Part shown: positions 1 through 64,000 of the stretch, one piece after another
How the letters are laid out: each line of letters starts with the position of its first letter
Numbering within the stretch: the stretch's first letter is position 1
Source of the DNA: Vermamoeba vermiformis
Taxonomy: Eukaryota
NCBI GenBank assembly: GCA_045837725.1
Contig: JBEWZL010000219.1
Location: 186,001-250,000 of the forward strand
Direction of reading: 5' to 3'
DNA length: 64,000 nt
The notes under the pieces: model-generated
The model's input: only the letters and a program-made list of their open reading frames with translations
What the model was told of the DNA's origin: nothing
The model's database searches: none
Program-made: the position numbers and the translations under genes

Positions 1-1707
1 ACCAATTCTAACAACTTGATTACTCACGCTCTCAATCCAATGGAGAAATTGAAGGCCACCATGGGTCTCTATGACCAAAAGTTGCAGTTCTTGAAGGTTC
101 TCTATCAATCGACTAAGCAACGCGCCTTGCAGATTAATAACTGCCGCAAGCAACAAGACATTCAAAGCAAGATCTACAAGGTGATCCGTACTTTTGGTAT
201 TCTGCAGTCAGGCATCTTATCTGAAGTCGCACAACCCATCGATAAGTTCTTTGCCGAAGAGGAACCAGAGGTGAAAAAGACCCTGTCTATGGTAGCTGAA
301 GTCAAAAAGAAGCTCAGTGCGATCACACTCGACCCTGCGATGACAAAGAACCACCCCGAATGGAGAACTTTGTTGGACGTGATTGGTGAAGCGCATTTCA
401 ACAACTTGGTCTCTCAATGCAATCAAATGTACGACACGGCCAAAGCTCGCTTGAAAATTTTGACTCGCGTCAAAGAGTTGTCCGACAAAGTCGAAGAAAT
501 CATGCGAGCGCGATTGGACGGCAACTCTGTACGTGTTATCATCCAAGCCAAAGAAGGCAGTTTGACTTCTGCATTAGAAGTCAGAGAGAACTTGCGCAGC
601 ATGACTCAAGTGTTTAAAGAGCTTGTGGACAAGTATCGCAAGAGTCAGCTCAACCTCGACGATCCATCCGTTCAACAAAAGCTGCAGAAGATTGACGAAG
701 TGTACCAACAATCCTTGAAGAAGTTCAATGAGGTCAACAACAGCATGGCTCCTTGCGCTCTGGCCAAGTTGAATGACGCTCAATCGATGTCAGATGTCAT
801 TGCCAAGTTGGGCGGTGCGTTGAAGGAGATTCGCGATTTGACAAATGAAATTCGGGCTACGCAAGATCTTTTGGTTGGTTTGGACGTTCAATTGCGACAA
901 GTGCAGGAGTACCAATCTCTGCCCGACCGATTCTTAGAATTCTCTTCGGAAGCTGCTCGCAGAAAAGCTTTTGCAACCAAATGGGCTGAACAGACTAACA
1001 ACATCTCTACGCAATTGAGCAAGGCTTTGGAGAATGAAACCGTCAAGCGCAAGGGTTTCAGACAATCTCACGCTCACATGAGCCCCACATTTATGGCAGT
1101 ACTCGCGAACTTGCTGCCGCCACTCGCTGACAATCAAACTGACGACTTGGCGAATTTGAATGTGGCTTGGCCTGTTTTTGATGCAGATCTGCCTTTGATT
1201 GCTGACTCGCGTGAAGGATTTGACGATGAGTTTTCCATCATTGTGGACACGTCAGACGTGACAAAGAAAGTCACTGACTTGGAACGAGAGAACACCAAGC
1301 TGATTGGAGACTTGAAGCGCATCACAGAAGAGCTTATGCGTCGCGAGTTCCCTTCCGAAGTTGTGCCCAACAACAATGCACGTGATGCCTTGAAAAGAGT
1401 GAATGAACTCGAAGAGCAATTGAAACGAACTCAAACTAGCTTTGAAGTCCTTGGCCAAGAAATGGAATTGGCGAGAATGCAAGTGCGCGACTTGAACAAC
1501 GAAAAAGCATTCAAGGACAGACAATTGCAAGACCTGTTGACTGAGCGCCGAACTTTGTTAGACCAAGTAGCAAGAGTGGTTGGACCAAACCAAAGCGACT
1601 TGATTGAGCAGCTATTGGTGGAGCAGATGCGCGCTCAAAAAGAAAAAGAAGATCTGGAAAATCGAGTGAAGCTCCTCCAAGCTCAGCTGGCGAATGTTCG
1701 CTTGTAA
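1..1707 (+). CDS. Autophagy scaffold Atg17/Atg11(FIP200)-like coiled-coil protein, 5'-partial
   Basis: Frame is open from base 1 to TAA at 1707 and is helical throughout. The segment LPDRFLEFSSEAARRKAF...ENETVKRKGF...LPPL resembles the end of the Atg17-like domain (E..RR...E..RR..F), followed by a coiled coil. No Atg11 claw domain recognised. Confidence 0.6.
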   Translation, partial: TNSNNLITHALNPMEKLKATMGLYDQKLQFLKVLYQSTKQRALQINNCRKQQDIQSKIYKVIRTFGILQSGILSEVAQPIDKFFAEEEPEVKKTLSMVAEVKKKLSAITLDPAMTKNHPEWRTLLDVIGEAHFNNLVSQCNQMYDTAKARLKILTRVKELSDKVEEIMRARLDGNSVRVIIQAKEGSLTSALEVRENLRSMTQVFKELVDKYRKSQLNLDDPSVQQKLQKIDEVYQQSLKKFNEVNNSMAPCALAKLNDAQSMSDVIAKLGGALKEIRDLTNEIRATQDLLVGLDVQLRQVQEYQSLPDRFLEFSSEAARRKAFATKWAEQTNNISTQLSKALENETVKRKGFRQSHAHMSPTFMAVLANLLPPLADNQTDDLANLNVAWPVFDADLPLIADSREGFDDEFSIIVDTSDVTKKVTDLERENTKLIGDLKRITEELMRREFPSEVVPNNNARDALKRVNELEEQLKRTQTSFEVLGQEMELARMQVRDLNNEKAFKDRQLQDLLTERRTLLDQVARVVGPNQSDLIEQLLVEQMRAQKEKEDLENRVKLLQAQLANVRL

Positions 1708-2280
1708 ATAACACTGCTGAACAGAATCTATCCCTTTGTACCATACGTTGTTTCCTTTTGCTTTTTTTTGTTTGAAGTAAATTTACTGTAGTATTTGTTT
1801 ATACTTGCATGAGGAGCCTTTCTTATCGCCACCACTACTGGTCTATAGAATGATACGTACTTGTGTGTCTTTTTTAGATTTTGTTTTTTTTCAGAGAAAG
1901 AAAACAGCGGCCAAAAATAAATTTGATAAAACTTTTTTTTTCCTTTGTTGCTTTTTTTATGTTCCACCTCACCTTACCGCTTCAAACACCACACGGGCAC
2001 TTAAAGTCATCGAGTCATTCGCTTTGTGTAACAAGGTAAGCCCCAACTCACTTTCTTGTTTTTGCTTGAAACTGTCGATCTTCACATCGGCAAGATCTTT
2101 CCATCGGTTTTATTCCGAGTCATGCTCCTTTTCAACACCAACAAATATAGGTGCATTAATAGAACGTTTGATAATTTTTTCAATCGATGACCGGTTACCA
2201 CCGCTTTTGACGCTTCTAAAAGGATGTTAGATCCCTTCTACCAAACTAATTACCGTGCTACTCACCTAGGAACATTAGAC

Positions 2281-5200
2281 ATGTCTCTTAACGTTACACC
2301 AACGGTGACAAGAAAGACAAAGACGGATGAGACAAGCCCAGACGATTTTGTTTCTGGAGCGCGCCGCAAGTCAGAACGTCGAGTCAAAATTCCAAATAAC
2401 TTTGGTGAATATGATGTAACTATTTCTGCCTTGAAAAAGAAGCAGCTGGATGATTCCGACGAGAAAATGGGATCTGGATCTGACGAGGACAGCGAAGGCT
2501 CGGTGTCAGCGCGCACAAACAAAAGCTCTAAAAATGCGAATAACGATGCGGATAGTGAGCCACGTCCCTCCAAGGGCAAGGATAGAAGCGCCAAAAGCAA
2601 GAAGACCAAGGCTGCTCAGGACAGTGACGAACCTTCGCGCAAGTCCAATAAGAAAGCGAAGGCAGCAAGCAAGTCTGACGACGAAGAAGACGCTAAGGTA
2701 ATATATATACTACGTTGACTGCAGCGACAGCTTACAAAACTTCGAATATCGATTTCGGACTTAATTTTCTATACGCTTGCAATCATGAGACTTAATTGCT
2801 CAAAACATACCGTTTATACTCTTCACAGCATTGTACAGGTTACAGTACAAGAATAATTTTTTTTCCTATTTTTATTAATTTTAATTCGTAAACCGTCCAA
2901 ACATTTGACAGCAGCCCAAAATTCCTCTGACTAATTTTAAAATTATATACAAATAATATACAACCCAACTAGTAGAATACGTGCTCAAATGTTAATTAGA
3001 TCCTTTTTATCAAATTTATTTTCGACCAATCAAAACGCTTCTTGCGTTAACCAGGATTTCGCTGGCAACCCAAGGTTGGGTTGCTTCTAGTAATAATTGC
3101 ATTGTCAAACGGTCATGAGCTCGGTTTGGCTTCTTAGTCTTCTTTTATTTCGATCTCGATCTTACCGAAATTTTTAGGAAGAAGATGATGGCAGTGGAAA
3201 CCACGATCAATGTGACGCTTGCGGCGACGGTGGCTCTCTTCTTTGCTGCGACGCTTGTCCAAGGTTGGTAGACGATGAATTCTTGATTTCTCTTATTCAC
3301 TCTTCGTTAGAGCTTTTCATATCGACTGCTGCCCACTCCCTTTAGACCGCAATGCGCTTCCTGATAAATGGTTCTGCCATCAGTGCATTTTAGAGATCCA
3401 GAAGAAGCCTAACGATCCAAACATGCCATTTTTAAAAGGAGAGGCAAGTCGCTGGCTAGTGTTTTCAAGCTTAGTTAACCACCCAATAGATTTTGGCTTA
3501 CGCAGCACTGTGCCTTTCAGCGAAGAGATTAGGAGACTCTGAGAATAAGCGAGAGAAGCAAGGCAAGACAGGCCCCTTCAGCGCAATCTATCTCGGCCTA
3601 GGTGTCACTAATCCTCGTTCTTATTCCATTCCCAACGCTGTAAAGAAAATTGGTACGTATAGCAATGCACCACTGAATTGCAGCTGATTTGACATGACCC
3701 GTAAGCAGATCGACGAAGTGAAGTTCGTTTTATGCAGTTCAAAGACATTATGAAGAACCCTGAAATGGGCAAACAGCGTTATGCACCAGAGGATAAATAC
3801 GTTGACAGCAGGAGCCGCCAAAAGATTGGTGTAAGTTCAATTTCGCGCGTTGTCTCAACTTTGATTGCTGAAATTTCTGCAGCCTGAGTGCACTGTGTGT
3901 GGATGTGGCCCGGTGACAAACAATGCCTACCGCGCCAAGCCAATCCAAGAACCAGATAGATTTGACGTCTTTGGATTGTTGAAGTGTTCTCTGTGTGATC
4001 GCCATTACCACGCGTGGTGCTTGGACACGTTCTTCTTGGAAGCGCACAGTTGGGGCCTGGACGGTAGTGATGACTTTGATTGGACTTGCCCTCGCCATCG
4101 TATTCCCGACCCGAACGAAGACAGCAAACACTTACCTGCATATCGCCGGCTCGATGAAATGGTTCAACCTACTGCTCCTTTGCCGGATCCATCTGTTGTG
4201 AGCAATTACATCCTCTTGGACTCGTACTTGCCGTACTTCTTGAATTATGAGCCGTACACCATCCCTGTCAAACGCTTGGTAAGCAATAGTAATCAATTTT
4301 ACTACTTGAATTAACACTTTTGCAGCCGAAGGAAGAAAAACCGTTCTATCAGAAACCTTATGTCGTGCAATTGACATCAGATCCAAGCAAAATTGCCGCA
4401 GCACCAATGTATTACGCGGCTGCTCCCGATGCAAATCTTACCGAGAGTCGCAGGCGTGAACGTACACGAAATAGCTATGACGAGAAAAGAAAAGAACTTG
4501 CCTCGCGTGATACATTCAAGAGCGTTGACAAGACTCAACGTAAGTACTTTGTTGTCACTGTGTTAATTCTAACTGAACATAATCATCAGGAGCTAATATT
4601 GGCAAAGATGAAATGCTGAAAGTGATGATGCAAAAGATGAATGTCGACCTTTCACAGTTTGTCATGCCCTTGAGTGATGTGCACTTTGTGGAGGACATGA
4701 CTGATCAATTCGAGGAAGAGCTCGACGAGATCTTTTCTCAACACCCTCGCCTTAAGCGCGACTATGAATACTTGCAAGGGGTGAATCGCGGCATGAAACA
4801 GCTCGCAGAGTGTCAACGACTGACCAAGTTAATTCCTTCACGCCCTAGACGCGTTCAAGCACAGAAAGACATCAAGAAAATGAAGTTTGCAAAACGCGAG
4901 GAACTGTTTGTAACTCACATGAATCAATTGAAATCTGAAGTCGACGCAATCCTGAGCTACATTACGGTAAACATCTGTTTCAATTTCAAATTTAATGCTA
5001 ACATGTTAACAGCCCAAGGAACTGCTCGCGTACTTCCCTCTCGGAGACTCCAAGTCCTTAGGCGAGCCCACTGATTCAACTACCTCCACACGTGCCTCTG
5101 CTCAAATGGCTAATTTGCGCAAGAGTGGCAACGGTGAGAATGGCAACGGCGACGGAGAGAACGGTGAAAACAACGACAGCAACATGGGCAGCAGCAACAA

Positions 5201-6605
5201 CAACGCTGGGTCAGGTGGCGATGATGATAGGAACAACAAGCGTAAAAACGACCCCGATGACATGGACGACGGTGGAGATGATGACGACGAAGACAACGAA
5301 GAAGAGGAAGCAGAAGTCGCAAACGCAGATGATGACGACTGGGAGTTCAGTGCCTCGGGTGACAAGGACAAGAAACGCAAGTCAACTCGCAGCACTCGAC
5401 CATTGCGCAAGAGCTCGAACACTGTCATGAGCGATGCTACACAGCCTGAGAGTGTGATGAGCATTGAAAAGACGGAGCCTGTGACTGAACAGCAAAGCGA
5501 AGAACGCTTGCGCCAAATGCAGTCGTTGTTGTGGGCCAACATGTCCCCTGTCTTCCTGCAGTTCTTGGCCTGGCAGCGATTGGTTGACATTGGTCAGCAC
5601 TTGGAACGATCACAACAAATCGCGAACTTGGACTCGAACGACGAGCGCGTGCAAAAGATCCTAAACGAAGCTCACAAGCAAGACGACATGATTGCCACTC
5701 ACATGGCTTGGCTTGACACGTGGAAGAGCAACTTGGACTTGCAGCAACAAGTCATCAATCCGCGACCTACCAAACGTGCTCGTCCAAAGAACGATAATGA
5801 CGACGATGAACCACCAAACAAGCGACGCAAACAAGAGAAGTCCGAGAGTCCCAACACTGGCAGCTTGTCTGGCAACATCACCGCCACTATGGCGAGCATG
5901 TATAATCTGCCTGCCCCGTCAATTTCACCGCCGGTCACCCCCACTCCCACTCCCACTTCTGGCCTGACTTCTCTCAAGAAAGGGGTTGGAATTGCTCCCA
6001 AAGCCATTGCTCCTGCAGGCTTCGGTTCTACAGGCATTGCTTCTACAGGCCCTGTTGCATTGCTCCCCAAGCCTGCCCCTCCTAAAACTATTTCTGCCCC
6101 CACCCGTGGTCCAGCAAAGGCTCCTTTCACGCGCTCTGCCAATCTGCCACGTGACACCAGACCACCCAACGGTCAAACCAAACACACGTGGAAAGTACCG
6201 CTCCCTGATCAACCTATTCGCGGTGCCATTGCTTCGTTGACAGGGGTCAGTGAATTCGATAGCCAGCCCTTCCAATTCAACATGTTCGCGCACAAGATTT
6301 GCATTGGTCGTGGCATGCCCATACTCGAATTTGACGTCGCCAAGTACACTGACTGCAAGACCATCAGTCACAAGCACGCGCAAATTGAGTTCAGCCCTGA
6401 CAAGAAGTGCTTCATCTTCAACAACTTGGGACGAAACGGCACGCGCATCAACGAGGAGCAGATTGGTGGCAAGCTAGGCGTGAACATTCCTCTCGTGTTG
6501 TATCCCGGTGATGTGATTGAGATGGGTCGATTCCGCATGACTTTCAACGTGTACAAGCCAAACGGCTTCGAGACTATTTACGATCACGGTCCTCCACCTG
6601 AATAA
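2281..6605 (+). CDS. PHD-PHD-FHA chromatin protein, PHF12/Rco1-like (multi-exon; start codon uncertain, 2224 region or 2281)
   Basis: Spliced PHD1 [25 protein letters not shown]...WFCHQC (3178-3400). Linker GPFSAIYLGLGVTNPRSYSIP. PHD2 CTVCGC...LLKCSLCDRHYHAWCL...WTCPRH. C-terminal FHA ICIGRG...ISHKHAQI...GRNGTRIN. This domain order matches PHF12. Confidence 0.8.
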
Positions 6606-6818
6606 TAAACCATCGCACTCGTTGTTGATGTAACACAGTTCCCTGTGAAGTTGAAGCTTAATTTATTGTGACAATAAGAATAAAGCCTCTAGTTAGAGGT
6701 ATATAATACAATCAATTAAATAATAATTAACAAGCGAAATTAACAAAAATGCAGTGCCGAGAACGCGTTCATTCCCCGCACCACGCTGTTGAGGACAGGG
6801 GTCTATATTTAGAGCTTC

Positions 6819-8596
6819 TTATTCTCCAAAACCAGCGCTCTGCAGACCACGCACAATGATCGTGTCTTTGACTGCATTGAAGACACGCGTCACGTTGTTC
6901 GTGTCAATAGCGCAAGTGTAGTAAATGTACAGCATTGAGCCAGCAAATCGCTTTTTGTAAAGTGACTCGATGTATCTAATGCCTGCTTCTGAATCGTCAC
7001 CGCCTGAAGTGGAATTGAGCGTTAGAATGCAACTCCGGCGTAAGATATTAATTGCACTATGTAATTCAACGCACCTGTATAATCTTTGAATTTGTCCGAC
7101 AACGGGCTGACTTTCAGCTTTTCTTTGAACAGATCAGATTTGTTCAAAAACAAAATAAAGCTGCGATCTTTGAGCCACTGAGAGCCAGTAATTTCGTTAA
7201 ATAACTTCAACGACTCGTCCAAACGATTGGTTTGCAAATCTTCTTCGAGTTTCAGATCGTCTAATGACGCGTGTTAGTATCAAGACTAGAGCGACTGTTG
7301 TTGTTGTAAATAATATTGGCATTTACGTACATTCGTCGAGTGCTGCCAAATAGATCACGCTGCTAATGCCTTCAAAGCAATGCAACCATTTTCTTCGTTC
7401 GTTACGCTGGCCACCGACATCCACGATGGTAAACTCGATGTCTCCCAATTGAAATTTAGTCTCATTAATACCTACAAATAAGATCTCAATTAATATACTG
7501 TTCGTCGCATTAGCAACACTTTTATGTGAACGGAGAAACAATGTCCATATTTGGGTGACATGTCGCGATACGAACTCGTATTGAGTTATTAATATAACAA
7601 TAATCGTGTAATGATAATGAATTAAAATGTATTGAATATGAATCAATAAGATTTGTGTTCGTTTGGCAAATCACTAGATCTATCAATGGAATTCAATAGG
7701 AAATGAATCGGTTGCCATTAGAGCGGTTGTTAACAAGTGAAGTAGCAAATAGAATTATATATAAATAGATATCTACGCACCAGTAGTCCTCAATTTAGCG
7801 CGCAATATGTCAACATTGGTCGGGGTGTAATTTTCTTCTGCAATCCGCTCACAGTTCTCCAAATAACTGCAAAAAATTAGTACCCTTTAATATGCTGCGA
7901 TGTGAATCGATATTACTAGTCTGCCCAGGGATACACGTTGATTTCATTCTTTCGCTTCCACGCCGCTTGGATGGGCTTGCTTTTCCATAATTTTGCAATT
8001 CTTTGCGCCAATTGCGGCGTAAGCGGTGTGTTAGATGTCAATGCCTTAATATCGTCCTATTGAAATCGAGCCATTAAATTTCTGCAACGGAATTATTGAT
8101 AAAAAGATTTTTTAGATCGGATCGAAAAAGGTTCAATTGCAACAGGCAATATCTTGCAGCGAGTAATACGCCATTGTAATATATATAATTGGTAGTATGT
8201 AATTATGCGATTATAAGCCATAATTACCTCGTATTTGTCAGGGAGTTGAATGTTGAGTTGTTGGCATCCCGTGATTAATGCAGCGATTACAGTCATAACG
8301 TTATCACGCAGTACTTCTCTGAATTGTTCTGTTTCAGATTTTGTAAAGCCATTTGAATGAATAACCTTCATTTGCTTTAAAAAGGTTGATTTGCCTGAAT
8401 CTCCAGTACCTACCAATAATTAATTGTTAAATCAGCGCATCATTTAAATAACCAATAATAAATTAATACCAAGTAATAACAGCTTCACTTTTTTGTCTGC
8501 CTCCTTCTTTTCCTGCTTGATCGTCTTGTCAATAACTTTGGATTCTTTTCGGGCTTCTTCATCGCCCTCAGAGGCCTTGCCACCACAACAATTCAT
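6819..8596 (-). CDS. Heterotrimeric G-protein alpha subunit
   Basis: Spliced MNCCGG...[58 protein letters not shown]. All G boxes and the catalytic Arg and Gln are present. Confidence 0.96.
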
Positions 8597-8991
8597 CTCG
8601 CGTACGAGTTTAGCACAAAATCGGGAATTGGAAGCCTCTCGCTCTTGTGTTCACGAGCGAATAAAGTGATTTCGTGTGGAATTGACGTTTTGGACAGGGC
8701 CTGTTGTGGTTTTTGAGCTTCATATCCCGAAATTGGTTAAACAATAATGCCATAAATAACTTGAACACTCAGTTTTTGATCTCTGGTATAGGTTGAGGAT
8801 TGAAAGTTGACCGGTACTAATCCGGAAGTTATTGAAAAAGCCTCCAACTCTCGCATACTGCCTTACCATCAACGAAACTAATATTCTATTAGAACTCAGA
8901 TCTATTTGTCTCGTCTTTGGTCTTCGCGCCGTGATGACTGGTTGTGCTGCGCAGGATTAGTCTGTTCATTTCCATTTTCTAGACAAACACA

Positions 8992-10483
8992 ATGCTTATG
9001 CTTCGTACTATTGTCTCTAAGACAGCTTGCTCATTGACCGGTCGCACTGCTACTCGCTCTGCCACCTCTCTGGTATGATTTTGTATATGCACTGCTTCGA
9101 AATATTGGATGGCACTCAGATGCCCAATAATAAGGCTTGTATTAATAGTGATTGTATTATAGTTTGCTCGCAGCTACGCCAAGAAGGCTCAAGATGCCAA
9201 GACCGATGCCCCTGCTGCCCCTAAAGAACGAGTTCAAAATAATGCTGAGGTGTGTTGATGTGGAGGAATATTCAGCGTGGAGGATAATATTGCAAAGATA
9301 ATATTAATGTGCATGGCGAATAATTATTGTGGATTAATATGGCAGTCAAATATTATCAATTACAGAAAAAATATTTTTTGATTCGATGCAGAAATATTGG
9401 ACAACCTGAACTGCGATATTTGTGGCTTTTTCATGCAATTATATTCACCAATAACATAGCGGAATATAATATAATATTTATGCACGCTTTATAACAGTTC
9501 TATAGCCCCTAATAATTTTTACAACGGATTTTAATAATTTTTTTTAATTAGCACGTTGACCTCCCTGGCATTCAAGGTGCTTTTGCTTCTGAATTTTTCG
9601 AAGTTGCTCTTCAAAGTGGCCAATTGAACAAGGTTGAGGAAGAATTGAACGGTTTGCTCGGCATGAAGGATGCCCGCGGACTTTCCAATCTGATGGACGA
9701 TCCTACCATCAAGGGTGAGGAGAAGAAGGCCATCTTCGGTGAACTCGCCAAGAAATTGCAACTCGCTCCTTTGACTGTTTCCATCGTCAGTAAGTCTCAT
9801 ACCTGCAGTCAGATATTTGTTGCTCGATCACATCCGAGCTTTATTACACCACACCAAGTGATTATAGAATGGTATTAACGAGTATATTTTCATCTATTAG
9901 ACTGCTTGTTCGAAGCCAAGCGTGAGAAGTATTTGTGGGAAGTCATCAAGGGCTTCAATGTGTTGTTGAAGACACACCGCAAAGAACACACTGCCGTGCT
10001 GTACACCAAGGGCGCACTCACTCCCGCCAAGTTCAACGAGTACAAAGAACTCATCAAGCAACAACACTTGTCTTACGATGTCAACTTGAACCTCGAACAC
10101 AAGGTAAGCTTGACAAAGATTTGTTTACTTTGATCTAGTATTGTTGTTTGTTGCTATGCTAAATAGCATCTAACATCAATCTTAACGCATTTTTCATAAC
10201 AAACGCATCGTTTTTACTCCATCACATGTCAAAATAATGGCTTTGCTATACTTGCCTCGCATGACGAGCAGATACTTCGTTCGTATTACATGTGCACTAA
10301 TCTCGCATTGTGTTGCAGGTTGACTCCACCATTGTTGATGGCTACAGAGTTGTTATTGACAACGACACTACTATTGACCGCACATTGAACAGCGAAGTCA
10401 ACGAGCTCGTCAACACTGTCAAGGAAGAAATGAGACATTTTTGGGACCAAAAGAAGAGACGCGCTATCAACTTGAAGCAATAA
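8992..10483 (+). CDS. ATP5PO: Mitochondrial ATP synthase OSCP (delta-family) subunit
   Basis: Arg/Ser/Thr-rich presequence; GIQGAFASEFFEVALQSGQLNKVEEEL, DPTIKGEEKKAI, KVDSTIVDGYRVVIDNDTTIDRTL match the OSCP pattern. Confidence 0.88.
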
Positions 10484-10830
10484 GACACCAATAATATAGT
10501 ATAATAATCATATAATAATATATAGTAGTTATTCTGGAGTCTGACTACAGTATTTCTATGCAACGTTGAAGTTTTAGTCTTTTTGATAAAAAAGAGCAAT
10601 ATTCAATTATTCGAAACAAACAATGGTTGACTTTATAATATCATACTTTTAACAAAACGGCTAACTAATAATAATACTTGGTTTACCTGCCGATAAAATT
10701 CTGACCTGAATTTCTATTTTTAGTAGCGCTACACAAAATCTTTATTTTAGCAACACGACGGTAGTAACTACAACTAAAGAATAAAGGCCATGATAGCTCG
10801 ACACTACGTGCACTGAATCTGGTACACAAG

Positions 10831-13800
10831 ATGGAGAACGACCGCAGATCAATGTCCCCAGGTCGAGAAAAACGAGTTCGCGTAGTGAATCATCGAGACT
10901 ATGGCAAGTTAAGCACCAAGTCACCGCGACTGACGAGCAAAGGAGATCGGACTTTACGGGATTTGCTGCGCGACTTCGCAACGGACAAACGAGCTTTCAT
11001 CAACACCTCCACTATTTTAGTAGACGTAAGTAATATGACAACAATTTTTGTCGCACAACCTTCTGTTTATTCTCAACGTACAATTAATTTTTGTTGTACC
11101 AATTTGGATTCCGTTTTGAAAATTATTAATTGTATTGTATGCAGCTTTATATGATCCCGATTAAGGCCAGAAAAATATTAAACGATAGGGAAACTGAAGA
11201 GATGTTCTGCAACATCCGTCAAATTATTGCTGCTGAACAACAAGCGTTGAAAGTCGTCGAGGAAGAGCTCCACGGCGATGAAGCTGATGTAATTAGCATA
11301 ATTAAAGGGATGGTAAGGTTAAAGTTTTATAATAAGGAGCTAGCGGACGGAGTTAATTTTTGGTTTCAGCTGGAGAATCTGAACATTTTTGGAACGTACT
11401 GCCGAAACTTACCCAAAGCAATGTCATTGTTAGTTTGGTACCGCAAGATACCTACATTCGTCGAGTTCGAGAAGGTATGCATAGTTGCAGCTATTTTTTT
11501 TAAAAATAGCATTGGATGTTGATCTTTCTTTGGCAGAATCGGTTACAGGCGAGCACTCTAGGCCTCGATAACTTATTGACTTACCCCTTCGAACAAATCA
11601 AAAGATACGACCGGATTCTAGCTGTACGTCGAACGCTACAAACCTAAACACGATCTTAACGTCTCGATCTAGGACTGGGTGCCATTCTTTCGCTCAACAG
11701 ATTTATACCCTGAATTTGAAGTCAGTCGTTCGCGTATATTAGATTATATCGACGATTTGAGAAAACAAGTTGATGGGCTCATTGACAAGCAAAAAGTGGT
11801 GGACATTATTGCAACAATAGATCCGAGCAGCATTAACTGCGAGGTAAGTTCATCGCTTTGACTAGCCACACAATACTAACTGCTTGTGCAATCAGCTCAG
11901 TACCCCTACAACAACATTCGTGAAAGAGGGTGTAGTCCACGTGCTCGTTAAACAGCTGTTCATCTCGAAGAAAGAGAAGAGTTCGACGAAAGTGAAATTT
12001 TCAAAAAAGCCCGAAGAGGTGTTGATCTACTTGTTCAGCGACTCTATTATAGTGCTCAGACGCAAGAAGAATAAGAACAACAAGAAGAAGAGGCCTGTCG
12101 AGTTGTACGATAACAAGCTGCTCGCGCGCATTCCACTGGCCACGAGTAGATTCATCATCGTAAGTGATGCGACGGCACAAAAAGTGTTGCAGTTTGTGCA
12201 CGACGGTCTGTCGTATGCATTCTTGTTCGACAATGAGCGCGTGTGGCGTGATTGGCAGAAGAAGATTAAAGCGCAGGTCAAAGAGTCGATGAAGAAGAAG
12301 ATCCAAAAAGACAAAGATCACCCGATTTTGCCTAAATGTAAGAACAACAGTCACAATATCTAGTACTGACTAAGTATAGCTGCGAGAATGAGTAAGCGCG
12401 GAGTTGAATGGGCCAAGAAGTATCACACCATGGACACTCCGCAACAGCCCATAGTCAAGTACGATCGACTCTCGTTTGGTACTATTTATTAATAGTGTTT
12501 ATAGAACTGAAGTGGCTGAAGTCCCAAAGACGCCTCGAAATTCGGAATTTCAGAACCAAACTCTGTTTCAGTTCAAACACCGCACAACGAGCTTCAACAG
12601 TGTCGTGAAGAACGATGTCAAAGTAGTCTCGCACGCCACGCCGCAGAGCAAAAAGCGCCACCGCGATAGCACATTTGAAGTTGTCTTGAGACCACGTGCC
12701 TTCACCATCGCCTCAACAGAGTACTCCATTGTGCCGGGTGCGTGTTGCAATGTGCTGCGTATTGAGTACTAATGAGTGGTCCGCAGAGTCATTTCCAGTT
12801 GTAGAAGAGCCAGAGTTTGGCAGCACGAGCTTTAACTCGTTGAAATGGGCGAAGGTGTTGAACGTTGACACTGACTCACCTGTTAACACGCCACCTGTTT
12901 CCCCAAGCGAATCAAAGAGTCTCATGTCCCCTCGCATATCAGAGCTTGTCAAAAAGTTCTCTTCCGATTTGACTTCAGAGTGCTTCTCCACGCAACAACG
13001 AGAACAACACGAATGTCACTGATGTGAAGTCGGCACTGTCCCTCCCTGCACTAGCCAATGCAAGCACAAATCCAATCGATGCATTGTCTCCGCGATCATT
13101 GAGCAATCTCTATCGACCCGAGTCTATATCCCCGAGAAGTCGAGGTGCTCAAGTGACAGCTCCAGTGGAGAAACGACCTGCCTCACCACCCCGACCTTCC
13201 GTTGAATCGGATCCAAAGCCTGAGCACAAAAATTTGCCAGAGAGCAAGCCAGAGGAACCTAGCCGAGGAGTGAATACCACGACTGAGTCTCCGCTGGGTG
13301 CAAGAAAGCTGCTGGGTAGATCGGGCTCTATCATGATTGGCGGACGATCGAATTTGATCAACACTGGATCCAACACTAGCAGCAGCAACTCAACGCCAAA
13401 GATCTCACCTCGCAGCACAACAGACCCTTCACTCAACACAGAGGCTGTCAACGAAGCAGGAAGTAACAGTGCCAGTGTCTCATCGCCTTCACTCTCACGC
13501 GGTTGGACAAGAGTGGGAAGCAGTGGAAATTTGAACACTAGTGGCTCTGTTGAACAAAAAGGTGAAGAACAGCGACGAGCACTCGCAAGCAGTGATTGGC
13601 ACACGAGGTTCAAGCTCTCCGCGCGCTGATGCCGAGGGAAATAACAACAACTTAGTTTCACCTCGCGAGGACAAACTGCACAACATTGATGCCTCATTAA
13701 AGAGCGATATTGATAGTAAGTTAAATGATTTTTATTGGACAACATTCCGTGCAATTAGTAACAATCTCCGCAGATTTCGATTACGACCCCGATTGGCAGT

Positions 13801-14330
13801 TCGGATTCACGCAAGACGGACGATTGTACTATTACAACACCAAACTCAATCAGCGCACTTGGGAACGACCCAAAAACATAATGCCCAATCCCATTCTCGA
13901 TGACGTCAATGCACCGCACAACTGGCGCGAGATGTTTTCACCGCAGGGCTATGTCTATTACCTCAATGTGGTCACCAAGCAGACGAGTTGGTTCCGCACC
14001 TACTTGCCCGCACAGCACGCGCAGCTCTTGTCGTACTACAACTCACTCTTGCTCTCAGCACTGCGCAACAAACGAGCGGAGAACGGGGCCACGAGTCCCC
14101 TCGCGAGTCCCAAGGCGAGTGACCAGTTGCTGGACTCGCAGTGGAAGGAGGTGGTGTCGCCTGATGGACGGCGATTCTACTTCAATGAATTGACACAGAC
14201 TGCATCGTGGAACCCTCCAACGAATTCCAATCTACTGAACTTGACTGCGCTGTCTCAAACAAACTCGATTTTCAGTCCAGCCAAGGACGAGGACGAGAAG
14301 AAGTTGAAACGAAAGAAGAGCAAAGCTTAG
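10831..14330 (+). CDS. RhoGEF with DH and PH domains, Ser/Pro-rich linker and three WW domains (two apparent +1 frameshifts in the linker)
   Basis: DH: LLRDFATDKRAFI...LYMIPI...MFCNIRQI...YCRNLPKA...LDNLLTYPFEQIKRY. PH: FVKEG...IYLFSDSII...VWRDWQKKI. WW repeats WQFGFTQDGRLYYYNT...TWERP, WREMFSPQGYVYYLN...TSW, WKEVVSPDGRRFYFN...SWNPP. Confidence 0.88.
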
Positions 14331-14900
14331 GCGAACGTGTACATAAAGATAAATAAGTAATCGTTAAATACAAACTTACCATACAAAATTCGCTTGAAGG
14401 CCGATTATCTGACGCGCACAAAGAAGAAAATCTATCCAGACTCGCCTTAATAAATACGTAAAACTGCGTGACAAGCGTAGATCTTGCTCTTTCCTATCAC
14501 TAATAATTAGTTCTAAATTCGTTAAATAATTATTACCACAGCAAAATATACAAAGCAAAAACCAAATGTTGGTTTTCTGCTCCTCACAAGAAAATTGCGG
14601 CTGGTTCTTTTCTTGACAGGCCGTATTTCCTCCACGACGCGTTCAAACAAAGGAAGTTTCGGTCAATATTCATCTTATTATAGTCACTCTTGTCCACTCC
14701 GCTGCTCGTTGTTAGGAATTAGTGTTCCGGTGACTTCTCCGCTTCTTTTGGCATTTTTGGGCAGTAAAATTCTTGAAGCAAATTACACTTATTGCACGTC
14801 AAGATTCAAAAATTAACAACAAAACCGACACCCATGATTTTGTATTTGTAATAGCATCGACACAACTGCAGTATCACAACTATTAGATCAGAACAAGCAG

Positions 14901-17601
14901 ATGGCAGACAAATCACACAAAAAGCATAAAGATAAAAGTAAGTATAGCATTATTAGTATTAATATTAAATATCTTGCATAATTCTCGTGTAATCAAGCAA
15001 AGGGAGAATTCCGATCACCGTTTCAGTCCTGTTATTTATAATTGCGCATATTTCAATATATCCGCGCTACTTTAATTATATATAAAAATAGTTGATTAAT
15101 AATTGCAAAGATATTTGGGTCAATAATCGACACCAAATTTATTTTCCGATCAATAGGTACCCGCCTTTTCGTTTAGAATATTATTCAATTACTATTACAA
15201 TGTATTTAAGCATCTTTAGCTCTAGTATGGAATTACGCTTTATCTTATTCCCTTTCTTATCGCTGCTTCGTGAAAACTTTTAGGTGATCAAAGACGATCT
15301 CCGAAAACTATTGATTCTTGAACGAATAACTCGATCATGAATGATCATCGCATAGATCCACCTTACCTCTAATATCTTTCTTAAATAATTCTAACCGCAG
15401 ACAAATATTATAAAATAGGATCGGATGTTATCCTTTTTACGTTGATCCGAGCAAAATCTTTTCTCATACGATTAAATGATCTAAATCATAGGACAAAACA
15501 CGGGTAGATCATGTTTGTTAATATTTCTAAATATAGGTTCGAAAGACAAATCCAACCGAGACTCCAGAACCATCAAGACCGACTCACCTCGCCACTCGGT
15601 GCACGAAAACAACCACAAAGAGCACACGAGAGACCACTCTAACCATAAAGAGCCCAAAGACAATGCTTTACGACGCACCGACAGTGATCTAAATTCCGGC
15701 GTGCCAGATCTAGTTAGCCCACGAGGTATTTCTCAATTATTATACTCATTTATACTACCCGATATATACGCTATTGTTAGCTTGGGCTTGCGGTTTCATG
15801 AAATCATAGATATTCAACTAAAAGTGACACGTGACGCCTGACATTTGCCAAATAAGTCGCTTGAGCTGATTTTTGATTCACAGAATCTAAGCGAACGGAG
15901 AGAGAACGCAAGCACAAAGAGCACCACAAGGACCGCGAGCACCATCACAAGGACAAGGATCGCGAGCACCGAGACAAAGAGCACAAAAAAGTTTCGAGTC
16001 CGCGACGTCATGCCACGGAGTCGGTTACAGTGCAACAACGCGAACAAGAGCACGTGATCAATGTGACGAATAAGGACGACGATTACAGCGAGGTCACGAT
16101 CAGCAACTACTATACACCCAATGGCAACAACACCGCCCCAGCGCTGGATGGCTTCATCGTGAAGAGCACTGACTTGTCCAGTCCGCGTCACGACTCTGCC
16201 ATTGCGATTCCAAAGCGCGTTGAGTCTGACAGCGATGTTTACTCGAGTCAAGTCAACTCACCGCTTGTCTCTTCGGGCACCAAGGTAACGCTAACAGAGT
16301 CGATTGCGTACAATGCTCACGGGCTGTTTAGTCCTTACAGAGTTCAGCAAGTCCACCAGGGATGCATTCACTGGCCTCCTCAGGGGTGTCTGAAAGTGAA
16401 CCAGGCCGCGCGCTGCCAGAGATTGAATGGAAAGAACTCGTGCTGGACTTGGAGAACGTGCTGGGAACCGGTGCATTTGTGAGTACCGCCATGCATTGTG
16501 AATCGTGTGCTCATACTGCAATAATAGGGAATTGTGTATAAAGCCAAGTGGCGAGGAGCAACAGTCGCAGTGAAGCAGTTGAAGGGCATTGATGCGGAGA
16601 ACTTGGAACACTTCAAACGCGAAGCTCGTATCATGCAGTAAGTGTCAAAGTGTCAAAATATTCATCAATCGATCTCACCACTCATCAACAGCAAAATTGG
16701 CAATCACCCCAACATTGTGCGCCTGTGTGGTATCTGTACCGAGCCCGGCTTATATGCCATTGTCACCCCTTGTTACAAACACGGTAAGTTGAAATAAGCG
16801 TGTCAGTCAGCGAGCTAATTGTCCAATCAGGTTCTGTGCACGATCAAATTGTGAAGAACAAAGTCAAGTTGGAGTGGCATCAAATCGTTAAAATTGCACG
16901 TGACGCGGCAGCAGGTACGGCACTAAATACATCCTCGTGAGCGCTTGATGACTTACACTTGACAGGTGTCTATCACTTGCACTGCGAGCGATTCATACAT
17001 CGTGACATTGCAGCGCGCAATGTGTTGTTAGACGATCAGTGGAATGCCATGGTGTCAGACTTCTCGCTCTCACGCATTCTGTCACCGGGCATGGCTGGAC
17101 ACAAAACTGTTTCTGCGTTTGGACCCATCAAATGGATGCCACCAGAGGCTCTTCTTCATCAGCATTACTCGTCCAAATCTGACGCGTATTCATTCGGCAT
17201 ATTCTTGTGGGAATTGGTGCGTGATCAAATTGATTCTATCAGTGGCACTTGCATTCATACTAACTTGATATCATCTTCAGTACTATCGCGATGATCCATA
17301 CAATGGCATGAAGGCCATCGAGGTCATACCACGCGTGTTGAAGGGAGAGCGGCCACAGATCACTGAGAACTGTGACCCGTTGTTCAAACAGCTGATGGAG
17401 CAGTGTTGGCTCGAAGATCCAGAGAAGCGTCCGTCCTTCCGCCACATTGTAGACTTACTCGACAACTACTACGAGGAGCTGTTGCACCACATGACGCGCA
17501 ATGCCTCGTCGAGTCCGCAAGGCACCGCTAGTCCCATTACAAGTCCTTCAAACAGCTCTGGCAACAACAGCAATGGCAGTGTGAGCAGTCTCAACTCGTG
17601 A
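14901..17601 (+). CDS. TKL/tyrosine-kinase-like protein kinase with a His/Lys/Asp-rich N-terminus
   Basis: Spliced GTGAFGIVYKAKWRG, VAVKQL, HPNIVRLCG, HRDIAARNVLL, DFSLSR, GPIKWMPPE, SDAYSFG, CWLEDPEKRPSF. Confidence 0.93.
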
Positions 17602-17779
17602 GCTTTGTTCCAATTTTGAATGTGTTTTTGGACGGCAAAGCATCGTCATAGCCCTAATCTCTGTAATTATAACGCGAATTGTAAAAAATAAATCTTGTAA
17701 ATCTTGTCAGCACGTGGCATCAAAGTCAGATTTTTGTTGCTTATACCTTTCAAATACTAATACTTGACAACAGCACAAC

Positions 17780-18340
17780 ATGTCCATTTATTTCAAGCAA
17801 GACAAAGTCGAAACATCGCTCAAGGGTTACGAGGTTCGTTTTGTTGCACTCGAACAGATCTGTTTGGATTATTTATTAATTTTAATTATATCTGTACAGC
17901 GTGATGACTCTGAAGACGTTTGGGACACTGATCCGTAAGCGTAATCGCTACCAAATTAATTCCGAAATTGACTGATAATTCTTCTCGCAGTAATTACGTC
18001 AACAATGTGTCTGAAAAGGAGCAAAGGTATTGATAACTATAAAATAATAGTTGATTGCCTCAAAGCAATGTGGGATCCGCCTAAAATTTCATAATCTCGC
18101 CTATTTTACCTATTCTAATCATTTATTAGAATGGGTTCAGCATTGATTAAGCCCACTGAAGATATGGGCGCTATTAACTTGGCTGAACTGCGCAAGGAGA
18201 CGCATCAGGCTGTTGACGAGTCTAGGTAACTAACTGCAGTCTTCTTGTTTATGTAACTAGCACTACTAACGAATATTCATATTATACATAGACAACAGAA
18301 CCTGCATCCTTCGCAAAAGCATACTTACGGCTCAAAATAA
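17780..18340 (+). CDS. 89-aa protein consisting only of a cortactin/HS1 N-terminal acidic (NTA)-like module
   Basis: Five GT-AG exons (17780-17833, 17900-17934, 17991-18026, 18130-18225, 18292-18340; 270 nt) give MSIYFKQDKVETSLKGYERDDSEDVWDTDPNYVNNVSEKEQRMGSALIKPTEDMGAINLAELRKETHQAVDESRQQNLHPSQKHTYGSK*. This matches cortactin [21 protein letters not shown]...INIHKLR...SHGYGGK. Confidence 0.85.
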
Positions 18341-18507
18341 CTAAGTTTACCCACTCACCTGATCCGTATTTTGTAGCAATAAATCCAATGGAGTTAATAA
18401 TCGCATATAATTGCCCTTGTTACAAAAAATAATACGAATGTTGGTCAACTCAATCAGTTTCTAGTAGCGTGTCAATTTCAAAGGCAATTTCCACCTTCCA
18501 GCGACAG

Positions 18508-19944
18508 ATGAACAGAACACTCGTTTCAAGTCTGTTTCGCCGTGCCTTTGTAACCAAGAAATTTACTTCTCTAAAGCCACTCACTCGCTGTTATTCAAGT
18601 AAGTTTGAATGCTCGATTGGATCGGTCGCACAACATTGAAAAAATATTACAAAAAATACCAATAAATATTCTGAAATTTATTGAAGTCATATTGATGTTG
18701 AGAAGATCAGGAAGGTTTTTGTAATAAAAATATTTTCCTTTCAGAGGCCCGTTCAATGGACTACAAAACTCGACCGAGCAATATCATAGCCCTGGGCCAG
18801 CTGTGCTCCACCTCAAATATCGATGAAAATTACAATCAATGCGAGTGGCTGGCAGAACGTGCCAAACAGAGCAATGCGAAGATGTTGTGTTTGCCGGGTA
18901 CGTACCAGACCGTGCACTGCATGACTGAGCACGTGACTTACACTTTCTTAATATAGAATGCTTCGCGTACATGGCTGAACAAGACGGTGATTCGTACAAG
19001 AACTCTGAGTACCTGCACGACGGCAAGAACTTGGCACGATACAAAGGTATGGAGGATCTAGTGGCGATCACAGTATAGATATTCATGAATGGATTAGATC
19101 TCGCGAGGAGATTAGGACTGTGGATGTCATTGGGAGGATTCCACGAGCGATCAGACGTTGAGGGCAAAGTGTTCAACTCGCATCTGATCCTGAACGACCG
19201 CGGCGAGATCGTGACTGTGTACCGCAAGATTCACATGTTCAAAGTGAGCATTGCTAACGGACCCAACTTGGACGAGAACAAGTCCACGCAAGCTGGTGAT
19301 GTAAGTCGCAATTCAATATGATTGGTGGCTTTATGCTCATTGTATTCCACTTAGCAACTAGTGCTCGTCGACACACCACTCGGCAAGATTGGACTGACGA
19401 CGTGTTACGATCTCAGGTCAGTAGTAGCAGTGCTCGTCATTGACGCGCGATTGATTGTGCGTGCAGATTTCCAGAGCTGTATTTAGCACTGTCCAAGTCA
19501 GGAGCACAAATCATATTGGTGCCATCAGGTAGACTACAACAATGTACTATTGTATGCGCTCGCTTATTCACATCTTATCCAGCCTTCACCTTGATGACGG
19601 GCAAAGCACATTGGGAGCCGTTGTTGCGTGCTCGAGCCATTGAAAATCAAGTGTACATGGTGGCTGCAGCACAAGTCGGCACGCACAATCCCAAGCGAGT
19701 GTCGTTCGGTCACAGTCTCGTCGTAGATCCGTGGTATGTCGGCAATAACTTTACTAGTGCAGTATTAACATGAGGGCTATACAGGGGCACTGTCGTGGGC
19801 AATGCATCGGACAAGTACCCCGAGCTCGTGTTGGCAGACTTGGACTTGAGTTACATCGAACAAGTGCGACAGAGCATTCCAGTCAGCACGCATCGCAAGC
19901 CTCACGTGTACGGTGAGATCTTGACCGCGGATAAGACCAAATAA
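18508..19944 (+). CDS. NIT1: Nitrilase-family deaminated glutathione amidase (NIT1-like)
   Basis: Triad motifs [54 protein letters not shown]; mitochondrial-type presequence in exon 1. Confidence 0.92.
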
Positions 19945-20153
19945 ACGCGTGTAAATAGCTCTGTACCGGTACAGTAGTTCAATTGCGTGTCTTGCTCGGC
20001 TTCCATCGTCCAAACTTGACTTCGCGCACAGAGAACTGCGATAAATTTGATAAAATCTCGTTGTATTGCTCGTCAGTGGCATTAGTACCCGGCGGTGACA
20101 CGTTTGCAGGCCAAATGACATAGCACAATAACAGACCCTGAATAGTACCCGTG

Positions 20154-21056
20154 TTACAACTGTAGTAGAGTGATTTGCACGGCGATTTGACTTACTTTCT
20201 TAACAGTCTCAGAGACACGGTTCAAATTGTTCAACAACATCCACGTCACTGGTGGCTTGGCATGCTCTTGACACGTGTCACTGGCGCGTGTCGAACCATC
20301 ATTGTTCGTCTGCATCACCCTCTTGCTTGACGTCATATTCAGCGAGCACTCTGACGCCAAATCTAAACGTGTGTAAACAAGCATGTTCGAGCCAATGTCT
20401 CGCACTTACTCTGCGTGCACTACTTGCGGCGAGTCTTCGTAGATCAAGAAGTCGACGCCGTACTTGATGCCTGACTTGACAATCCAACCGCGCGATCGAT
20501 AGAAGTGATACGCTGCGTAGTGAGTGATGAACTGCGCATCTGATCGGCAGCACAATGGCCAGAGGTCTGCTGCTGTTGTAATGCTCTGAATAATTTATTA
20601 GAGCTGCGTTATAAAATTAATTATTCTTCATAATGCAATTTTCATTGGCAGTGAAGAGATAATTATTTAAAAAAATATTTTACCTGATCTCCACGCTTTA
20701 TCAGCAGTTTGTTTTCAAAACAATTGAGTATAAAAAATGAATCATATAAATTAAGTTGCAGCGGCTCGACAAAGCCTTCAGGCAAGGAGACAGGTGTATT
20801 TCCAGACTGATCCGTTTTTGGCTTCTTTCGTCGGTGGAATTTTGCATCGTGTACTATTATTATTATTTTCTATAAATGTTGGTTTGGTTCTAGACAGTAT
20901 CCCTTTGCCAAACGCGCCACTTCCGAACAGCTTCTCAATCTGATCTTTGTCAATAATCCACACGTGATTGTCGTGCCATTCGCCTTCGAATACTACGTCA
21001 CTGTCATTTAATAGCGTAATAGAGCACAGAGGGCGCTCTTGTGTTGTTTTGTACAT
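20154..21056 (-). CDS. TSEN2: tRNA-splicing endonuclease catalytic subunit Sen2
   Basis: LFGSGAFGKGILSR; YAAYHFYRSRGWIVKSGIKYGVDFLIY...HAE; RVSETVKK. The catalytic Tyr, His and Lys are present. Confidence 0.92.
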
Positions 21057-21488
21057 TGTTTGGTGTGTTTGAAATTTTGAATTTCTCGGGGCATGGCAGT
21101 CTTCTCGCCTGAGCAGTACGTTAAACATATGAACGCACCTCTTTAATCAACAAATCTCATCTTAAGCCAAATTCTCAGCTCCAGATAATAAATACTTTGG
21201 ATTTTCTATATTTGGAAAGAGGTATCTCGTCACGCGCCAGATCGACGTAACTGAACACTCAACGGTTCGAACATGGCTGGTCGACTGCTTGCTCTTGTGG
21301 GCCACAACCTGTTCAAAATTTAATATGGAGTGAATTCACTGCTTTTTTGACAACCGCGAAAATTTCTTGCTTTTTGATTTTGGTTTAATTAATGTAACTT
21401 ACAGGCACGAACAAACACAAACACAGAACCTTTTGGTATTCAAATATACATTCAATAGCTATTTAGAGAAAAAGTTCGCCTTGTCAAA

Positions 21489-24400
21489 ATGGATGCGGAT
21501 GAGCTTTCAATAACGACAGGAGCCAAGCGAAAGCGAACAACAACAGTATCTTTAGCATGCACCAATTGCAGATCAAAACACGCTAAATGTAATTAACAGT
21601 CAATGCGATGCACGCTTGATTATGATCAGATCCGACACCCGACAATTGAAATTCACGCAATTAAATACCCGATGACATTATTTAAAATACATTACAATTT
21701 GATTAGGAGGATGATTATTAATAATCATCGATAAATAACTGCTACACGGAAATATTTTTAAATTTTTGAAAATTTAACCTCAGGATCTGCTCTATAGTTA
21801 GCTGCACAGCTCAATATATCGCTAATATACCATTATAACGAAAATATGTCTAATCTTTTCGGATCTAGGCGATGGAACGGTTCCCTGCACCAGATGCATC
21901 AAGAAAGGCCTGTCAGCGACATGTTCATTCGAAAGACCTGAAAAACGACGTGGACCAGCAGCAGGTAATTAATGTTTCAATATTAATATGAATTAATTCG
22001 CGATTACGTGGCTGTTTAGTAGATGACGGAGAAAAGGTGAAATTTTCCGCGTATTAACTTAAAATATCGAAAATGCACGCATCGACTAAGACATTTAATT
22101 ATTATTCGAGTTTATTCGTTGAAAATTGCACTTCGACGTCGATCTTCCGCAAGTAACAAAGTTGTTACGGAACTTTTTGTCGTAACAGCTTTATTACCGG
22201 AAATTATTCGCCGTTGCAGATATTGATTCAATTTACTATTTTAACAAATAATATTGTTATATGCGTACAATCGCCTTAATTTTTGCTGTCAAATTGGAGC
22301 GAGCGGTTTAAAATCGTTGCGCACTTTAATTCTTATTTCGAATTTTTATCACTAATTAATTGATAATGCGCGCCATATGTGTGATAATAGAATGGCAGCA
22401 CTAACGTACCTTTTGTTCCTCAGGTCAAATGGAAGACATGCGCAAGATGGTGCAGTACTTGCAAGAACAGCTCAACAAACAGTCGCAGACCGCATTCGAA
22501 TGGGAGACTCGCTACAAAATGTTGGAGCAACAGAGTTCTGTAAGTACTATATGGTAGACTCGACAAATATAGGACTGCAGATATTTTTTAATGGCAATTT
22601 GTTGCTGTAATTGGCGTGTCCCTGTCGTAGAATTGTTTTTACGCAGCGAGACAGTTATTGACACGTGTCATTCGATCACCAGACCACAGACCTGCGACGC
22701 GGTGCAGAACTCGCGATATCGTATTCGATGTACGACTACTTGCACAAATATCAAGAGTACGTGCAGCCATTCATGCGCGTCAAACCACCGTACACGGACA
22801 TCAAAGTGCTGAACGATCCCAAGAGTGCGTGTTGAACATTGTTAATGCTGTTGTTGCACGAGGACTAATCTATTGTCATCGCAGTTGATCCGTTGAAAGT
22901 GACGCTGATGAGCAGCATATTCTCCATTGGCGCTACTATATTTGGAAATGTTGCTCACGCGCAAGAATTCCGCAACAAAGCGCGGCAAAATCTGATGGTG
23001 ATGTTCGACGTGACACATCCTGTCCTGGCAGCCATCAATCAGCTGCTGAGCAAATCATTCTTAGCTGCGGGTGAATTCGAGAAGGTATGGAAGCAGGTCA
23101 TAGTCAATAATATATTACGTACTAATCACGGTTGTACAGTCGCAATATTACAATTCAGTCTCGCAGACAATGTCCGAAGTCATTCTGCAGCGCATGAACA
23201 CGACAGAGTACGAGGGCATTGATCTCGATCACGTGTACAGCGTGTCCATGCTCACCACTGCCAAATTCACCCTCGATCTGTGAGTCTTCTCGGTGTCATT
23301 CGGTAATAATATCATTGCTCATCTATTCTTGCACAGTGACGCACAAATGCGCATAATGAACGAGTTGTGGGAGCGCACGTTCAAGAAGTTCGAGTCGGGT
23401 GAATTAGAACAAGACCGCGTGTCGTTCTTGGGCGGCATATTGATGGGCAGACTGTGGGTCGAAGTGACCATTGAGCTGATGAAGATGCGCATTGAGTTCG
23501 ACAAAAAACATCCGAATATACCTCGTGGCACCGTGCCAACAGTGCGGCCACTGTACCCCGGTGAAATGGGCTTGGAGTACCGAGCAGTGGTACCCACGCC
23601 GAGTCAATTGTTGCCTGAGGCCTCCATGCAGCGCTATCTCGGCATGATTCAACAAGCTGCCATCTATCACTCGCAGTCCAAGATTGCTGCCACGTAAGGA
23701 CACTCTCATTGGTGCTGCAAATAGGCTAACTCAGATTAATAGCTCGCACATTGGAGCCATGTTGCAAATCACCAAGGCATGGATCTACTTGTTCGGTGGG
23801 TTCTACGACCTCGCGGAGAAGTTAGCGGACGAAGCATTCATTACTTCACAAGCCAAAGAGACCTTCGCACCATTCTCGTTGGGCACAAGTTGTATTTTAG
23901 GCCAGATCTACATCTACTTGAAGAAAATGAACAAGTTTGATGTCGTTGCGGCCAATTTGAAGGTGCAGGCTGAGTACTCGGGTCTGGCGCAAATGATGTA
24001 CGAGAAGTTGCAAGATTTGGCTGCAGAACAGAAGAAACTCTGGGAGAGGTACGTCTTGAGGTTTTAATGTTGATTTCATTTGTCCTGACCTCGTGGTAGT
24101 GGTTATGAATTTGAGCCGAGTGTGTTCGTCAACAACGTGGCACGCATCGTGTTCAGTCCCGTGGGCTTACCTGGTCGTCGCATGACATTTGAAGGCCAGC
24201 ACTACTCACTGAGTGGCACTGCAGCCATCAACAAAATGATCTCGGCCATGACTGAGCGCACACCCATAGCACTCGAAGAAGACAACAAAGTGATGGCTGC
24301 AATGAGCATGACCACCGATCCATTCGCACTCGAGATTGGACTCTATGCAAATGATAGTCCGCCACAACAGTCCAGCGCTGAGAGTCACGACGAGAAAGAA

Positions 24401-24817
24401 GACGGCTTGCCTTCAGTGCTCTACGCCATGAATTCCAATTACAGATCTGCTGCTTCGAGTCCCAGCCAAGCGTCAGGCGAGCACGTGAGCTCATCAGCAA
24501 GCAGTCCTCAAGCGAGTCCTAAAGCACCAGCGCTGTTCGGCATAACGAGCGCTGACCTCCACAACAAGATGCCGATACACAGTCTGGTCAGCAACACCAA
24601 TCAGGGCTTCAATGTCAACTCGCCACTGACACCGCCTTCGCCACAAAGTCAATTAGCACAAATGTCACCATTCGTGCAAGTAGTGCAGCCAGATGAGGGC
24701 GTGAATGAGACGAATGTGCTCGACTTTTTCAACACAGCGAGCAATGTGAATAGTTACGACGACAATTCACTGCCACTGACACCGAACGGATCTGTCGCGC
24801 AGTGGTTCAGGCAGTAA
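21489..24817 (+). CDS. Zn(II)2Cys6 (GAL4-type) binuclear-cluster transcription factor
   Basis: Exons 1 and 2 splice to ACTNCRSKHAKCDGTVPCTRCIKKGLSATCSF...KRRGP. Then a coiled coil, a helical middle region and a Ser/Pro-rich C-terminus. Confidence 0.9.
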
Positions 24818-24891
24818 TAATTTGCAAGCATAATTAATATCAATTGTAAATAGTAACAGTTTTGAATCGCCCTTGTAATAAATATCTCGTT

Positions 24892-26805
24892 TTATTTCTG
24901 ATCTAGCAGCTGATTGATCATTGACCGCATTTCAACGAGTCGCAGTGTGTCGTCTAAAATGGATTTGATTTCTTTTCTGTACATGATGGCGAGTCTCTTT
25001 TTCACGCTCAGTGATTGGTCGGTTAACAGTTCATTCTCATCTGCGTAGTTGTGTGCAGATTGAATGGTGTTCAGCAGATCCATCGCTGTGTCTTCGAGTG
25101 CAGTCAACACGCGGTCTTCATTGCTCGGATTGAGCATGGTGAATGGATTCTGCGAGTCAACGAGCTGTTTCAGTTCCTCGTCGTCTGCTGCGATGATTCT
25201 CAGCGTGGCGAGCAGTTTAGGTGCAATGATATCTCGGCGCAGATAGTGTTCTAAAGATAGTCCAAAGTGTTTTAAGAGCTCTCGTTTGACAGGTGTCAAA
25301 CTGTCATCACCAGTCTCAAACGAGATCGGGAACTTGTCGTAGCAATTGTTGGGCGTGACAAATCCATAGTATAACAGCAACTCGCGATTGGAGAATGGTC
25401 CGTAGCACAAATGCAGTTCTGTGCCTAAAAATAGCTGTGATTAGCAAGCAATGTTGGTGTTCATTGTTACCTTTAGTGTAGTCTCCTAACATGCGGAACT
25501 GCAGTGCATTAATATCTTCGTTCCAAAATCCTCTCGTCTCGATCTGTGCGTACGGGTGTGTGTTCATCATGTCTATAAAAGGCAATAAACAGTTCTTGAA
25601 CTTTTTGAACGAGAAACTTCGACTGTCAAAAATGACACGTGTCCACAAGTAGTTGTCAAAGGTGAACACTGAGGGCGGGAAGTGCTCGGGGTATTTGTTG
25701 AATATCGGCGTCCATTCAGTGAAATAGTGCTGGAACTGTTGTTTGTTCAGTGCAATTTCTTGCCGGATGGGCAGGCCTGACAGTTCATGTAACTCGTCTT
25801 CACTGAAATAAAATGCTACGGGCAGTTCATCCTACAAACCAAAAGGTAATATTAGCGCTGTGGTGTCAAAATGTTAAAGTGTCAAAGTGTCACAACTTGC
25901 CTTGGTCGGTAAAATATCGAGATAAGGACGCCAAATCGAGTTCGGGTTATTGAAGGTCTCGTTAATGAAGTACAACGTGAGTGCACCTTCGTCATCGAGT
26001 ACTTGCTGTGCTTTCAGTTCACTGAACAGATTTCCTAATTTGGGACATTTGAGTGCGTGAGCAGCGCTGAGAATCAAGTGCTCGGGCAATGTAAACACAA
26101 TCTCATCGCACTTCATATCGCGAGTGCACATCACTCCGCGGCCAGTCAACGAGAATTCAGCCAGGGCGATGTCAGCGTACATTCCTTAAAAGGAAAGTTA
26201 ATCGAGGCGTGGATCAGGACCACTTTATGTACCGTTCTGATGCGCCCAGTTTATGAACCGTTGTATTTTTGGATCGGCGTCGCTGGCTAGCACTTTGATT
26301 GGAGTCGCAGTGGACTTAGCGGCAAATTGATTGCACAGCTGGCGGGTGTGTTGGAGATGCAGATCGAGGAGCCGAGTTTGCTTGTCGTTGAGATCTTGTG
26401 ATGTTAGTATAGTTTGTAACTTCTTTTTGATGGTCATTAATGTTTTCATTTCATTTTGAGGTGTTAAATCAATATTGAGATTCGGCGTTGGATCTTGAAA
26501 ATAGATCTCGTCTTGTGTCATTTGCAAAATGCACGCCTATATTTTTAATGGTTAATAAACAATTATAAACAATATGTTGTAGCGCTAATTTGAAGATTTT
26601 CGGCGTTGATAATTAATTAAAATTGATCCAACAAACTTACCACAGCAAAGAGTTGCTTGAAGCTCTTCTGGTCATCATTAAGCTCTATATTCATATTTAA
26701 TTCTTTTCTATCAATCAGCCATTTCTTTTCGCGGATCAGATCCTCAGGCTCGTTTGGATCGAACAAGAGAGGGATCTGAACCGTTGAATTTTCACTCGTC
26801 TCCAT
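24892..26805 (-). CDS. SET-domain lysine methyltransferase, Rubisco-LSMT/SETD3-like
   Basis: TGRGVMCTRD, WRPYLDILP, FDSRSF, LLPFIDMMNT, CYGPFSNRELLLYYGF, plus a C-terminal substrate-binding region. Confidence 0.92.
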
Positions 26806-26919
26806 ATCTCCAATGAAATAATGTACCAAACGCTTCTTATTACAATACACAGACGATAAAATTCAATCAGAATCGCGTTTGTGTTCGGAGTTCCAAAATC
26901 TGGCACGGAAAAAAAGAAG

Positions 26920-28459
26920 ATGCTTGTTTTCGGGTTGTCAATAATTTTATTCATCTTTATAAAGAGCCACACAAGCAATATGTTAGAAAAAGGAATTTTG
27001 TTGCGTCCTGTCTCGCTCAGCTTATTCGTTGCAACAATCTTTTGCGCCATCTTTCCGGATCTGCTTCAGTTCATTCGTTACAAGCATTCGTTGATTGGAA
27101 TTAGCTTATTATCAATAGTGTACATTGCATACAATCAGCTATTTGCATTTCGGAAGTCCATCGGGCTGGATTCGTCTCAATCCCACGGTAAGTTGAAATT
27201 TACTTTTGCCCGATGCATTCTAAACGCCTGATCATAGCAATAATATATATACAAGAATTATTAACACCATTTTCTCAATTAGTGTCGTCGAACAAGGGCC
27301 ACATCCGTTTGTTAACGTACAACATCTTCCTGCGTCCTCCATTTATTCGCAATAACGCAGATGATTACAAAAACGAACGATTTGAGGATTTTCTTAATCA
27401 CTTGGATAACTATGACGTGATTGCACTGCAGGAGATGTTTTCTTTGGTAATTCTGGACAGATCCGTAAATTAATTATGATTTTGTTGGTTAATGGTTGAT
27501 TCTTAGGGTAATTCAAGACAAAAACGCTTATTGGATCTGGCTTACCAGAAGGGCTTCCATTACACGGTCAAGGTACACAAAATAGCGCTATGCGGAATTT
27601 ACCTAACTTCCACATCCGTAGTCTCTGCCTCCTCCATTATTTTCCAAGAAGTTTATCGACGCAGGACTTGTTATATTATCGCGATTTCCTATTGTTGAGA
27701 ATGGTGGTCACATTTATACGGCTGGAAGCCAGATCGACTCGTGGGCAGCGAAACAAGTCATTTACGCCAAAATCAAGGTATTGTACGCACTATATAACAA
27801 CAATATAGGCTTATATATTTAACTAGACCGGCGAGAACAACTTCTTTTACCTGTTTACGACGCACATGCAAGCCAGCTACAACGACAATAGTCCGGAGCA
27901 GAATGTAGTGAACGACAAGTGAGTGATTAGCAGCGTATAATGAGCGATATATTAACAAGATTGACAATATAATAGGGCGCGTATTGATCAAGTAGCTGAG
28001 ATGTGTCAATTTATCAAAAATGTGACGCGTGCTAGTCCCTGGCCAGCGATCATTGCAGGCGACTTGAACATCGATGCGAAAGAACAGCGACACTGCGGCG
28101 TGACTCAGAGCGGCGAGTACGCATCGCTGTTCCAACTGCTCAATAGTACGGAGCTGGTAGTGACAGATCTGTTGCGCGAAAGTTACGGTCATCATCCGAG
28201 CACGTACGGCGATGCGTACTTGTGTTCAGTGAACGAGACTTGGAGACCGAAAGAGACCGTGCTGACAGCTCCTGTGGACCACTGCACCAAGATGTGCATT
28301 GACTACTTGGTGCTGCTCAGTCCGCGCGACCACGACACGAACAACCTGAGAATAGTTGACAAATCCACCAAAGTGGAGGAATTTTGCGTGCTAGGCAAGC
28401 CTTACTCACATCTCTCCGACCACTATGGAATCTCTACAGTACTTGACGCGTCAGTGTAG
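26920..28459 (+). CDS. Neutral sphingomyelinase-like exo/endo/phosphatase-family hydrolase with N-terminal TM segments (start codon uncertain)
   Basis: LLTYNIFLRPP, YDVIALQEMF, DAGLVILSRFPI, LFTTHMQA, IIAGDLNI, CIDYL, LSDHYGI. Confidence 0.88.
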
Positions 28460-28741
28460 ACGTACTTGTAAATATAACCGAAAAAAAAGCAGCGGATTGG
28501 GTTACGCGTCGTGGCTACAAAGGCGCTCACGGCTACCCTTTTATTGTACAAATTAATTTGAGTTCAAACTTATAATATAGTTCTGAAATAAATGATCTCT
28601 AAAACTGTTGAGCAGATCTTCGGATAAATCCCGCCAAAAATGAAATTCTTGAGAACTAGCTGTTTTTCGGTACAAAAAATTCAGATTGGTAACTCTTTAT
28701 GTTTCTACTTTCCAATACAAGCACAACAATTCAACTTTAGG

Positions 28742-29458
28742 ATGGCATTAAGTCTTTTCCTTGTTAAATTCAACGATCGGTACCAGATCGCAAGTGTTAA
28801 TCTAGATCCCCAAGACAAACAGTGGCATCCTTTCTCTGTTGATATTTTGCGAAAATATACCAAGCGAGTAATGCGCCAACTACTCACCGTAAGTTAACTG
28901 TGGATTATTCCAACTAGTTGACCAATAATTTTCTAGATCTTAACAGAACTTCACGCAAGAGATTTAGCGCATCGATTTATATGCCCGGAGTCTATCAAAT
29001 GGCGCTGGAACGCGAAGGGGAAACCCGATATTTCTCTTAGCAACTTGTTTTTGATAGAAACACAAAACATTGGTGGTTTGTTGCCAGATGGTGCCGAAAA
29101 AGCCCCATTCACGGGTCCGTACTTCCCGCCAGAGCACTTCACTGGCGATAATGGAGTGTCTACCGCTGCTGACATCTATTCTGCTGGAGTTATATTTGCT
29201 GAACTGGTAAGAACTCAGAATCCGTACCCTATTATAGTCCAAGTAATAATTGATTTCTTTCTGTAGTTGCTTAATGACTTGCCTGACACGGTTATTTTTC
29301 GCTCCTTTGGCAGGACATTTCCCTCAGCCAGCGTGACAAACGATCCAAAGTGGCATGAAGTCGATCCAAAAGCACGACGGCTCCTTAAGAACATGTTTTC
29401 AATACCAGTACTGAGAAAGACTGCAGATAAGTTATTAGAAAGCCGTTACTTCAGGTAA
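28742..29458 (+). pseudogene. Kinase C-lobe-only pseudokinase or gene remnant
   Basis: Spliced KRVMRQLLTILTELHARDLAHRFICPESI...LSNLFL...YFPPEH...AADIYSAGVIFAELL...RKTADKLLESRYF. HRD and DFG are degenerate and no N-lobe was found upstream. Confidence 0.6.
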
Positions 29459-29842
29459 ACGGCGTTGCGACGTGACTGTTTTGTAAATATTGTATATAGT
29501 AAAATTCTTCAATTACTTGATAAGCTGATCTTGCGGTACACCGTTTCAATATCATCCGCGGCTTACAGAGCAAAATTAGTATCGTCCTAGTTTCTAGTAG
29601 AGAGCGAATCAATTTTTCTGACTTATCGCATGCCTCTCGAATTGCAAATTGAAAGCATCCGTTTAATTTCACTGTCAACAATCGCGAGGTGCAAGGTGCA
29701 TAGCAGTCTTATTCGCATCTATGCATTCGCGTAAGCTACTAATTACTAACGTTGTAATTTATTTAATTAATTTCAATATTCCCAGTTATCCAAGCGTATG
29801 ACGGGACTGTATAGGATGCTATATCGCATGTTAATTGTACCC

Positions 29843-30115
29843 TTAGTAACCATCCGCTGAAATGAAGAAATCATCTTGGGCGAAAAACATGTTGTATTCA
29901 CCACTCTTGATACCTCCGCCACCCACACTGCCGTCGGCTCTCGTTGTGGTATCGAGTTGGAAGGAAGTAGCAGGGCAGCCAACTGATGCAGGCTTCGGGT
30001 CGTAAGTGTAGGTGTAGGATCCGTTGCCGTTAGAAGTACTGGTCGTTGGAATGTTGGTGCAGAAGGCGTTTACAGAATTAGTCAACGCTATTCCGGCACT
30101 AATGGGAAAGGACAT
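29843..30115 (-). CDS. Small intronless 90-aa protein of unknown function
   Basis: ORF begins with ATG after a CA-rich leader (aacacaacacatcATG) like those of neighbouring genes, and codon use looks coding. No family recognised. Confidence 0.6.
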   Translation of the reverse strand: MSFPISAGIALTNSVNAFCTNIPTTSTSNGNGSYTYTYDPKPASVGCPATSFQLDTTTRADGSVGGGGIKSGEYNMFFAQDDFFISADGY

Positions 30116-30479
30116 GATGTGTTGTGTTAGTATTGTACTGTAACTAACCAGACTGGGAGGAGAACGGAGACCGAGAGACGGCAGGAGGGCGAAAGAAAAC
30201 CGAACCGAGACGCCAGTAGTTCAAATTCAAATTGAAAATTACAATCAAATTGCTTCATTCCGTTGGTGCATTCGGCTTTCCTTTTCGGAATTGATCCGAA
30301 CATTTTCTTTTTCCGATGGAATAGGAGAAGAGCGTTACTCATTGCTTATTGCTATGCCATCGACGGTTATATCTTGCATTTGAGTTACGCGGAGATGTAG
30401 ATAATGGTTACCCGCAACAAAATTTCTTCCGTCTGCGGGCCGAAGGAAACAAATCCGATAGTTAAAATAATTGCGTGTA

Positions 30480-32509
30480 TTAAACAGGAATTAACAACCA
30501 CTTCTGAATGTAGTGCTCAATTTGTTTTCTCGCGTGCTCCAATGCAGCAGGCTTGGTACAGCCACCAGGACAGCCACCTAACAGACGATTCATTAGCTAT
30601 GCAGTACCACACTAGCACTGTTCAGTGTGACGTACGATAGTCAGCGCAGTGACAGCAGTTGTCGCCACATTGAATCACAAGTGCGGGTTCAGAGGCACTC
30701 AATGACTCGCGCACACCGGCCCACTAGTGCACAGAGTCGCCGTTAGTATAGGCATGCAATATATGGTGCCGAGCTGAATCTAACTTACCTGCCACGGGTC
30801 TTGCGAGCCATTAGCAAAGTAGACATTGGTCGCGGAAATGTTCGCGGCACCGTAGTAGGCATTAGTAGCTTCAGTGTCGGGCCACAAGTCCTGCAAGTAG
30901 GTCACATTAACATCGTCCTAGTGACACGTGTCATATAGTCGCGTACCATGCCAAACACATTCTTGCAGTGAGTGCGGTGGTAAGTCATGTTCACGAACTT
31001 GGATCTGATGCTGCCAGTCGCAGGGGCGTTCTGGAAATACGCCAATTCGCTGCACGTCTGGTACCACCACTGACGCGAGCCATCGCCCGGCTGAATTTTT
31101 TGTTGCATTTGTGTGCTGTATTGCGAGGCTGTACCGAAGATTGCCATCCAGAAATTGGTCACGTAATTGGCATAGGCCTCAACCAGGGAGTGGTTCAGGG
31201 CCTTGGCGGTCTCCATGGTCGTGCACAAGTTCGTTTGATAGCTAAATAAGGCAAGGATAAGAGATTTCTTTGTCGGCTGAAAAGTCACGTGCCCGAAGTA
31301 AATTTTTTCACGGATATATTGTCAAATAATAAAATTGATAAAATTATTTTTGGTCCGTACCCGTACTGCACGCTCTCAGCCATCGAATCAGCCAAGAAAT
31401 AAAAGAAATCTCCGTCGTCCTCCAACACCGTGGCTTGGAAGAGTTGTTTGATCTTTTTCTTGCTGTCACCGCCAGCCAAGACCATCTTCTCCGCTGCAGC
31501 TGTAGTCTCGCGCAAGACATTGGCGCACTTGGCACCGGCCGAGGCTGCAACTTGCTGGTCAAACGCGGTGAAGTCGAGGATCGCATTCACGACTCCACTG
31601 CTCGACAAACTGCCGCGCGTCAAGTGCGGGAACTTCAATCTGAACCACGCTAAATTTGGAGATGTTATTACCATATTTGGAAATAATTTTTGAACGGGAT
31701 TAGTACCGGACAGAGCACCAGAATAAGAGCAGCCAAAAGTGAACCAAGCGTTGCTTTGTAATCCATTGGCCTCTTTGTATTTAGTGATGAACATGGCAAG
31801 GTCGTATATGGCTTGTTTAGAGCTCAACCATTGCAAGTTTGGAGTGCTCAGATCTGCGGTCGGGATCGAAGCTCCATAATAGCGGTGTTCAACGGCAATA
31901 ATCTTAGCGCCAAATTTCTACACGACATTAGAAAATTAATACTATTTACTAAAATATTGGAGGCCTTACTTCAGCCAATCTAAGAACTTCAGGGCCAGAT
32001 TGCTCGTCAGGAGATCCGGGCAAAGCAGCTGGATCCTCGAATTAATTTCAATACGCAAGATTATTGATATTATTACCTTCTCCCGATATGAACAAAAATA
32101 TAGGGCCAGTAGGCTGATTCCAATAGCTATTGTCCTCGTAATATCGTTGCTTAAAGGTCCTGAAATAAAAATATCAGCATAATAATTAAAAAAACATCCA
32201 ATAATATTTTAATCGCCGCAATATAATGTATAACCAGTGTTGGATGAATTTATAATTGTAAAAGGAATTTTCTGCGACCGCTAGATATTTTTTAAAAGTA
32301 CTAAAGAAAATCTAACGGATATATTTATTAACTATCAAGTCTTACTTTGTATTTTGAGGATTGAAATGATCTAAAGTTTGTTCGAACCAAAGTGCGTTGC
32401 TATTTCTCGCAGATGGGCGTTGCAAGTACTTCGGCCAGGCCTTGCTCACTACAGAGGCACTGAATAGACACAATGCAACTGCAAAGGTCAATATAATAGT
32501 GCGTCGCAT
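30480..32509 (-). CDS. Secreted/lysosomal serine carboxypeptidase, family S28
   Basis: Signal peptide; WFEQTLDHFNP, FFIGE, EHRYYGAS, LSSKQAIYDLA, FGCSYSGAL, RQWWYQTCSELAYFQ, NGSQDPW, HCAD. Confidence 0.94.
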
Positions 32510-32630
32510 GTTGTTTATTGCACTGACAAATAATAAAAGTATTTTGCGTGAAACAGAACCTCTAAACACAACTTTCCCGAAGCATCACGTGTCATTTATT
32601 CATTGGTCTGCTTTCAATTTGTAGTGGCGT

Positions 32631-34367
32631 TCAAAGAGCGAATAAGTAGAGCGTGACCATCATCACTGAAGCCTCAACGACAACAGCACTATTAGATCGT
32701 GTCTGCGGAGTGCCTGCGACAGGAGTGACTTGGGCCACAGGGGCAGCGACAGGGACTTCAGCCAATGGTGCAACAGGAACGGCGTCACACGTGAATCCAT
32801 CGCCCGTGTACCCTTGTTTGCAGGCACACGAGTAGCCAATCATTTCTTCAATGCAGTCAGCGTTCTTATCACACTTGTTAGCAGTAGGTGAGGCGCACTG
32901 GTCATTGGGAATGAGCCAGATGTCTTTGCGACCAGGAACGTCATCGTTGGTATTCGAATATCCTGTCCCAGCCACAATGTAGAGGTCACCGTTCATGATC
33001 TTGCCAGGCATTTGTCCACCGTAGGCCAAGCCAGGCATAGTCGAACCAGGCGTTGCGATAGTCGCTGTAGACACCCAGCTGATCGATACTACTGATGTTG
33101 CCGTACACGAGCCTCCATTGCTTTAGACTCTTGCTGTACTGCCACACTTGATTTGATGGGCCGAATTCTCCCGTGGACGACATGGCACCGGCAGAAAAGA
33201 GCATCAGAGTACCGTCCAGTCTGTCAACCAGCGAGCAACTCTCACAACCACCAGGGTGATTGTCAGCGTTGTAGTCATCAGAGGTCGAAACTGCACTCAT
33301 TGTTTCCGGGGCGAATGGTCCTGGCGGCATGTACTCGATTTCGTACCGACGATTGCCGCGAGTGTCAAAGGTCCACATGACAGCACTGTCAAAATAATCG
33401 AAACTAAGTTGTCCGTAGCCTCCGAACAACCACACTTTGTCGTTTTCATCAATAAAGCAAGCTGAGAGGTATGTGCCACCAAAGTAAGTCTCGTTGCCGA
33501 CCACACCAGATTTTATATCTCCGTAGATGTACGTCCATAATTTAGATGTGGTATTAAAATGCCAAACGGAATTTTGGTATCCGTTCCTGTTGTAACCAGC
33601 CAGACTCCAAATATCATTCTGCGAGTCAACAACTAGACATTGGCCCTCCTGGTATCCAGGCCACACGTCCTCGCCTGGCTGACCTGGATTGGCACCAATG
33701 CTGGGGACGTCAGTAGCGGGATCAAGTCCGTGCACTCTGACGAACATCATGGAGGTCGTGTTGAACATCCACAACTCACCGGTGTACTCGTAAGATGTGA
33801 ACCAAATGTTGTCGTTGTTGTCTAGAGCCAGGTGAGTGTATAAAATGTAGCCAGGATGATTGTTCACTGATTCCACCCCGAGCTCACCTGGTTCACGAGA
33901 GTCGGTTGTGGCATAACTGGGATCTCCCCAAACGTATCTGTAAAGATCTGTCTTTGGGTCGTAATTCCATACGGTGTAAAGACGGACTGCTGCACCGACA
34001 CTGTAGTCATAGCGAGAACCAAACATGATCCACAAAATGCCTTTCGAATCCACTGCCATTCCCGGACCAAGCGACCGTGAACCAGCACCAACAGTAATAT
34101 TAGCCCAAACTCCCTTCTCAGCAACGAAACTTTCGGCAATATTGGTGAAATCATTGCCACCAGGGATTGCTGAAAACTTAAATTAGCTACGTATGCCATA
34201 AAAAACCGCTAAAATTCGTTTGAATTATTGTACGTTTAATAAGGTGTTGAGATTGACTTACACACATCAACGTTGGTCGGTGAAAGCCAAATTGGCTCAA
34301 CAATCGCGGATACTGTTACAAAAATAGCGAAGAGGACGCTCAAGTACTTGCCAAGACCGAACTTCAT
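32631..34367 (-). CDS. Secreted kelch/beta-propeller protein with an EGF domain and a probable GPI/TM tail (apparent frameshift near 33053)
   Basis: Signal peptide MKFGLGKYLSVLFAIF; repeats DSQNDIWSLAGY and DENDKVWLFGGYG; EGF CDKNADCIEEMIGYSCACKQGYTGDGFTC; PVA-rich stalk and hydrophobic end. Confidence 0.8.
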
Positions 34368-34507
34368 GAGTTGTGTTTGCGCAAGAATAAAGACTAAGAA
34401 TAAATAAATTACGTGCCAACCTAAATTTAGACGTACAATAATAATTTATATTTGTTGTTGGCAAAACCTCGAATTTCGGCGAATTTACAATGAATTTAAC
34501 ATAGTTA

Positions 34508-34850
34508 CCAAGACCAATGCAACGCGCGTAAAACCAACAGCTGGTTTGTTTTGTCGGAATGGCCGTGGGAGGTGTTTATCAATATAGGCGCTGCAACGGG
34601 TGCTGTGGATATAGTGAATTAAGCACTAATAATTAACAAACACTTACGATTCATACAGCCGCTGCGGGTGTCCGAGATCTGCCCAGAAGGACACGTGCAA
34701 ACCACGCCACCGGCACATTGCTTTGAAGCTGTCACCACAATATATATATACGTACCATAAATCTACAAGGATTAGGAATTTATGAAATATCGTACCGTTA
34801 AATTACGTACCGTTATCCAGGCATAGCCAAAATTTCATTCGTAGATCTTT
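34508..34850 (-). pseudogene. Degenerate partial duplicate of the 3' end of the adjacent surface-protein gene
   Basis: KQCAGGVVCTCPSGQISDTRSGCMN followed by gt (34645-34735) parallels EQCDGGVDCRSDCTCPAGQISDTRSGCMN followed by gt (35460-35550). Flanking frames contain stops. Confidence 0.6.
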
Positions 34851-35271
34851 CTCCAAATTTCTTTTGTATGCCAAATTACTTGTTCCATTACTTGCATACT
34901 AATGATACATAGACGACATCCTCCAATGAGAAGTAAGAGAGCACCAAAATCGTTACTTCTGGTAAAATATCTTCAAAAAATTCCACGCCTCTGCTTATAT
35001 CTTCTATTAATAAATTATTTCACTTCACAACAATAGGTATTATTTCCATATTTTTTAGTTGATTAAAAATATATTCGAACTTGAATTATTTACTCTTCCG
35101 AAGTCAAGTTGTGCTTATAGCAGATATTAGTACTCTACAACAATTGCTTGGCATCGTGTAGGCCACGTGAATAAAGAAACATGAGAAGAAAGCTGAAAAG
35201 TTGTGCACGCCTTGTACGTTTCGATTCTTCAGGTGGGTGAAATACAAATGATCTAATCGGTTTTAGTCGCT

Positions 35272-37304
35272 TTAGTTTAAAAATACAATTACCAATCCTA
35301 TGACGAATTGAATTAATACGCCCAGACTCAAGCGTCCTGAGTGGCTCGTTGGAGTTGGTTGCATGACAGGTGTCATAATTGGACTTCGAGGGACAGCGAC
35401 GGGAGCTACGGCGATAAGTGCGTGAGATGATGAATCTAAGGCATAAAACATTACGTACCATTCATACAACCACTGCGCGTGTCGGAGATTTGACCCGCAG
35501 GGCATGTGCAGTCGGATCTGCAGTCCACTCCACCGTCACATTGCTCTGGACCTTCAGTGAAGTAGTCGCCGCAGTAAGTGCCGTAGATCTGGATATGGTG
35601 TGTTAGCGTCGGTGGGCTGATTGCACCATTACTATTAACGTACCGTTATTCTCGCATAATGTATGCCGGAGGTTGTTGAAATTTCAGGCCAAGCAACGGC
35701 ACCACCAGTAGGCCAGACAGTCACCGAATGCAACAAATCAGCGTACGGCACTGTGGCGAGTGCATTCTCTGCATCGGTAATCGTGTGCACCGTGTGGAGG
35801 TTGGATTGGTTCAGCGCGAAGACTTGATCCCCGTCCACTTGAGCAAACGGAAATGTCACGTAGGTGCGCGGAGTCACCGTGGAACAATAGAACAGACCCT
35901 CGCCTGTCAAGCACGGGGCATTAGAGTGGTGTGAGATGATATGTAGTGAATACTAACCGTCTGCATTGAGTGCAGTTCCAAGGGCTTGAAGGTACGTGGG
36001 AATAGCAACGGTGTTTTGAGTGACAATGGAGGTGCTGTTGAACTTCATCGTGTGCAAGAAATACGCGCCTAATGCCGCGTCGTTACTAATGCCGATGGTT
36101 TGTTAAAGAAAGAAAAGTGCTTGTACGTACCTGAGTCTCCGTCCACTCCGAAAGAAATTGATGAAAAAGTGTCAGGTTCGTTGACCGTGGCTGTGGTCGA
36201 TGTCGTCAAAACTATCGTTGCATTCACAAACGGCGTGAATTCTAGTAAAAAAACATTATGGCGTCAGAAAAGAAGTCATTGTAAGTACTATAAATTCAAC
36301 GCACCTTGCAAGATATTGAAATTTTTGTCCAGTACGATGTAATACAATCGCAAGTCAAACAAACCAATGTTGAAGGCTCTAATCATGGATATAGCAATAG
36401 TGTCGCCGCTGAGGGCCATCGAAGGATGAACATTTTGATAGTTGACAGCTATGAGACGAGATTAATATTCAGTCCCCAATTTTTATCCGAGGAATGCGGC
36501 TATATGAGCTTATTATGACTTACGGTACAATAGAGAGTTGAGAATGTGGCCAGTAGAATTGATGCGATAGATTAAAAAGTATGCGTAGGCGTAGCGAGGA
36601 CAGCTCATGATAATATCGCCATTCGTATCGAGTACCGCGGTAGGTTGAATGCATTTGTACGTTATAGAGATTAGAATTGGCTCAGAGACCGGATTTACTG
36701 TAAGATCTGTTAGTACGAACGGTTAAATTTTCGTAGGTAACAAAACTTACAATCAGCGTCATATTTTCTCATGTAATAGTAGTTGTTAGCGAGTCCGCTG
36801 TAATAAAAAACTGCAAATCCACCGTCTGCCAATGCTACGATTAATGGCGCCGAATAAAATTCAATCCCAATAGTGGCGTCAGTTGATATATCGAACTGTT
36901 TAATGACATCGCCCGATGTACTAGCAATAGCTCCGCGAACATATGCCCATGAACCTGACAAACAAAGCCGTTAGCGCGGATGCGACTAATATTCGATTGA
37001 AACTTACTGTTTTGATTTAAATTACGGACCTGCCACGCAGCAGCAATTTTATCAGTATTTGGAAGGTGTTCAACGACCACTGCAGACTCAATCATCTCCG
37101 TTTCGGATGAGACACCCAACGCAATTTGCGACTTTATTGGTTGCGGCAATGTTTGCGCCAATGTACATCCTAATAATTAAATTGATTATTGTCTGAACTT
37201 TGAGGCCGAAACTGGATTATATTATTGGCATCGACGGGATCGGGACACGGCAGATGCTGCTTACCTATCACCAAAATAAATACACTTATTCGCAGCGATA
37301 ACAT
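35272..37304 (-). CDS. Secreted/membrane-anchored surface protein with a Cys-rich CGD..EQCD module
   Basis: Signal peptide; beta-rich region (IVALADGGFAVFY); CGDYFTEGPEQCDGGVDCRSDCTC; Pro-rich stalk; hydrophobic C-terminus. Confidence 0.65.
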
Positions 37305-37594
37305 GTTGGCCCTATGTTACAAAGTTCAATGGAATGAAATATCTAACAAATTGAACGCCAATTTGAGGTGACATTTTTTGACATGTTTCAGAACCCGAAT
37401 CACAGGGGACCGTCTAATATTGGATGATTCCTACGGCCTCAGCGGACCTCAAATAAGAACCACAATGAGATATTAGGTACGTGGTGGTTTTAAAGCATTA
37501 TTTAACAAAATTTAGAAGTTTATGAGCTAATTACAATGTGTACAAGTCAGGCCATTATTGCGACATTAGTGACGGCCGAACGAAGAGTGCCTGA

Positions 37595-38035
37595 TTACTG
37601 AATGTTGATCTTGGCTGCAGCAGGCTTGTTCTCGGGCTTAGGCAAGACCACCTCGAGCACTCCGTTGTTGAAAGTCGCTTGGATCGCGTTGGCATCCACG
37701 CCTTCAGGAACAGCAAATGAGCGTTGGAACTTGCCGTAGGAGCGTTCAATGCGATGGAACTGTTCCTTCTCATCTTTCTTTTCAAACTTGCGCTCACCGC
37801 TGATGGTCAGCACGCCCTTGTCCAGCTCGACATTGACCTCGTCTTTGGTGAGGCCAGGCAACTCGGCGTGCAGTACAACTTGCTTGTCTGACTCGCGCAC
37901 ATCGACTTTAGGACGCCACGAAGCGATGTCCTTGTGGGCCTCGGCGAACTCGGGCGAGAAGAACTTGTTCATCTGCTTCTGCATGTCGAACAGATCGTCA
38001 AAAGTTTCAGCTCCGAACCAGCGTGACAAAGACAT
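37595..38035 (-). CDS. Small heat shock protein, HSP20/alpha-crystallin family
   Basis: Intronless; WRPKVDVRE, AELPGL, LTISGER, IERSYGKFQRSF, NGVLEVVLPK, C-terminal INI motif. Confidence 0.97.
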   Translation of the reverse strand: MSLSRWFGAETFDDLFDMQKQMNKFFSPEFAEAHKDIASWRPKVDVRESDKQVVLHAELPGLTKDEVNVELDKGVLTISGERKFEKKDEKEQFHRIERSYGKFQRSFAVPEGVDANAIQATFNNGVLEVVLPKPENKPAAAKINIQ

Positions 38036-38139
38036 GATTAATTGGTGTTGTTGTGTTGTGTGTTTTTTAGTGTTGTTGAATGAGTTGATCTGCATCTTGC
38101 TTTCTTTTTAAGGCTGCGCTCGTTTGTGAAAATAAAATT

Positions 38140-38228
38140 TTTCATGAAAATTTTCGCAAAGCTTCAGAAGTGCCAGTACTTAATACCAAATATATCAATA
38201 TCTTTCCAGAATGTGCTGAAATGTTCAA
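38140..38228. promoter_or_regulatory. Heat-shock-element-like sites upstream of HSP20
   Basis: TTCatGAA, TTCgcAAAgcTTC and TTCcaGAA units lie about 100-190 bp upstream of the HSP20 ATG; the arrays are imperfect. Confidence 0.45.
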
Positions 38229-38313
38229 TAAAGTACCTACGGATTTCTGCCCAGCCTGGTTTGCAAAACTCGACACGTGTCTAGTACCAGATCTGCACCA
38301 AATTTTCTCAATT

Positions 38314-40004
38314 CTATATGCAGCATTGGTCTCGTTGAGCTCTACTCTTCGTACAGGTCTTGTAGGCCTGTTGATAGAGTGCTTTGTTGGTCGCGAATGA
38401 CAACAAGTGAATGATGCCCGTGAGGCCAAAAGCGAAGGTCAACACCATCGACCACTCGTAGTCCAAACTAGCGGGACCACCCAAATTGGAAATAATTATT
38501 TGTCTAAGTTGGAGGTATTAGTTAGTCATGAATAGCAAATTATAAAATTGCATTCTAATAGTTAGATCTCGATCTACTTACCTTACGCGCACAATTGTAG
38601 CTAACAGGAATATGCTGCAAAATAACGCGATGAATGTAATCAATCGTTTTTGAAACGATGAAATCGAGTTGATAGTGTGGCGATATTCTTGCGTCTGCTG
38701 ACTGGCTTTTTTCTGTTCACAACGAGTCAGATCTGCATTACCAAAGATATTAAGGTACTCACGAGCTTATAGAGATTGATTTGCACGTAAGCTACAACTA
38801 TGGCAGTGATAATCAGTGCGGATAAGGACAACAAGCCGATCCAAAAATACGTAGTGAAAAGGATCCAAAAGCCGTTCGATTCGCCGCTGATGAAGCACCT
38901 ATCAAACCAATTACTGATTAATACGTATATGAATGGTTCGCAATTCATGAACGGCGAATGACAAATATCTTATCGGGTTTAAATTTCGGAGATTTTTTAA
39001 ATTGTCCGAGCCCGCTGGATCTGCGTTCGAATTATCGTAACGCGTGCTACTTATCATTCAAATACTATTTTAATATCTTACCAAACACCAGCCGGGGCAT
39101 AAACTTGGCCAATTAGCGAGACGAGTACTGGCAAGAACGGCAGCACGAAGCCAATGACCAAATAAATGCTTTCAGTGCGTTGAGGGTTCGAGAATACACG
39201 AGACTTGACTATTAATAGGTACAGCTGAATATAAATGTATTTTGTCAGTACGCTGCGATCCGCTTCTTTTTGTAACGTCTTGAAAAATTAGATTTTGTAG
39301 CCAAACTTACATGAATGGTTGATAATAAGACCCAAGTGCTCCATGACAACGAGCCATAATGTACTATAATGCCTAAGAGAGTTATCAATAAGCAATGACA
39401 ACATTCCAAATAAGGCAAAAAGCGAACGAGCGCGATCTCAACTTACCTTGAATAGTGCATAAGGGAGAAACGCCCCGTCGTGCAGGATAGCTCGCCATAG
39501 TGCCAAAAGGTGCCGCTAGTTATACTAACAATTAATTTTCTATCATTGATTTAATTGTCGTAACAAACGAGATCCGCATGAGTTTAAAGCACTTACAAAG
39601 GCTTTGAATGATAGCAGGTATTAGTGAATACCAAAATATGCTTGAAGGGAACTGGCGTGCTTTGGGGTTGAGCCTGCGAAGAATTACCATCAACAAACCA
39701 AAAATTTATTTTTCTTCTTAATTTTAGTCGCTAGATCTGCCCCCAATATAAGCTTATTACAAAATTATTGAAAGAAAAAGCAATTTTTACGCAGTTGATT
39801 ATTATTGCAATAATTTAACAACGGATCCTGGTTGTTTACGGCCAGAATTTATAAGGTTTGGTCCGTAAATGCATTTAATTATTCTACTGTATACGTGACA
39901 TACGTATAACCGATGAATATGAGCGTGTTGCATACAAAGCTGATCCAGCCGAGTACATCCGTTATGACTTGCAGCGTATGCAGTTGTTCTTCAGGCGAGC
40001 TCAT
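38314..40004 (-). CDS. 7TM GPCR-like receptor (cAR/Crl or Frizzled-like lacking CRD), tandem copy A
   Basis: Spliced MSSPEEQLHTLQVITDVLGWISF...RLNPKARQFPSSIFW...LCTIQG...CFISG...GIIHLLSFATN...QCCI*. Confidence 0.75.
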
Positions 40005-40285
40005 TGCTTCAATAATATACCACTAGTGCTATTCTCTTCCGTTCTTTCTCGTTGTACACGTCACTGAGTGAATTGACAAAAAGATTGAGCTGTCAACAAG
40101 TGTCCCGGACCATTTGCCGGGCCCGCAGAATCTTCCGCAGAAATGGCTTGTTTGGCAAAATTGTCCAATCAAACTATATAAAAGTGTTAGTTATATTATA
40201 TTGTTAAAAATTATCGATAATTTACCTGCTGTCGCGCGATAAATTTTGTGTCCGGATCTGGAACTTGGTTTATCCTCCGAATCAC

Positions 40286-42035
40286 TCACACGCAACAATA
40301 GCAGCAGTGATATTCATTGTCTGCAGGGTCCTCGTGGGTACGGCGACAAGTTTTGTAGGCCTCCGTGTACAGTCGCTTGTTGGTGGCAAATGCGAGCAAG
40401 TGAATGATGCCGGTCAGTCCAAATGCGATTGTCAACGTCAACGACCATTCATAAGTGAGCGCAATGGAACCGCCCATGCCTGCAATAGCGATTTGCCTAA
40501 TTTGGAAACGCCGTTAGAAAAATGAAACGAACACCAAAAGTATGGCAGGCGTAATGTTAGGGATCCGAGAATTGAATTCGTACCTCACGCGCACAGCCGT
40601 GGCAAGCAGAAATATGCTGCAGAACAGCGTGATGAATGTAATCAAACGGATTTGAAATGACGAGACTGAATTGACGGCTTGTTGATACTCTTGAGTCTGC
40701 TCTTTGTTGGCCTTTTTCTATTCATACCAAGGTTAATATAAGACGTTCTATAGTTATATATTATAGTACTCACCAGTCTGTATACTCTCATTTGTACGTG
40801 CACGACAATAATGATAGTGATAATGAGCGAGGCTAGTGCCAAGGGACCGATGAAAATGTACCCCAAAAACAAGATCCAATAGCCGTTGTCTTGACTGCTT
40901 AAGAAACACCTGCAAACATAATACGTTAAGTATAAGCAACGAAGGGCATAATGTTCCGCGATAGTTTTCTAGCTAAAGAGCTCGAATTCTGAAATTTGAA
41001 AATTTCACGGTGGTGTCATCCATTTTGCCGGTATAAATAATAATAAAATTTTATATTACGTTCGTGAAATTAATGTCAAATTCAGATCGATCTGAAGCAA
41101 AAAAATGGTTATTTTTCGAACTTACCACACGCCAGCAGGTGCGTGGACTTGCGCGATGAGACCCGCTAGGACTGGCAGGAAGGGAAACACAAAGCCAATG
41201 ACCAAGTACAACTGCTCTGCTTTGCGCGGTTGCGAGAACACGCGAGCTTTAACTAATAATAGATACAACTGGAGGCGCATCCGAACCGAAATTAGAAAGT
41301 GTTTTTGAAACTGCGCAGAAACAGGTCAATTGAGACTTACGTGGATTGTACATAAGAATACCCAAGTACTCCACGATAAGAAGCCGTAGTGGACTATCAT
41401 GCCTGGTTTCATAATAATTCAATAACTTGCCTTTTAAGGAAATAATCAGATCTTAAGGTAGTGGTACCTTGAACTGTGCACGCAGGGGACCGTTCGTTCA
41501 TTCTTGCCGGATAGCCTGCTATTGTTCCAAGAGGCACGCCTATAAAAGACTCAATTTAAACGAGCGTTCTATTGTGTTTAGCTAAAATTAGTTTTTTTAA
41601 ACCCAGTTTAAGGAGAAAAACTGAAAAGCGCCTGTGTTTAAAACTTTAAATAAAGAACTTTAAATATCTTACCTGCGCTTTGAATAATTGCTGGAATTAA
41701 AGCGTACCAAAAGATGCTCGAGGGAAACTGACGTGCTTTAGGAATTAATCTGGCGGAAAAAATGATTAGGCTCGTCGAAGAATTAAATTGGACCGTGTTA
41801 CTTATGGCGCTCATATTGCAATGCAAATTAATCGCATCAGATCGGATACAAAAATTGAAACTGAACACGATCCAAAATAATCGCAACATAAGCTAATTAG
41901 AACAATAAATTGCCTTAATAATATCATTACGTACGAGTACCCCACGAATACAGCAGTATTCAGCACAAAGCTGGTCCAACCGAGCACATCCGTAATGACC
42001 TGCAGTACTTCAACTTGTTCAGGCGCTAGAGCCAT
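40286..42035 (-). CDS. 7TM GPCR-like receptor, tandem copy B
   Basis: Same exon structure and motifs as copy A; ends CCYCCV*. Confidence 0.75.
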
Positions 42036-42323
42036 GCTGTTGGCCCAAAACTGGTTCAAGAGTTGTCGCTGAGTATGAGAGACTGAAACAAATATTTAAT
42101 TTCGCTCGTTTCGCTCACAACAGGACGGAGAAATTAATTTCCATAAATGAATCGTTTGGCAAATTTTCAAATCTTCAATAGAAATGCTAAAAAAATGAAA
42201 TGGTTGGTATGTCTTACTTGGTTCAAGTCATGCATGGACCGTAACTTCAGTCGTTATCGATAATGATGCTGTCTATTTTTAGTTGGTGCGGATTTGCGGA
42301 TTTCGTATTCCTTCGAAAATCAT

Positions 42324-44332
42324 TTAGACGCAGCAATTGGTCTTAATGTTGTGAGCCCTTGGAGCTGATCGACAGCGACATCGTCTGAATGCATTTTTGT
42401 AAAGAGACTTGTTCGTAGCGAACGCAAACAGATGTATAATGCCAGTGAGTCCAAATGCAATGGTCAATATCAGCGCCCAGTCATAGGACATAGTAGGCGA
42501 GCCTCCTAGATTCGCTATGATGATTTGCCTAAAAATAACTCAAATTAACCACCGGGCAAATGACCCGACGGAATTTCCGTTGAGATTGCCAACGTTCAAG
42601 AAGAATAAACGCTAAATATAGCACCCATTTTAATATGTACGTACCTGATGCGCACAACAGTGGCCAAGAGAAATATGCTGCAAAACAACGCGATGAAGGT
42701 AATCAATCGTTTCTGAAATGACGACATTGAATTGATAGTGTGTTGGTACTCTTGCGTCTTATTTTGATTTTTGCGCTATAATAGTGAATAAGATATACTA
42801 CGAATGCCCCGTATCTCGGCGGACCCATTTTCTCAACATTTTTAAAGCCTGCTTGGCCCATACATTTCTCGGCATTTTTGATCCAGCGCCCGCGGACAGA
42901 AATAGTGGAAAATTATTTATGTATATTCAGGTGGGAAGGGGACTAGCGAGGCGACACCAACCTGAACCGCGCCCCAGGGAAATTTTAAGCACGAGAGTGC
43001 GCGCGGTGGAAAGAGGATAAGAAAAAACTGGTGGAGAGGGGAAGTTTGAGGTGTAACGGTTCTTTTCACCGAACAAACCAAAAAATCTGGCAAGCCCTGA
43101 AATAGTGTATCATAATAAATAACACCCAATGCCGTAACAGTAAGGGTGATATTAAAAAATTTTAGAGGTGAATGTTGAGATATTATGGTCTATATGTAAA
43201 GCGTGCCACTCGAATTTCATTTAATAAAGCGGCGGAACTTTTTACGTACCAACTTCCAGAGCTGCATTTGCACGTGCCCGACAACAATGCCAGTGACTAT
43301 AAGCGCACCTAACGATAGGCCTCCAATGAATATGTACGTCGTGAACAGGATCCAGAACCCGTTATCTTTGCCAGTAATGAAACACCTGTGGCAGCGGCTA
43401 AAATTAGCGAGATACGATACCACGGCGTTAAAATCCTCCGAAATCGGGGAAATTATATCTCCGAAGCGGGAGATACGAGCACACTGCTCACGGCCAACTG
43501 TCTGGTTACTAAATTTAACTTACCATACTCCAGCAGGCGCATAGACTTGTCCTATTAACGAAGCCAAGACTGGAAGGAACGGCAGCACGAATCCTATCAT
43601 TAGGTAGCGCCGATCTGCTTTGTTTGGGTTGGCGAACACTTTGGATTTGACAATCAGCAAGTAGAGCTGAAAAAATTGCGTTAGCTGCCATTAAAGAAGA
43701 ATTCAATGTCCGACTTACGTGTATCGTCGATATAAACACCCATGTCGCCCAGGATAAGAAGCCATAATGAATGATAACTCCTAAAGATTTAATACGATAA
43801 ATTTTTTGGATCGGATCCGTCACAATCAATATTTGTTAATTGCCAGATTGATACCTTGTAACGTGCATAGTGGCGAGGGCTCATTTTTGAGCGCAGGGTA
43901 CCGGAAAAAAGTTCCCAAAGGCACGCCTAATTAGGAATAATAGAAAAATTAGTGCAAAGTCCTACGGCTCCTTTCCGAGATTAAGTATAACGATATAAAT
44001 CAATAGTATACCTAGACTTTGAATTACTGCTGGTATTAGCGCGTACCAAAAGACGCTTGAAGGGAACTGCCGCGACTTTGGATTTAGACTAAAATAATAA
44101 ATTATTGGTTAATTAATCGAGGTGATCAGCATTATTTGATTGTATGGTTTCTATCGTTTATTGATGCATCATTATCATTATATTCTATCGAATTTCCTGC
44201 TATTGAGTTGCAATTAATTTATTCTTACCCGTAGCCGACAAATACTAACGTATTGAACACAAAGCTCGTCCAGCCCAAGACATTAGTGATGGTCAATAAT
44301 GTATATAGCTGTTGTGTTTCTTCGTCGCTCAT
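42324..44332 (-). CDS. 7TM GPCR-like receptor, tandem copy C
   Basis: Same exon structure and motifs as copy A; ends TNCCV*; one intron is expanded to 474 nt. Confidence 0.75.
42822..43190. mobile_element. Possible MITE-like insertion in an intron of receptor copy C
   Basis: Perfect inverted repeat tctcaacatt (42831-42840) and aatgttgaga (43171-43180), with imperfect outward extension. The host intron is 474 nt versus about 62 nt in paralog D. Confidence 0.35.
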
Positions 44333-45089
44333 CTTGTTAGAGAAAGTTTGTCGCTGTAGATCCACAGAAAATCTTTCTTTCAATCAGATCCTCGCGGGTA
44401 AATAGGGACCCCTTTTATATTATTAAATATAACTATAATACGATCACATTAGAATTTTCAGCGCCGTTGGATTGTAATGGCGGATCAAATGAATATTTTA
44501 CCTGACCTCGGACCGTGAGCTCGGCGTTGTTCTTCTCTCGGTCAATCTGTAAATTAATCTGTTGCATTGATTGACGAGACACCGGTTCACGCGAATTATT
44601 TGGAATGCAATGTAATCTAATTATAGATGGCTTGGATCCTGTGGCGATGGTTAGATTCTCGTGACAATAAATATAAACATTGTTACCTTCAATAACTACA
44701 TTGTGTTGGAGCGATATTATACTTTTGTTATTTAAATCTTCGGAGCTCCTCCGTTCTGTTAAAATAAAATTGCTGAATTTTCGAACAACTCTTAACTTGA
44801 GTCTGAAGTTTCCACCGTTCAATTAAAAGATACTATTGTCAATAATTAATAGGCTGCGATAATAAGTTCAGTTTATTACCAGCAGATGCGGCACACTAAG
44901 TCCTGCTTCCTTATGCTAATTCTCCGGACCGAGAATTCTCTTCAAATCATATCCGCAACTCTCTTCTTATTAATACTAATCTTCTTCAACTTTCGCGGAT
45001 GGATCCGATGCTTCAGTGAAAACTTCTCACGTTTTCAAGATCCCTTCGCGTTAGAAATTACTGTCGAATATTCTCATGCTCAACATAGC

Positions 45090-46583
45090 TCACACGCAGC
45101 AATTGGTGTCGCTCGATTGATTATGCGACCGTTTGATGGATTTGCAGGCCTGTACGTAGAGGTCCTTGTTGGTGCCATAGGCCAGCAAGTGAATAATGCC
45201 CGTGAGTCCAAAAATGATCGTCAATAATAATGACCACTCCCACTCGGTTGATGCACCAGTAGTGCTGGATAGATATATCTGTCTGTATAGTTGTAAGCGA
45301 AAAATAGTAGCAAAAAGTGGATCCACAATAAAATTTGCAATTTTCAACGTACCTGACGCGCACGCCTGAACCGACGAGAAATATCGTGCAAAAGAGCGCG
45401 ATGAATGTAATCAAACGCTTTTGAAAGGATGAAATTGAATTGATAGCGTGGCGATATTCTTGTGTTTTGTCTTGGCTGCGCTTCTGTTTGTCGATCGTTA
45501 ATACGGTGTGAAATTATATCATTTGCATTGTATAATAGCACTCACCAACTTCCACAATCTAATTTGCACGTGCGCTACAATAATGGCGGTAATAATTAAC
45601 GCGCCGAGGGCCAAGATAACGATCCATAAGGTGTTTGTAAATAACAACCAATAACCGCTATCTTTCGTAGTCACATAGCACCTAGTGAATATGACGCGTT
45701 AGTAATGAAATATCAACGGAATAATTTGCAGCGGAATTAATATCTTACCAGGCACCGGAAGATCCGTAAGCACGACCGATAAGTGCCGCGAGGACTGGTA
45801 TGACTGGCAACACGAAACCAAGCACGAGGTACAGTCTGTCAACGCGCTCTGGATTCGCGAAAACTTTTGCCTTGACAATGAGCAAGTACAACTAAATTAG
45901 GAAATGTTAGAATTGTTGCAAAGATTCAACCTCCGCCCCGCGTGAATATGATGACGTGGCGGTCAGTTCAGCGTGGGACTTACATGTATAGTCGATATGA
46001 ACACCCAGATACACCATGAGATGTATCCGTAGTGGATGAACAGTGCTGGATGTGCCACGTGTTAGCAATGCTAAGAGATTAATAAACTGCAATATAATCA
46101 GTACCTTGCAACGAGCATAGCGGGGAGTCTGGCGCGTTGATAGCTGGATCGCCTGCAAAAGTGCCGATTGGAACGCCTAAAATAGAAACAAATGTCAGAT
46201 ATACTTTTTCTGAATCCAGGATTAGGGATATGTGTGGTATGAAGCGTAAATAGATGTTAATTTCAATTTATATATTTAATTATTTAATTCTACTATTTAC
46301 CTGCACTTTGGACTATCGACGGAATTAACGCATACCAAAAAATGCTCGAGGGAAATTGGCGAGCTTTCGGATTTAACCTGCAATGGAATATTTTTAGTCT
46401 CGCTTGACAATATTTTCAAAGTTCAACTCAGTTAAATGTTGATACAATTAATTTTGAGCAGATCCGTAGCGAAGATTCTTACCCGTAGCCAACAAAAATT
46501 AAAGTGTTGAAAATGAAGCTCGTCCAGCCCAAAACATTAGTAATGGTTAATAATATGAATATTTGGTGTTCGTCAAAAGCCAT
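45090..46583 (-). CDS. 7TM GPCR-like receptor, tandem copy D
   Basis: MAFDEHQIFILLTITNVLGWTSF..., same exon structure as copy A; ends TNCCV*. Confidence 0.75.
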
Positions 46584-46984
46584 GTTGTTGTATAAATATG
46601 GTTTGTTTTTGACGATTCAAAGTTACGGTCGGATTTGGCTTTAGATGACCTAGAAATTTCTTCCTGTTAATAGCTATAACTAAAATAATATCTTATTTTG
46701 AAACTTACTTGCATATGTGGTATTCAAACAAGATAATTTCCATTGAATAAAAACGTAATCGTTATAAAAATTGTCTGGAGTTCGGCACGCGGATAGAATT
46801 TTGTGTTTTGCAATTTGAATCAATTCGAAACGGGTAATATAATGCGGTACGAGATAACCAGAGTCTCAGTTATCATTGCGTATACCGTCAGGCAAGGTTC
46901 ATTCATAATACTTATAAAGATTTTCATCGCTCGAATTTCGTTCGAAAATTTTCTATTTACACAATATCAGATACGTACAATATA

Positions 46985-49761
46985 TTAGGGACTGTATGCC
47001 TCCAGTACATCCACTATCTCGTTAAATGACGGCCTAGTATAGAAGTTATGAGAACAGCGGGAAAACATTTAAACGAATTTTCCGTGGTTGGATCACATAC
47101 GGCATTACGTCTTTCGAATCTTTGAAACTTACCTATCGTCAGGGTCATTACTACAACACCTCTTAATTAACGATTGTATGTCAGCATTCCATTGAGGGTT
47201 CAGCGGGAACAGATCCGCTTGTTGTGAGGTAACATCGTGGATTACCCTACAAATACAGCGTTAGTCGATAATATATAGAGATAATACTATCATTGTATTA
47301 CTTAGCAGCTGCCTTTCCGTAATGCGGTGGCTTGCCGTTCCAGATCTCCCACAGTACAACACCAAAGCTGCAGAGATCATTAGCTCGCTGATTACGAATT
47401 GATAGCTATTTATATAGTAGTACCTGTATATATCAGCTTTCTCGGAATAAGACTCTTCTTTGATGACTTCAGGGGCCATGTACTGCACGGTACCGATGTT
47501 GCTGTAGCAGGATTAGCAAAACCAAGTTTCTCGATTATAGTAGTACTCGTATATTTACCTCATCGTATTGCTAGCTGATTTAATTCTGGCCATGCCAAAG
47601 TCACACAATTTAGCCTTCAAGTTCGCATCCAACTAGATATGCGCGTTAGCAAAACTAGCAGATCCAACATTATCGATGCTACGTACAAGTATATTATGCG
47701 TTTTCAAGTCTCTGTGCATGATATTCAGAGAATGAAGGTAAATGAGACCTTTAGCACAGTCAAGCGCAACTTGTTTCTGTACGCGTGTTATGTTAGTCAC
47801 AATAATTATTATTGTACCGATCATAAGACTAACTAATTATTACCTTAGTCGCCTCGCTCAACTTGAGTTTCTTAATGTGCAAGTAGTCGAATAGACTGCC
47901 GTGTTCCAAGAACTCAGTCAAGATGTACATGTCATTCGGTGTCAAACTCACACCGAGCAGTTGAACCACATTCGGATGACTCAATTTACTATTCCATAGT
48001 ATTAATAACTATAATATGAGCAATAGTGAGCATACCCCAAGATGCTGACTTCTTTCAAGAAGGAGTCAATCATTTCATCGTTGTTCATGCGCACGAGAAG
48101 TCGTTTCACTGCAACATCGAGCTTGTTCCACTTGCCTTTGTACACTTCTCCGAACGCTCCTATTGTCAGGACATGTAGTTAGTCACACCTTGACGCGAGT
48201 ATGAGTGTTATCGAGTGATCTTACCGACACCAATCTTGGTGCCAATGGACACTTTCTCGAAGTCCACAAATGTCACGGTGGTCGCATTGTCGACTTGAGT
48301 TCTCAGGAACACACCACCATCGCCAGAGGACATAAACATTAACGGTGACTTCTCGTCGTTGATGTTTCCTTGCCTCAATTTCATCGTGTGACTCGCTTGT
48401 GTGTCGCGTACGAAACACCAATAAAGTAACGGACAATAGACCGCGGTGTACAACGAGATTGATATGCCCATAAAGCTATCGGAGTCATCAATTAGTACCT
48501 AGCAATAACAATGCATAATGTCTTACCAGAACCCGCTGTCATTGTCTGCCAAGATGAGAACAGTCGCTGCTGCCACTAAGCTGTAAAGGCAGCCAAGATA
48601 CACGACCCATGGCAGCAACGCACGACGTACTAAATGAAAGAGTTTGTTAAGTATGAAATGGAGCCACTAGTGTTGTTGCTCGTACCTCGTTGTTCATTGC
48701 CCGGCAGCAACAGGAAAGATATCGCAAAGATGTAAAAAGTTGCGAATAACAAGTACGAATAAATGGCTTGTGGAGCTGAGAATAGCGTTATTAATGCATA
48801 TAACTCGCTATTAGAATATAAATACCTGGAAAAAACAAGTGACACACATCGCAGCTGTGGTCGAACGAGTACGTGAACTACAATAACGGTTAGATCTGGC
48901 TTGATATATTCGTCCACTCCTTACCATAAGCGCTACTTTAGCGATCGTTAATAAGCACGTGATTAAAAAGGCTTTGCGAATGGCGTTCTTGTCCGAATAC
49001 GGAAAGAAAGCTATCGACACTAAAAAATTATCCCACACCGCTGTATATTACAAAAATTAGCTTAGTTAACAGCTACTATAATATTATTACCATGTCCTAC
49101 AAAGAGCACGCCTTAATAAAATCGTTAAGGACCTTCATAACTAAAATAGAAAAATGAAAATGTAACAAGCGATGGAAAGGATACGAGAGATAATCAGTGA
49201 GACTAAGGCGCTCATTGGAATAACTACTTCAAGAGCTTGCAATACGAACCATATGGTCACGAACAGACTAATAACAAGAGTTGGTTAGAATTGGATCCGG
49301 ACCCGGTTTAAGTACCATTCTAAAGAACTTCTCGAGATTGACTTTAAGACCGGTCAATAGTTAAATAATATCGTGCTTACCTATATAAATGATAAATGCG
49401 TAATATAGAGAAGCTTTGATAGCTCTTGTTAAGTCTAAAAAGTAAGTAAACAAATCCGAAGATGAAAAATCCACAAATGACCATATTGCCAAGATTACTA
49501 TCGGTATATCCTAGCGACACCTCGATGTTGATGGCCTTGCAGCATGTCTCTAACAAAAAGCGGATTAAGTTTCAAAAAAGCCGAAAAAGTAAGCCCGCCT
49601 ATTTTAACCTTTATTTTGTTGAACTTTATTATTACTGTAAAATGGTCTTCAAATTATTATTGATATTAGCGCGAACTGAAATTAAAAATAGGGATCCGCA
49701 GCAAAATCGTCTTACCGTTACAGCTGATCGGGAAAGGCGTGTGAATACCAGGCCAATTCAT
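46985..49761 (-). CDS. 7TM (TPRA1/GPR175-like) receptor fused to a TKL protein kinase, copy 1
   Basis: About seven hydrophobic segments ending ...RRALLPW...GFCFMGISISLYTAVYCPLLYWCFVRD, continuing in the same exon toward GVGAFGEVYKG, VAVKRL, HRDLKTHNIL, DFG and APE. Confidence 0.85.
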
Positions 49762-50600
49762 CTATGATATTGTCTTATTTATTTGAAAGAGTTGAAATGG
49801 CGCTTATGAAATTAGTGGACTTGTCTGCTCCATTGTTCTAGAATCGGAATAGAATGACCACAGAAACACAACTCAACTTGTGTTAACTTTCTAAATTGTT
49901 GAGCGACAGATTAATCTATTCAACTATTTTATGCATATTGACGCCAAGAATGCGCGATTCAATTGCATCTTATGTGCATCCTTTGACCCGATGGTTACGT
50001 GTACAATGGCAATTTTATCGTGGATAATTAAGGAAGTATTATTTATTCAAATGCACGTCGAAAATATCATTGGCAAAGGCACCCTAATTAATTTAATTTA
50101 ATTTCGGATTTTGAATCCCGTCAGAGTATTCGATACACAGCAGCGATTAATTTAATCATTGGATTCGTGTTCATATTACGCCTCAATAATTATAGCTATT
50201 ACCACGGTTCCAATTATTGCGACTTACTAGCACCTCCCATCCGTATCTTCAGGCCAACATCCTGCGCTACTACTGCTACGCTGCTCAATCCTGAAGACTA
50301 CGTTCTGTTCTGAAGTAAGATGAGCAAGGTAAAATACAACCGAAGAGTCATTCAGCGGTCAGTCTCGAATATTACAAAGCTTCTAGTGCCGGAGATGGTT
50401 CTTCTTGTAAACTTCTATTTTTTCCTTTTCAGGCAACTGAACGATTGCTCTGCATTCTGGTGCAGAAGGTGTCAAAAAATATAAATACCTCGACTATTCA
50501 TTGGTTCTAATCATCAACTCAAACAACAAACTACAGCTTAAGAACAAATAAGTTCTTCTCTTCGCTCGACTAACTACATCTACCGACAACACTATCTAAC

Positions 50601-51620
50601 ATGTCTCAAAAGACCGTCATCTTAGTTACCGCTGCTAATGGCAACACTGGCAAGGCTGTCGCACAACATCTATTAAAGAGAGCCGATCGTGACAACTATA
50701 TCATCAGAGTTGGCGCTCGATCTGAAGACAAAGTCGCAGATTTGGTTAAACAAGGTGCTCAATACGTCTACATCGACTTTACTGATGCCGAGAGTCTTCA
50801 TGCTGCTACTAAGGGCGTAGACCGCGTCTGGGCAACTGCACCAAACCCAACTAAGCAACAAAAAGAAAACGATCGAATCCACCTCGTCAACAACTTTATT
50901 GACGCTGCGCAAAAGGCTAATGTCAAGTACTTCCTATTTGGCTCTGTCCTTGGTGCTCGTAAGTACCCGTACTAACTAATTAACCTCTTCAAACTGATTC
51001 CTAACGAGTTTTCTTTCAGAATACGAATCCGTTACATTTGCTCGCGAGTTCAGACTTGCTGAAAAGAAATTAGAAGCCAGTGGCATTCCTTACACTCACC
51101 TTCGCATGGCTGTATTCCAAGTAAGAATTATATTATCCCTTTGAATCCTAAACGTAGAGTCCTAATGCGCGTTACCTACCAGGAAAATTTTGCCGGCCAA
51201 AAAGACAACATTGCCAAGGGATTCGTTGCTGAACCACTGAATGAAGGCTCTTACTGCCCTGTATCGCTTGAAGACGTCGGCATTGCAGGCGCTGAATTGC
51301 TGTTGAATCCTCATCCGCACGTGAACAAGGCTTATGACTTGACTGGTCCCAAGGCCCTGACTGGCGCACAAATCGCGCATCGTCTCAGCAAGGTCGTGGG
51401 TCACAAGGTCACTTATGTCAATGCAGATCCCGAACAAACCTATCAATTCTTGAGCCAGTTCATGGCTGACTACCAAGCCAAGGGCATGCTCGAGTTGTAC
51501 AACATTTTCTCGCAAAAACTCGCCAGCACACCGAGCAACGACTTTACGCTCATTACTGGTCGCACTGGCACTCGATTTTACAACAGAATGAAGCAGTTGA
51601 AGGCTTGGGGTGCTTTGTAA
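50601..51620 (+). CDS. NmrA-like NAD(P)-binding atypical SDR
   Basis: ILVTAANGNTGKAV, GVDRVW, AEKKLEASGIPYTHLR, PVSLEDVG, YDLTGPKALT; two short introns. Confidence 0.9.
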
Positions 51621-51764
51621 ATTCCAAAAATTATGTAAATACGGAAGTAACTTCGATCGTTTGTAAATAAATTATTAGTAAGTACACATGCAAGCATTAA
51701 GTCCTAAGTATTATTGTTTCGAGTAAAATTGATCGATTTGTGCGAAAGTTTAACCAAAGGCAGA

Positions 51765-53118
51765 ATGAGCAATAGAAAACGAGTAACATCAGCTAAGGAA
51801 ACAGCTGCGAATAAGAAACAGAAAATCGATAATGCCGAGTGGCCTGTTGTTATTGTAGAGAACTCACCATTTGAATTGGCTGAGTTAACGGAAATAATTT
51901 TGTCTCATCTGATTGTTCAAGACCCAATCTCAGTACTGAACATCGGAAAGACTTCGAAAAGGTACGTAATAATTATTGAAATATTTTAACAATAAATTTG
52001 AGCTATTTTTTTTAATTTAATTGAATCAGAAATAATGCGCTTCTGCGATCTCGAAAATTTTGGGATAAATTTGGTTATAACCTCATAATTGAAGAAGATC
52101 CTGTACCATTCGCCATCATCAAGGCAGTGCTAGGCCAATTCCGTCTGGAACAACTTCAAAAACAACTGTATCTCATGCAATCTGAAGTGTCAACTTTAAT
52201 GACACGTGTCACGCTGCCACCAGCCTTACATCAGTACGCGTGGCGTTTTTCAATCAAAAACATTATTCTGATCGCCTGTTAGGTCTCTCGAAACTCAAAT
52301 CAAACGACCCAAACAAGCGGCCTATCCAATTGACACACGTGCCTATCTCGCACATCGCAATCAGTTCACTGAACAGGCGTGTGAGTTGCTCTTGAAGCTC
52401 AAGTCCTTGTTCGACGTTAACTTTGTGCAATTCACGGACCTCGTTAAGTTCATTGAGTGCTCCAAAAAGGAGGTTGAAGGTAACTTTTTGCAACAAGTTG
52501 TAACGAGCACTAAAATTACTTAATTTAGAAAGCCAGCCAACGAAAGGAATCGATCGATTCACATTTGAGGATACGCAGAGTTTTCAGCCACGTGATGTGA
52601 TCTGTCAAGTTGAAGGTTTCCCCAAGTTCCCTAAGTACGCGTATTACCATATATGGCAACGTATAACTCTAATCCTTAATCTAGGTCTCAAGATTTCCGT
52701 TTACTATACACGGTTGAATGTTTGTCTCGCGAACACGTCAATTTCCAAATTTGGAAAAAGTTCTTGCCGAAGAATCGCTCAGTGCTGTTGATCTTGAGTT
52801 CTTTTTCTTCGCGAAGTGAACTCAATTCTGACTACGAAGAGGAGAATGTGCAGCGAGAGGAGAGCTTGTTCTTAAAGGTACCTTCGTGAGCATTAAATTT
52901 TTGATCTGGATCTCCAGTACTTACTTAGTTGTTGCAGTACGATGCCAACAGTGGCACTATAGAAGAGTGCTGTAGCTTTGCAGATTATGCCGCGCGAAAT
53001 TTCCCCGCAATGCCCGCTGAGCAGGCATTTGGAACCGTGTGTTGTGCGCAGTGAGCGAGGCTAAGACGTTCAATTTAAACAACTTTATTCCTCGCAGCTA
53101 CATTCGCTTGATGAATAA
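51765..53118 (+). CDS. Hypothetical protein with a basic N-terminus and an F-box-like segment (3' end uncertain)
   Basis: ELAELTEIILSHL...SVLNIGKTSK, spliced to ...LLRSRKFW, is F-box-like; several GT-AG introns follow. Confidence 0.45.
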
Positions 53119-53300
53119 CAATGTGGATAGAGATACTATCTTATTTAACAATATTAAGCTGCGAAAGTAAAACAGCCGACTTAGATCGACCACTTTCTTT
53201 TTAGTCTGTTTTCAAACACCACACTGGAACGTAACGATTATTTATTGGTATCTGTGCTTAAGTAATATTCTGCCACTATAATGCACAATTAGAGGCATAG

Positions 53301-54148
53301 ATGGAAATCAAAGCAAGTAAACTGCGCATCTGTTGCTTTGGTAAGTATGAAGCCGTTTTAATGAAAAAATATCTAATTAAACTTAATATAATAATTAAGG
53401 CGACAGTCTTACGTGGGGATTTGTTGCAGGAGGAACACGGCATCCGTATTCAGAAAAATTATTACAATTATTATCGTCTGATTTTCCAACTGCGACCATT
53501 GAAGTATGTACTTTCCTGTATATTATCAAAATATCGCGAATATTATATTTAATTGTATTTTAGATTGCCCAGCACGGCAAAAAAGGAGAAACAACTGGAT
53601 CGATGGTTTCAAGGCTTACAAAGCTTTTAAAAAAGGATACAAAATATGACATCATTATTATACTAGGAGGTAAGACATTATAGCGCCATATTGTGCCGTA
53701 ATCACGCAATTAACATGAGATATTTGGCGCCAAAGGAACCAATGACATTTTTTTGACCGAAGCAACCACCGTTAACTTGGAACAAATGCACAAAATATGT
53801 ACTAGTAGTGGGTCAATAGTAATTATGGCGTCTTTACCTCCTGCAGGTCAGCTCAAAAGTTTTTACAAACGCATCTAAAATGTATTTTCGTTAGAATACG
53901 ACACTAGGCCTAATTCTCCGTGGATTTTGGAGTCAAAGAAGAAGATTAACTATTTTATTGGTCAATTAGTGCCTACTACGCACTTTGTCGACTTGGCTAA
54001 CGAACTTCCGTTCCATGCGCTAACTGAATCCGAAAAAGATCGGTTATGGAGCGATCATTTGCATCCTACTGCTGCGGGATATGATTTAATGGCTGAAATT
54101 ATTTACAAAAAACTCAAAATAATCATCACAGACGAGATGTTAAAATAA
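53301..54148 (+). CDS. SGNH/GDSL-family hydrolase
   Basis: Spliced ICCFGDSLTWG, GKKGETT, ILGGTND, DHLHPTAAGY (blocks I, II, III, V). Confidence 0.92.
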
Positions 54149-54801
54149 GAGTCCGGATCTTGTTCAAACAGATCCGAGCTACAGAATGATGACTAAGGAC
54201 GACAAGAGCAAGCAAGAAATTTTGGAGCAAATATACTTTGATATTTCAACTATATAATAACTTGGCAATTACGAGCAGAAGGAACAGTCCTAAAGGTTAC
54301 CTGGCATAATATGGCTTGCGTGTCATTCAATACTATTGGCACTGCCGTAGAATAGAATCACTATGGCTCATATTGCGCGTGTGTTGAATTGTTGCAGATA
54401 CGACACATATGACTAGGACCCCGCAGATCGAATGGTAAGAATATCGTATTTCAGTAAAACAGAGTGCTGACGAAGGTATTAGGAGCAGTGTTAGACCTCA
54501 CTACGCTAGCCTGCTATATAGCACGAAAATATCAATATCGGAAAACTAGTCATTCCTAATATGGAAATGCGTCAGAAACCTTCCTGATTAGGAAGCTTCG
54601 ATAGTGAAATTTCAATGCAACCACGTGATAGAACCATCCTAGAACGTTTGTAGCGTGTGTACCAACGGAAAAAAGGCACTTTGGAAAAAAGATAAATAGC
54701 AGCTCGATCTACATTCAATAAATTCAATTCAGCTGAACAACACAACACAGCACCACATCAAATCACCCTTCGTTAATTTAATCACACTAAATCCCACTAC
54801 A

Positions 54802-55564
54802 ATGTCATCTACACAAAAACTCGCAGGCAAAGTCGCAGTCATCACAGGAGGCTCGACAGGCATTGGTCTCGCCACGGCACAATTGTTCGTGCAGCACGGC
54901 GCTCATGTATTCATCACTGGACGACGCCAAGCTGAACTCGATGCAGCCGTGCAACTGATTGGTCGCGAACATGTCACTGCTGTTCAAGGGCGATGTGAGC
55001 AACTTGGCGGATCTGGATCACTTGTACGACGTGGTCAGAAGCGAGAAGGGCCACATTGACATCGTGTTTGCCAATGCCGGTATCGCCGAACAACTGCCCA
55101 TCGGTGCCATCACTGAAGAACACTTCGACAAGCTGTTCAACATCAACGTCAAAGGTCTCGTGTTCACAGTTCAAAAGTCACTGCCCTTGTTGTCAGAACA
55201 CGCGTCAATCATTCTCAACGCGTCAGTCGTGTCCATCAAAGGCTTCCCTGCAAATAGTATCTACAGTGCCACAAAGGCAGCAGTCAGAGCCTTGGCGCGA
55301 AGTTGGGTGCTCGATCTGAAAGGCAAAAACATCCGCGTCAATGTGGTGAGTCCTGGACCCGTTGAAACACCCATTTTCGAGCGAGGAGGCATGAACGAGG
55401 CACAAGTCGCTGGCGTCAAAGAGTTTATTAAATCTCAAGTGCCGATGGGCAGATTTGGTCGATCTGAAGAACTCGCCAATGCAGTCTTGTTCTTGGCCTC
55501 GAGTGACAGTTCGTTTATGACCGGTGCCGAACTATTCGTCGATGGCGGATTTGGACAAGTCTAA
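54802..55564 (+). CDS. Classical short-chain dehydrogenase/reductase, intronless, with an apparent +1 frameshift at 54988-54990
   Basis: TGGSTGIG, then after removing one [36 protein letters not shown]. Confidence 0.9.
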
Positions 55565-55807
55565 ATGGAGACAAGCCCAGATCTGATATTCTGGAATTCT
55601 TGACAGGCCCTGGTCGATCTATGACACGAACCTTTGTAATTAAAATATTATCAATAAATTATTTAAATAATCTACATGATAACGCAATTGCTAGGCAATT
55701 AGACTTCATATTGCAATAAACTACTGCAATTTGGACGGACACCGTCAAATAAACGAACCACATCCAAAAGACTAGTAATATCGTATATTATTATTTGTAT
55801 TCTAAAA

Positions 55808-57582
55808 TTACAATCTTTCAGTAGTCGTTGATATTTTGTTCGATGATTTGGACGAAGTTTTCTTCGTTGCTTTAGGCACCAGAACGAGACTCTGAAACAG
55901 ATCTTGGATGCACAGCACGAGGTACGAGCTGAACCAGACAGTACCATAGGCGTGGGGTTGATATGACACTGCGGTGTTGGATAATATTACGAAAATAATT
56001 ACATGCGAAACAAGACAGCCACCGACGACAAGAATGTGCGAGGTGATCTGAGCAAAAAGATTATTACCAAAAAAGGAAATAAAATAAAATAATTATTTTA
56101 TAAAATGTACTTACCGTTCCAAGAGTTCTTCCGCGCTTGCTGTCTTTTCTACTCTTCCCGCGCAAAACTTTTGACAGTTTGCCAGCGGTCACGAAGAAAA
56201 ATATTGCAAAGGCGAGGCAGACAGCGGAATAAATCGCAGAATTGACGGTGATCATCGTGGTGATGAAGACACCTGTCAGCACTGTCAAGGCGCGCGTGAT
56301 GCCAAAGCCGATCTCAATGCCGAACAGAATCGCTATGATGATAATGAACGGGATCTTGAACTTGCCGAGCATTTGATTGACGTTCAGCGACATGCCGTGC
56401 ATGACATCATGCCTAAATATATATAGTCATTAATTTTAAAATTGATAAAATTATCGAAAATTATTTCGTTGGGAACGAGATCCTTTGTTGGTGGATTTGG
56501 TCTTTGAGTGTTTAAATGTCGAACTTACCAATAGAAGGTGATTAATATAGTAACAGACAAGCTGAATGGATGCGACAAACTGAGCACTAATTGTTGCATT
56601 GCTACTGGATAAATTGCGCGCGAAACAACGGGATCCACCGCGATATGCACCACACGCACTATAATCAAAAATAAGGTCTATATTCGCCAACTAATACGAC
56701 TCGCTTACGTATATTTCCAGTTATGATCAATGAAAGACAGACTTGAGGCAGTTTGCGTCTACATCCGGTTTCTTTAACGTGTTTCGCAAGTCTGTAACTC
56801 GCAAAAGCAATATTTGCCACGGAAAATAGCGTAATAAATACTTGGAAAAAGATCATAAAGCTCTCGTTCCATGCTTTCCATGGATTGACTCCTACATTAA
56901 TAAATAAAATTAAACTGGGTGCAAGATCCAGCATAAAATGGATGTTTTTCTTACCGATTGGATTTAAAGTAGCTTCTAATGTTGCATTTGGTGGTAATGT
57001 ACTTAAAGCCGATGCAATTTTGTTGTAATCGACGAGAGAGATCTGCCACGCCGAGAGCGTTACGTCCGCAACGTCAGCCGAGTCCAAAATGTAGTTGGCT
57101 TGACCGGGATAGACTACATATGCGTTAATATGATGCACCGAATGGTCATCGATTTACGCATGTAGTATAATATTCATTAATGTGAATCGGATCTGGATTT
57201 TGTTTCAACTTGGAAATTTCGAACTTACTGCCTTGCTGCACGCTAATTATAACAGCCTTTGCACCTCTATTCTGCTCAGTTCTGATTTGAGAAAGATATG
57301 TGCCGCGGAACCAAGGCACCAGAACGATTTTGTCGATTACATCCGTCGCATTCCGAAACACGATCTCGCCATCGATTGTAAGATTATAAAAGTTGTTCCT
57401 ATATATTATAGGAAATGCAGTATATGTGCCAGCAATCGAATCAGGGCTATGAACAATCAGGTCTGTTGCAACGAATTGAAACGCAACAGCCAGAAGAATA
57501 GCAACGATGATCCCTATTTAAATAAAAAGAATTAATAAATAAAATTATTAGTATTTTAAATAATTAGACAGGCAGGGAACAT
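55808..57582 (-). CDS. Signal peptide and PA-like ectodomain followed by a THH1/TOM1/GPR137-like 7TM domain (start codon uncertain)
   Basis: LIVHSPDSIAGTY...DKIVLV...RGAKAVII is PA-like. LRVVHIAVDP...HPFSLSVTILITFYW is THH1/TOM1-like. Seven hydrophobic segments. Confidence 0.6.
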
Positions 57583-58140
57583 CGATTTAAAGTTAAATTT
57601 TTATCAGCGTTAATGAATAGGGTAATTGAAGTATAATTTGTGTTTGATTGCTTACTTGGCTTCATATTTAACTTTAACTCGACAGTTGCGTTGTCAATCG
57701 ATTCGTAACTTTGATGTAAATGTCAAACTTGCCCCGTGCAGGTCGCTAATTACCGATTTAAATTCCATAAAAGGAAACTTCACGCTTTATTGTGTGGAAG
57801 TTAGTTGTTGGTCCTGCCTATTCAATCGAGTGTAGATATATCAATTAAGCACAATTGCCTGGCAGTAGTTTTCCGCGCAATAAGCTTCACATTATAATCA
57901 CAACAATCGGTTATTTAAAAAAATGATTACGACCAAAAAAAAATATTGAATGCACTTACAAAGATGATTTCTAATTTGTTTGGGTGCACAGTTGGAATAA
58001 AAAAGAGGTTAAATTAAATTTTCGTTGGCTCAAAATCCGGATTCCATACAGCGGTATTTCTTAATTATTTCAGAAATAGCGGCATATGAATTATAACGGA
58101 ATACATACCGTTTGATTTGAGCTCTTATAATTCGTCTTCA

Positions 58141-58804
58141 ATGGCAGATCTTGCAAAATTCGGCGTGACCGTCACGGCCCGCCAGCGGGCGCCTTACTCC
58201 CGCACCTATTTTGACACATATGTACGGTATGCCTCGGTAATGAAGAGAATAGCCAGATTCGCCTATAATAGCCGTGCTATTCGTATCATTAATGTTACGG
58301 CAGTGAGTTACGGGCTTCGGAAAAATGTTCCGGAGAAAGCGGCGGGCACTCCGAAATCTCGGCGAATTAATGCGGGTATAAAAAGAAATGTCGCGTCGTT
58401 CCGTATTAACATGTTTCGTGAAGAAAGACACACAAGAACAGGGAATCAAAGAAATGGAACAGATCTTGGCACTTCTTAAGTTTATAGGCTACAAGCCTGA
58501 AGGAGCTGACACGTCCGAGCAAGCAATGCGCGGCATCGTCTGGTATATTGAAAGCATTGACAACAACTCCGTCTCATTTATTGATGAGTTCATTACTGGC
58601 GAAATGTAAGTCAATCCGAATCTGTTTCCATTTACTGTCGCAGATTTTCTAATCTTACTTTATAGCATATCTTACGCCCAACAAATGAAACTGAAAGATG
58701 CTCCACAGTTTCTGCCGATCGTAGAGTGGCTAGTTAAAGAGATCCGGATAAAGAGAAATGAAATCTCTGGTTTTAGACCCGCCTCCTCACTTATTCACGC
58801 TTAG
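58141..58804 (+). CDS. Small hypothetical multi-exon protein (structure not resolved)
   Basis: Coding-like segments with splice signals at 58606 and 58665; the exon phases could not be fully reconciled. Confidence 0.3.
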
Positions 58805-58988
58805 TGAGTGTAAGGCCTGCTACTATCAATTTTGTAATTTTATGTACATAAGGTGTAAATAAACCCGAATTTTCCTATCTATTAGGCAATAAAAACGGCG
58901 CTCGCGCGGATCGCGGTCTCGAAATTTCTCTTGACCAGATTGCGACCTCTATTTTCGAAGCTTTGAATGGATCGACCCACACGCGGTC

Positions 58989-61750
58989 TTAGTTAATCAC
59001 GATGTTGCCTTTCTTTTTGCTCGTTGAAGCTTCAAGCTCATCGAGGATCTCGTCAAAACTCGGCCTGTACAAACACTTTAATACGTACTTTTAGGGCACT
59101 ATATTCATATATACTTACCTCTTATTTGGCTCTTTGTCGGTACATCGAGCAATGAGTGATTTGATGACTTGCGGCCAGCGATCTTGAACGGGGAAAAACG
59201 CGGCCACATCCGCACTCGTGACATCGTGAATGACCCTATAATAGGGAATAAGACCATATGTGAGGTATGATATGCTAGTTATTGCCGTACTTGACTGGTG
59301 TCTTGCCGAGGTGCGGTGGTGTCTCGCTCCAGAGTTCCCACAAAATGACACCAAAACTAGTTTCATGAATTGTCAGTCGGGTCCAAGTAACTGCATCATA
59401 TCAATAGAGATATAGGGCGTACCTGAACACATCTGATTTGTCGGTGAATGCGTCGTGTTGCATCACTTCAGGGGCCATGTACTGAACCGTGCCGATATTA
59501 CTAAATTAGGAAATAATGAGATGCTGTTACTCTACACTTAATAGGCTGTACGCACGTCATAGTCGCCGAGGCTGCTTTAATTCTGGCCATGCCAAAGTCA
59601 CACAATTTAGCTTTCAAGTTCGCATCCAACTACCGCGTGTTAGCAAACGATCAGATCCAACATTATCGATGCTACGTACGAGTATATTATGCGTCTTCAA
59701 GTCTCTGTGCACGATGCCCATTGAATGCAAATGTACCATGCCACGTGCACAGTCAATGGCAATTCGTTGCTGGAAGGACATCTTAGTACATTGACTGCCA
59801 AATTAGGAAACATGGCGTTGTACTCACTTTCTCTTGCGCGGTCAGGTTAATCTTTTTGCCCAAATTTCCTTTTTTGATGTGCAAGTAGTCGAAGAGGCTG
59901 CCGTGTTCCAAGAACTCAGTCAAGATGTACATGTCATTCGGTGTCAAACTCACACCGAGCAGTTGAACCACATTCGGATGACTCAACTTGCTGTTCAATA
60001 GTATTAATATGGAGGAGTAATATAACAGTGGTGAGCATACCCCAAGATGCTGACTTCTTTCAAGAAGGAGTCGATCATTTCATCGTTGTTCATGCGCACG
60101 AGAAGTCGTTTCACTGCAACATCGAGCTTGTTCCACTTGCCTTTGTACACTTCGCCGAACGCTCCTGTTGTCAGAACATGTACTTAGTCACACCTTGACA
60201 CGAGTACGAGTGCTATCGAGTGATCTTACCGACACCAATCTTGGTGCCAATGGACACTTTCTCGAAGTCCACAAATGTCACGGTGGCTGTATTATCGACT
60301 TGAGTTCTCAGAATGACACCTCCTTCATTCGTCGACATCAACAACAACGGTGCTTTTTCATCTTGAATTTGTCCGTGTCTGAGCTTGTGCGTGTGACCAG
60401 CTTGCGTGTCTTTCACGAAACAGTAGTACAGCAATGGACAGTATAACAAAGTATACATCGGAATATCAAAGCCCAAAACACTGTTTTCCGATTGCGTAAG
60501 AAAACAATGCAGCTGTCAATATGAACAAAGAGCACGTACCAAAATCCCACGTCCATATTATTCAGCGTAAAAAACGCTCCAACAGCAGCCGAAGAATAGA
60601 CGATGAACAAATAGATGATCCACGGCAAGATAGTTCGACGCACTGCACGACATTAGCACGCAGCTACTACTGATATATCACTCATACCTTTGTTTTTGTT
60701 GGCTGGCAGTGCGACGTAGACGAGTGCAAACAGGTACCACGCACTGAAAAAAATGAACGTGTACATTGATTGCGGAGCTTGAAATATCGGTTGTTATTAA
60801 TTCATGATTTCAACTAACATAAGAATTACTAAAGATTACCTGGAAAAAACAAATAACACACTTCGCACGCGTAGTCAAAGTAGTACGTGAGCTACGAAAC
60901 AAAATCAGATTAGGACAAGTCTATTTTAAGTCTAACGTACCATCATGCCGACATTTATCGTCATCATGCCACAAGCCCAAATAAATGCTTTTTTGTACGC
61001 GTTTTTGTCGCTGTACGGGAAAAACGCAATGCACACCAAGAAGTTGTCCCATAGCGCTAATTAAGCATTATAATCATTGGCTATGCGATAATATTGTTCT
61101 TACCATCGCCTCCGAATAAAATACCTTTAAGAACGAGCGGTTAAAGAAAAATATTGGTTCTAGAAAAAGTTCGGAATGACCCGTCAAAAGGATACGATCA
61201 ATAACCAGTGCTATTAACTCGCTCATAGGCACAATGACTTGCAGAGCTTGCAAGACGAACCAGCATGTCACGCATAAACTACAAATATTGCATTAATTTT
61301 TCGGCCGTTTCCAAATGGATCTGATCCCAGATAGCTTGGCAACATGTTGATTGAGATAAAATCATTATAACTAGTACCTGTATAAATGATAGACGCGTAA
61401 AATAGTGAAGCTTTGATAGCTCTTGTTAAGTTTGAAAAGTAGGTATAAAAATCCAAAGACAAAGAACCCGCAAACGACCATATTGCCAGCAGTACTATGC
61501 GTAGGGCCAATAGGAAAGCTTGCATTTAACGTCGTACAGCAAGAGCCTGAATATGGAACATGATTAAGTGGAATTATATTAACGGTTGAGAAAAAGGCCA
61601 TATTATTTGAACTTACAATTCATTAATTAAATAATGATCGAAGAGGATATAATTTTTGGTGTAATATTACGGCATTTATTCTTTTTTAAGTCGTTATTAC
61701 TTACCCGTGCAGTTGATCTCAAAAGGTGTTTGAAAGCCAGGCCACTTCAT
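58989..61750 (-). CDS. 7TM (TPRA1/GPR175-like) receptor fused to a TKL protein kinase, copy 2
   Basis: Paralog of 46985-49761 with the same intron positions; MKWPGFQTPFEINC..., YCPLLYYCFVKD, HRDLKTHNIL, DFG, APE. Confidence 0.85.
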
Positions 61751-61922
61751 TGCTTATTTTCTTGTTGCCGCAATTATTCTATTGTTCTATTCTATAATTC
61801 GAGATCATACTCGTGTTGCTCAGCTCGATTTGATTTAAAAAATGCGCATCCACGTGAGTTTGAACGGTGTTGGCTTATTTACATGATTAAATACATCTTC
61901 GCAATAAAAATATGATAGGCTA

Positions 61923-64000
61923 CTATTCGATGTCTTCCAATTTGACGTACTCGTCAACTTGCTTTTTGCTTTTCTTGCTGCTCGACTTGTCGATCACGAT
62001 CACTTCTTCGGAGTTATTGATGCTCTCTTCGGCGCTAGATGCTTGATTGTTATTAATATGAGAAGGAGAACCATCAGCGCTCTCCATCTCTTCTTCCTCG
62101 TCCAACACGAAATTCTTCGAGTCCGGTTTGGAATCCGTGGAGGATGACATCAATTTGGATTGGCGCTTGTTCCTTATCTATAATAATCGTATTAATTACT
62201 ATGGCCTCCGCACAAAAACTGAAAAAACTAAAAGGGTATCGTGGATTTGCGATCACAATGCATCCCGAAGTAAGACTTACTTCTGTTAGCGTAAACAGCA
62301 ACGAGAGGCAATGTTTCATCGAGAGCTAATAAGAGTGGAATAGCAGGAGACTCCCAACCGGTCATAGCAACAGAGTACAAGTGGTTCTTGACCTCCACAT
62401 CCAGCTGGTTCTGCAGCTCTTCGTCGGTCTTAATCACGCGGAAATCTATCATATATACATTAGTACTCGCAGTCTCTAATAAATATACTCCTTACCAATC
62501 TTATTCTTGCGGAACAATCGTTGCAAAATTGACGAAGTTCGGCTGTCCTCGCCTTGTTCAATTTTGATCACGGTCAATCTGGCCTCGCGAGCCTCGACTA
62601 TTTTTAGCGCGTAATCCAATGCCAAGTCATCGTGCGTGCCTGATTTGTACACGAAGAGAATGGACTCGATCTTCAATGCACCGGTCAACGAGCGTTGCAA
62701 AACAACCGCCACATTGCTCGAGCACTTCGAGATGATCTTGTTCATAGTCTAAAATAATAATGTTATTATAGTTATATTCAATATTAATTTATAATATTCA
62801 TACCGTGCCGCGCAGAGTTGTTTTCTTTGTGCCCATCACGATCAGATCCACTCCTCGCTGAACAGCTTCAGTCGCAATATCTTCGCCATAGTTAGAGCTC
62901 ATGCGTGATATGATCTATGAATATAACATTGTTAATGCCATTACTCAAAAAGAAAAAAGATCTCGTACCTCAGACACATCCAGTCTCAACATTTTAGCGC
63001 GTTGAGCAGCGGCAATAATAACATCGTCGTTCTTCTTAGCCTATAAAAGCGTTAGGAAGTGTCACTGGAGAGCACGTGGAGCTATGTACCTTGTCAGGGT
63101 TAGATGCCACGACGAGATCTGACGGTCTGTTACTGGCTTCGAACAAACGCGTGATGAACACTTTAGGCGCTGTTTTTTGCTTGTAATTCACGAGTGACCT
63201 AGCAAGAGTACGTTAGATGTTATCACTCTAATGCCTTTTATGTATTACTTACTGTGCCAAGCTGACCATCAGTGGCGCAGTCAGACTGTAGTTCGTGCAA
63301 ACCATAATGTTGATGGCTTCCTCACTGTAGACAATGGATACGTTATATTGACTTGTATTAATATCGAGCAGTCGCTACGTACTTTGGATTCATGAACTGA
63401 GGTGCATTGGACTGGTAAGGATTGCCACCAATGCGGAACACAAGAGCAACGAGCGGCGAGACTAACATGGTGTTGACAAGCACTGTCACGACGAGAATGG
63501 CAAAGAGACGCTCAGTGATGATGTTGTGCGTGATGCCCAAGTTCAATATGATCAAGGCCACGAGACCCTTTGCGCTCATCAAGACGCCAAAGACGGCTGA
63601 CTCAGTCCACGAGAACTTGCCGAGGAATCTAGCGGGCAGACCTTCGCCAACAGCTTTGCTGATAATCGCCGCAAATGTGCACAAAATGACGTAGCCCCAC
63701 ACGGTGCCTGAGTTCAAGAGGCCGAGATGAGTGTTCAGGCCAATGATAGTGAAGAACAACGGCAAGAACACTACGGTCACCAAGTCTTCAATACGCTCGA
63801 CCAATTGGTGCTGTAACAGTGTTAGTACGACGAGCAAATAAGTTGGGGTTAGCACTTACAGGCAAGTTGACAAATCGAGGCACGCAAATGCCAACCAAGA
63901 ACGCGCCAACAATAGCACTCAGACCAATAATTTCAGCGATCCTAAGTAGGTGTTAGTACTGATAATGATGCTAAATAGAGGACAGCACAACGTACCAGGC
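61923..64000 (-). CDS. CPA2 cation/H+ antiporter (Kha1/CHX-like) with a USP-like cytoplasmic tail, 5'-partial
   Basis: GLSAIVGAFLVG, IEDLVTVVFLPLFFTIIGL, GVLMSAKGLVALIILNLG; tail with DLIVMG and HDDLALDYA. Confidence 0.9.

Follow-up and report, generated by a model that had tools for sequence, protein, structure and literature searches.

A five-exon gene of Vermamoeba vermiformis encodes a protein of 89 amino acids that, judged by its sequence, is a homologue of the N-terminal acidic region (NtA) of cortactin alone, and by architecture is not a cortactin. The gene lies at positions 17780-18340 of the forward strand of the window, i.e. the whole stretch of 64,000 nucleotides that was analysed. 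Its product is a known module in an undescribed natural stand-alone form, of which sequences are already public and some have been named by similarity. The earlier note on this DNA had called the gene hidden, but it is no singular oddity: a large family of its kind is found in public databases as 'hypothetical protein'. By analogy with cortactin, the protein is probably a repeat-less stabiliser or co-activator of the active Arp2/3 complex.

The gene runs from the ATG at 17780 to a TAA ending at 18340, and splicing leaves 89 codons plus the stop. Its exons measure 54, 35, 36, 96 and 49 nt (270 nt in sum) and its introns 66, 56, 103 and 66 nt, all four with GT..AG borders; GC content is 0.29-0.38 in the introns, compared with 0.44 in the exons. 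The features are as follows.

17780..17833, forward strand: exon 1, ATG plus 17 codons, MSIY.. leader
17834..17899, forward strand: intron 1, 66 nt, GT..AG
17900..17934, forward strand: exon 2, acidic run and W26; ends after two bases of the P30 codon
17935..17990, forward strand: intron 2, 56 nt, GT..AG
17991..18026, forward strand: exon 3, ..NYVNNVSEKEQ, then two bases of the R42 codon
18027..18129, forward strand: intron 3, 103 nt, GT..AG
18130..18225, forward strand: exon 4, linker plus the greater part of the predicted amphipathic helix; codon of L59 at 18179
18226..18291, forward strand: intron 4, 66 nt, GT..AG
18292..18340, forward strand: exon 5, helix end, tail ..HPSQKHTYGSK, TAA
18341..18387, forward strand: 3' UTR, AATAAA at 18378-18383, 38 nt past the stop

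The spliced product includes ..EDVWDTDPNYVNNVSEKEQRMG.., ..INLAELR.. and, just before the stop, ..HTYGSK. The MSIY.. leader of exon 1 is common to relatives of the MSV[YF] type, the codon of W26 occupies 17921-17923 in exon 2, and exon 3 encodes the best-conserved block of the family. The five small GT-AG exons splicing to 89 aa that the earlier note had described, with AATAAA just downstream, are found exactly so in the sequence. It is also true that no single reading frame covers the whole gene, the longest stop-to-stop piece being 56 aa.

The gene is expressed, on thin read support. Three raw RNA-seq runs, X21-X23, yielded 9, 12 and 14 reads at the locus that were 90-99% alike; they stem from a relative rather than from the window's strain. 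A further run, X1, contributed four contigs, 95-99+% alike; its status as RNA is a guess, though the contigs are without introns. Intron 1 is skipped in four reads of X21 and two of X23, and intron 2 in four, two and six reads of X21, X22 and X23, respectively, as well as in an X1 contig that differs by six letters where the exon ends. For intron 3, the corresponding numbers are two, one and two reads, plus two X1 contigs. Intron 4 is skipped in one X1 contig, whose shorter side is 71 letters long, and the loose ends of three X22 reads past 18225 fit the start of exon 5 in 27 of 30 letters by manual count. An X1 contig leads from exon 4 through exon 5 and the stop to 18387, just beyond AATAAA. 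The four junctions and the 3' end, for which the earlier note had wanted RNA, are therefore all represented in spliced records, with the end at 18387. A transcript continuing into repeat or SH3 exons was not seen, the X1 contig ending after TAA and the 3' UTR. The 10 base differences listed in the reads are all synonymous in the proposed frame. Reads of X21-X23 end by 18232 and none falls on the downstream Nit gene, which at 90-95% likeness does not mean absence of expression.

A scan of metagenome contigs yielded a single locus, L001, which is syntenic with the window: the 3' end of a kinase gene, the micro-gene and a Nit gene follow each other in the same order. L001 has four introns at matching positions, with GT..AG kept and lengths of 46, 52, 60 and 59 nt. 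Its exons are identical to those of the window at 229 of 270 nt (85%) without any indel (48 of 54 nt in exon 1, likewise without indels), as against 124 identical positions of 215 and 78 gap columns in the introns, and its stop is at the same codon. The codon differences comprise 36 synonymous and 4 non-synonymous changes, which amounts to strong purifying selection on the frame. A homologue search with the 56-aa stop-to-stop frame led in addition to a public JGI gene model (hereafter P0004), an 89-aa 'hypothetical protein' identical to the window product at 82 of 89 residues (92%). The gene model is thus as secure as sequence data allow.

Intron 1 is in frame and stop-free in the window, and also in two relatives; prokaryote-style ORF calls (49 aa; P0001-P0003) span it. 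A retained-intron isoform using this open intron was considered and dropped: since intron 1 of L001 is 46 nt long, conservation does not extend to the open frame, which probably arose by chance.

Homology to cortactin was supported by searches in both directions. With phmmer, P0004 matched cortactin chains in the PDB (8p94_I, E 1.5e-9; 8tah_H, E 5.2e-9), and cortactin was the only significant match there, the third row having an E value of 1.6. The alignment with 8p94_I is colinear, query residues 19-89 lying on chain residues 15-87. For the reverse search, the profile was derived from the N-terminal parts of 14 full-length cortactins bearing repeats and SH3. The spliced window product scored 66.4 bits over 76 of 84 profile positions (E 1.9e-13 at Z = 1.8e9), versus 11.8 bits for the best of 2000 shuffles; the best other ORF of the window, possibly an exon piece of the same gene, reached 17.3 bits. 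The cortactin acidic module proposed in the earlier note thus extends to homology over the whole NtA, and the profile match to the cortactin N-terminus that it had called for is significant. Atlas neighbours included HS1, a chytrid 'hypothetical' and cortactin-like clusters, at scores of 0.89-0.90 that we treat as leads only.

According to the alignment of P0004 with the PDB chain, residue n of the window protein corresponds to cortactin n-4 up to residue 79. W26 therefore matches cortactin W22, and the residues around it pair as D24 with D20, D27 with E23, D29 with D25, P30 with P26, Y32 with F28 and V33 with V29; further on, L59-H79 corresponds to I55-E75. The last four residues, Y86-G87-S88-K89, align to Y84-G85-G86-K87, the opening residues of repeat 1, which spans cortactin residues 80-116. 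The protein stops there, at the start of the first repeat, as had been claimed from its sequence alone. Of the parts that follow in cortactin, none was found. In tblastn searches of the 64-kb window, 17 full-length cortactins matched exons 2-3 only, all other HSPs having E values of at least 0.2. Pfam detected PF02218, the 37-residue HS1/cortactin repeat, neither in P0004 nor in the exon translations; SH3 was absent from P0004 by Pfam and from the window by tblastn. An exon-by-exon Pfam scan returned no family in any of the three exon-bearing frames, and Pfam has no model of NtA. With neither repeats nor SH3 in the transcript contig or the 64-kb window, and the stop at the repeat 1 opening, the protein stands alone, which is why we assign it to NtA rather than to cortactin.

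The protein is laid out as an acidic stretch with the invariant W, a block ..V-N-x-V-S-E-K-x-Q-R-x-G, a helix of ~20 residues and a terminal Y-G-x-K. Residues kept include twelve from invariant or near-invariant columns of the stand-alone family (D24, W26, D29, P30, V33, N34, E38, Q41, R42, G44, L62 and Y86), along with R63 and G87. AlphaFold2, run on P0004 with a 50-row alignment, produced a helix at residues 59-78 in a block with pLDDT up to 89, and low-confidence coil in the remainder; the mean pLDDT of the chain is 67. The amphipathic NtA helix of cortactin is described as I55-T76 (PMC11102864), and the predicted helix of P0004 aligns to cortactin I55-E75, where the published helix sits. 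The model therefore predicts that the window protein has the amphipathic NtA helix.

At three conserved positions, the window protein and P0004 carry residues seen there in no other of the 50 rows. Position 25 (cortactin D21) is V, while it is D or E in 40 of 42 stand-alone rows and in 7 of 7 cortactin rows. Position 43, the W of ..QRWG (cortactin W39), is M, against W in 35 of 43, and position 66, a V of the helix (cortactin V62), is T, against V in 36 of 43. Of the five acidic contact residues named in PMC10613254, three are acidic in the window protein. The D21-W22-E23 motif is called essential in PMC11102864, so that the lineage of the window protein, in which V replaces D21, may have a reduced affinity. 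L001 shares the V, M and T changes, its four amino-acid differences falling elsewhere; the variant form is itself conserved and is not a product of decay.

To delineate the family, we searched 1.84 billion representatives with P0004 (phmmer), which gave 68 proteins at E <= 0.001, comprising full-length cortactins with repeats and SH3 and many proteins of ~90-100 residues. A profile of 18 short members then matched 424 of 1669 candidates of 35-189 residues at E <= 0.001; the matches named here come from the best 120 of the 424. Among those listed are proteins of the dictyostelids Polysphondylium violaceum (CYY_000937, 94 aa) and Heterostelium album (PPL_02355, 97 aa), and at least 18 repeat-less chytrid records, including Geranomyces and Powellomyces; the members from Batrachochytrium dendrobatidis and B. 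salamandrivorans are 100 aa each. Two chytrid members carry the automatic name 'Hematopoietic lineage cell-specific protein' and several JGI rows the automatic name 'cortactin'. Many other rows among the matches listed are animal cortactin or HS1 fragments with PF02218. Cluster look-ups provided transcriptome ORFs of further amoebozoans (Ceratiomyxa, Flamella, Cavostelium and Paramoeba) and of cryptists (Roombia and Palpitomonas), marked 'type:complete' wherever the printed label is visible. The wider protist search proposed in the earlier note thus finds relatives in dictyostelids, other Amoebozoa and cryptists, and they occur in chytrids as well.

The stand-alone members are complete ORFs of ~80-130 residues that stop soon after the conserved Y-G, a description that the window protein fits, and a Pfam scan of eight of them returned no family. 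Dictyostelid, other amoebozoan and chytrid micro-proteins share its length class and architecture; in contrast, the three unusual substitutions belong to the window's subgroup. Tails also differ, reading H-[SP]-S-Q-K-H-x-Y-G in the window's subgroup, ..K-x-L-Y-G-G-E-R in other Amoebozoa and ..S-Y-G-[VA]-G-K in chytrids. A different architecture was found in Thecamonas trahens 'cortactin isoform F' (XP_013756644.1, 184 aa), which consists of the head and an SH3 domain without a Pfam-detectable repeat. It resembles the window protein in its MSVY-type N-terminus, acidic motif and helix region and has a G-Y-G-G motif, but the added C-terminal SH3 makes its architecture intermediate.

Many members (P0138, P0149, P0043, P0109, P0151 and P0089) carry an extra C-terminal motif after the Y-G, which is absent from the window protein. 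In cryptists and P0043, for example, it takes the form G-Y-G-G-x-[YF]-G-[HV]-E..D-Q-T-T; for Paramoeba and a number of chytrids, the form is Y-Q-T-P-G-x-x-Q-[ST]-T. The motif resembles the first half of the HS1 repeat, without a PF02218 match. Two database entries have unexpected taxonomic labels. The chytrid-type protein P0175 (cluster of P0060) shares a 90% cluster with MEY3440875.1, labelled as a Pseudomonadota MAG, and probably a contig of eukaryotic origin has ended up in a bacterial MAG during binning. An MMETSP entry of the green alga Chloroparvula pairs with a Paramoeba protein (P0156 and P0151; 100/99) with a branch length of its own of 0; contamination of the culture by an amoeba looks more likely than a green-algal gene.

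In a maximum likelihood tree of 51 rows (support given as UFboot/SH-aLRT), the window protein sits in a 20-row clade (98/92) that holds all six named amoebozoan rows, so that it belongs, as had been claimed, to a non-animal lineage, clustering with amoebozoan and not with animal sequences. The chytrid clade (100/99) adjoins the animal cortactin heads (91/70), and Thecamonas is grouped, weakly, with two cryptists (81/16). The tree roughly tracks organismal groups, which argues for vertical descent and for a window of non-animal, probably amoebozoan, provenance. The provenance is read from this one short protein, the Atlas neighbours of the ATG11-like ORF being of mixed eukaryotic taxa without a placement.

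The distribution of architectures fits the 'ancestral free form' suggested in the earlier note: the module is free-standing in Amoebozoa, chytrids and cryptists, combined with SH3 in Thecamonas, and combined with both repeats and SH3 in the cortactin rows only. Cortactin most likely arose from such a micro-protein by gaining repeats and SH3. A fuller scenario, which we put forward tentatively and hold slightly short of even, is that these proteins form an ancient class of free-standing Arp3 ligands that pre-dates the split of Amoebozoa, Obazoa and Cryptista and was the original cortactin N-terminus. They would still serve as repeat-less stabilisers of branch junctions or as co-activators in amoebae and chytrids, and cortactin would be a holozoan elaboration in which SH3 was added first, as in Thecamonas, and the Y-G-G was then amplified into actin-binding repeats.

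By eye, the tail H-P-S-Q-K-H-T-Y-G-S-K (18307-18340) of the window protein resembles the inter-repeat junction of P0008, ..K-H-x-S-Q-K-D-..-G-F-G-G-K, and is nearer to the HS1 inter-repeat junction than to the junction between NtA and repeat 1 of cortactin. The resemblance of the exon 5 tail is not statistically supported, a PF02218 scan giving no match at E up to 0.1; it may be a hint that a tail of this sort gave rise to the repeat unit.

Published work on isolated pieces of cortactin is the basis for the proposed mode of action. Cort1-76 is described as using D20-V29 to bind Arp3 between its subdomains 3 and 4, where W22 occupies a hydrophobic pocket with basic residues around it, and as synergising with NPFs despite lacking F-actin binding (PMC10613254). 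At the branch junction, NtA residues 21-79 are reported to span all four Arp3 subdomains, the helix binding a cleft specific to activated Arp3, and NtA alone gave partial branch protection in a debranching assay (PMC11102864). By analogy, the tryptophan of the window protein and its flanking acids would enter the basic pocket between Arp3 subdomains 3 and 4, the linker would cross Arp3, and the helix would dock next to the hinge helix of Arp3, in a hydrophobic cleft. This cleft is accessible only when Arp3 is activated, so that the protein would favour Arp2/3 in its active, short-pitch state or keep it there. It would raise NPF-driven nucleation and slow debranching, leaving the complex untethered to F-actin because repeats and SH3 are absent. 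Cortactin K87, with which the final residue of the window protein aligns, is directed towards the first daughter actin subunit, and the near-invariant terminal Y-G suggests that contact at the Arp3-daughter interface matters.

The same binding site could support the opposite effect, the protein acting as a competitive decoy or inhibitor that limits NPF-driven delivery of actin to Arp3 by filling the Arp3 pocket in which the acidic motifs of WASP-family A domains and of Arpin bind. The cortactin motif is described as sharing its Arp3 site with NPF A domains and Arpin, and NPF-mediated activation as falling when cortactin is at high concentration (PMC10613254); the sites of NtA and of the N-WASP CA region are also reported to overlap on Arp3 (PMC11102864). 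Moreover, without F-actin-binding repeats, the protein cannot recruit the complex to filaments. We nevertheless regard inhibition as unlikely, as isolated Cort1-76 together with NPFs increased polymerisation (PMC10613254), isolated NtA protected branches (PMC11102864) and the helix that reads the active state of Arp3 is also predicted in P0004. Less likely still is that this NtA homologue has lost its action on Arp2/3 and that the substitutions D-to-V, W-to-M and V-to-T mark a new partner or role. These changes affect three conserved positions and are confined to the window protein and P0004 among the 50 rows; however, the tryptophan and most invariant positions are kept, and the 36 synonymous versus 4 non-synonymous differences of L001 extend across the whole protein, acidic motif included, which fits a retained binding surface. 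Finally, a non-functional locus, whether its sites resemble splice sites by chance or it is what decay has left of a larger cortactin gene, is very improbable: the tiny exons, the lack of a Pfam match and the low read depth that would speak for it are outweighed by spliced records at all four junctions, by the intron positions, stop codon and synonymous bias kept in L001, by a profile score of 66 bits versus 11.8 for shuffles and by complete orthologues in many named genomes and transcriptomes. Stabilisation or co-activation of active Arp2/3 therefore remains our preferred reading.

Compared with known Arp2/3 ligands, the window protein is closest to the NtA of cortactin (CTTN) and HS1 (HCLS1) (PDB 8TAH and 8P94). 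It is colinear with cortactin over residues 15-87 and shares the tryptophan surrounded by acids, the block T-D-P-x-[FY]-V-N-x-V-S-E-K-x-Q-R-x-G, a predicted helix where cortactin has I55-T76 and the Y-G-x-K with which repeat 1 begins. Unlike cortactin and HS1, it has no 37-residue repeats, proline-rich region or SH3; its N-terminus is MSIY.. where that of cortactin is MWK.., and it has V for D21, M for W39 and T for V62. The A motifs of WASP-family NPFs and Arpin similarly place a tryptophan amid acids in the same Arp3 pocket, but they are C-terminal, following a central or WH2 region in NPFs and a folded core in Arpin, and described as binding with opposite polarity (PMC10613254). The window motif is N-terminal and colinear with the inverted A domain of cortactin, and no sequence homology to WASP-family NPFs or Arpin, WH2, central region or Pfam domain was seen in the protein.

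Cortactin has been described as confined to metazoans (PMC554100), as restricted 'to holozoans' (PMC3748353) and as found 'since Holozoa' (PMC4824007). In the main texts of mostly open-access papers, we found no description of free-standing NtA proteins outside Holozoa, and an earlier mention may exist; the nearest trace is a row 'cortactin, 97' in a Blastocladiella EST table (PMC1550239). Judged by these proteins, the Arp2/3-binding head of cortactin is much older than its stated holozoan or metazoan range, and in lineages whose crawling and phagocytosis depend on Arp2/3 networks, nature has it as a separate protein. These proteins offer a natural experiment on a debated question, namely the effect of the cortactin N-terminus on Arp2/3 without an F-actin tether, and dictyostelids and chytrids, among other tractable organisms, make it open to experiment. 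They also add a candidate Arp2/3 regulator missing from inventories of the amoebozoan and chytrid actin machinery, and suggest a stepwise origin for cortactin.

In the window, the micro-gene stands alone in a gap of ~900 nt between two genes of the same strand. Upstream is a TKL/tyrosine-kinase-like protein kinase at 16941-17601 (+; PF07714, E 1.9e-27; TGA at 17601), with a Ser/Asn-rich tail; an X1 contig, separate from the micro-gene, covers its 3' end to 17676. Downstream, a multi-exon carbon-nitrogen hydrolase of the Nit type (PF00795) extends over ~18508-19944 (+), with its own ATG near 18508 and a first exon that reads like a basic, hydroxyl-rich mitochondrial presequence. Other genes of the window, which have no bearing on the micro-gene, encode an ATG11/ATG17-like protein (1-1707), an FHA-domain protein (5010-6605), an S28 serine carboxypeptidase (31285-31917), a Kelch-repeat protein (32986-34182) and a short-chain dehydrogenase (54959-55564).

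Follow-up and report, generated by a model that had tools for sequence, protein, structure and literature searches.

Proteins in which a 7TM domain is followed by a cytosolic TKL kinase have been described under the names GPCR-TKL bigrams, GPCR-TMKs, and GPCR-TKL/K. They have been reported from oomycetes and amoebozoans (PMC5784254, PMC6033456), with 17 such fusions in Phytophthora infestans (PMC5784254), and a wide occurrence among oomycetes, ciliates, and amoebae has been described (PMC10463195). The two 7TM kinases of Dictyostelium are 7TMK1 (DDB0229939) and 7TMK2, and with them a predicted homolog of the gene described here has been catalogued since 2006 (PMC1420674). A 2025 paper adds 92 kinase-bearing members from acanthoecid choanoflagellates, whose 7TM domain it describes as unrelated, and its authors state that they know of no functionally characterized GPCR-TKL (PMC12716839). 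The class is defined by its layout and has several independent origins, and many of its oomycete members carry an added DEP domain.

Arabidopsis CTR1 is a Raf-like TKL kinase that is a separate chain under the control of ethylene receptors. As for the 7TM part, human TPRA1 is an orphan receptor outside the classical GPCR classes. The corresponding protein family, PF10160 (Tmemb_40, IPR018781), comprises TPRA1 (GPR175), CAND2 (PMTR1), and CAND8 (PMC12252195). The identification of CAND2 as a melatonin receptor is disputed, as is its coupling to GPA1 (PMC10971523).

Here, we describe a gene from Vermamoeba vermiformis, referred to as copy A, that lies in a window of 64,000 nucleotides (the whole stretch of DNA analyzed) and has the features of a GPCR-TKL bigram, namely seven N-terminal TM helices, a GPCR-like fold as judged from the model of a relative, and a C-terminal TKL kinase in the same chain; it has no DEP domain. 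The original prediction regarded 7TM–kinase fusions as rare and named 7tmk1 as a precedent. The rarity was overstated, these fusions being a described class. 7TMK1 is more than a precedent, being by visual comparison a homolog across the helical domain. The design is already known, and the TPRA1 origin of its 7TM domain seems to be unreported in the open-access literature. The main text of PMC12716839 contains none of the terms TPRA1, Tmemb, and GPR175, and Tmemb is missing from PMC5784254 and PMC10463195; the main text of a survey of social-amoeba GPCRs (PMC10445921) mentions none of TPRA1, Tmemb, GPR175, and 7tmk. Within the open-access literature, no publication was found that connects 7TMK1 or GPCR-TKLs with TPRA1, and Tmemb_40, PF10160, and IPR018781 appeared in plant or algal papers. 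Also new are family members beyond the dictyostelids, Ser/Thr-type motifs where 7TMK1 is predicted to be of the Tyr type, and a second intact copy with apparent gene conversion.

Gene structure and transcript support

Reading of the minus strand in three frames placed the ATG of copy A at 49761 and the end of the stop codon at 46985, which are exactly the limits originally predicted, and gave a product of 556 residues with no internal stops (Table 1). All 16 introns are of the GT-AG type, with lengths of 47 to 166 nt, and a branch-point-like word, mostly 15 to 23 nt from the acceptor, is present in 15 of them. The model of exons 1 and 2 is supported by the joints of introns 1 and 2 and by the relative P0014, and exons 3 to 5 include a 21-nt micro-exon (49111–49091) that follows an AAG acceptor. 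Upstream of the start codon, contigs of runs X2 and X6 reach 49829 unspliced, and a loose end of the X2 contig takes in the start codon of a short uORF. Copy B, the paralog described later, also has a nine-codon uORF; the two are unrelated, their distances to the respective starts are 58 to 72 nt, and their presence may be due to chance.

Table 1. Positions of copy A, its parts, its paralog, and neighboring genes, numbered from the first letter of the window
Feature	Position	Strand	Remarks
Copy A gene	46985–49761	−	TPRA1-like 7TM domain and TKL kinase; 17 exons, 556 residues
uORF of copy A	49804–49833	−	9 codons; 72 nt before the ATG; apparently within the 5′ UTR
Exons 1–2	49381–49761	−	Short N-terminus (three Cys, N-glycosylation sequon N15), TM1, ICL1, start of TM2
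Exons 3–5	48925–49267	−	TM2, TM3 with conserved DN, ICL2, TM4; joints of introns 3 and 4 in run X1
Exon 6	48826–48877	−	ECL2 with CxxC and FFP
Exons 7–8	48527–48775	−	TM5; ICL3 (short, invariant Arg); TM6 (conserved Trp); ECL3
Exon 9 (fusion exon)	48225–48475	−	TM7, linker containing EKSPLM (dileucine-like), and the initial strand of the kinase; splices to both exon 8 and exon 10 seen
Exons 10–17	46985–48159	−	Predicted Raf/CTR1-like TKL kinase domain with every catalytic motif; C-terminal end of the protein
Tract nearly identical to copy B	47868–48306	−	End of linker and kinase N-lobe, including introns 9 and 10
Second near-identical tract	about 47718–47574	−	Catalytic loop, intron 12, DFG
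Copy B (paralog)	58989–61750	−	17 exons and intron phases as in copy A; 572 codons; each exon open
uORF of copy B	about 61779–61808	−	9 codons
Heterotrimeric G-alpha gene	about 6820–8600	−	G000:C219:192858-194422; about 40 kb from copy A
TKL-like kinase gene	16528–17469	+	About 31% identical to the copy A kinase
Small heat-shock-like protein	37595–38107	−	Assigned by eye
Tandem array of membrane genes	40200–46650	−	Four or more similar multi-helix genes, rich in introns, immediately downstream of copy A
NmrA-like reductase	50601–51620	+	
Short-chain dehydrogenase	54700–55564	+	Higher GC; bacterial-looking by eye
Gene between copies A and B	55700–57520	−	Weak PA-domain match (E 0.005), then several hydrophobic helices; possibly receptor-like
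Na+/H+ exchanger	63358–63855	−	

Splicing was assessed in four of the 13 listed runs (X1, X2, X6, and X11), in which spliced reads or contigs support 14 of the 16 introns. Introns 1 to 13 were seen as joints, those of introns 10 and 12 with 4 and 1 strain-variant letters at the cut, respectively, and intron 14 is represented by adjacent pieces of one contig; introns 15 and 16 have no coverage. Run X1, which is classed as RNA only by the guess of the tool used, contains one spliced contig of 595 nt that leads from exon 8 (TM6) through exon 9 to exon 11 (kinase) with four differences, and this single spliced piece from TM6 to the kinase argues against separate transcripts for the two halves. In X11, which contains raw RNA reads from a relative (mostly 90–95% alike), 25 reads cross intron 9 and 10 cross intron 10.

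The possibility that an incorrect gene model or misassembly had joined two genes draws some weight from the lack of any single read or contig spanning the whole of copy A in the runs compared, and from P0013, which combines the helices of one paralog (relB) with the kinase C-lobe of another (relA) and looks like an assembly chimera; such chimeras do occur in this family and call for caution with its assembled data. However, exon 9 by itself leads from TM7 over a 48-residue linker to the first strand of the kinase, ending at the GVG in the glycine loop, so that the last helix and the start of the kinase lie in one exon, as the original prediction had it. The spliced contig from exon 8 to exon 11, the raw reads of the relative across intron 9, and copy B, which has the same 17 exons, point the same way. 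Arcella and Copromyxa provide full-length transcripts of the fused form, and the relatives P0001 (449 residues) and P0003 (467 residues) run from TM4 to the end of the kinase in a single chain. An artifact is thereby largely refuted and has become highly improbable, and the earlier claim of a real fusion stands.

The tandem array of membrane genes contains the repeated motifs GFWILF, RQFPSSIFWYALIP, and IIFGLTGIIHL and looks GPCR-like by eye; the five ORF pieces of it that were scanned gave no Pfam match under E 0.08. The pieces of the short-chain dehydrogenase overlap in different frames near 54960–55060, which indicates a frameshift or a small intron.

The seven-helix domain and its relation to TPRA1

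The hydropathy profile of copy A (Kyte–Doolittle) shows seven peaks of at least 1.5 within residues 35 to 244; in the kinase part, no peak reaches 1.2. Seven helices are also seen in the models of two relatives, in agreement with the seven TMs originally proposed. These structure models were made with AlphaFold for the relatives P0057 and P0024, not for copy A itself. In the model of the Arcella relative (mean pLDDT 84, pTM 0.75), TM7 extends as a helix of 38 residues. The 7TM-only model of P0024 was most similar to GPR155/LYCHOS (Z 15.0, rmsd 4.0 over 214 aligned residues), followed by class A GPCRs, with SUCNR1 at Z 13.4 and many GPCRs at Z 11–13.4; values of 13–15 are modest for helical bundles. 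A Foldseek search with the 7TM model matched 7TM proteins exclusively, none at E ≤ 0.001, and a sequence search of the PDB with the TM profile gave zero matches at E ≤ 10. On the basis of these models, the TM domain is predicted to have a GPCR-like fold.

The resemblance of the TM region to TPRA1/GPR175/Cand2, noted by eye in the original prediction, was borne out by profile–profile comparison. Alignment of a 32-row family profile with a profile of ten stand-alone PF10160 proteins using hhalign gave a probability of 98.9% and an E-value of 1.5e-17 over 232 columns, covering all seven helices from the N-terminal Cys through the end of TM7. The match to the Tmemb_40 model itself, which had been suggested as a check, was obtained in part: P0001, a relative with 81% identity, scored 28.7 bits against a cut-off of 25, whereas P0003 (21.9 bits) and exon 9 of copy A (E 0.015, a weak match) stayed below the cut-off. 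In the exon-by-exon scan, the other five TM-region exons of copy A gave no Tmemb_40 match. In a feature search with the TM part of the Arcella protein, which we treat as a lead only, the top three look-alikes were Tmemb_40 clusters (0.86–0.87); weaker look-alikes, with scores under 0.9, were GPR137 and THH1/TOM1.

Judged by these profiles, the helical domain of copy A is a distant relative of the stand-alone TPRA1/Cand2-type proteins, best described as a TPRA1-derived domain and not as a TPRA1 ortholog. The two groups differ in several respects. Stand-alone members score about 170 bits against PF10160, compared with 15 to 38 bits for the fused family, and carry no kinase; their YYSEMKD/EM-type tail is replaced in copy A by the linker and kinase. 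The CxxC and FFP motifs of ECL2 are typical of the kinase-fused family and are missing from the consensus of the ten stand-alone proteins. In a quick tree, the stand-alone proteins form a long separate branch, the placement of which is unreliable (long-branch warnings). A search of the V. vermiformis genome with P0072 did not find a stand-alone TPRA1, the sensitivity of such a search being low in this intron-rich genome. A family search of the same genome, which was insensitive in that it missed copies A and B themselves, returned one weak Tmemb_40 match (E 0.078; L001, positions 139–270, G000:C203); it lies at the start of its contig, opposite the 3′ end of another gene, and may be due to chance or represent the final exon of a TPRA1-like gene that stands alone.

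The kinase domain and comparison with 7TMK1

The kinase part of copy A contains the glycine loop (GVGAFG, residues 309–314), the VAVK lysine (K329), the glutamate of helix αC (E347), the catalytic loop (HRDLKTHN, 421–428), DFG (441–443), and GTVQYMAPE (458–466), so that the motifs are all intact, as originally claimed. Six of the seven kinase-only exons scanned match protein kinase families, two of them weakly. CTR1 was the closest solved kinase both by sequence (the best regular match, E 8.8e-53) and, in a model-based comparison, by fold (3ppz, TM-score 0.92). Accordingly classified from its sequence, the domain is a predicted complete Raf/CTR1-like TKL kinase, with the difference that CTR1 is separate from its sensor whereas copy A would have sensor and kinase in a single chain. 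Kinases of the RD type are usually activated by phosphorylation of the activation loop, for which S449, S451, T453, and S455 are candidate sites in copy A. Because the domain combines HRDLKxxN with a GT motif before APE, which indicates Ser/Thr specificity by a published rule (PMC1420674), it is predicted to be of the Ser/Thr type. The name "Bud32" given by JGI to P0001 and P0003 was rejected, since both are TKL kinases.

Comparison with Dictyostelium 7TMK1 was done by eye. Over TM6–TM7, an ungapped alignment shows 18 identities in 60 positions, and motifs align in TM1–TM3 too. Shared features are YLLFRL at the end of TM1, GH..DN in TM3, R-x5-W leading into TM6, D-x-G-[FY]-C and Y-x-PLL..D in TM7, an N-terminal Cys pair, and a linker motif of the ExxPLL type. 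Three dictyostelid 7TMK1 orthologs show the same motifs in the first about 400 letters given for them (PMC5784254, Table S3b), and none of the shared motifs was seen by eye in 7TMK2. The likeness thus goes beyond mere resemblance, and the receptor half of copy A is, by this visual alignment that carries no score or E-value, a predicted homolog of 7TMK1. Dictyostelid members differ from copy A in that they have a long ICL1 insert and C-x4/5-C in place of CxxC, lack FFPxP, and are longer by about 130 residues. The kinase halves differ more clearly. 7TMK1 has HRDLSTKN and GHLCYQAPE, without a GT motif, and its kinase is predicted to act on tyrosine and to be close to SplA (SplA-like CZAK type; PMC1420674), in contrast to copy A with its Ser/Thr-type motifs. 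Orthology did not extend to the kinase half, and strict orthology of copy A with 7TMK1 is not claimed.

Copy B and gene conversion

The one other locus found in a search of the genome is copy B, 12 kb from copy A in the same window. The TM exons 2 to 8 of the two copies share only 34 to 65% amino acid identity, compared with 98% DNA identity in exon 10. Introns 9, 12, and 10 are 91%, 83%, and 76% identical, respectively, compared with 41 to 65% for the other 13 introns and with a background of 240 nonmatching pairs averaging 48% and reaching at most 71%. This pattern, in which two tracts are nearly identical including their introns (Table 1), is that expected of gene conversion across the kinase N-lobe and catalytic loop, as we infer. 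P0001 and P0003 show the same pattern (N-lobe, 101 of 107 residues identical; TM region, 80 of 141), their common source organism being an assumption. The two paralogs would then join different sensors to a homogenized kinase core.

Distribution and phylogeny of the family

A profile search with TM3–TM7 plus the linker among 1.84 billion sequences yielded 42 representatives at E ≤ 0.001. In the 41 that were scanned, a kinase was found in 21, Tmemb_40 at E ≤ 0.05 in 24, and both in 16; seven, one of them a stand-alone member, passed the Tmemb_40 cut-off. Representatives of at least 380 residues contain a kinase in 19 of 20 cases. Every one of the 20 listed chains long enough to include the catalytic loop keeps HRD(L/V)K, and kinase activity therefore appears to be under selection. 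Of 20 members looked up, six have an organism label, namely Copromyxa, Arcella, Clydonella, Balamuthia, Salpingoeca urceolata, and "Symbiodinium sp. KB8"; the labels of P0037 ("Symbiodinium sp. KB8") and P0054 (Salpingoeca) may reflect mixed samples. Identifiers of P0054 were not found in one supplement of PMC12716839, the sequence supplements of which may list it. The 1022-residue member P0042 has a FIST-like domain behind the kinase (E 0.004). A word-index search with the TM-fragment alignment for long relatives gave none at E ≤ 0.01; it also missed known members of those lengths.

Near-invariant columns of the alignment are an N-terminal Cys, the DN of TM3 (D in 25 and N in 21 of 27 rows), the CxxC and Pro of ECL2 (Cys in 29 and 31, Pro in 31 of 31 rows), the Arg of ICL3 (32 of 32), and the Trp of TM6 (29 of 31), together with GxC, YxPxL, and Asp in TM7. 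The linker varies from 36 to 111 residues, a range that fits tethering better than tight mechanical coupling. Dileucine-like motifs are overrepresented behind TM7: PL[LIM] occurs within 60 residues in 11 of 23 chains, compared with 0.5 expected from shuffled sequences, and [DE]xxxL[LIM] in 8 of 23, compared with 2.3 expected, these counts being taken from related, nonindependent rows after one of 24 chains without an anchor had been dropped.

In trees of the TM region, the closest partners of copy A are Arcella and Copromyxa, in groups with support of 92 and 0.944, which points to a tubulinean amoeba as the probable host. The TM and kinase trees share three shallow groups, namely copy A/relA/relB, Arcella/Copromyxa, and P0047/P0054, and the pairwise distances in the two regions were uncorrelated (Spearman about 0, reached by 497 of 1000 permutations; 18 rows). 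Because the two trees agree only at shallow nodes, a single ancient fusion with deep co-inheritance finds no support, and kinase exchange is possible.

Discussion

In copy A, an outside N-terminus followed by seven helices would place the kinase in the cytosol, and this layout suggests a receptor kinase of the 7TMK1 group in which one chain both receives the cue and passes it on by way of its own kinase. We consider this to be about an even bet (probability roughly 0.5), with sensing, coupling, and target inferred. The outer or luminal face, pinned by the N-terminal Cys, the CxxC of ECL2, and a Cys at the top of TM7, would sense a small cue, and the resulting change would travel down the long TM7 helix or alter the pairing between chains. 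The kinase could then autophosphorylate and phosphorylate a cytosolic target, for example in a MAPK cascade, without needing a G protein; judging by the dileucine-like motif in the linker, the protein may cycle via endosomes or phagosomes. Retention of the fusion across the family (kinase in 21 and kinase plus Tmemb_40 in 16 of 41 representatives) supports a receptor kinase, and plant CAND2/PMTR1 is reported to activate MAPK independently of Gα (PMC10971523, PMC12252195). The unsettled receptor status of the stand-alone relatives, TPRA1 being an orphan and CAND2 disputed, counts against such a role, as does the presence of many Gα genes in the V. vermiformis genome (58 exon-level matches), which makes G-protein output possible.

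The main rival, which we regard as a real though clearly less probable option, is that the 7TM domain is no sensor and serves as an anchor or sorting module that holds the kinase, constitutive or regulated in some other way, at the membranes of endosomes, phagosomes, or lysosomes. The closest modeled fold match, the GPCR-like domain of lysosomal GPR155/LYCHOS, would fit this, as would the weaker look-alikes GPR137 and THH1/TOM1 (scores under 0.9), the variable linker with its enriched dileucine-like motifs, and the reported recycling of human TPRA1 between the surface and early endosomes by means of its C-tail (PMC12752648). Yet the near-invariant outer cysteines, the ECL2 motif, and the polar DN of TM3 exceed what an anchor needs, and the divergence of the TM exons between paralogs that share a kinase core suits distinct inputs. 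Slightly less probable still, and in our view unlikely, is a true GPCR in which the fused kinase acts as a built-in desensitizer or second output, as in models C, F, and G of PMC6033456. The predicted GPCR-like fold, the numerous Gα genes, and the reported binding of Arabidopsis CAND2 to GPA1 (PMC12252195) would agree with this, but that coupling is disputed (PMC10971523), and copy A lacks DRY and NPxxY and has an ICL3 of about nine residues, although TPRA1, too, lies outside the classical classes. In addition, a kinase close below TM7 may crowd the G-protein site.

Returning to the receptor-kinase reading, a bolder version holds that the 7TMK1 group is an old and wide TPRA1/CAND2-derived receptor-kinase lineage, found in amoebozoans, a craspedid choanoflagellate transcriptome, and several other lineages, in which a ligand in the TPRA1-type bundle acts as the direct switch of the kinase; this we regard as tentative and rather improbable. 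If true, it would provide the first GPCR-fold protein controlling its own protein kinase. A minor additional hint at a common output from different sensors comes from the paralog pair, in which the kinase core has apparently been converted. The value of the locus lies in tying the unstudied 7TMK1 family to TPRA1/CAND2, an orphan group with disputed ligand and G-protein coupling. A natural TPRA1-type bundle wired to a kinase makes sensing testable through autophosphorylation, and Dictyostelium 7TMK1 offers genetics; were the kinase indeed switched by a ligand, these proteins would carry a built-in readout for what TPRA1-type domains sense.
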